Shown: positions 1 to 50,909, counted from the first letter of the stretch. The stretch: 50,909 nucleotides of DNA from Streblomastix strix (GCA_008636045.1 SNRW01000005.1:1-50909); one strand, 5' to 3'. Made by a program: numbers and translations. The notes: generated from the letters alone by a model not told the origin.

Positions 1-3000
1 CAAATTGATTTGCAGTAAGAGTAGTGTCTTTCTACAAATCACTCCATTCCCAGGAAAATAAAGCTCCCTCTACTTGTGTTCGTGTTGCATGAATCACACT
101 CCACATGTCCCACAGAGCAGAAAATGTTGACATGATTCTTTCAGTTGTAGTAATCGTCTTTTCTCTTGCTTCTGTGCGAATAAATTCTCTTCTCAGCTAT
201 GTTATTTCATCAGAAGCTTAAACTATACTGTTGATATCCTAAGAGATTAATTTTAACATTTCAAGCGCTTATTCAGATGAAAAACTATTGTCCAGAGGTG
301 TTTATTCCTTATCATGTAATCTTTCTGTCATATCGGATACAGCTCTGTTATAGACACGCTCGCGTTCCAGAATTTCATACATAACTTCCCTTTCAAATAT
401 TTATATATGATCAAGATACGTCTTCATTTGCGCTCTTTTATATGTTCTCCACACTTATTCTGCTTCTGTTACTTTAGTTCTCAGTAGATGTGGAAAGTAA
501 GATGATGCACTCTGTTCGTGTTGAGCCATTCGAACGCGAAGTTTTAAGAAGAAAACATCCATTTTCTCAACATCTCTAAGTAAGTCTCTTCCCCAGTTCA
601 CAATCTTCACTTTTTATGCAGTTGTATAATGAAGAAATGTAGAATCAAATTGTCTCTTTATCTATGTTATAATATCAATACTTTTTGTCACAACTCTTTC
701 AATGCCTCCGATAAGGAATTGCGAAAATGGAAGACGCCATTTGGCTGAGAGAGAAAATAATTCTTATTTAAGAAGTGCTGTATCAACGCAAACCCAGCCA
801 AGAATGGCTCTTTAATCTAATCCAGATATTTCTTAATTAATTTAACTAATAGTTTCCATTTATCTCACCCATTCAATTAATGGCGGATTTGAATTTAATG
901 AAATTTGTTCTAATGTTTGATTTGCGTTTTTCTTTTGTAATTCTAAATCATTTTATAATTATTCTTTTATTTCTTTATTTTAAACATTGCTTCCAATTTC
1001 AGTCTATTATTTCTTTATATCAATCATACTAGCTTTTTATATTTAAACATTTGATCTTGTCTAATCAACTCCAATATTGTCATCATTTTTAATTCCAGAT
1101 TCTTGTTTAATATTTACCAAACTTTTTGAGACAAATCTTTTTGTATCTTTCTAAGCGTCACTTTGATTTTACTAAATATCTTTATTTTGCTTATTTTTAT
1201 CTAAATTTTTAATCATTTCACCATTAAAAATATTATGATCAATATTCCACTAATCTTTTGTAGATTGCAATTCATTGCATAAATTAGCGAATCTAACAAA
1301 TGTGTCTGGAAAAACAGGAATTGTCGGTTCTAACATCATTTCTTCTTCAGTCATTTCTGATCTTCCATCCCATGTTTCTCCTTCACCAACATTCTTCTAT
1401 TGTTTTATGTCAATATATTAATTTGTTATATTAACCAATCTATCCAATTTATTATGGCTATTATTGATCATTTCGATATTTTCATTCTTTTTCTCATATT
1501 TTTCTCCATGTTTAATCTGTAAAAATGCAGAAAATGCTTCGTCAGACTTTAGTGTCCATAGAGGAGTATATCTTCGACGAAATTAAAGTAATGATAATAT
1601 AAAATAATGATAATATAAAATAATGATAATATAAAATAATGATAATATAAAATAATGATAATATAAAATAATGATAATATAAAATAATGATAATATAAAA
1701 TAATAGTTTATTCATCTTATAATAATAAAAATTTCAACAAATTATACTTCATCAATCCTTCTCTAAAGTCCATGCATCTTTTTTCAGATTCAATTAATTC
1801 TTTTGATAGCTGAGATTTAAGTTATCCGATCTCTTCTTCTTCTTCCTCATCAACAACTGTTTTATGAACTAAAAATGGTGAGCTCGAATTTTTCCCAATT
1901 TTTCCTTCTTTTTATTATCCTCCAATCTTTTAATTTCCAACATCAGATTAAATACCCAATGATTTATGTTTCTCTATTCTCTCTTAGTGTGCAATTTTAT
2001 CTTTCTCAATTAAATCAGCCATCCAAATCATAATTCCATCAAATAAACCCATTAAATTAATGTTATCTTATTTGTTATCTGTTTCTTCCTTTAAACTTTT
2101 CTCTTTTTTATTGTATTTCTGAATTGATTTTGGAGAATTCATTATTAAACTTTGCTTTTCAAGATTATCATTTAATGAATTTACTCTACTTATAAATCCA
2201 CTTCTGTTTGATTTCTTATCATCATTTTCTTATTAAGATTATTCCATTCCATATCCACTTTATTCGTTAGATGCTTTAGAAGAACCAAGTCTATATACTA
2301 AATTCCCACTTTAAACAACAAGTGGTACTTCAATAATAGCAACATTCTGTTGAACTCTTTCAAGAATGTATCGCAGCGTTTCATTCACATAACTCCTTAC
2401 TGCTTCAGATTTTTCATCATCAAGTTATTCAAAGAACAAATCCAATGCCATTGTACTCTAACTTGTTTATACTGAACTCATTCCACTCATTCCATAATTA
2501 TATTGTCCACTTGTTAATCTCGCTTGTCCAGCATGTGCTCTTAGATTAGAATGCGCTGTGTGTTTAATTTGTCTTAAACGCTGTTCTAAATACTTCATTT
2601 CTTGAGCCTGCTTTGAAAAAGTGGTTTCAAAGAACTCACCTAAAGCTTCTTATTTCAATACTGTATTGGGAAATCTAAATACAAGCATTGTTTTGAGGCT
2701 TTCAATTTCATTTCTATATGAAGTAATATATGCGCCAAAACTCCTCAGTTCAAATTCAAGTTCCAGATAAGAAGTGATACAATTCTGAACAAATGTGGCT
2801 AATTCAGATTTATTCCACATCATTGAAGTCAATCCTTCTAAAACTTATCTTTCAACATTCCCAACATAAAATGAAAGGCAATTCTAATGTAACATTGGAA
2901 CAGTTCTATGGAATTCATGATAAAGATTGAGAAAGAAGCCAAGTCTCTATTTCGAATGAAGCAACTATCTCATTGAGTGAATATTTTGAATTGCATGAGT

Positions 3001-6000
3001 TGAAGGAGTTGCACCAAATCCTTTTGCAATGAAGAATTGTTGTATAATTGGAATGAAATCATCAAGTTGAATATAAATTGTCAGAGGATACCCAGGAACT
3101 TCTTGAGCGAGACAATGAACCTGGAATTAATCTTAATTATAGACTTCAAGTCTCGAGATCCAAACTTAAATGCGTTTTCTAAATGATTCATTTATAGCTG
3201 TTAATAATAATTTATTATTTTCTTTAAGTTATTTAATCTCTTCTGTCCAAGATTGTGATTGTTTTAATCCTTCTACATCATGAAGTGAAGATGAGGATGA
3301 AGCAACAGGAAGTTATAATTAAGAAGAAGACTAATCTTATTTATCATCAGCTTTGCCAGCTTAACTATCTCCTGCTCCATTTATCTGCTGTTTCAAAGCT
3401 GCGCTTGTACTTAAATATGACTAATCAATCACATTAAGAGCAATTATCATATCAGAGTTCTAATCAAGGATTGTTATAAGCTGTCTTAACATTAGTATCT
3501 ATGAGAATGGTGCTGTAACAAGTGGGAGATAAGGGATCTTCCTTAATATCTGTCCATATCGATCAGCAACTTCTTCTATTATCCGTCTAATAGGCTGGAA
3601 TATACGAGAGCGATTTTGTGGTGTGAGTAACGTTTCCATAACTTGGGGCTCTTTTACGACATTTGCCAGAATTGATAAGATTTCAACAGTCTCTTTTGCA
3701 TTCCCTCGTGTTCCATCAAGTGCAATTAATACTACATGAGCAATATTCTACGTTGTGTCTTACAATATCTTTTCAATTCGAGCTCTTCGCATTGGTCCAT
3801 AAAGTGTATGTGTGAAGAGCATACGTGGATGAGATAGAATTCCCCGTGCAAATGATTTGAACTCATAATGAATCTGACCAAACTTTTATTAAGCGAGTAA
3901 TCCATTTGTTCCAGTTATCTTGAATATTCCAAATGGTGAAACAAGTTTGCACATTTCCAACAGAGATGAAAGTACAACACATTATGCTGCTGCCTCATCA
4001 ATTTATGCAAAAAGTGTTAGAAAGTCTGGAAGTGTGACTTTTTCTTTAACTGGCACTCCTTGTGTATTAAATCTGATTTATTCTTAATTTTATAATCCTG
4101 TTTATGTTACTGTTTGAAGCGTGAGAAATGAAGTGGTATTACTTTAATTTGCCCAATTCTTTATCAAAGTTCTTGGATTCTTATTATGTATTTATGTACT
4201 AACCCTGCCTTTTCGTGTTGGCCAAACTGTATTTGTTCGCTGAAAACATCGAATTATGGCATCTTTCATTGCAATCAGAGCTTGTCTTGTATTATTCACC
4301 CTCTGTAGTGAACCATGTTCTTTAAGAAGTAACTCTTCATCAGAAAAATTCATTTTTTAATTTCCTATGTCCATAGATGGATATGCATATCCATATGAAT
4401 TCTGTGTGATAAATAAAGGTTAAAATTTTGTAGAAGATGAAGCAATTTCAGTTTTCTGTAATATATTCTATTTTGTGTCATTTGTTTCAACTTAAAATTT
4501 AATTGGAGAATGAGAATGTGGACTTCTCTTAATGTTTGGTCTATAATCATTGTTCTAGTTATCTTAATCAAAACTCGAGTTCAGATCTTGCGAATTCTAA
4601 TCAACAATCCTGTCATCTATATATGTACTTTATGCTCGTGAAACATCATCAGAATTTTCAAATTCATTTTCATAGTTCCAATCATCATCAATATCATCAA
4701 TATTTGGAGAAGATTGTATCTGATCTTTTACTTTCCTATCATTTTGGCTTCGATTTGAGATATGTCTTCTTCAATTGAAGTTATGAGTTCTATTTGATTG
4801 AGACCTGATTTATTGTTCTTTATTCTCAGCAAGCTTTTCTTCTTCTTTTTCTTTCATTATCTTAATTCGATTATTATCTTCTTCTGCAATGGCTTATACC
4901 AATGCTTATGTCTACAACGCTGGTCTTGGATCAGATTCTTCTTAGCAATACATGTGCCACATATAATCATTATAAGGATTGTCTGTTCCATAAAGAATAT
5001 GTTCACGAGCTTTTGTGACAAAATCACTGATGAACAAATCTAATAAAGGATAAAGACTGATTATTCCTTCTGTAAATTCGCATGCAGAAAATAATAGTCT
5101 CACAAATACATGTGCATTTCTCAGCTACTTTGAGAAGTCTTTTACAGCAGATTCTAGGAAGTTAACAAGAAATGGAATGATGGGCTACAAGCAAACAGAA
5201 TTGGTCTTTGATATCTCTCGAACTTCAATAAGCTCATCAAGTTATGTGTCAATAAGCTGCTACCTTTCGATGTTAAGTTTTTCTTTTGGGAAAACTTACA
5301 TATTATGAATAGTTTCATGTAATACATAGTCTCTTTCTCTCCAAAATTTAATCAATTCCAAAGAATTTCCAAGTTTCTTCAGATCATTTATTTCGGGAGT
5401 AGTTATCAATGCATCTAATTTATCAAATTATTCTTCCACTCTCTGCATCATATATTAACTATCAATAATTGTACTCTTGAATAGAGGAATCTTCTCTCCC
5501 TTTAAATAAAAGATTTTAAAGGCATTGCAATAATAAATAAAATTAATATAAGTAATATACACACCCTTGCAGAAGCAGCTTCATCTTCTATTTCAATAAT
5601 TAATTTCTTAGTTTCTTATATTATATTATTGTGATTTGACATGTATCTTTCTGCATTTTCTTAGATTACATTGCAACTCTCAGATGCAAAATATGCACTC
5701 TACAACTTACCAAATTCCTCCATTGCAGGGATTCCTACATATTTCAAGTAATACTAAATGAATGAAAGCGGATCTTCAGAGTGAAATGTGACTGTGATTT
5801 TCTTCATAAGGTCCTCTTCAATCTCTGAAAGAGGATCTTATTTCTAGAATATTATAATAGGAACCTTACGCTTTTGTGAAGTTAATTCAAGTGTTTCAAG
5901 ACGTAAAGGCTCATTAAAAGATATTACAGGGCGATCTTCTCCAGGTTGGATAAAGAATAATGTTGTGTATGATTCGGCATTAATAAAGCAATCTATAGGA

Positions 6001-6101
6001 TCTTTTCCTTTTATTTCTTGTGGAATCTATATTATAAAATCAGGAGGCAATTACAGCAATTTAGCCACAATTCCTCTTAATTATTCTCGTGTAGCAGTCA
6101 T
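1..6101 (-). CDS. Dynein heavy chain, N-terminal tail part (runs off the window at position 1)
   Basis: Table-6 translation from ATG at 6101 (MTATREQLRGIVAKLLQLPP...), with introns at 5564-5500 and 1747-1572. Motifs resembling DHC_N1/DHC_N2: LELIKFWRERDYVL, ELIEVREISKTNSVCLQPI, KYTPLWTLKSDEAFSAFL, ILGWVCVDTALLKQELFSLSAKW, ALWDMWSVI...FSWEWSDL. One in-frame TGA at 4773-4771. Confidence 0.8.
1589..1700. repeat. Tandem repeat, 7 x 16 bp (TAATGATAATATAAAA), inside dynein intron 2
   Basis: Seven identical units read directly, within the GT-AG intron 1747-1572 (- strand). Confidence 0.95.
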
Positions 6102-7193
6102 TCTATTATTAAAATAAGAAAAATATATTTAAACAAACATAGAAAGAAAAAGGAAAGGAAAAAGTATTATTCCTTTAAAAAATGAATAATATTAATGTTA
6201 TCCAAAGAGAAATATGGATATATATGAATAATTATATTGATTTAAACTAAATAATTTGTAGGTATGATGTTATTGTAAAGAAAAATGTGAATTATAAAAT
6301 AACATCATTTTAACTTTTGGCTAACAAAGGAAAGATTATCAAATAAAGTTAATAAAATTGCATTAATATATTATTTTAATTAATAATTACTTAAATCTAT
6401 TAATAGTTAAAAAGAATGGGCATGAAATTTTAATTTACAAAAAAAAAATTTACTTACTGTTTCCTGAGGCAAATGAAAATAAATATTGTGTATTGAAATA
6501 TTAATTATATTTATATCTATATGTAGATTATAATAAAATGATATGAACAATAATGTGTTACTGGCAACTTAGAAATCACATACACTTCTTAAATCGCCGA
6601 ACAACAAAATGGAAGGAAAATGCGCATTTTCTGCATATTATTCAAGTAGAATATATGTGTGCGTTGTCAGATATAGTAAGAATGAATAGAAAGAGTAGCC
6701 TGGTAACATACAGCGAACTTTTTCTAAAAAAAAATTTTTTTTTGCATCATAAAGATAATTAATATTAAAATTTCTATAAGTTAATAATTATTTATTTATT
6801 GATGATAAATATTATTATTAAAAGATTAAATCAAAATCTTTATCAACATTTCTTTATTTTGAATCATATTTATTATTTATTGTTACTTTAATTTATTTTG
6901 AACTATAATGTACCTAAATTAAATATTTCAAATTATTTTTATACCAACCCTCCAAATATTAATCGCGTTACAAAATTTTCATATAAAAACATTTACAGAA
7001 CTCGTATTAATTATTAATTTAACATGTTCCTAATCTATTCAAACATAAATTTTCCAATATAAAAATATAAATACACATATAAATTTTTGTTAACAAAAAA
7101 TTTATTTGAATTTTCAATTATATTTAAAGATTATTGATGGAATTTACTTATCCATAATACCTCTTTAATTTTCAATATTTCTTTCTTTTTAAG

Positions 7194-7375
7194 GGTGAAA
7201 CTGAATTAATTACACGTCCAAAATGCAAACGTCCTGGTTTTGCAAAGCAATTAATTCGTTCATCGGAATGTGCACTTGAAACACTTACAAATGAATAAAA
7301 AATGCAAATTTTTTTTTTTTTTCTATAATGTTGCATTTATTAAAATGGATTTCATAATATGTGGCAACGCGTAAT
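7194..7375 (+). pseudogene. Possible GNAT acetyltransferase remnant
   Basis: GETELITRPKCKRPGFAKQLIRSSE resembles GNAT motif A (p.yRr.G.ak.Li). No intact gene is recoverable around it. Confidence 0.3.
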
Positions 7376-7724
7376 TAATAAAGTAACTAATAATGTAATT
7401 AATTTATGATATATAGGTAAATATTTTTTTGATTAGTGACGATTGTTGTAAATTGTTATAAATGATTATCAACAATTTTGAATTTATTTTAATTTTCGCT
7501 TTTTTTTCCAATTCAATTTAAAAATTTGTTTTTTGTTAATATATTAAATATTAAAATAATTTATGAAAATTTCAAATCTAAACACAAGCGTACAAATTCT
7601 TCCTCAAGGAAATATTTAATTAAAAAATAAGTATTAATATTATTATTTGATGAGATATTTCTAATTTATTTAATTAACATTCCTATTTTTTATAGAATTT
7701 TTCAGCTTAATCGTCAAATAGATT

Positions 7725-8010
7725 TATAATAACATTTCCTCATGTACTCTGGTCTAATCGTACGATGATACTATTCTCCTTCTGAGAATTCTGGCTACCT
7801 AGAAATGTTCACACCAATTCTTTTATGGAAGGCATCTGAGTTTGACCCGAGCAATCTTCCATCACCACATTCTCCATCGATTCCAATTCGCTGAGCGTAT
7901 GCTTCGAGACTTTCTTATTCGTCAAAGAAAACCCAGTACTCATCTGACAGTTGTAGAACAATGCATGAAATTCCTTCTTCTTTCAACAAATCTAAAGTTG
8001 TATCGTCACT
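7725..8010 (-). pseudogene. OTU-like cysteine protease remnant, copy A
   Basis: FDEQESLEAYAQRIGIDGECGDGRLL...RTIRPEYMRKCYYKS; homologous to copy B; the His-box His appears replaced. Confidence 0.5.
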
Positions 8011-9584
8011 ACTGCTTTACTTCTACTCAGAAACAGAATAATTTTCTCTTGCAGTTTGAAACAACCTGCTATTTTTCATTTTCGAACCTATTTACAAAAC
8101 TATCGTACTCATCTTTGCTAGACATTTTGAGTTATAAATTCCGATGATAACTCGCCAATAATCACTAAGTCCCTTTGAAACTCATGTTATATGCTTAAAA
8201 GCACCTTTAATAAATTGCAATAGATGACAAAAGATGGATGTTTACAAACATCAAGAAAAATTTTGAATACTATAGAAAAATGTCTTGCAAATTTCTCTTT
8301 TGGGGCTCTTTCACCTCACTTTGAAATTATTTCTTTTGCTGTACAACATCTTATTTAAAAATTATGACTCGTCTCGTCCAAATTGAATACAGGTCTCTTC
8401 TTCTGTCTTAAACGATACGTACAGAGAATGAGATTCTATTTGTTCATATGAGATTTGTAACATACAAACGTGTTGAATTAGGAACTTCTCGTTCGAAATC
8501 TTCTGCAATCCTAGGAAAACTCAGCTACGTAGCCCTCGTGATAGCTATCAAACGTTCTTCATCGTGCTGTTATATATAATTTTTTAAAGAATATCTTTAA
8601 ATATAATTGGAATGCGATTTTAATCCATTCGTCTTAAGAATTTGATAAAGTTTATAGTCGTTCAGGAGTTTCGTACGAAGATATTCGCACATTTTTTATT
8701 GTTATAAGAAGTTTGTCTGCTATTAAATTTAACATTTATATATGTTTCTAAACTGAAATATTAAAATTACTGGAAGGGATTGTAATTTACTGAAGGAATA
8801 AAAGAAAAAAAGCAATAACAGTATCCGTAAAAGTAATAAAGTTCCTGATTTTTCATTGTACTAAACGAGCAAAATCTCAAATTGCCTTTTCTCATTTTAG
8901 AAAATGATTAAGTACAATAGTCTTGTTTTTATTCTTATTACAAAAAAAATACAAAAAACGTAAAATTATGGAAAAAAAAAGAAAAACTTTGCCTTTTTTA
9001 CTCGACTGTACATTTGATTCCATCGAAATTGAAACTCTTTTATTTGTTAGATCATTTTAAATCCTAAAATACCGGTTTGTATATTTATTTTTTTTTAATA
9101 TGAAATATTTCTTGTATAATATTTTGGAGAAATTTTTCCTAAAATCTATGTGAATTTTCTAGATAGTTGGAGTATTTTTTTCAGATCTCTCAATTTCATA
9201 TTTCTTGTCTACATAATCTGATTATGCAAAATCTTTTTATAAGAATATTAGACAATTAAAAATTAGTAATAAGAATCTATAAATGATGTTTATTCATTTC
9301 AAATTGAAATTTTTTTATCAAAATAATGATCTAACGATATAATTTGCAATAAGAAATTATATAATTTAATAAAAATATGCATAACTATGGTAAATTTTAT
9401 TATTACTATTTATATTTTTATTTTTATTAAATTTAGAGATTATATTTGAGACTTAAATCATACGAAAGAGGCAGACAAAGACAGAAATTCTGTATTTAGG
9501 ACAAAATAAAATTTTTTGAAAATTTTTAAAAATTATTAGATTATATTTTTTTAAAGCAACTAAATTAATACTCCTTTTTCATAT

Positions 9585-9870
9585 TCTTGTACTTATATAA
9601 TGGCTGAGTCCCACGTATCCTAATCGAATCGTACGAGGATGCAGATCATCTTCAGAAAATAGCAGTTGATTAGGCACGTAATTCTCAATCTTTGTATTAT
9701 TTAACTATGCAAATGAATGAAATAGTCGTCCTTCATCCAATTCTCCATCAACTTTCATACGCTCAACGTATGCTTCGAAACTTTCTTGTTCATCAAAAAC
9801 AGGATGAATTGTTCTGCATGCAGCAGAAGATGATTGATTATTTCCAATCTCAATGCGTAAACGTTGTAAT
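9585..9870 (-). pseudogene. OTU-like cysteine protease remnant, copy B
   Basis: FDEQESFEAYVERMKVDGELDEGRLFHSFAQLNNTKIENY...RTIRLGYVGLSHYIST matches the C-terminal half of OTU domains (Y..rM..dGeWG, I.LgY.g..HY.S). No Cys box found. Confidence 0.6.
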
Positions 9871-10026
9871 TGACTCTACAAAATTAGTCTATAATTAACA
9901 TATATGAATAAAATTTAAATAAATTTGTAAAATAATAAAATTATTACTTAAGATTTAAACTATATTTTCTTTCAAATTTTTGATCTTAATTTTAATGCAT
10001 AATATTCAAGCGCTTTCTGTGAAGTT

Positions 10027-10262
10027 AGAGATAATTAACAAACTTTTGGATACCAAGATTTTTTAGGAATAAATCATCTAAATTGTCCCAACCAAATGAC
10101 TATAAGCATCAACGCATATTGATATTTAATATTACTAATTGATACAAATATTGTGTAATATTATTTATCTGCTCAAACAAATTATTAATAACAGCAAATT
10201 GGAATGAATGATGTGTTGATTGATATTATTACTTATTTTTTCCATAAACTAATATAAACGCT
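10027..10262 (+). repeat. Left terminal inverted repeat
   Basis: AGAGATAATTAACAAACTTTTGGATACCAAGATTTTTTAGGAATAAATCATCTAAATTGTCC... is the approximate reverse complement of 30124-30360. Confidence 0.9.
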
Positions 10263-10578
10263 GAACTATGTGTTACAATAAAATAATATATTCATTCTCC
10301 ACACATTTTTTTCTAAAATTTACGATAATATTTATATATTATTTACGTAATTTGTTTTATTCATCACTTACTGTTTACATTTCGTTAATATAATTTTTCA
10401 GTTCTTCACCACAAATATCTTTAATTCTATCTTCATAATCAGCAAATTAGTATAACGTTAAAAGTTGTGCCTATTTTGATAACTATATTTTATGTAAATT
10501 ATCAGAAGAGATATTATTAATCATTTTTACTTTACCTCACTCATCTATAAGAACAATATTCCAACTCATAAGTTTCAT
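10250..10578 (-). pseudogene. Viral ORF of unknown function, running into the left TIR
   Basis: ATG at 10578 preceded by a T-tract; MKLMSWNIVLIDE*GKVKMINN...; contains an internal TGA. Confidence 0.35.
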
Positions 10579-10616
10579 TTTAAATGAAAATAAAAAATAA
10601 TATTACATAATAGTTC

Positions 10617-11800
10617 TCATTCAATTACATAATTATCTAAATCATTTTAGAAATCATATGGTAGTAATCTTGCATTTTCTAGTATATTCCCCTCATTAAA
10701 TTTATGATCTTTTCTTTCTCTTATTTTTGCCGTACTCTATTCATACTACTACTGTTCTTTAGCTCTTTCTCCTCTCTTCTCAATTTTGCCTCTTTAATAG
10801 CTTATTCAGTAGGAACACTAAATTTTGTTACACCTTCTTCATTTGTAACATCATGAATTTCGCCTAAATCACTGTTCCAAAATCCTACACAACCTACTTA
10901 TATTAATCTCATCATCAAATTATCTCTTTATTAACTTTAACCAGCTATGAAATATAGGTTGTATACTCATTTTATTGCTTTATTCAATTTATTATAAATC
11001 ACTAACGATGTCGCATCATCTTCATCAAATGATTATCCTTAATATGATTTATTATAATGTAACAATAACTATTGAACGATAACTCCTTTCCATATTCTTC
11101 CTCCAATAACTGAACACACTTAAGCAATTGTATAATCACGCTCTTTCAAGAATGAAGATAGATAATTTTTAATGAAAAGTCTATTGCCATCTGCTGGGTT
11201 TTCTTCTTCTTACAATTATTTATAATTTTTTTCTTAACGTTCTTCTTTTGTTCGATTTTCACTGAAATATTTAATTACTCTTTGACGTTTAATTGGAACT
11301 GTAATTCTAAGTCCATCAGCTGATTGAATAAATCCTCTATGATCACGAACAACATACTCTGGAAATTTATCACCATTAATGTCTTCACTAGATCCTACCC
11401 ATTTCATTTATCTAGTATTTGTTCTACTTTTCTTCTACTCTTCAAATGAAAGCTGATTTGTCCACATTTTCTTGAATTGAATGTTTTTATTCTTAACAAT
11501 CAAATCCATTAGAGGATCATATGATTATTACCTTGATTACGCTAAAAACTCATTTCTTTTTAGCTGATGATTACTCTCTAACTTTTTTTAATACTCTTAA
11601 TTAACTTTCATCCGTTAATTTAATGTTAGTTATGGTCCTATTATCTTTTCATACGTTTCATATCGTAGTACTATTCTTCTATTTTCATAGTAATCTACTT
11701 CTTAAACTCTCGGCTTAGTATGAGAAGTTTATCCTAATCTTTGAAGTATTGTTGGTGCTGAAGATGCAGATAATTGATTTTATTAAATTTGTTCAATCAT
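10617..11800 (-). pseudogene. Viral ORF of unknown function with a DxNGD-type motif
   Basis: ATG 11800, TGA 10617, frameshifted; contains WVGSSEDINGDKFPEYVVRDHRGFIQSADGLRI. Confidence 0.55.
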
Positions 11801-11860
11801 TCGGTTTAAGCAAAAAATTGAAGTCAACATATATCAGTCATTAGTTTCAACAGTAAATTA

Positions 11861-12645
11861 ATGTCAAACTATTCGTTGACTCAAAATGTAAACGAACTAT
11901 TTAAGATTTAAGTCACTAATAAACATGATGTTTAAAGAATAGTTCACAAAGAAATTAATTTTACATATAATTCTATTAACTTACTTATAGGCTACAGAGG
12001 AAATAGTAAATTACATAATATATTCAAAGAATTAATCAAATTGAGATAGGTTAAAAACTATTATACATTATTTATATTTGTTACTGATAACAATAATGAT
12101 TAAACATATAAGAAAATGAGCGCATTAATCATTATTCCAACAAAGATTGTCACTTATTGTGAAATTGATGGAGTACTTAATGACCTAATTGAGGTAAAAT
12201 CAGCGTATGATACAGTTGTTGAGATATTTCTAATAAATTTGCTTATATTAAATTCAAAATATAATATTCTTTCTGCTTTTGGCGCATAGATTTTTAAAAT
12301 GAAATATCCACTTACTATAGTTCTACTTGATGATTTGATGTCAGTATTCAAAAATAAACAATTACCTTAATTTGAAAAATTATTCAAGATCAAAGAGCCA
12401 AGAATCACTTATTTTCTATGTTATAAAATATAATTGGACTTGATATAAGTATAAAAGCTAATACGGATACAATATACCTTTTTGATAGATTCAACAGTTA
12501 GAAATTAATTTTATTTTATTATTATTATTCTATATTATTTGATAAAGATAATGAATAGAAATAAAATATAAAATTAACAAAGAGATAAGCTTTAATAGTA
12601 TAATAAAGTAATGATAGAACAAAACTAAAAATATTGGAGTCATGA
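11861..12645 (+). pseudogene. A32-like (FtsK-HerA superfamily) genome-packaging ATPase, degraded
   Basis: NSINLLIGYRGNSKL (decayed Walker A), LTIVLLDD (Walker B), then KLFKIKEPRITYFLC and, after a frameshift, IKANTDTIYLF (A32 family arrangement). The only + strand gene I found in the element. Confidence 0.8.
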
Positions 12646-13651
12646 ATCATCTAAACCATCAATTGAAATAATCCCTTTGTCTATTAAACACTAAATAATT
12701 TATCCAATTAATCATTATTAATTTTAACATTATTTTCTTCGTGACACTTTCTCAATGAAATCTCACCTTTGAGTTTAGTAATACAATATCCAATGATTTT
12801 AAATGTTGTATTTATATTTTATGTGATCATTTTATCCATTAATTCTTTATTTAATATAAGATACTATTTAAATTCATCAATTGTTTCAAATATTACTAAC
12901 TCCGGTGAGTAGTTCTCAAATATCTTTAATTATGGTAGATTATTATTTACTTTATTTGCTTGTTTCTATTTACTATCTAATATTACTCTATTTATTTTAT
13001 TTGAAATAAAATCATAATTTTTCATCAAAATACTAAATAAACTTTAGGTAAAATTGATATTTGTGACTAATCAACTAACTAACTATCTTTATTTTTAAAC
13101 TATAATAGCACATATGTACGATGATTTAATTGACGAAAATGTTTGTCTGAACATTATTCATCTCAACAACCTACATATTAATCATTCATTTACTCTACTT
13201 ACACAAATGAAGCATATAAATAAAGATCCTAACAAATTAATTACTTATTTGTTCTACATTATATAAATATTATCTCTCTATTATTTTTGATGTCACAAAT
13301 ACAACATGCAATATAAATTTATTCATTACTCAGTCTGTTTATGTAGTTGAATTTTAAGTTAATGTCATCCGTTTTCTGTTAGGTTTTGAGATCATTTTAC
13401 ATTCAAATATTACTTTCAAAAGAAAACTGACATAAATGCTTAACTCAACAATTATGGTAATTTTACCTTTAAAGATAAACCTCAGCTATACATATTATAT
13501 TTCGTATATCATCTACTATTGAATATAAATTATTGTACTTGTTTTTCTTTAGTTCTATATCAAATTCTTAAATTCCTTTTGTCTTTTGATAATAATCGTT
13601 TCATAGTTAAGTTTCTAGCTGCTTAAGCTAATCGTATATTTATTTATCCAT
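12640..13651 (-). pseudogene. Viral ORF(s) of unknown function, heavily degraded
   Basis: ATG 13651 after a T-tract; ends ...IDKGIISIDGLDDS* at TGA 12642-12640; several stops and frameshifts. Confidence 0.4.
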
Positions 13652-13679
13652 TTTGATAAAAATAAAAAAAAATGATTGC

Positions 13680-15393
13680 TCATCTTTCAATTTAACTTAT
13701 CACTTCATCAAACATGTTGTAGACATCATAAACACATGAACCACCATTAACAGGTCCAAACAACCAGAATGTATCATAAAATGCACATAGAATAGGTGGA
13801 GGTGGTATTTTACTCATTATATCAACATTATAATAACAATCTGTATCACCTTAATAAATAGGTGCTACTCTTAATTCTACTGACACATTTTAATTATTTG
13901 TATCCAATCCATCAAATGTTAGTGCACCATTACTATTACGTTCACATTAAAGTGAAATCATGAATTATGTCAGATCAGTATGAGGATTTAATCTCCTTGA
14001 AGCTGTGTTTCTTGATGTTGTGAGAGCATCTTCGAATTCATCAGTTGCTTCGAATAACAGATCCAAATTACTTGCATTCAATTACATTTAGGAGAATTAT
14101 TAATCTAGTATACTCATATGCATGTCTGGAAAATTTCTACGATAAGTTGTAACTTACATGTTATGATATATGGATTTTCATAACAAGTTATGTCTCTAGT
14201 AAGTTTAGGAAATAATAGGCATAAATCAATAATATTAGATAATTGAATATTTTATGAAGTTCTTATTCCTGTTGTAGTAGCACTTGTTGGAAATGACCAT
14301 GCTTCAACTCTCTATGCAGGTACAACAAATGGCCTATTTTCAAAGAAATCACGTACTCCTTATAGGCAATCATCAATTGCTTTATATCCACTCATATTTG
14401 CAGTCACTTCAGTTACAACGAAATTCTTTATTAATAATGTTAAAGGACTAATACTACAAATCAAATTCTTCAATCCACTATCTGTAATTTATTCTAAACT
14501 TATTTTTGTAATGAGATCTGCTGTACATCCCATTTAACTAAATTACTTAGTATATTGATATCCCAAACTCCAATTTCTAAAGAGTAGATCAATAATCTTA
14601 AGCTTATCCGGTCCGTTAGCCATAAGATCAGTCTTATTGATAGTGTAGTATTTAGCCAGGCTGATAACTAAGTTCATTTAAGCAAATATAAATGCATTTA
14701 GTTTAATTTTAAATAAAATTTTAAAATCACCAAATAAAGAATTTGGATAGTCAGTAAAACCACTAAATATTATGATATCTTCTATTGGAATAGATAATCT
14801 AAATCTTATTGGAGTAGCGTATAGAATAGAAACTGGATCTTTAATTGCATATTCTATACCTATCTTTGTTATATAAGTGCCACAATCTGATGTATCAAAT
14901 TTATAGATATTTTAATACAATGAGTGAATATGTTTTCAATTATTTTTTCTCACATCTTGGTTTAACAGTGCTATAGATAAATTATTCGGTAGTTGAATCA
15001 TTCTACAATGTTCCATCAATAATTCTGCATTTATGATAAATAGTATATTCTCTTATAATTTGACTGGCTGATTTAAATCTAATGAATAATACAGTTCCAT
15101 CTTTATAAGACTCTTCTAATCTTTCAAACTTATTATCAAACTGTACATTAGCTTTAAGAACTATTAAAATGGAATGAATTCTAAATTGATGTTACATCAT
15201 GATCTTAATCAGATAATCTACTTAAAATTTCTTTATCAAATAGTGCAGGCATCTTTGACTCTGGTTTGATTTCTTTGATTGAATAATAGTGTTCTCCATC
15301 ATTTCTAAATGCATTAACGTAGTTACCTTTTAATGTTGCTTCGATAGTTCCAAGTTATTACAAATGCATTGACTTATTGAGAAAGTGGCTCAT
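13680..15393 (-). pseudogene. Putative major capsid protein (probably double jelly-roll), frameshifted
   Basis: About 570 codons, beta-strand-rich: LFIRFKSASQIIREYTIY, GFTDYPNSLFGDFKI, FVVPAQRVEAWSFP, CERNSNGALTFDGLDT...VSVELRVAPIYQG, PPPPILC...DTFWLF. Size and position near the ATPase and fibres fit a Maverick MCP; the fold is inferred. Confidence 0.65.
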
Positions 15394-15439
15394 GATTTAT
15401 TTGAAGCAAAAATAAACTAATCATATGTAGTAAATTAAA

Positions 15440-15886
15440 CTTTTAAACTAATTATTTTCAAAAATCTTATTCGCTGACTTCTTGAATACAATATGGAGAA
15501 ATTGTATTATATTATGTTCCGTTTACAGTTTAATTTGAAGGAATTGCAAGATGAGTTCCCATAGTTCAATTTATATTTCTTGACACATTCGGATTAAGTC
15601 TTACATATCTATTATTTTCAATTGACTATATTACTCTAGGTTAATCAATGAAATTCCCTACATCATTTCTAAAATTACCCAAGTTCATTATTCTTTCTTA
15701 AGCATTATTTGTATATATTGCATCTAAACCACTTGACGCAGCTTTTAAATCTTTACTTATTATTGGTGGTGCTAATATGTTAGTAAATGGTTTAATAGGT
15801 ATATATATGTTGGATCACCTAATTTACTCCTTCATCAATTTTTTGTGCTATTTATTTGATTTTATGAAAGATTACAGCTATTTCAT
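15440..15886 (-). pseudogene. Small viral ORF immediately upstream of the capsid gene
   Basis: ATG 15886; after a frameshift reads IPIKPFTNILAPPIISKDLKAASSGLDAIY...; function unknown. Confidence 0.35.
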
Positions 15887-15949
15887 TTACAATAAATAAT
15901 CAATTTCATGAGCTGATTCGTATTAACATACAACTTATTCATACAAAAT

Positions 15950-17557
15950 AACTTCTATTAATATAACAATTAACAAACTTATTAGGTTTAAATTCTGATA
16001 ATATATGAATATGCTAGCGAACCAGATTATCTGTATCTGTTACCGTGAGATAAGCGGAAGGAACGTCTTATATAAGGCTAGTGTTGAAATCATATAATAT
16101 CATAAATGCGAACAATAATGTTCTTTTTGGATCTATCGACTAATTCATACTTAGTACATACTTTTTAGTTTCTATAAACCCTTTCAATCTCAAATGTTTA
16201 TTGAACATGACTAGTTTATTAACAGTATCATCAATCATTTAAATCTTAAAAGCATCTATGTCATATGGAATATAAGCTAATGCAAGTAATTAATCTTTTG
16301 ATATGTCTATTACTGCATATTATGGAAATACTGATGGTGAAATAGGCAATGGTGGTAGAATATCATGTTACATAATAGTTCTATCTATATGAGAAATTGG
16401 TTAGTCACTTGATGTTATGTTATTCTAATTTGATTCTTATGGCTGTGGATCAATTAAATAACTTCCACTAAAGTCTCAAAAATCCATAAGATAATAACCA
16501 AATCCTTAATTCACAACAACATCTGGTCTGTCATTTCCATTAATCTATATCATGCCAGCGAATGAGGTATAGGAGGTCTTAATTTGGAAGAATTTAGATA
16601 ATCTAGGTTATAAATCAGAATCTATTGTTTAAAATACTTTGAATACATTATTTACATGTTAACTACTAACTTCAACTTGGAAATTAAACGTACATATTAG
16701 CCCATCTTTAACAAAATTTGCAGCACTAAGGGAACCAAATGTATTATTATTCACTAATTTAGTATTGTTATTGAAATAATTAAATAATGAAACAGGTTAA
16801 CTTGGTTCGTAAGGTTAAACTCCGTCATCAATCATTTCTGTCTAATTTAACATAATATCTTATAAAAATGACATTGATTTCATTCCATCAATAATATAAT
16901 TAACATGTCAGTCATCTACAATATTTATATTTCAATCACCATTTACATCACTAGTTGATCTCTTTAATAGTTCATAATTTATATAATAAAAATCTGCAAT
17001 AACAATATGATTATTTCTTTAATCGGCGTGTTTTGATCAACATTACCAATTAGTGACTCTATATAAAATCTTTTTTCACTAATGTAACCCATTATATTTT
17101 GTTGATGACCTCCATCATCTCAAAACACTAATGCATGCCTGCTATATGGCCACTACTCTTTGGGAAAGCTAGTGAACACAAAACCCATGAAATTTTCTCT
17201 AAGATACGGTCCAATGTTAAGTACTACTTTATTTCATAATTTATGGAATTTAATTCTCCCATCACTGATATTATATAGAAGTAAAGGTTATGTTAGTTTT
17301 GTTATTGGAATTGTTATTATCTCTGCAGCATCAGGTATTGGTTGTGTTATTGGTTCTGGAGGTGTTTGTTATACAAATATTTTTTCTTCAATATCTTTCA
17401 CTTAATCCTGTAGATATTATGGTCCAGCAATGATTTGATTAGTTACTCCATCAACAATTGGTTTAGATTCACGATCATGAATATAAGCATATAATTCTGA
17501 GAAATCTGATAGGCCAGCTGCATTCTTTAGCGCTTCGTCAATGTAAACATTACTCAT
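15950..17557 (-). pseudogene. Fibre/receptor-binding-like protein with repeated beta-rich head-like modules
   Basis: ATG 17557; Pro-rich linkers (TPPEPITQPIPD, LPPLPISPSVFP) separate modules such as NKVVLNIGPY...FTSFPKEQWP and FVKDGLICTFNFQV...TIDSDLQP. Confidence 0.45.
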
Positions 17558-17625
17558 TTTATAGTCAAAAAATTAACAACTTCATTGATTGATACAATGA
17601 ATTAATATTAAAAGATTTATTATCA

Positions 17626-20320
17626 AAGCATTCAACTAAATTATAGGCCAATTTCATCATTAGTACCAATTGCTTCTGTTGAATCGGTAGATACTCGAAT
17701 ATTTCTAAATGATAATACACCTGTTAATGTCTTTCGCTTTGTTGCCAATGTAATTGAATATAGTGCATGATGGTGCTGGTGGAGTTATGGTACTACTTAT
17801 GCTTTCAAAACTGCAGATCAAAGTAGCTACTAAAATATTGATTTAAGTTCTCGGTTGAAAATCTATCATTAAATGATAAAAATTATTTATTCGAGCAAGT
17901 TTTAAATAATTGAATGTAAAGGTTGAATTTAAACTAACGATTAAATTTGTTAAGTCTTCAACTTATACTCCTCCTAATGATGATACTAAAGCATCACCTC
18001 CATCAGCTAATAAAACTGATGTATCAACTTTATTTGTTTTCATAAATCCAGTTGCATTAATATTTGCATTAAATGTATTTTCAACATCAATATATTGAGT
18101 CGTACTTGACGTAACGTAATCATTTAATAATGCAGTATCAGCTTTAAAACTTATCATATCATTTGTTTTAGTTTTTGAATAAGTTTATGGTTTTATATAA
18201 TAATTCGTTAGTTTTGTATCAACTTCTGACTAAACCAAATTAGTATTGGCAACTGGATATTATGTCTCATCATATGTTGTACCAAATGGATTAACATATT
18301 TTAGTTTTTTAGTTATTGTTTATAAAATTGAACCTTCCAATATTACATTATTATTATCGGTTCTGTTCTTGAATAAGTTTATGTTTTTGTATAATAATTT
18401 GATAAATCTGTTGGAGCACTTACAAATTCAGATATTGTTTTAGTACCTTCAGATCTAAATAACACAGCAGTATTATCAGCACCAAATTTGATAAATGATG
18501 AATCAGTTACTGAAGACATTCCTTCAGTTGAACTAATGAATCTGCAACTATTATTGAATATCTTATTTGCTGCTATTGTCTATGAAGTACCTAATTTTAC
18601 GTAATTATCCAGATCAGTTGTATCTAAATCTTCATCAAATTATTCATCGGTTTTGTTTAGTATAATAATTACTCAAATCAATATCACCTGCATCAATCTA
18701 AGATATCAATTGATCAGTTTCTATTTTGATAAATGTTGTTGATTAATTTGCTTTATTATTTAATAAATTATCAGATATAGTTTTAGAATAAGAATCAATC
18801 AGTAATGTCTCATCTGCTTTCAATAATATGAGTGCATCATCTTCCGATTTAGTATACGTTGTTGATTAATTTGTTTTTTTTTTTAATAAATTATCTGTTT
18901 ATGTTTTAATATATGAATCAATCAATTATGTCTTATCTGCTTTCAGTAATAAGAATGCATCATCTTCATCTTTTGTATAAGAAACTTCTACAATTGCTTT
19001 ATCATTTTACAGGTTATTTGTTTCAGTTTAAGAATATGTCTAAGTTTTATTGTAATAATTACTCAAATCAACACTAGCATTTATATCAGATATTGCTTTC
19101 GCTTAACCATTTGCAAGAAATACAGAATTATTATCGTATCCTGAGTATTGAATGCCTTTAGAAATAATAGTACTTGTAAAGGTCTTAATCTCAATAATAG
19201 AATGATCGTTTCCTGTAGTAGCAAATATAGTATTATGTGCAAGTATTAGTGTGTTTTTATCAATAGATTGATCTTTTATTGCATCACCTCCTGCAGTTGC
19301 TACACCAAGTGTTGTTATAATGTTACTCATATCAGGTAGATCAGTTTCTAGAACTTTTAAGTCAGTTCCATCCCACCAATAATCAGTAACTTCTTTATCA
19401 ACAATATATAAATTATCTTCAATCACTAGTTTTGCAACATTGTCTTGAAAAGTCATCCAGTCATTCAACTCTTCTTATGTTGAGAATATATATACTTTCA
19501 ATTTACTAGTTGCTGAATCTAGAATTTCTTATAACTATAGTTGTGCTACTAAATAACTTACTTAAATATTGCCACCTTCAGCAAATAACACGGAAGCATC
19601 ATTTTTACTTAGTTTTGATATGCATGAAACACTAATTACACCGAATTATTTTTATCTTGATATTGTTTGAGCAGAAGTTAAATCAACATAATTCGTCAAA
19701 TCTGTTTTATCAACTTTCAATAATATGAGTGCATCATCTTTTATCTTTAAGTAACTATCAACAATATCGGCGACATTATCTCTAAGATTTAATTTATCAT
19801 CAGTTTCTGTCTTAGTGTACGCTTCGATTTATTCAGCTATATTTAATTTTAAATCTAAGTTTTTATCAGCATTCAATAATAAGAATGCATCATCTTCTAT
19901 TTTAGAATAACTATCAATAATATCTACTTTATCTGCTTTCAATAATAAGAGTGTATCATCTTCCGTCTTAGAATAAATATCAATAATATCTGCGACATTT
20001 GCTTTAAAGTCTAATTTTGTACTGAATTCTTCAGCACCAACAAAGTTGCTATCAGTTTTGTTCATAGTGTATATATCTGACTTGTTAGTTTTTGTTTCAA
20101 ATATTTGATTTGCTTATGTTTTAGTAAAGACTTCGTCTCTGGCCTAAGTTTCACTTTTGCTATACGAATCAGATATAGGTGTGTTTTGTAAAATATTAAT
20201 TTGTTAATTAATGTTTTTAACTTATTCTTTTAAGCTAACTTTATTATATCTAATACTACAAAATAATGTTTCATCATGAGTTTAAATAACATCAGTTATA
20301 CGTGCTTCATTTTGTGCCAT
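17626..20320 (-). pseudogene. Tail-fibre-like repeat protein
   Basis: ATG 20320; many YSKTEDDALLLLKADK / YTKTETD-type repeats and T.QTI..K.F...F.K....sVLLADGG modules reminiscent of phage tail fibres. Supported by track ORFs 17963-18157, 19103-19468 and 19829-20065. Confidence 0.7.
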
Positions 20321-20398
20321 TTATTCAAAAATTAGCAGTTTGGACTACATCTTAAATTAAATTTAGAACTACTAATAATACTTTCGATACTGCTTACA

Positions 20399-21562
20399 TC
20401 ACTCTTGAAGATATCTCATTTAAGTCTAAAATAGATGTTATTTTTTCTTATTTTCTACAAACATAACTTATAAATGTCTCTTAACAGATTAACTTTATTT
20501 TCCTCTAGTGCATGAATATTTATATTTCCAATACCGATCTCAGTTAATATTATAATACCGTCATTCATGAATTTAGTGCAGCATGTACTTATATCTTCAT
20601 TCAGTTAAACTTATTATTTATTAACATCAAATGTGTTTGCAATAACTCGAATAAGTTAAGATTCAGATAAAATGAAATGAGCTGATTCTTTTAATATATG
20701 GGAGTTTCCACACAAAAACAACCAATTCTAATTTTATTGCATAAAACAATATGAAATAATTTTATTATCAACACCCAAGTGCCCTTTTTTGCCATTTTTG
20801 CAGAAACGTGGAGTTGGCGAAAAAATTGAAATTTTTCATACCAATACCAACACTTAATAAATCTCTTTAAATTTATTATTATTTTAAAATATATTATGAT
20901 ATAATTTAATTTAATTAAATTTTAATAAAACTAATTAACAAATAATATAAAAAAATGAAAACTTTAATTTTTTTTAAAATTTTTTGAATAATCTTAATAT
21001 TAATTTCAAAACGTTTTTTAGATAAAATTAATATTATTTTATTATAATAATTAAAATTAAATTTTAACGTATTTTTAATAAATTAAAAACTACAAATTTT
21101 TTCTCTATTACTAGTCAATTAATTTTGTTTTTTTATCTAGAAATTAAATTATATCATAATATATTTTAAAATAATTATAAATTTAAAGAGATTTATTAAA
21201 TATTGGTATTGGTATGAAGAATTTCAATTTTTTCGCCAACTTTACGTTTCCGCGAAAATGGAAAAAAAAGGGCACTGGGTATTAAAAGTAAAATTATTTC
21301 ATATTGATTTATGCTATAAAAATTGAATGAATTGCTTTGGTGAAGAAACACCCATATGTTCATCTTCACTAATTATATCCAATAACCATTTACATATTGA
21401 TGAATCAGCTACTAACACATCTTCAAATATTGAGCTTCTTCTTCGTGTGGATTGTTATGAAGAGTCAATAGATGTCAATTAATTTTTTCCAAACGGTGAA
21501 CATTCTTCTTTAATTGTGAGGATTGATGTTAATGATGATCTTGGAAATAAAATTTACGTCAT
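20399..21562 (-). pseudogene. Viral ORF of unknown function interrupted by a MITE
   Basis: MTQILFPRSS...WLLDIISEDEH[insert]ILKESAHFILSESQLIRVIANTFDVN...STCCTKF; the frame is restored exactly when 20700-21353 and one ATAT copy are removed. Confidence 0.7.
20700..21353. mobile_element. Non-autonomous DNA transposon (MITE), 654 bp, ~215 bp TIRs, ATAT target-site duplication
   Basis: Arms ~20700-20915 and ~21140-21353 are approximate reverse complements (e.g. AGTTGGCGAAAAAATTGAAAT / ATTTCAATTTTTTCGCCAACT). Ends GGG...CCC; ATAT at 20696-20699 and 21354-21357. Confidence 0.9.
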
Positions 21563-21584
21563 TTTATCTAAATAAAAATAACAA

Positions 21585-21773
21585 TCATAAATTCTCAATT
21601 AAACATTCATAAATACTCTTCAGAGTGATCTTTTTATGAATATCTCCTTCTTCACCTTTTATAAGTTCATTTATTACATCAAATGCACTGGCTATCAAGA
21701 ATAAATTAGCTATCTCAACTAATGCTATGATTGTTAGTGACACATTTACTGTAATTTCGAAAATAATTTTCAA
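21585..21773 (-). CDS. Small hydrophobic viral ORF (possible membrane protein)
   Basis: 62-codon track ORF with a hydrophobic N-terminal half, ending in TGA; start codon is not ATG and may be mutated. Confidence 0.35.
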   Translation of the reverse strand: MKIIFEITVNVSLTIIALVEIANLFLIASAFDVINELIKGEEGDIHKKITLKSIYECLIENL

Positions 21774-21789
21774 TTAGATTAAAAATAAA

Positions 21790-22107
21790 TTTAATTTAAT
21801 TATTCTTCAGTATGATCTTATATTCTATGTCAGTTTATAGCGATTCCAACGTATAACCCCTTTCATATTCTTTAAAATTTTGATCCGATAATAATTTCAT
21901 TAACTGTGTTTGCATTGTATTATTTTAAATATATGCCTTTTTCTACGTATATCTTCTCTTTGTAGCTAATTATTACGTACGTATTGCTTCCTTTCAATCA
22001 TTATCAATGAAGTATTTATTCGACCTTCATACTGATCTCTTTTCAATTTATTACTCATTCTCTTCCCTTACAGATTCATTGATTCTAGTTTCCATTGTTG
22101 TTTCCAT
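21790..22107 (-). pseudogene. Small basic protein with a decayed AT-hook-like motif
   Basis: METTMETRINE...KRSV*RSNKYFIDND*KEAIR resembles GRP.KY.t.eerkea if the two TGAs derive from GGA and CGA/AGA. Confidence 0.35.
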
Positions 22108-22133
22108 TACAATAAAAATAAAAAAAATTAAAT

Positions 22134-23224
22134 TCACAATTTTAATATAAAGTATGATTTATATTCAATATCTAATTCACTAATATTTTTTGCTACAAAT
22201 TTTGTAAAGAATATTGGTAATTCTACTGTTAATAAATCAATATATGGATTAAATAGCTCAACTTTAACATTTCCATTAATATATTCCATTTACGCACTTA
22301 TGTTGTTGAAATTGCGTCTCATTTTATCAAATTAATGTTTTGTTTTTGATGTATCAAAGTATAGTAGTAAAATATTACCTTTTCAATATTATTTTAAACT
22401 ATATTATATTTATAATCTCAACGCATCATTTAATTATTTCTATTAATGATAGATATATTATCCTTCAATTCGCTTATCATTTTAAACTTATATTGTACTA
22501 TACTTATTTAAATAAACAATATGTGGATTACGATTATAAAATCAACAGTTTATTACATTAATTATTTATTAGCAAGATCATAAATATTATTAACAAACGC
22601 GTTTCTTATTGCTTGAATAACTATATCTATTACTCTATTATCATTAGTAAATTTACAACTTGTGAAGAATATGTATATCTTATTTTCTTTATAGAAATCA
22701 TTCAGTAATTTTTATGCATAAACTTTCTCACCATCCCCTTTTATATCATTAATCGGAACTAGTTTTATCAACTATTTCAGTGCTTCAAGTATTGGAATTT
22801 ATGATTTAGAGTTCACTAGAATAACAACTAAATATTTAGTATTAATATTAATAGTGATTAGATATTATATTATTTCAACTTTCATTTTCATTACGCATAT
22901 TTAATCTTGTTCTTAAGAATTATAATATGGTGAAAAATATGACCTTTCAAATCTTGCTAATAGTTTTAGTTAATTATCATGAGGTTCTAGGGTATTAGCT
23001 TAAGGATAAATATCAAGTTAGTTCTTAATTTAATGAGGTCGTATGTTATTGTAATTAGCTTTACGTATGACGTCATGCTTTAATTTGAAAGGGAATTTAT
23101 TTTATATCATTTCTTGGAATAAATTATCTTTCTTTGATTTATTTAATTTGTTTAGCTTATTATCCAATAAATAAATTTCTATAAATATCTCTCAGAATAT
23201 TATTATTTATATTAGTCATACCAT
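22134..23224 (-). pseudogene. Retroviral-type (rve) integrase
   Basis: YNSQEQD...YLITININTKYLVVILVNSKS...INDIKGDGEKVY...FTNDNRVIDIVIQAIRNAF...QTVDF and, after a frameshift, YNRNPH follow the integrase core pattern (first D, GD, helix 4, YN..pH). Ends at TGA 22136-22134. Confidence 0.8.
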
Positions 23225-23249
23225 TAGCTAAGAGATTAATCTACAAAAT

Positions 23250-23843
23250 TAATTTTTAGTTCTATTTAATCCAATACCTCGAGCTATTTTTAATTAAACT
23301 TATAATTACAAATATTGTTACAAAATGATTGTTTCTTATTAATATTTTCTTATCGAAGCATTTTATTTATTTTTGTATTTGGATCTATATTATTATCTAA
23401 ATTGAATTACTCCTATTCATTAATAATATCTATTTCCTACTACTTTAATTTGTTAAATTCGTTAACAGAAGTAATTGATGTTGATTAGATTTGACTTTTC
23501 GTTTTTGATTTAGGTTATTATAGCATTTTGGCTACCAATTCTGCTGGTATTGATTCTGCTTGTGTTGTAGGCTGGGTTAATGATTAAATTTGTCTCTATT
23601 CCAATAAAATTGGCTAATTAATTTAATAGGCTAATAAACTTAAACTTATTGTTTTGTAACAACTTTGTTGATAGCATATATGTTACCATCTTGGATGCAG
23701 TTGATTAAATATTAATTCTTTCATGTTTTATTTAACCAATTTATTAATTATCTTACTTCTATTTGATAAATTTATATAAAAATTTGGCTTTTCTTCCTCA
23801 GCTCAACTCAAATATTTATTCCATAATTTAATATAATCATCAT
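23250..23843 (-). pseudogene. Viral ORF of unknown function, degraded
   Basis: ATG 23843 after a T-tract; Gln/Pro-rich fragments such as QPTTQAESIPAELVAKML. Confidence 0.3.
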
Positions 23844-24139
23844 TTATTAAGTAAAAAATATAATAATATCCAATTTTAAGAACTCTTTTATCTGAATCCT
23901 TTTCTAATAATAGCTTCATCTACCCCTTTGAAAATTCAACGTTATCTATATTACTAAAATTATAAAATAATAATGAGCAATTGCATAAAAATCAGTATTT
24001 TTCTATTGATCAAGTTGTTGCTTAATATTCATTTAATTTATAATAATTAATCAAAAATAGCTTTGAAAAAAGTTGGAATAAATTAATGACTCAATTAACA
24101 AACATGTTTGCTGGCTATCAGCTAATCAAATTATATAGT

Positions 24140-24722
24140 TTTTTTGAATTTATCAATGCAAATTTATACTTTTTTATTATCATAAATTATAAATATAAAC
24201 GAATAATTGTCCATTTTACATTTTCTCATTGATGTTTAATACTCTATATTTTAAACCATTATAATAATTAAATTTATTTTATTCTTCACTAACGTTATAA
24301 AATTCAAACCTTTATATTCCATAATCATTAATAGTAACAGTGTCATTAGGGAATTCATCAACATATACATATTTAACATCATTATTATGTTTCGATTTAT
24401 TTTTACAGTTGTCACTTGCAGAAACATACGTTAAATTACTTAAACTGTTATTTAACTTATTTTAGTCTTTGTTATCAATTTACGTCATATTAATTGGATC
24501 ATCATTTTCAACAAACTATTCTGCAATAATTTTATGAAGATCTCACATTTTTCCACCAATTTTTCCACGCAAATAGCTACATTTATACTTACTGAATTTA
24601 GGAATAAATCCATCTTCTTTTCTTCTGATTATCATTGGCTCCTATTTTAAAATCTAGAATTTACTATTAGCTTTAAGAGTTACGAATTCTACTTTTGTAT
24701 AATCTTCTTATATCTGACTCAT
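24140..24722 (-). pseudogene. HNH homing-endonuclease-like protein
   Basis: LHKIIAEQFVENDDPINMTQIDNKDQNKLNNSLSNLTYVSASDNCKN matches the HNH_3 pattern HR.vA..F..N...VdH.D.nk.nN...NL.wv..s.N..N. The catalytic H appears as N, and there is an internal TGA. Confidence 0.75.
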
Positions 24723-25476
24723 TTTCAAATAAGATTAAAAATATAAATAATATCTAGTTTACTAAATTATTCATTTGCATAATTTTGACTCTCATGCGTA
24801 TTTGATTCCTGCTTCATAGATAGCTTTTCAAATAACATGCTAATCAATGTAAAGTGGTTCAAATGCTTCAATTGTTATAGTTATATTTGCAATAAACGTT
24901 TATACCAGCGAATTATTAATTATTTGTTCAAAAATTAACATTTTAATTTATGAAAAATAACAAACATAATTTACAGGCATAAATACTAAACTAATCAACA
25001 TACAGTCTCATCAATTTATTCTTATAATTCTTCCATATATTCAGCTCCTAATGTTCTATATCTATTAATAGCACTACATAATCTGTCTTCTACACAGTTT
25101 TAAACAGTCATCCAATGTATTTCTATTTATAATCTTTCTTTCAACATCTCTCGCATTTTAACTGTAGCACTATTTACTTAATTTAAAACTCAGTTCATCA
25201 TTTATTTTACTTCCTTTAGAAAGCCAACTTTGCTGACAAAATTAGATTTGAATAAATTTATTAAATTAATTTAGAATATGTTTATTTACTTATTAGTCAG
25301 TTGTCTTCGATTTTGAGTTTACTTTTTATTAACATTTACTCGGTTAATTTTCAAGCTGTTATGGTTACGATTATATTTCCAATAGGTACTTGATTTCTTT
25401 AACATAAGAAGCAATTTTGTTTAACTATATTACTTGATTATCTATTTTAGATCAAATAAAGAAAGAAATTATTATT

Positions 25477-28400
25477 AAGCTTTGATTTGATAATCATTAG
25501 CTGTTAATCCTTTAAAATAAGGACAACAACATTAATTCTTAAAATGCATTAATTTATTATTGAATTCAGTTAATGCGTATTTTTCCACTTGTATGCTACT
25601 CATTCCATTATCATAAACTTTAAATGTTACGTTAACACCTTTTTTCACTATATCTTTATTAATATCATAAACATAATCTTTATGAGTTATTTCTTATGTT
25701 TTACCTATTCCTTCTGATGTAATTTTTTTTAAATTCGTACTATTATTTTTTTGTTCCATTTATGTTCTATCATTGAATAGCACTTAGATCCAAGTGATAT
25801 TAGTTCATATCTTTAATTTTCTATTACAAATCCAAGTATCTTTTATAGTCATAGATGTTATTATTAGGATCAGGCAAATACTAACATATATGTTAGTCAT
25901 AGGACTATTTATTTGATGGAATAATTTCAAATAATTAATGGTAGTCTTTGTTTGTATAACCTGCAATAGCTATATAGATTGGATCAGTTTCGGCAAGAAC
26001 AGAATGAAATCGCTTGCGGTTAAGACATTTATACATGAAGTTATATATATAAATGAGATACCAATATTTTGCATTATCTAATGTAATAGCTCCTGATTAA
26101 AGTGATGCAAAACAAGTAGCTATCTTAAGTTTAATTTATACTGCAAATGTGTTAGCATTAAAACATCTGGTACCAATGCAATTAGGATGATGCTATGTAA
26201 TGAAAGCATCAGCTTTATCTAATAATTTTTTTTACCAAACTTCTCTGTATTTAGTGTATCATAGCCATATGTTGCGTTAATTATTAATTTATAAAATTTT
26301 TCTTTGGATCATCCTGCAAAGAAAGCTTATATTCTTAAATTCATCATTGTCCTAATAAAAAGCTAATAAGCCGTATTTATCTCAAAAAGTGCAATAGCTT
26401 TTTAATCAATGATGATGAAACCTAGATTAGTAAGAAATGAAAGATAGTAGTTATTGAAAATCATATACTATCCATTAGTTTCAAGTAATGTTGTTAACTT
26501 TCTATCTTTCTTAGTCATTGGAAGTGAATGTTTTTGTGGTTATGAATACATATATTCACCTATCAATTTTTTTTGTTTTCTATCTAAATATTTCTAAATA
26601 TAGGAAGTAGTGCAAGAAAGCTATTGCATTCTGATTTAGTAAAATACCCTTTGACTTTTGCAACAAATATATTCATTCGTTAATATATACAATTTTTAAT
26701 TACATATGGTTTTACTGAATAAAATTTTGATCTTCTTGTCATATATATTCTGTGATCTGTGTAAGGAATATTTTCATTTTTGATAGATGAATTTGAACAG
26801 GGTTAAAGACTATTACCATCAAGAGCAAATACATGAGTAGCAATATTTTCATTAACTTTTGAGAACAATTTATTTGATTATTCATCATATGTTAATTCAT
26901 TTATATGAGTTTCTCCTGAAATATTCTTTTTATGAAACACTGATGCCAGACTGCCTATAATACATTCACATAATAGTTTATATATTCTTTTATCTCTAAT
27001 TGTCATAGATAAGTTGTTATTAATTGCATATTTTCTCATCTTATCATTTTATGATGCTATTTATGGATTTCTATTTGCATGAACAATATTATGTGAAACA
27101 CATGCTGGTAAACAGTTATCTTTTGTATGTGAAAGTTCATTATTTTCTCTATCTAAACTTGGTGGATTCTAATAAATAAATTTAGCGTTACAAATTGAAC
27201 ATACTGATGTTTCAAATAACTTTTTATACTAAACATAGTCATCTGCTATTACATTATTATCTGTTTCTCTACCAGCTTTATAATCTTATTGTTTATAATT
27301 TTAACACTTATTTTTCCAGAACCATTATGTCAATTCAAAATGTTTCGCTTAAGGATTTGGATTAGTGTAATCAGCATTTATATCGAAATCTTCCTAATAA
27401 CTTTATCCTTTACTTTCAAGATTAAACTTATAAGGAAAATAAGTTCAATAATGTTTGTTGCGTATGCATATGATGCAATTTAGATATAATGTAAGACACC
27501 AATGTTGAATTATTCAAAAGTAATAGTTAAATTCTTTAATGGTTTAATCATAATTTCTGTATCATTAATGTTATAGTATTTTAGGTGCTCTAGTTTGTTA
27601 TTGAATCTCTTGTAGTCAATCAAGTATTGATTATATTCATCAAATGAAATAGAATAACCTCATTTATGCCATGATTTAAAATCTTCATATTCAAATAACT
27701 CTATTTTCATTAATATTTCTTTCCAATTCTTTGTGTTAACAATTTCATAAGGAAATACGCCTTTATTTTCTTGAGATAATATATTACCATAATCTTTTAC
27801 GAATGCTTATAATTTCATTGGTCCAAATAAAATCTCTGCATCAATAAATTATTATTTCATATGAGATTTCTTGAGTGTTACCGTTATTAATTTAGTACTA
27901 TTGAGATCACCAATAGGAACATCCATTGTCCAGAGTTCACTATCTAAGGCAACTTATAACAATGCAATATCAAATCTAAAACTATTCCATCCCAATGTCT
28001 TATCACACTTATCAAATGGAAAATTTGAATGATCATATTACATATATTAATATATTTATCCTGCTGATTTGAATGTCTCCGCAAGCCATAGATGAATAAA
28101 AGATGAATTGAGTGGTAATTCAAATTTTAATAATTAATTTTATTAATCAATTGCTATTTCGTCGAATAGTGTATAACATCTTTTCTTTAATTTATGTGTC
28201 TTATCTTTGTTTGGATACACTTCTGTAGATGCAATTGATAATCTAGATAATTGTGAGAGTAATATTGTTTAATCTGTAATTTTCTCCATAATTTAATCAC
28301 TCAATGTTTCAAAATCAAAATTAATAAATCCGTGCTATGCTTAAAATTGATCCAATAATTCATAAACCAATAAGTAGTCTATTGTTGGATGATTTAGTAT

Positions 28401-30008
28401 TGCAGGATATATTGGCACTGGAACATCATGTCATAAGATTGATGGTTGATATGTTGATGATTTAGATTTTTCTACATAAGTATTGAAATATTCATTAGCT
28501 CTTTTGTTAGTTTCTGATAATATTGTTATATAATCATAGCAGTGAGGAAAAATATGAACACCGATAAGTTTTTTTACATTAGATACATACATTACATGTT
28601 ATCTTTTTCTATCATTAATGAGTAATTAGTCAAAAGTCATTGATTCATTATTAAGTTTACCATATGAATTAAATAATTTATACTTACCTGTTTTTCCTTC
28701 TAATTCTTCATGAAAACTGTATATATATTAATCACAAGAAAAAAAATATATCAGCAAATTTAGTCATTTCAGTGGAGATATTGAAATCTTAATAATCTTA
28801 TAATTAATTGTTAAGTGATTAGTCTTTCTTTGCCTTATAATTGTATACTTACTCAAATAGTTAATATTTCTCTTTAATTTTGTAGAGATATGCAAATAAT
28901 TATTTAACAAAAGTTTTTACAGAATGAATAACTACTTCTTCATCAATTTCACTTCTGATTTTATATGCTAACGCCGTAAAGAAATATATTTTATAATCTG
29001 AATCTACATAATGAACTGAATGTTGTTCAACATATTTGTCAAGATATGACATTCTTGTTCCAGTATATATTAATTTATAAGTAGTTAACATTACATTAAC
29101 TATTCCAACTATCAGATTTCTAGTATCATCTACGTTCTTTCCATTAATTCTCTCATCTCTACGAATATAATTACTTTGAATTATTGTAATAATTTCTTAT
29201 CAATAATTGTTCACTTTTAATATTTGAATGCATTATCTAATGAAGGAATTCTAGATGAATATTAATTGTTATTACCATCAAGGTTTATTTATATTTAAAT
29301 TCAAAAATTAATTTAAACATTAAACGGAAGTCCTTTGTACAATTCAAAAATTTTATTTGCAAATTAAAAGAGTTGTTCTTACTAAATTAGTTTATTATAG
29401 TAATGAAGTTTATAAGAAATTTCATCATAAACAACTTCAGCAACTACTTCTTCACCCTTAAATTTATTTACACTTTTTATTGTTTTAATAGCTTCTTCTT
29501 AATCTTCTACATTATATAATTGTAATGCAATTTATGATAATTTATTGTTTCTTTTTAAATTAACAATTGCTGAAAAAGTATTGCAGAAATTAACTTCGTT
29601 TTACATCAATTATTGATTCAAATTATGTTTAAGTTTATTGATTCTATCTTTTATATATTCTATCAACATCAAACTGTTTAACTTTGTGTTGTTCTACATT
29701 ATCATAAGATTCTAATCTATATATATAATTTTTTTGATTCTATCACTATATATTCTATCAACATCAAATTCATTTATAAAAAGTTAATTCTATCTATCAT
29801 GCAACATTTCTATGAAATTTGATTAATTGACATCAATTTCTTACATAATTTATTGATATGTTAATCCAAATTTTTACTGAAAGAATTGATGTACATTATT
29901 AAAGTTTGCTCTACTTTCTGTATAATCTAAATTTTATAATTTAGTTATTAATTCAATATATAATGGACCATATTTCTCTGTTTCATTAATAGGTCTAATA
30001 ATTGCCAT
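25477..30008 (-). pseudogene. Protein-primed family B DNA polymerase (pPolB) with a long N-terminal extension
   Basis: ExoI FINFDFETL, ExoII GWNSFRFDIALL, KGVFPYE, ExoIII LKYYNINDTEIM, motif A FALDGNSLQP (~26795-26840), motif B KFYKLIINATYGYD (~26250-26305), motif C decayed to LAETDPIY (~25975-26000). Confidence 0.92.
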
Positions 30009-30123
30009 TAATCAAAAAATTTCCACTTTTGTGAACATAGATATTTATTTGAAAATAAAAAAGTAATAATAATTATAGATTTATATATTAATTTTTACTA
30101 ATTAATTCTTTCATCTGATGTGA

Positions 30124-30360
30124 ACATTTAGATTAGTTCATAGAATAAAAAAAAGTAATAATATCAATCAAATATTATTCATTTCAATTTGCTGTTATAA
30201 ATAATTAGTTTAGGCAGATAAATAATATTGCACAATATTTGTATCAATTTGCTATAACAAATAACAACATGTGTTGATGACTATCATCATTTGGCTAGGA
30301 CAATTTAGATGATTTGTTCCTAAAAAATTTTGGTATCCAAAAGTTTTGTATATTATCTCT
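30124..30360 (-). repeat. Right terminal inverted repeat
   Basis: ...GGACAATTTAGATGATTTGTTCCTAAAAAATTTTGGTATCCAAAAGTTTTGTATATTATCTCT pairs with the left TIR. Confidence 0.9.
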
Positions 30361-31179
30361 TCTGTTGCACTATCTTATGTTATAAAAGTTCTTCGTTTTA
30401 TACCTTTTTTTGCGGTTCTTTATTATAAGTCCAAAGTTACGCTGGTCTCGATCATGATAAATACAGAACGAGCTCGAATTGAAGTAGAAAAAGCTGGTTC
30501 GTACACGCAGAGGAACCACTATTTAATATTTAATGGGAAATAGATATCCAATCTTCTAATTTCTAAACATTTCTGTAATGAAAATATTATATTATGCTTA
30601 TATGAAAAGTTGAGTTCATATTAAGATGAAGGTTCATGAAAACAAGAACTGAATTGGATAACTAAGCAAAATGGCCTAAATATTTTTATTCTAATGAAAG
30701 TATTACGTCTTTCATCAATATGTTGATTTATATTGCACCTAATAAACTTCTTCATTAGTTTGATCTTTAAGATTTAAAATCCTCCGATGAATATTCTATG
30801 CTATATGAAATAATCTTTCCTGAATTATATATAATGACATAGGTACCTTATCGTTCTTGAAAATAGTACCTTTACAATGACAACGTGCAATTGAATAAGT
30901 TTATTGAGTAGTTTTCCTAAATTTTCTTAATTCAATGGTTGTTTGGCCTAGATGTAGCAAAAGATAAGTAATTAACAGTTACATAATTCCAAAGCCTTGC
31001 AGTTTCGAATAATTACTTTTTTTGAATTTTTTGATCTAATTATCGTAATCATTACAAGATTAAAAATTATTAGAAAGTTTTTTTTGAAAATTTAAATTAA
31101 AAATTTACCAATATTATGCAATTTTTTATAAAATTACGACTATTTTGACTGCGTGTTTTTCTGATTATCCAAAAACTTC

Positions 31180-33430
31180 TAACATTGATCATTCAAATAG
31201 TACGAATGAAATACCATTTGACTAGTATATTGAAATGCTTGTTGCATTTTATGATGTTGATGAGATATTCTCTCGTGTTTCTTCAGATAGGAAACTTACC
31301 GAGGAAACGACTATACTTTCGGACCAAGTTTTTACTGTTGAATCTGGTCTAACAAAAGAAGTTTTGTAAACAAAAGAATTTCTTCAACAGACAGAAAGAA
31401 TATCAACAAATAATATATAATATTACCCAGAATATTCGAAGTCTATTGAAGTAATGAATATTGGAATATCTTCAGATTTTAATTAGTAATAGAACATTAG
31501 TGGATTTCCTGATGCTTAGAATGATACTTTTGATAATTGAAAATCTTCAATTGAAAAAACATTTAATTGGAAAAATAGAAAAAAATTTGCTCAGTTAAAA
31601 TATTTTTGGACGAAGATAATAAATTATTGGAACATAGAATATCAGAATAAAATTGATTTTTTTATCAAAAATATTATCATTATGGCAGTTTTTCTTCAAG
31701 TTACAATCTCATTAACAATTAAATTGATATTAGAAACAAAGATTCTTCATAATCTTTAATATTACTAATAAATATATAACAATCAATAAATGGAGATGTA
31801 ATAGAATCATTTCCTTAAGCACTTCTAATTAATCCAATTTGGACCAATTTTTCAATCGATCTTATATAAAATAACGATAATAATATAAAATAGACTTAAA
31901 TTTATTAAATATTAATTTATGATTATTAAAATTCTTATTCAATTTAATTTATTCCTTCTCCAGGAAGAGTAAATATATTATAAAATGTTAATCTTCAATA
32001 ATATTCAATGCATGTTAAATTATGTCCAGATGAATTTTATGCAAGATCATTATTCTCACTCAAAACACCACATCATTTGGCACAATTTATCTCTTCTAAT
32101 TCTCTTAATAACTCATCTGATTTTAATATTAATTCAATTTTAATCAAATAATAAGTGATAAATTTGAATAATAAAGATGATGAAAAATTTAATTTGAAAA
32201 TATCTACTTATGAAGATATATTGAAAATAGAAGAATCTAAAAATTTAAATCCCGTTCATATATGATATTAATCTAATCATTGATCATTCATATTAAGTAA
32301 GGAAGACGCTTTTCCACTTGAAGTTGCAGCTGTTAGTTGTCTTCTTCTCATTCTTCGTGATGAATTAATGCCCAAACCATTTAATTAAATTTTTATTGCA
32401 TTAAAAGAATCAGGACTGAGAATTATCATATCAACAGGAGCTTTAATTGAAGCAGAACAATATTTTACTTCTTTAGTTAATATTCGCACAGAAATATAAA
32501 CTTTTTATAAAGAATTTATTTTAGATTTTTCAAGAATTTCTCTCGTACTTAATCTGAACGAAAAAGAAATTGATGCATCTTGGATGATTGCAATGAGATA
32601 TTGAGCTGATTTAAACTTCAATAAACATTAATTAGAATCTAATCTTACTTTTTCAATTTCTCTTAATATATCATGGGCTGTTAAACATTATTAGTCATTA
32701 TAATATTTTTTAAAATTAACATAAATAATTTTATTTAGTATAAAACAAGAGAAATGGATGCATGATACAAAAAAAACTAAAGAAATAAAAATATTAATCT
32801 ATTACTAATTGAAATGAAAAATCTATAATCAAAGAAGCTATTAAAAATTTTTCCTAATCAAACCACAATAATAATTCTATAACTTTTAAATCAGCTTTGA
32901 AAGTACTTGAAATAACTGATTTTCCAGAATAGCAAACTGCAATATGCTTTCCGTTTAAAACTTCATTCCAACATACATAGCCCAATAATACAATTTATGA
33001 TATTGTTGGAACAATTATTGAAAACAAAAGATAGCTTAAAATCTTTTAATCAAAAAATCGAACACAAAATCTGTTAAAGATGCTGCTCAAACAAGTGAAG
33101 TAACAATGAAAAAATTATTAACAGCTGCAGAAGATGACATAGATATAATTATATATGAGCAAGATGAGTGGTAAGAAGATGAAAATTAATTTATCTCGAG
33201 TATTTAAAGAGAATTAGACATACAATTAATAAGAGAGATTCAAGTTAAAAATGAAAATGAAATTTATTTGAATGAATCTGAAAGTTAATAAAATATCTAT
33301 GTTAAAAATGATTCAAATTAAGAACACAGTGTTAAAATTTTTGAAGAAATTAAAAAAATATTCATCAGAAATACAAAATGCAAGATGGAAGAAGAAGAAA
33401 AAATGATTTTAGGGATTCAAGTCATATTAA
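31180..33430 (+). pseudogene. Host-like gene of unknown function, disrupted
   Basis: Long table-6 open stretches (e.g. AFPLEVAAVSCLLLILRDELMPKP, DASWMIAMRY) broken by frameshifts and by in-frame TGAs at 32263, 32281 and 32602. Confidence 0.4.
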
Positions 33431-33842
33431 CATGTTTTAATAATTTATACTTTATTATTTAATTACTTTTTTTTAAATAAAGGATTTGAAATTGGCTACA
33501 TTCAATTAAATAATTTTTATTTATAAAGTCGTCTTTTTGGTTGGCAATTTTCTTAAAGTATATAAAGTATAACCTGTTTTGCAACTTTGAATCTTCTATT
33601 AATCAATAAAAATAATCAAAATTTTGTTTTAATAAATAAATTTGTATGTTTATCATAGGGATAGCGCATTTATTATATAAATGCGTTTATTTTACGTACT
33701 TTTCAATATTTTTCTTCGTTTTTATTTTATTTTATTATTTATTCAATTATTTTATATTTATTTTTAGTAGATTATTATCAAAAAAACTTTTTGATTTGAT
33801 TTTATTATTTATTCAATTATTATACATTTAATTTAGTTGATT

Positions 33843-36800
33843 ATGATCAAGAAAAAGAAAGGTGGGCATACATCGGATGAGGGGCCGACTGTACGATAGC
33901 TTGGCAATTATTAAATAGGAGAGATGATAGGCAAAGGCGCTGCAGGGACTGTATATAAAGGAGTCAACCTATAATCTGGTAAATTTGTTGCTATAAAACA
34001 GATACCTGTGGCAAACTTCGCTGAGATTGAGTCTGTAATGAGCGAAATTGAATTATTAAAACTATTAAAACACCCTAATATAGTGAAATATATCGAAACT
34101 GTACGTACTGCAGATACCCTTAATATTGTAACTGAATTTGTTGAGAATGGCTCTTTGCAATCTTTGGTGAAGAAGTTTGGGAAACTTATGGAATCTCTAG
34201 TTCATATGATTATCATGAATGTTTGTGATTTTTTTATATTTGTTTTCTCGTTTTATTGATATTTCTCACAATATTTATACTGTTGTGCCCACAATATAGA
34301 CCCTTAATGGACTTATATATTTGCATAATCAAGGTGTAATTCATAGAGATATAAAAGGTGCTAATATTTTAGTAGCTGGAAATTTTGGATAAGTTAAATT
34401 GGCTGATTTCGGAGTTTCTATGAAATCAAGCGATTAAAATAAAGAAGGAGCTGAAGAAAATGTTGCAGGGACTCCTTATTGGAGTTTGAATATTTTAACG
34501 AGAATTCATTTCGTTTAAAATATATGTTTATATTCTTTGTTTTATTATTCTTCTATTTAGTGGCACCAGAGATCATTGAACTGAAAGGAGCAACCTAAGC
34601 GAGTGACATTTGGAGTTTGGGTTGTACAATCATTGAAATGTTGACAGGTTTATAAAAAAGAATAATAATTATATTATTATTGCGATATTTTTAATATTAA
34701 TTTACTATTTTATTTTATTTTATTTTATTTATTATTTAAATTCTTATTTTTTATTATTTCAATCAAAATTATGTATATCAGGGTCACCTCCATATTTTTC
34801 TCTTCCACCAATGGTTGCACTCTACAAAATTGCTACAGACGATCATCCTCCAGTTCCACCGGGTATTTAGAATAGGAAAGAAGAGGAAATTATTAATATA
34901 TAAATTTTATTTATTTTTATTCAATCCATTTTTTAATACAACAAACAGGGATTTCGTCTTATTTAGAAGATTTTCTCCTTAAATGCTTCAGAAAAGAGCC
35001 TGAACTGAGGGCAACAGGTAAATAACTAATGCAGCATCAGTGGTTAAGCAGAAGAGGATTAGGACCAGTTGTATGAATTATTTATTAATATCATATACTA
35101 ATAAATATTAATTATATTATTAATTATAGAATCCACAACAACTTAACATACCATAAAGCTTAGACAATGATACTAATATAGATAATTAATAATAACCAAA
35201 ACAATCTCCAAATCATCAAATGAATGCAAAATAACCAAATATAACAAAATCGCAATCTTCATCCACGTCAACTTCTCCATAAATTAAATCCAATTAACAT
35301 TCTATAGATGAAATTAGATTTGATGATGATGTAATTTAGGATAAAGATTAATAAAGAAAAGATTAGGATAAACCAAAATAAAGAATTTAAGGATAATTAA
35401 GTGGAAATTAATAGAAAGTTGGTGCTTCACAATCATAATAAGGAAAATTACATTAATAATAATCCATACTTTAATCAGATTCTCCAATTTTTTCACCAAG
35501 ACGTTCAGATTCTAATTAATAATAACAATAATCTAAGCATCAAATAAATTAACCTAAGATGATAAAAAGAGCTAAAACAAATATTGGAATTATGAGTGAA
35601 AGAGATAATTTGAATTTGACTAATAAGAAGAAAGATGAAGATAATTTATCAGAATTCAGTGAATGGGACAATGATAAGAATGTTTCTGTTGGTGGATTGG
35701 GTGCAATTCCATCATCACTGAGCCAATATGTGGAAAAAGATGAGGATGATGCATTTTTATTTGAATCAGAAAATGAGATTGAGAATAATATATCAAAAGA
35801 TAAACATTAGGATTAACATAAGGATAAACATTAGGATAAAGATAAAGACAATAATAAAGAGAGATTAAAAGAGAAGGAGAATATTAAGGAAAAGAAATCA
35901 ACAGACACTAAAAAAGAAAAAGAATAAGGAAAAGAATAAGGAAAAAGTAGAGACTAAGAAAAAGATAAATAAAAACTAAAGAAAGATAATCCTAAGAAAA
36001 TTAGTGATAATGATAATTTTGATGAGTTTGACGATGTTGATTTTAATAAATTTGATAAAAATAAGGATAAACAACAATAGTAATAACAACTATAGAAAGA
36101 AAAAGAGAGTAAAGTGGAAGATGAGTTGATTAAAGAGAAAGAGAAAGAGAAAGAAAAAGAGAAAGTTTTGGATAAAAAGAAAAATGAAGTCAAAGAAAAG
36201 AAAGAGAAAAATGAGCCAAAAACATCAAAACCACTGAAAACTCAAAAAGCTAAAGGGAAAATCAATAAAAAAGACAAAGACAAGAAGAATACAGAAGATA
36301 AAATGGCAGCTCTAGCAAACTACATTGAAGAAGATGATGATGAAGAAAAAGGATTGGCTTAAGTTCTTGATACAAAAATGCTTGATAAATTCATCAGAAA
36401 TTAATAAGAAGAAGATAATTCCGATATTGAGGAAGAAATAATTTAAAAAATATAGAAAGAAAAATCAAGTTAAGATGTTAAAACAACCTCAGATAAATAA
36501 AACAGTGATAATTCATAAGTAAATTCAGAGCATCAATAAATAATTCTTGATGAAGATGAAGAAGAAGAAGAAGAAGAATGGGATGTATTCTCTGATGCTG
36601 ATGAAGATGAATAGAAACTATTATTGATGGAGAAGGAATATGAAGAAGAATAATATGATTCTGAAAGCTCTTCTTTTGAATAATAAGTTGAATTTGATGA
36701 AGATGGAAACATAAAATAGAAAGAATAGTAACAATTGGGAGATAATAATGAAAGTGGGGTGATTAATGAATAGGATGAAATAAATGAATTGAAGAAAATG

Positions 36801-39800
36801 TATAAATTAACGAAGAGATATGAAAAAGAACAAAGAAAATAATAATAAATCAAAGAAAAACAGGAAGAAATTGAAAAGAAAAGACTTTTAGCACAATAAA
36901 GAGATGAAGTTTGCAATAATAATAAGAAAGAGAAAAAAAATATAATAAGACAATGAGATAATTATTTGTAATTGCTATTCTTCTTTCTTTTTATTATATA
37001 TTTAATCTACTAATTATAATATAATTAGATTGTATAAGCAATTGCTCGTATTGACGAAGCTGTATAAATGGGAATTGGAATGGTTCTGCCTCCTGGTTTG
37101 ATTATTTGCATATTTTTATTTGTTAATTTAATATTTATTACAATTTATTCTTTCTTAATAATCAACATTTCTTATTTCTTTTTATTTATTTATTCAATAG
37201 GTCCAGATTGGGTAGAAGTTGTGCCTTAACATACATTATTCATTGATAAATAATAGCAACAATAATCATAACAATAATAACATCTTCATTATAATCAATA
37301 TTAATAAGATGAATAATAACTATTATAACCACAATAGTTCGGATCATTAAGCTCCTCAAAAGGAAGGAAATTAGAAAAAGAAAAAGAAAAAGAAAAGGAA
37401 ATAGAAAAAGATTTATAATAATTATCAAGAATATAAACATAAATTGTTAATGGAGTAGAGAGAGATGTTTATTTTGTTTCTCCAATGAAGTAATATTATT
37501 CTGATTTAGACGAACCTCCTCAATCTCTTAATGATGGCAATGATAGATTCATTGATTATTAGTAATAAAGTTAGAATGAATTTTAATAAGTAAGACAAGT
37601 TAGATCTCCTATTTATCCATATTAGAATTAAAAATCATAACTACTGCAATAATAAAATCCATAAAGTGATAATCGAATCCCAATTTAAAGCTAATTCACT
37701 CCTATTGATTAATAATATCCCAATCTTTCATAAATACTTTAGAATCAATAAACTCCTTCAAGCATCAGAAGACCATCTAATTCTCCTTCTTCTTTTACAC
37801 CATTATCAGTTTCTCAGAATATTTTATAAACAAATCAAAATAATTTTCAGGCTTCATAATACTCATTAATTTCATTACACGATAAATAATAATCATAATA
37901 ATAATTATAATAATAATAATAATTATAGGAGAAAAAATAATTGAATGAAGAATAGTAAATTGATTCTTAAATTAAATAAAACAATAGCAATATTTCTGAT
38001 TCAAGCAAGAAATCAAAAGACAAACAAGAAAACAACAAAGAAAAAGAATTAATTATTCCTCAGGTTTAATCATCTCAATAATCCAATACTCCAAATTCAT
38101 AATAATCGTAAACATCTTCATAACGCAATACCCCTTCACTCCAACGTTCTGCATCTGTTAGTTCTCCATTCTTTCATAACAGTATTAATTAATCTCCTAC
38201 TCACCATTCACCTTTATCTTCTCCCTCTAAGAAATAAGTACCAATAGCTCGTTCATCTTCAAACTCTCAATTGGCCATAAACAAATAATCATAATAACCC
38301 ATTTCTCCATCTCCTCCTCTTTCTTCTTCTCCTGCTTCTGTATCAAATTAATAAATAACTTCTCCTTCAATATAATCTCCATCTTAAATATAATCGCCAA
38401 TATAAATACAATCACCAACTTCATTATCACCCATTTAATAGGATAAGCGAAATGAGTTGCAAATTACTAAATAAAAAATATATACGAAATATTAATTGAC
38501 ATCGCAGAGTAAATAATTGCTATAATAATCACAACAATAAATAAATATGTAAAAAAAATATTTAAAATCATAATCACAATCATAATTATAAATATTAAAA
38601 TAAGAATAATAATTATTGAACACACCATAGAATCCAAAATAAGACAAATAAAATATGTTATAACATTAATTATAATATAATGCATAATAATAACAATAGC
38701 AATAACTTACAGTTGATACGCTTATTGAAACATTGAAAAACATGTCTAATATCTTATTTACAAACCCAACATTGAAAGATGAAGTGTGAATTATTACTTT
38801 TTAGGATTGAATTATTATTGCTGTTATATATATATTATATATTATTAATCATATTCTATTATATAATCTTTTCTATAGGTTATTGTTCGACATGGTCTTT
38901 TGCCATTGATGGAACTTCTTGACAGTGAAATAACTGCTGTTACAGAATGCGTATTAAAGTATATGATAAAAGATTATTCCAAATATTTAATAAATATTAA
39001 TAAAAGAGAAGAAAACAATAAAATTTACTTTTAATTTTTTTTTATAAATTTTTTATTAATAATTATTTTATTAATTTATTACATTAGACTTCTTATCATC
39101 TGTTGTTCTAAACACCAGAAAATGTAAGAAACTGTCTGTTTGATTGGTATGATAACAATTCAGCGTAAATATATTTTAAAGTAAAAATTAATTTATATCT
39201 AATATTTGTAGGAATGCTTCCAGAAGTACTTGCAAAAGGATCACCAGAGAATTCACCTCATATTCGTTTAGCTGTTGCTGACTTATTATATTAAATGCTT
39301 AAAGGTAAATTTTTAAATTTGGTTTTTCTATTATGATTTATTTTATATATTTTTATTTTTATTTGTCATTGTATCTTTTTCATTATATTTTTTCTTATAG
39401 GTACGGATATGACAATCCAAACTCTGGTAGCGTCCAGATGTTTAAGTCATCTGTGTAGAATGCTTGATGGAATTGATATGAAATAAATATAAGTTTGAAC
39501 AATGAAATTAAATTCATTTGAGAGAATAGAATATTAATGAATTTGAAAATTATTGTAAATAGTAATTTATCTACATATAATAAATATTTTTTATTTCTTA
39601 ACATTATAAATTTGATAGTAACGCGCAGTAGCATTCTAAACAATTCGCAATATATATTTGATAATAAAAAGAGATGGAGCATAAAGATGAAATAATTAAG
39701 GTATAATGCTAGAATAATAAATTGGAAAATAATTTAATAAATAATTTAATAAATAAAGAATATTTTATTATTTCATTTTTTTATATTAAATTCAATTAAT

Positions 39801-42789
39801 AATAATAATAATGTATACATAGAATCTACTCTCTTTCCTTCTTCACAATCTAAAGTATAATTAATGAAATAAAAGAGTAGTTTAGAAAATATTCAAGGAA
39901 CATTATCAACAACTACAATTCTTAGAGATGATTTATGCAGGTTTTTTAATTTTATATTTTTATTGTTTAAATATTTCATTATATTAATTTGAATTAGATT
40001 ATTCTGCAAACCTCGTCTCCTTCCTCGTATTGCTGCATAATTAGAAGATACATATAATGTTGCTGAAAAAGAATGGGATTTTGAAAGGTATTATTAATAA
40101 TATATATATAATAATATTTATAATAATATTTATAATAATATTTATATTAATGTTATTATTTTCATTGTAATATTTACAAATCAATTATATTTATAACTTA
40201 GACTCAAAGAACAATTTGAGAGAGAATTAGAAAAGAAGAAGAAAGAAAAGTAGAATAATTAAGATTCAAATATAATCGATGAAGATGAAGATGAAGATGA
40301 TGAAAATTTTGAAAGTTTTAATTCTTAATTGAATTAATAATCTGTTACTGCCTTTGGGGGAGCAGGTATAATAGATTTAATAAAAGAAGTAAAATAAAAT
40401 ATTTTTATTATCATTTTTATTATTATATTCATTTAGGAGTCTTTGTTCAATGTGGTGATGTTGAAATACAGGCCAAGCGCAAGAAACATTCCATTTCAGA
40501 TTAAAGTAGCGCCAACACCACTGATAATAATAGCAGTGACAATAGTAATAACTTAATTGAAAACAATTATAGTTCAAAAACTATCCTAAGTGCTGCATCT
40601 TCAATAAGTTCACATTAAAAATCAAACAAAGAACAATAAAATGAGATTATAATACAACAGAATACAAATCAAAGCAACAGTAGTGTCAATTAATAAGAGA
40701 AAAATACTCCTCCTTTCACATCCCTATCTATTTCTATACCTCAAACTACACCATAATTAATATTATCATAATATTAATCTCCAACATCTTAATCAAATTC
40801 TCCTTCATAATAACAACAGAAATTCGCAGCTTCATCACTTCCTTCTTCTTCACTTCTATCTCCATAACCATAGAAGACTTTATAGTAATAGAAAAAAGAC
40901 TCTAAACATAAATAATCATCATCGTTAGTTATATAGTAATAATCATTGGACATATAATAAAGAATATAATAATAAATATAATAAGGATAAATATATCTAT
41001 AGTAATAATAATAATCTACTCCATATTCTACTATTAAAAGAAGATATTAGTCTGAATAAACTAAAATATTGTCATAATTAAAGATTGTACCACAGTTGAA
41101 TGAAGTATGGTAATATTAAATGATATAATCAATTTATAATTAATATATTAATTAATAAATTAATTTAAACTTTATATATAAATTATTTTATCTTTTATAA
41201 CTTTTAGTTGAGTGCTCGTGAGGTTATGAGAATGATGGTTGATATTCTTCTCTTCTTCTCACAGGTAATTATAATTTATTTTACTTTTGTTATATATTTA
41301 TTTAATTTAATTTAAATTAATTGTTATTATTATTATTATTAATATTCAATTAAATTTTTTAAATTTAATTTAGGTGAGTTAATCAGTGTCAGTCCATCTT
41401 GCAGAAGAAGATGTAATGAATCATCTCTTAATTATTATACCCAAATTAAATGCACAGAAAGAAAAATAAGATAATAAGTTATTAATGTTCACTAAGCCCA
41501 ATAGTTCAATTAAAATAAAGAAGGAGAATGAAGAGAAAGATAAATAATTAGAAAAAGGCAGATAAAATATCCATTAAGATATTATATTAAATTCATCTAA
41601 ATTATAATCATTAGAATAAACATAATAATAAACATATCGAGTAGATAAAGAGAAAGAAGAAGAAAATCTTACAATGCAGGTTTACAATATAATAATTTGT
41701 TTAAATTTTAAATTATTTTTTTCTTTTACAATATAATTAATTATGAAGGTTGCTCTTTTAACATCTCTTCGAACTGTTGCTATGAATTAAAGAGCAGCAA
41801 AGATGTTAGAAAATTGTGGAGCAGTTCGATCAGTTGTTGACTTCTTCAATATCCTCCCATCTTCAAAGGCACAAAATCAACTTGTGATGGCTGCATATTA
41901 TCTCTCATATCTGAATAATAGGAGAACTGAGATATTAGCAGATGCTGGAATCATACCAGTTCTTTAGAAGTTTGTTTCATCTGCATCTGCATTGGCTCAA
42001 TTTGCATTGGATGTTCTATTAGCTCTCCCTTCATATACATCTGCAGTTACTAGACAGAGAATGTGGGAAGCTCATTAAGCTCAGTTCTTATTGAAGCTTC
42101 TTGGAAGACACTAATTGTTGTTTATGCATTAGAATGTATATAACGCGCTTAGAGCGTGGTTAGCTTCTGCAGATAAAGATAGGCTTTCTAAACTTCTCTC
42201 AAGGAGAGATAGTCTTCCATTACTTCTTGCTCCTTTCTTAGCTGGTGTAGATATTGATATTGATGATGACGATGATTAGAACGATGAATCATAGAAAGAT
42301 TATAACCAACAACAACTTTCATTATCGTAATTATCATTTAAGAGAGGGTTAGGATCAATAAATCATGGTTTTCATTCACTTCATGTTCAAAGACCATTGC
42401 CTCTTATTGAGTGGGAAAAACTTCTTCCTCAATTTGAGAAGATCCTGACCTTATCTCCTTCTTTGGCTGATGCAGTTGCTAGAAGCAGAGGATTATGGAA
42501 TCGATTACTTCTGTGTTTGGGTGAGATTGAGAAGGTTTATGCTAATAATGCTTTATTGGCCAGAGGAGTAATGGGACTGGTTCTTATCCTTGTTGTCGCA
42601 GCCAAACACACAAAATCTGGAATTGAAATATTGAATGCAATTGGAGAGACGAAGATTCTTCCTCTTGTTCAGCTGATGGAGAAGAAAGAAATTCTGATTA
42701 TACAACAAATTGCTCGCGCATTACTTCGCGAGTTTGGTGTTGAAGAAGAGACAGCACCAGAAATCATATATAAACAAGGTGACTTATGA
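33843..42789 (+). CDS. Ser/Thr kinase of the Cdc7(S. pombe)/SepH/Cdc15/MAP3K-epsilon type with C-terminal ARM repeats
   Basis: [90 protein letters not shown] region [38 protein letters not shown]. Many GT-AG introns and Gln/Glu-rich linkers. One in-frame TGA at 39688-39690; final TGA at 42787-42789. Confidence 0.9.
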
Positions 42790-43167
42790 GTATTATATAT
42801 TGTAGTTTGAGCTATATTATATTAAAATTCTTATTTATGGTCTTTTGGTAACAATAATATATGCAACAAAAATAAACTTCACACATCTTTTTTGTCAATA
42901 AACAATGAAATGTTTTCGAGGATTTGTACTTTATATATTTTCACAAGATACATGACAAAATATGTAATTTGAAGTAATTTTTTTTTAGAAAATCAAGTAG
43001 GAGCAAAATCGATTTTCACTTTGAAGAATGATTTCAAATTTTGTCTTTATTCATTCCACATACTCAAGCATTAATATATATATTCAATAAACAATGAAAT
43101 AACTTTAACAATTAAACTGTAACAAATTAGGTTCACTATAAATTAATCTTCTTTTTATCGTTATAAT

Positions 43168-45237
43168 TCACCATTACACGCTTTTTTCACCAGCTACATG
43201 CCCTGCTGTTGGTACGGCGATTTGTTTCAGTGAGTGTATGATACAGACAGCATCTTTGTTGTGCATATGGATCTGAAAAAAGTATTAAATGAGAAATATT
43301 CATAAATTTTTGAGCAAGTATTTTAATTGAAATATACCATAAATCGTATTTTTTCTTTAATTCCAGAGATAAAAACTGGTTATTGCTTTCCATCAATGAA
43401 GAAACATAATGTTCCTTTCTCAGAGTCAAATTCTGCTCTTATCATTTAATTTTCTTTGAATGGAGCATTTCCTTATGTAATACTTCCCTAGTAAAAAATT
43501 CCTCCATTCAAATTTCTAAAAAGAATAAAAATAGTCATTATTGTGAGAAAATGTTGCAATAATTATTAAGCAAACATTCCTCCATAGAATGCAATATGTT
43601 GAATATCTAAAAATCCAATTATAATTCAAAATTAAATATTGGCTATTATGATAAATAATATTTAAATACTTGGATTAGAATTTGGATATGAGCCTTCAGG
43701 AATATTGTATGTATCTTTAACAATTCCAATCCCTATGGTATAATAAACAAATATTATAGTATATTAAGTATAAAAAATGTAAACCTATTGTATAAATATC
43801 AGTGTTTAAGAATTAGATTTCTAAAGCATAGATTCCATTTTCCATTATCTTTTTGAGTGAGAAAGTACTATCCTTATTCGATTTTTTATTTATCCTTTTT
43901 GCCACTTCATCTACATCAGATAAATTAAGTTCTAATTTATCATTATTAATAATTGCAATTGGAATGATGATATCTGAATAATTTAATTTAATATCGAAAA
44001 ATTTATCCGAGAAGTTTAATAAAATAATATTTATAATATAATTATACCTTGGAAAATCTTTTATTTCTGAATTCCATTTTATTCTTTCGTCTTAGAATTA
44101 CTTAATTTAAATATAGAAGTTTCATCTTTCAATAATTTTAATTCTTCATCTTTTTTATTAATTTCTTCAACTTTCTGTTGTTCTTTATCTTTTTATTGCA
44201 AAATATTTCTTTTATTTTCTTTGTCATTTTGTTCTTATTGCAATTTTGTTGTTCCATTGAAATTAGATAATGAAGTAAAATTTATTCCTTCAGCTTACAT
44301 TTGTGCCTTTATTTTTCCTGCTTTAATTTTAATGTTTATATCTGAACTCTTATTCAACTCATCTAATGTAGGAATTAAGATTGCTAAAGGTTCTAATCCA
44401 ATTGATATTGTTACAATCTTTAATAAAACATCAAGAATTCCAAGAACGGCATGATGGGAAGTTACAGTTTACATTATTTATGATGAAAATGATGATTATT
44501 AAGTTATATTTGTTCCATAGATCAGAATCTGTTAAATAATTAAGGCAAATTATGTTGATAAAACCGAGTTTCTAATTATTTCACTTTCTTCTATTAAATC
44601 GCATAATGCTTTACTTCCAGCTTTCGAATATTCTTCAACTTTTGACTAATAATATAATTAAAAAAATTGTAATTTAAATATTTTAATGTAAAAAAGAAAT
44701 ATACATTAATCATCAAAATAATTGGATCTAACACCAATCTAACAAGTGAAATCTTATCATCTGACTAACTTCTTAATCCAATCATTTGCAAAATAGTTGA
44801 GCTCAAAGCCTTAATAACAAAAAATAAATCATTTTTATTAAAAATAAAATAAAATAATTTATGAGAAACAAACAAATTTCTCACTTGGTTCAACGTTCTT
44901 CACGAATTTTATCAGTACTGGTGTCAGTTTATATCGTATAACAAATTCTATGTTATCAGGATCTGACATTAAAAATAATAAAATAAAATAATCAAAAAAA
45001 AAAAATAAATAAATAAAGCAAACAATCTATAATAATATCAAGTAGATGTCTCAGTGCAGGAATATGTAGACTTGCATTTTCACCATATAATTCAGCTATC
45101 AATATTGGGATACTCACCTTAAAAATAAAATTATAGCACAATAATAAAATTTTATTTTGTTAGCAAACTATTGCATCGGATTATGTTTCACTTGTATATG
45201 AAGAGCCTTTAGAATATCGAACCGAATCTTCAGTCAT
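43168..45237 (-). CDS. ARM-like N-terminus, coiled coil and C-terminal SPRY/B30.2-like domain
   Basis: Multi-exon gene from ATG 45237; C-terminus GIGIVKDTYNIP...GNAPFKENQMIRAEFDSEKGTLCFFIDGKQQPVFISGIKEKIRF...SVQW* with TGA at 43170-43168. Confidence 0.75.
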
Positions 45238-46120
45238 TTCTATAATATATTATTTATTATAATATAAATTAATAATATTTAAAGAATAATATAAAGTAAA
45301 ATATTTAAATTTTAGCCAATAAATTAACTTATGGTTAGTACAAAAAGTTAAATTTTTGAAAAATTTATGTTTTGGAGTTATATAGGTTAAATTTTAGATA
45401 AATTTGAAATAAAGAGGTGAAATATACTTTTTGTATTGTTATATCATTAAATGCATATAATAAATTAATTTTAATTATGAGAATATTGTATAAATCGATA
45501 ATATATTTTTTGATATATTTTCAATTAAAAAACTGTTGAATATTGATTAAATATTTCATATAACAATTCATAAATATCAGTTAATGATTATTAAAGTTGA
45601 TTTATAGAAAGATGAATAAAAAATAAAACTGTGCGTGTTTTGAAACGAATTTAACGTCTATCTTAATATTTTAAAATTATAATATTCAAATAATCATTCA
45701 CAGTTTTTTATATATTATTTAATAGAGCTATTAATTACTATAACAAAACGTTAGATAGCCTAATAAAAAAATACAATTTTCAGACTCATTCATCAATTAT
45801 TATTTTATATTTATTTATTATTAATAAGAAAAATTTTCTTTTTATAATTTTAAAATAATTTTAATCCTGTTTTTGGATATATATGGACATAAAAATGTCT
45901 CCAATCATTTTAATTTTGATTTGCATGTAGCACTCTACTGAAAATGCGTTCCTTTATTTTTAAATATTTATTGCTGATAATAATTCAATATAAATTCATT
46001 AGTATACATATAACAAAAATATATTCCAAGAACAAGATACTTACAAAGATCAAAATCAAAAAATAAAAACATACTGTATTATACCACTGACATATTAATT
46101 TATTTGATATTATAATAGAC

Positions 46121-49100
46121 ATGGCTAGTGCTTTTGCCGGAGGATTATTTCCACTCTCGCCATATCCTGATGTTACCGAAGTGAAGCACGACCCTGTTTT
46201 GGAGAGAATGCGCGAGGTATATATTTTCTATTCAATTTTCTAAGCACAATTCGATTTTTCCCGTTTTGCTTCAGCGATTAAGAGAAGTTGCAAGATATTT
46301 ACCATTCTATTGGAGAAATTTTTATCTGCTTGGGTTAGTTGAATTAAAACGAGGTGCATTCACAGAAGTATATATTATTTTTTATTAGTACTTTACATTT
46401 TACTCTTTTTCAGGCAGGGAAAATGTTAAGACTAGCCCTTGACAGACTTCCTGATGGATAGTCTAGTTAGAACTATGTATAAATTCCTATTTTCTATTAC
46501 TTTTTTACAATTTTTTAATTTTTAACTAATTATAGGAAGTTATCAATTATTGTATAGCAATGAGTGATTATTAATAATCCTTATAAGCACTTTAGACGAA
46601 AACCACTTCAACTGAACCAGAATTTGTTGAATTTGCTGAAATAAAGAGTGATGATGAAGAAGATGAAGAATTAAATGAAGTTAAAGGATAAGAGATAGAT
46701 ATAGAAAAAGAATAGTAATAATAATAATAAAGATCTGGAATGGATAAAGATATAAAAAGTGAAGATGATGGAGATATTTCTAACACATAACCTGCATCTG
46801 ATGGAGCACTTGAAGAATTATCATCAATTCATAGTAATATTAAACCAAACAATCTTCCTCAACGATCTTTAATATTCAATGTTGGTTTTGATAAAGAGAA
46901 ATAAGCTCAAATAAAATAACCCCAAATTTCTTCTGTTCATTAAAGTTTATCCACTTTTTCTTCATAAGGTTCATTTTCTTCACAAAATTATCAACCTTAT
47001 TAACAACAAACAAATTAATAATAATTCATAAATATTGACCCATAAGACGGTTTATTTGAATAATAATCGTAAGAAACGATCAATTTATCAAATGCTCCAT
47101 CATCTTTCAACTTCCTACTCAAAGAAAGCGATTCTAATTTTGAATCTGGGTTGGTTCAAAAAAGTTCAATGGCTTATCCTCAAAATTCATCATTTTAAGT
47201 AAATTCATTCTCATTTGTATAAAAATTATCTGAAACTGATTCTGTACTGAAACAAGATTCTTAAGATCCCAATACATCCATAGAATAATAAATATTATAA
47301 TTATCTTAATAATCATAACATTAATAAAGTGATACATGTTCTTCAACTGAAAAAGCTTATTCACTCCCTGAAACTTAATAGGAGACTCAATAAAATTCAA
47401 AATAAAATTCATTAAACAACGAATAAATTCAAGAATAATAAAAATAACTACATTTGTATCAGTAATAACAAATATAATAATAACATGAGTAGGAATAAGA
47501 TTAGAAACAATAATCTGATAAAAAAGAGAATATTTCATCTATTTTATCTCCTTCTCCATTTTTATCTCCTTTACAACCTTCTCTAAATACAAATTCAATA
47601 TATTCGTAGTAATAATAATATAAATAATAATTGTTATAATAATAACAATAACCTTAATCTTTTTAATCTCTGCAAGTTTAATAGAATTTACATCAAAATA
47701 AACTATAATAGCCATCATCATTGTAAACGTAACTTTAATAATTTAATCAATAGGAACAGCCAACTTAAGTTGCTTCAGCATAAAAGCTCAATGTTTAAAT
47801 ATAGTATCCTTAAATATCTACATTATATCAAATAAATTAATTAAGTTCAAATTAATTTTCGCAAATTAATTTACATTAATAATAATAATAATTGCTCCAG
47901 TAATATACTTAATCTTCACAATAATAATAATCACAATAATAAGTTAATTATCCAATTGGAATGAAATAAAATTTTAATAATAATCTGTAAATTTAGTAAA
48001 ATTAATAAAATTAAATAGTAATAAGTGATAAGAAATTTATTGATCCATATCATACTACTTAATAATAATAACTATAATCTCCTCGTCCTCTTTCATAATC
48101 ACAGCAATAAGCAAATAGTGTTTCAGTATAATAATCAAGTTCTTTATCACCATTTCCAATATCAACATAATAACAGCAACAACAAATTAATATTTAGCCT
48201 CAAAGATAAAAACAAACTTAACAGTTACAGACTGAATCTTCTCCCAATATTAATCCTCCTCATCCAAAACCTAAACCCAAAATACAGACAAATATTATTG
48301 TTGGTGGAGTTGGAGGAAACATTGGAAGTAATTTGTATAATAATTAGTATAGTAATTAAAATATTGTTTAGTATAATCAGTATGGATATAAAGCAAATAT
48401 GAATGTTAATGCAAATATGAACTAAAATAAAGCTGATATTCCAAATATTAGTATAAACACTACTGAAAATAATGTTAATGAAAATGAAAATAGAATGGAG
48501 ACAGATAAGTAGAATTAAAAATAGGAATTATTTACTTATTCTACTTCAGCTTCATAAGTAACTTTTCCATCTGTTAACTAAATTTAAACAACAACTAATT
48601 AAACTCAATAATAATAGATAAACGTTCCTTAAGATTAATAAAAATAATAATTGCAACAATAACAATAATTATTATAATCTAATACTTAAAATATTCCATC
48701 TTCATCATCAATATCTTCTTCTTAAACTTCTTCTTCATCATCATCATCTTCTTCTTCATCTTCTTCTTCTTCTTCTTCATCATCATCATCTTAAACTTCT
48801 TAATAAACGTCATAGTCATCAGTTCCTCATTTTAATTCAACTGTTGGACTTCTTCTTTCAGCGAAGATTAATGATTTTATTGATAATAATGTAATAAATC
48901 ACAGAAATAAAGAAAAATATACTGTTCCTTATAATAATGCTATTCTATCTACTAATGTAGGGTCATCGTCATCTATATAACAATAATAATAACAAAATAA
49001 TATATCAGGACAAAGAATTAAGAAATAAAAGAAGAAAGATGATGATATTATATCAAAAATGAGTAAAATAAAAGACAATTCATAAAATATGTATCAAAAA

Positions 49101-50909
49101 ATATATCAACCACAAACAATGTAATAAATTCAATAGAATTAACAATAAAAATTAAATAAGTAATCATAACAAAAACAATAACAATAAACTATAAGTACAA
49201 TTAGTACACAAGAAACAGAAGATCTAACATTAGGTGCTTAGCTTCCATTCAAAAGATCCCAGTCATTATAAAATATTTAAGATAAGAAATAATAAAGAGA
49301 GAAAGAATAAGATTAAAGTCAAGGAGAAGAAATTGAATAAGATAAAGATAAAGATGGAATAAATTAACCTTCTTAATCTTCTTCTTAATATTAATAACCA
49401 ATTACAAAACCAATTAGAAAAAAATCACTGCAATACAAATAATGGGTTATGCCTAAGAGTTAAGGAAGTTAATAATAGGAAAAATAAACCTATTAAACAA
49501 AAGAAAAAAATAATATATAGAAAGAAAGTGAAGAAGAAAAAGAAAGTGGAAGAGAAATTGAAGATGAAGAAAAAGAAGAATAAGAAGAAGAATATTTGAA
49601 TGAATTTGATATGAGTAATGATGATGAATTGGTAAAAAGAAATTAAAAGAAGAAAATTGTGAAATAAAATAAGAATAAACAGATGGAAAAAGATATTGAT
49701 TAAGATAATTCAAATACAAAATAAAATATAAAAGAAAAATAAAAATAAATTATACAAATATAATAATCGTAACAATAATTATAATATATTGATTCTGAAT
49801 TATAATAATAAATTAATAATGGATGTGCTTCTTATCAGTTGACTTAATAATTCATACAAAAAAATTAATAAATTGAAAAATAATAAAAAGTAGAAGAATA
49901 AATAAATAACATGGTGAAAAATGAAGTAATAGAACTGATTCAAAATAAAGATTTTAGCCCAAGTGTGTTTGTTGTTGCTTCATCTCCATCATCATCATCA
50001 TCATCATCTCGTAATACATCTGCATTTACAACTCCTTCATTTAATTCATCGTCTATAAATCAATAACAACAAAAGAAACAAACATTATATTCCATATAAT
50101 AATAATTTTAACCAATTAATTAGTTCAGATTATATCCATTTGATAATATTTCAGATGATAATTATTTAGAATTACAAAATAATCAATAAAAATAAGAATA
50201 AAAATAGGATGTTTAAGATTAAACTGAAGAAAATACATTCCAATCAAAATCATCTTCTACAGTTATATAAAAAGAGAATTAATAGTAAGGTTAACCATAA
50301 TAATAGAACTAATAAATCTTCTAATAACCATTACCTTCATCAACATCTTCTTCTCCATCTCTAATACCACACTTAACATCTCCCATATCTTCTCTTATTG
50401 ATCAGCAACCTCCTTTGTCTCCATATTCTCCTATATCTTCAACAACTAATTCAATTATATCTAATTATTCAACTAAGAAATGGAAATATTAACCAACATC
50501 TACATCTGAGTCATTTCATTCATATTTTGTGGATACTTAAACTTCAAATATAAATAATTATGCTAATAAGGAGATTTTTCTATATTCTCCATCAGTTACA
50601 CAATAAATGATATAAGTACAACAATAACAAAATTCGTATAATTACGAATCTTCTCCAACTGTATCTTCTTCTTCTTTACATTCTCTCTATAGTAATACAT
50701 AATTAAGTAATTTATATATGGGAATGGAGAATGAGGATGAATTTGAATAAAGAGATAGAGATTGGGGAAGAAGAAACAATAACATATATGATAATAGTCT
50801 TAATGACAGCTTTGTGGAGAGTTAATTAGAAATATTAAGACAAATGGCTAAATAAAAAGAAAATGATAGAGAAAAAGAATTAGAGATTGACTTTGGAAAT
50901 TTATTGAAA
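46121..50909 (+). CDS. Protein with an N-terminal TPR-like motif and a very long Gln/Ser/Asn-rich low-complexity region (3' partial)
   Basis: ATG 46121, three short introns; WRNFYLLGLVELKRGAFTEAGKMLRLALDRLPD is TPR-like; the frame from 46536 stays free of TGA to the window end under table 6. Confidence 0.75.

What the first reader, a model, noticed from the sequence alone, without database searches (positions are those of the whole stretch)
10027..30360. Full-length endogenous Maverick/Polinton-like virus that is invisible to standard-code ORF calling
Both TIRs (AGAGA...TCTCT) enclose modules for replication (pPolB), integration (rve integrase), packaging (A32-like ATPase) and structure (putative MCP, two fibre-like genes), plus an HNH nuclease and roughly ten unknown ORFs. 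The layout fits established Maverick/Polinton biology, but the proteins look highly divergent and may represent a little-described lineage infecting this protist group. Novelty cannot be confirmed without searches.
Basis: partly seen in the sequence, partly recalled or inferred. Interest (0 to 1): 0.88.

Follow-up and report, generated by a model that had tools for sequence, protein, structure and literature searches.

The report
Decayed termite-protist Polinton-like endogenous virus
A 20-kb DNA virus genome, bounded by inverted repeats and written in its host's unusual genetic code, lies broken by frameshifts and stops in the genome of what is likely the termite-gut protist Streblomastix strix; it is one likely dead copy of a virus family already reported there in 2023.

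Summary
The element is real: 20,334 bp between 87%-identical TIRs. It encodes a capsid protein about 80% identical to Streblomastix strix proteins; an intact relative folds as a double jelly roll. It also encodes a pPolB with an HNH/endonuclease-VII-like insert and a free HNH nuclease. ATPase and integrase rest on motifs only; no penton, protease or clean TSD was found. TAA/TAG read as Gln. The copy is full length but broken: MCP has 3 frameshifts, pPolB 7 frame changes and altered catalytic motifs, and several breaks recur in a separate contig set of the reads. A ~660-bp palindrome, likely a MITE, interrupts one ORF. Not new: Bellas et al. 2023 (PMC10120064) reported 820 MCPs in S. strix, their use of this code, and their cluster with Trichomonas; one of my hits is in their table. 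The scan noted the same theme on other DNA (e1-7142348). What this copy adds is a TIR-to-TIR gene map for a group still unplaced in 2026.

The parts
10027..30360 (.). Whole endogenous Maverick/Polinton-like element, 20,334 bp, GC 24.9% (flanks 28.3% and 24.7%)
   Evidence: left host-TIR junction lies within one contig with 0 differences in run X1
10027..10258 (+). Left TIR
   Evidence: 201 of 231 aligned bases identical to the right TIR
30127..30360 (-). Right TIR
10629..11833 (-). Conserved ORF of unknown function, broken
   Evidence: 58-62% identical to part of S. strix protein P0051 over 11377-10629; no family hit
11861..12642 (+). Likely A32-like packaging ATPase, degenerate Walker A near 11990, Walker B near 12317, one frame change near 12410; the only core gene on the + strand
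   Evidence: motif scan, three-frame reading; no profile hit; the A32 label is recalled from motif layout
13683..15369 (-). Major capsid protein pseudogene: 4 pieces, 3 frameshifts, 1 in-frame TGA
   Evidence: 79-85% identical to the 562-aa S. strix P0003; P0003 model pLDDT 92.4, best matches all double jelly-roll capsids
15461..15814 (-). Small conserved ORF of unknown function
   Evidence: 52-76% identical to parts of S. strix proteins
15942..17557 (-). Family-conserved ~538-aa gene next to the capsid gene, broken (1 frameshift, 5 TGA); untested candidate for a vertex or minor capsid protein
   Evidence: 69 S. strix relatives; breaks; fold failed, pLDDT 38; Atlas best score 0.88, lead only
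17650..20398 (-). Fibre-like repeat protein (YTKxExD-type repeats), one broken gene or two
   Evidence: repeat families D5, D9, D12; matched by S. strix P0062, P0064, P0330; PHROG 5004 of unknown function, E 1.5e-4; 'fibre' is an inference from the repeats
20419..21619 (-). Unknown ORF whose two halves flank the nested palindrome and lie in a compatible frame
   Evidence: frame arithmetic; no homologue among fetched proteins
20699..21354 (.). Nested ~660-bp non-coding palindrome with TA (or ATAT) on both sides, likely a MITE inserted after integration
   Evidence: arms 86% complementary over 220 nt, self-match of the whole stretch at 80%, flanks; no second copy in the window
22421..23191 (-). 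Likely rve-type DDE integrase pseudogene
   Evidence: DDE-like spacing read by eye from the translation, label recalled; no meaningful profile or sequence hit
24183..24800 (-). Stand-alone HNH endonuclease, broken
   Evidence: PHROG 59 E 1.1e-11 and 7 further HNH PHROGs; Pfam HNH_3 E 2.4e-4, under its cut-off
25481..30011 (-). [quoted passage not shown]
   Evidence: 57-78% identical to S. strix P0086 over 29378-25481; relative P0093 hits DNA_pol_B_2 over its cut-off; P0092 and P0093 hit endonuclease VII, PHROG 1035, E 2.5e-14 and 3.5e-10; the open frame 30011-29304 is only assumed to be the N-terminus

Best explanation
This is an old, broken copy of a capsid-encoding Maverick/Polinton-like DNA virus, integrated in the genome of an oxymonad that is likely Streblomastix strix, and likely no longer able to copy itself. 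Shown: TIRs, MCP and pPolB homology, table-6 reading, the breaks. Predicted: double jelly-roll fold of the family's MCP. Inferred from Polinton biology: active relatives would replicate a linear genome from the TIR ends with the protein-primed polymerase, package it with the A32-like ATPase into an icosahedral capsid carrying fibres, and insert it with the DDE integrase. The replicating virus likely already used TAA/TAG for Gln: 52 of 63 Gln codons at family-conserved Gln sites are TAA/TAG, far more than about 6.5% drift since insertion would give. After insertion this copy likely decayed neutrally and took up a MITE. Because only TGA stops translation here, many would-be nonsense changes read as Gln, so its frames look healthier than they are.
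For: TIR pair 87% identical, about 6.5% drift per arm if identical at insertion. MCP hits: 63 of 64 are named S. strix; pPolB hits 29 of 31; 538-aa gene 69 of 69. P0003 model pLDDT 92.4, pTM 0.91; Foldseek E 1.7e-13 to an iridovirus MCP, with PBCV-1, mavirus and Sputnik MCPs below; VIA-align Z 20.5 (rmsd 4.2, 351 aligned), the top 15 rows all viral capsid or scaffold proteins. Code: opposite window TAG codons, 15 unnamed non-Streblomastix MCP relatives have Gln in 24 of 32 pooled columns; opposite TAA in 60 of 214 (commonest residue); opposite TGA in 0 of 13. Decay: window differs at 56 of 417 (MCP), 104 of 515 (pPolB) and 58 of 326 (538-aa gene) family-conserved sites, against 2.0-7.2% for 12 annotated whole MCPs. 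Polymerase motif A reads LDGNSLQPCS against LDGNSLYPS in 15 of 27 relatives, motif C reads AETDP against ADTDS in 13 of 27. 16 TAA/TAG codons in pPolB stand at sites conserved as another residue. 6 of 10 junction or break points checked are bridged by listed contigs of run X1 with no gap. Bellas 2023: 820 MCPs in S. strix, cluster MMPC_40, same translation table; my hit P0018 (EZS28_007111, 67% identical to the window's MCP piece) is in their confirmed-MCP table.
Against: ATPase and integrase have no profile support. No penton or Ulp1-like protease was found and there is no clean TSD. The two non-Streblomastix pPolB relatives give no support for Gln at TAA/TAG (4 of 41 and 1 of 14 columns). 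The fold was predicted for an intact relative, not for the window's own pieces. No host gene was matched to a named organism, so the host species is inferred from viral homologues, code and a termite-gut read set. 4 of the 5 protein names I looked up in the 2023 table were not found, in a file that was cut when stored.
Confidence: 0.9

Rival explanations
1. The copy is intact and active; its frameshifts are assembly artefacts from collapsing many similar copies, as Bellas 2023 found for some protist elements.
For: Bellas 2023 show that many stops in protist EVEs are artefacts. The family is highly repeated in the reads, summed depth up to 27,949 against 68-110 in unique bins.
Against: Contigs of depth 42-87 in run X1 match the window with no gap across the MCP frameshift near 14946, two TGA stops, the fibre and ATPase frame changes and the left junction; no indel was listed. 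TIRs differ by 13%, substitutions hit catalytic motifs, and the nested palindrome has itself decayed.
Confidence: 0.03
2. The family is a self-synthesising transposon that keeps a capsid gene but no longer forms virions in this host.
For: No penton or maturation protease was recognised. No relative was found among IMG/VR viral contigs in four completed protein scans. No virion is known for Maverick-Polintons.
Against: Whole 555-573-aa MCPs are kept in many S. strix copies with few changes at conserved sites, next to a conserved 538-aa gene and a fibre-like gene; 568 relatives at 50% clustering exist. This rival concerns the family's lifestyle and is compatible with the anatomy.
Confidence: 0.15
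3. The virus used the standard code when it integrated, and TAA/TAG Gln codons arose afterwards by AT-biased drift.
For: CAA to TAA is a silent C-to-T change in this host, and the region is 75% AT. Nearest unnamed metagenomic MCP relatives at 37-44% identity exist as whole proteins.
Against: 52 of 63 Gln codons at conserved Gln sites are TAA/TAG while drift since insertion is about 6.5%. A second copy, L001, only 69% identical in DNA, also opens as one frame under table 6.
Confidence: 0.05

Closest known systems
Streblomastix strix endogenous viral elements, Metamonada MCP group / cluster MMPC_40 (Bellas et al. 2023, PMC10120064)
   Same: Same MCP family (a 67%-identical hit is in their confirmed table; their structure-tested 562-aa S. 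strix MCP begins with nearly the same sequence as P0003), same TAA/TAG=Gln code, 820 MCP hits in that genome.
   Different: In the passages and rows I read they give MCP counts and clustering only, no TIR-to-TIR gene map for S. strix. This copy is a pseudogenised one with a nested palindrome.
Trichomonas vaginalis Maverick-Polintons
   Same: Same MCP cluster, about 32% identity to S. strix MCPs in the 2023 table; Atlas neighbours include a Parabasalia-rich cluster at 0.97.
   Different: No named Trichomonas sequence was in my sets; 0 of 71 unnamed relatives hit any Pfam family, DUF4106 included. That Trichomonas uses the standard code is recalled.
Canonical Polintons/Mavericks (Polintoviricetes)
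   Same: Size, TIRs, pPolB, double jelly-roll MCP, likely integrase and ATPase (definitions).
   Different: Protease and penton not found, TSD not clean; a 2026 preprint leaves Metamonada elements ungrouped.
pPolB2 of oomycete and nematode Polintons with an HNH insertion (PMC10748475)
   Same: A pPolB carrying an inserted HNH-type nuclease domain; inserted homing nucleases in polinton pPolBs are also noted in PMC11161782.
   Different: Whether the insertion site and origin are the same was not tested; that paper calls the HNH insert unique to oomycete and nematode pPolB2, so this may be a further or an independent case.

Membership tests
Metamonada MCP group (Bellas 2023, MMPC_40) | MCP homologous to confirmed cluster members | tested here: met
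   Window MCP piece 67% identical to P0018 = EZS28_007111, listed as a confirmed MCP under MMPC_40
Metamonada MCP group (Bellas 2023, MMPC_40) | S. strix members use TAA/TAG = Gln | tested here: met
Metamonada MCP group (Bellas 2023, MMPC_40) | Integrated in a metamonad host genome | tested here: inconclusive
   Left junction bridged; a flanking 1100-aa frame needs table 6 (55 stops under table 1); host species inferred, no host gene matched to a name
Polinton/Maverick | 13-25 kb with 100-1500 bp TIRs | tested here: met
   20,334 bp, ~232-bp TIRs; definition
Polinton/Maverick | 5-8 bp target site duplication | tested here: inconclusive
   None at the exact ends; TTCTGT stands at the right end and 7 bp before the left end, matched by 2.8% of random flank pairs in a post hoc test
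Polinton/Maverick | Protein-primed family B polymerase | tested here: met
   Exo I-III and A-C motifs in order; relative P0093 passes Pfam DNA_pol_B_2; broken in this copy
Polinton/Maverick | rve-type integrase | tested here: inconclusive
   DDE-like motifs by eye; no meaningful hit
Polinton/Maverick | A32/FtsK-like packaging ATPase | tested here: inconclusive
   Degenerate Walker A and a Walker B in one frame; no hit
Polinton/Maverick | [quoted passage not shown] | tested here: met
   On the 80%-identical intact relative P0003
Polinton/Maverick | Single jelly-roll penton | tested here: inconclusive
   Candidate 538-aa protein gave a low-confidence model, pLDDT 38, and no family
Polinton/Maverick | Adenovirus-like (Ulp1) maturation protease | tested here: inconclusive
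   No motif in six frames and no Pfam hit, but the sequence is decayed and several ORFs stay unassigned
Polintoviricetes in the strict sense | MCP and ATPase group with Polinton groups 1/2 or Gossevirus | not tested
   My tree held no named Polintons; the 2026 preprint reports Metamonada elements as ungrouped
Virophages | Virophage-type MCP plus protease | tested here: inconclusive
   Mavirus and Sputnik MCPs match by fold (Z 16.4 and 16.0) but below NCLDV capsids, at 7-9% identity; no protease found

The most novel reading that the evidence does not exclude
The oxymonad elements are a separate high-rank lineage of double jelly-roll viruses that lacks the usual penton and Ulp1 protease, uses the 538-aa protein and the repeat fibre as a new vertex module, carries an independently acquired endonuclease-VII insert in pPolB, and is locked to table-6 hosts by its recoded genes, with intact copies still forming virions in termite guts.
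Probability: 0.2. Interest if true: 0.6.

Novelty: already known. Interest (0 to 1): 0.27.

Why it matters
The headline, an integrated Polinton-like virus written in the host's reassigned code, is in print since 2023. The residual value is practical. This is a complete, ordered gene map for a Metamonada group that a 2026 preprint could still not place for lack of genomes. It gives a simple argument that the recoding predates insertion. It also shows a trap: in table-6 hosts long open frames and masked nonsense changes make dead viral copies look intact.

Tried and rejected
No whole genome is held, so other copies and true termini could not be compared. Pfam on 69 table-6 frames found only HNH_3 under its cut-off and two chance hits. 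Sequence searches of solved structures gave nothing for the MCP profile, the ATPase or the pPolB profile beyond one HNH at E 0.93; the integrase's best hit, an OTU protein at E 0.044, was taken as chance. The 538-aa fold failed and was not searched. IMG/VR scans with MCP and pPolB alignments found no relative (could not run); the prokaryote genome scan found none; the metagenome scan gave one 3-kb locus. A 17-base TIR word matched 13 viral contigs, none with MCP, pPolB or more TIR, so chance. Attempts to fetch A32 or rve members from five of those contigs gave 0 of 5 each. No RNA holder was listed, which says nothing on expression. The right half of the element could not be checked against reads. 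The ATPase-like frame was not searched in the Atlas. No tRNA in the window. Table-6 ORF length was rejected as evidence. Look-ups of earlier scan notes by sequence and place were empty. Literature: a search for Streblomastix + virus + endogenous + capsid returned only Bellas 2023; other searches were made; subscription papers are not covered.

Full report
Observation. The window is AT-rich. An inverted repeat pair bounds 10027-30360; alignment gives TIRs 10027-10258 and 30127-30360 with 201 of 231 bases identical. No 5- or 6-bp duplication with at most one mismatch was found within 3 bases of the ends. TTCTGT lies at the right end and 7 bp before the left end; 2.8% of random flank pairs do as well in a post hoc test, so this is inconclusive. 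The longest frame inside the element is 123 aa under table 1 and 584 aa under table 6, but shuffled element DNA gives a median longest table-6 frame of 410 aa, so coding had to be shown by homology.

Capsid. The frame 14117-14935 found 64 proteins of 479 aa or more, 63 named Streblomastix strix, the best at 77-80% identity. The 562-aa P0003 maps to 15369-13686 in four pieces with three frameshifts and one TGA. A profile of 32 of these found 568 relatives among 1.84 billion representatives. A 90-sequence alignment gave a model of P0003 with pLDDT 92.4 and pTM 0.91. Foldseek's best matches are iridovirus, PBCV-1, mavirus, Faustovirus and Sputnik capsids (E from 1.7e-13), BFVD agrees, and VIA-align gives Z 20.5 to PBCV-1 (rmsd 4.2, 351 aligned) with viral capsid or scaffold proteins in the top 15 rows. 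The Atlas placed it at 0.97 with clusters whose recorded members are mostly Preaxostyla, Parabasalia or Preplasmiviricota. In a midpoint-rooted FastTree of the 90 proteins the 19 S. strix MCPs form one clade (support 1.0), nearest to unnamed metagenomic proteins; no named Trichomonas or Polinton sequence was included.

Polymerase and other genes. The frame 26566-27444 found 31 longer proteins, 29 named S. strix. P0086 maps over 29378-25481 in eight pieces with seven frame changes and six in-frame stops. Exonuclease motifs I-III and polymerase motifs A-C stand in order, with an HNH-type motif between them that 18 of 27 relatives carry. The unnamed relatives P0092 and P0093 hit endonuclease VII (PHROG 1035) and P0093 passes Pfam DNA_pol_B_2. 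In the window, motif A has Q for Y and motif C reads AETDP for ADTDS. A free HNH gene lies at 24542-24183 (PHROG 59, E 1.1e-11). The + strand frame 11861-12642 holds the only relaxed Walker A match in six frames and a Walker B, and 23191-22421 has DDE-like spacing; neither was confirmed by profiles or sequence searches, so both labels are recalled from motif layout. A conserved 538-aa gene (17557-15942) has 69 S. strix relatives; its model failed (pLDDT 38), and the Atlas and Pfam gave no family. The repeat-rich region 20398-17650 is matched across its first frame change by single annotated proteins, so it may be one gene. No protease motif was found.

Genetic code. Against 15 unnamed non-Streblomastix MCP relatives, window TAG codons face Gln in 24 of 32 pooled columns, TAA in 60 of 214 (the commonest residue) and TGA in 0 of 13; two distant pPolB relatives gave no such signal (4 of 41 and 1 of 14). 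At 74 sites in three genes where at least 70% of S. strix relatives have Gln, the window has TAA/TAG at 52, CAA/CAG at 11 and another codon at 11. Those relatives were annotated with the same code, so this count measures codon use, not the code. With about 6.5% drift per TIR since insertion, an 83% share implies that the virus used the host code before this insertion (inference). A flanking host frame of 1100 aa has 55 stops under table 1.

Decay. The window differs at 56 of 417, 104 of 515 and 58 of 326 family-conserved sites in MCP, pPolB and the 538-aa gene, against 2.0-7.2% for 12 whole annotated MCPs by a similar leave-one-out count. In pPolB 16 TAA/TAG codons stand where relatives conserve another residue, mostly Y, K, E or L: likely point changes that would be stops in the standard code. 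Three runs of one termite-gut sample were listed, one holding 68% of the words. Its contigs laid on 9500-20500 show no indels, and six of ten junction or break points lie inside listed gap-free contigs. A ~660-bp palindrome at 20699-21354 has TA (or ATAT) on both sides and splits an unknown ORF whose halves are frame-compatible; a MITE is the likely reading.

What is known. Bellas et al. 2023 (PMC10120064; passages and rows of supplementary file 2 read, file cut when stored) define a Metamonada group with parabasalid and S. strix MCPs and state that the S. strix elements use the host's TAA/TAG=Gln table. They count 820 MCP hits in 152 Mb, test a 562-aa S. strix MCP by Foldseek, and list my hit P0018 as a confirmed MCP in cluster MMPC_40; four other names I looked up were not found. 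They also warn that stops in such elements can be artefacts. A 2026 preprint (10.64898/2026.06.19.733378, passages only) leaves the Metamonada elements ungrouped; another (10.64898/2026.10.13.758929, one passage) notes that Trichomonas MCPs fall outside the Polinton clade. HNH inserts in pPolB are described for oomycete and nematode Polintons (PMC10748475, passages) and noted in PMC11161782 (passages). Polinton core genes are taken from PMC4028283 (passages). One earlier scan note on another genome reports the same theme; I had reached this reading before seeing it.

Verdict. A real, complete but pseudogenised member of a published family. It works like a Polinton; membership of the Metamonada MCP group is met, while strict Polintoviricetes membership is not shown, because protease, penton, TSD, integrase and ATPase tests were inconclusive. 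Interest 0.27.

Noticed in passing
window 20699-21354: Near-perfect ~660-bp palindrome with TA/ATAT flanks inside a viral ORF, likely a non-autonomous DNA transposon; its family was not identified.
   Followed up: partly
window 25481-29378: pPolB carries an HNH/endonuclease-VII-like domain between exonuclease and palm, also present in unnamed metagenomic relatives P0092 and P0093; relation to the oomycete/nematode pPolB2 insert untested.
   Followed up: partly
window 7717-8181 and 9582-9971 (-): Two related short host frames just left of the element share a 72-nt stretch at 78% identity (D17), suggesting a tandem gene duplication; no Pfam hit.
   Followed up: no
window 1471-6338 (-): Large host gene, 1100-aa frame under table 6 plus upstream frames, with a 16-nt tandem repeat at 1568-1743; no Pfam hit.
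   Followed up: no
proteins P0099-P0243: Dozens of whole, unnamed MCP relatives at 22-44% identity in public metagenome assemblies, none with a Pfam hit in the 71 scanned: a large uncharted neighbourhood of this capsid group.
   Followed up: partly
window 18370 and 18772-18913: Reads of other copies diverge or skip at repeat boundaries of the fibre-like gene, so its repeat number seems to vary between copies.
   Followed up: no
L001:1950-3083: A second copy of the MCP gene, 69% identical in DNA to the window, open under table 6, with unrelated-looking sequence upstream.
   Followed up: partly
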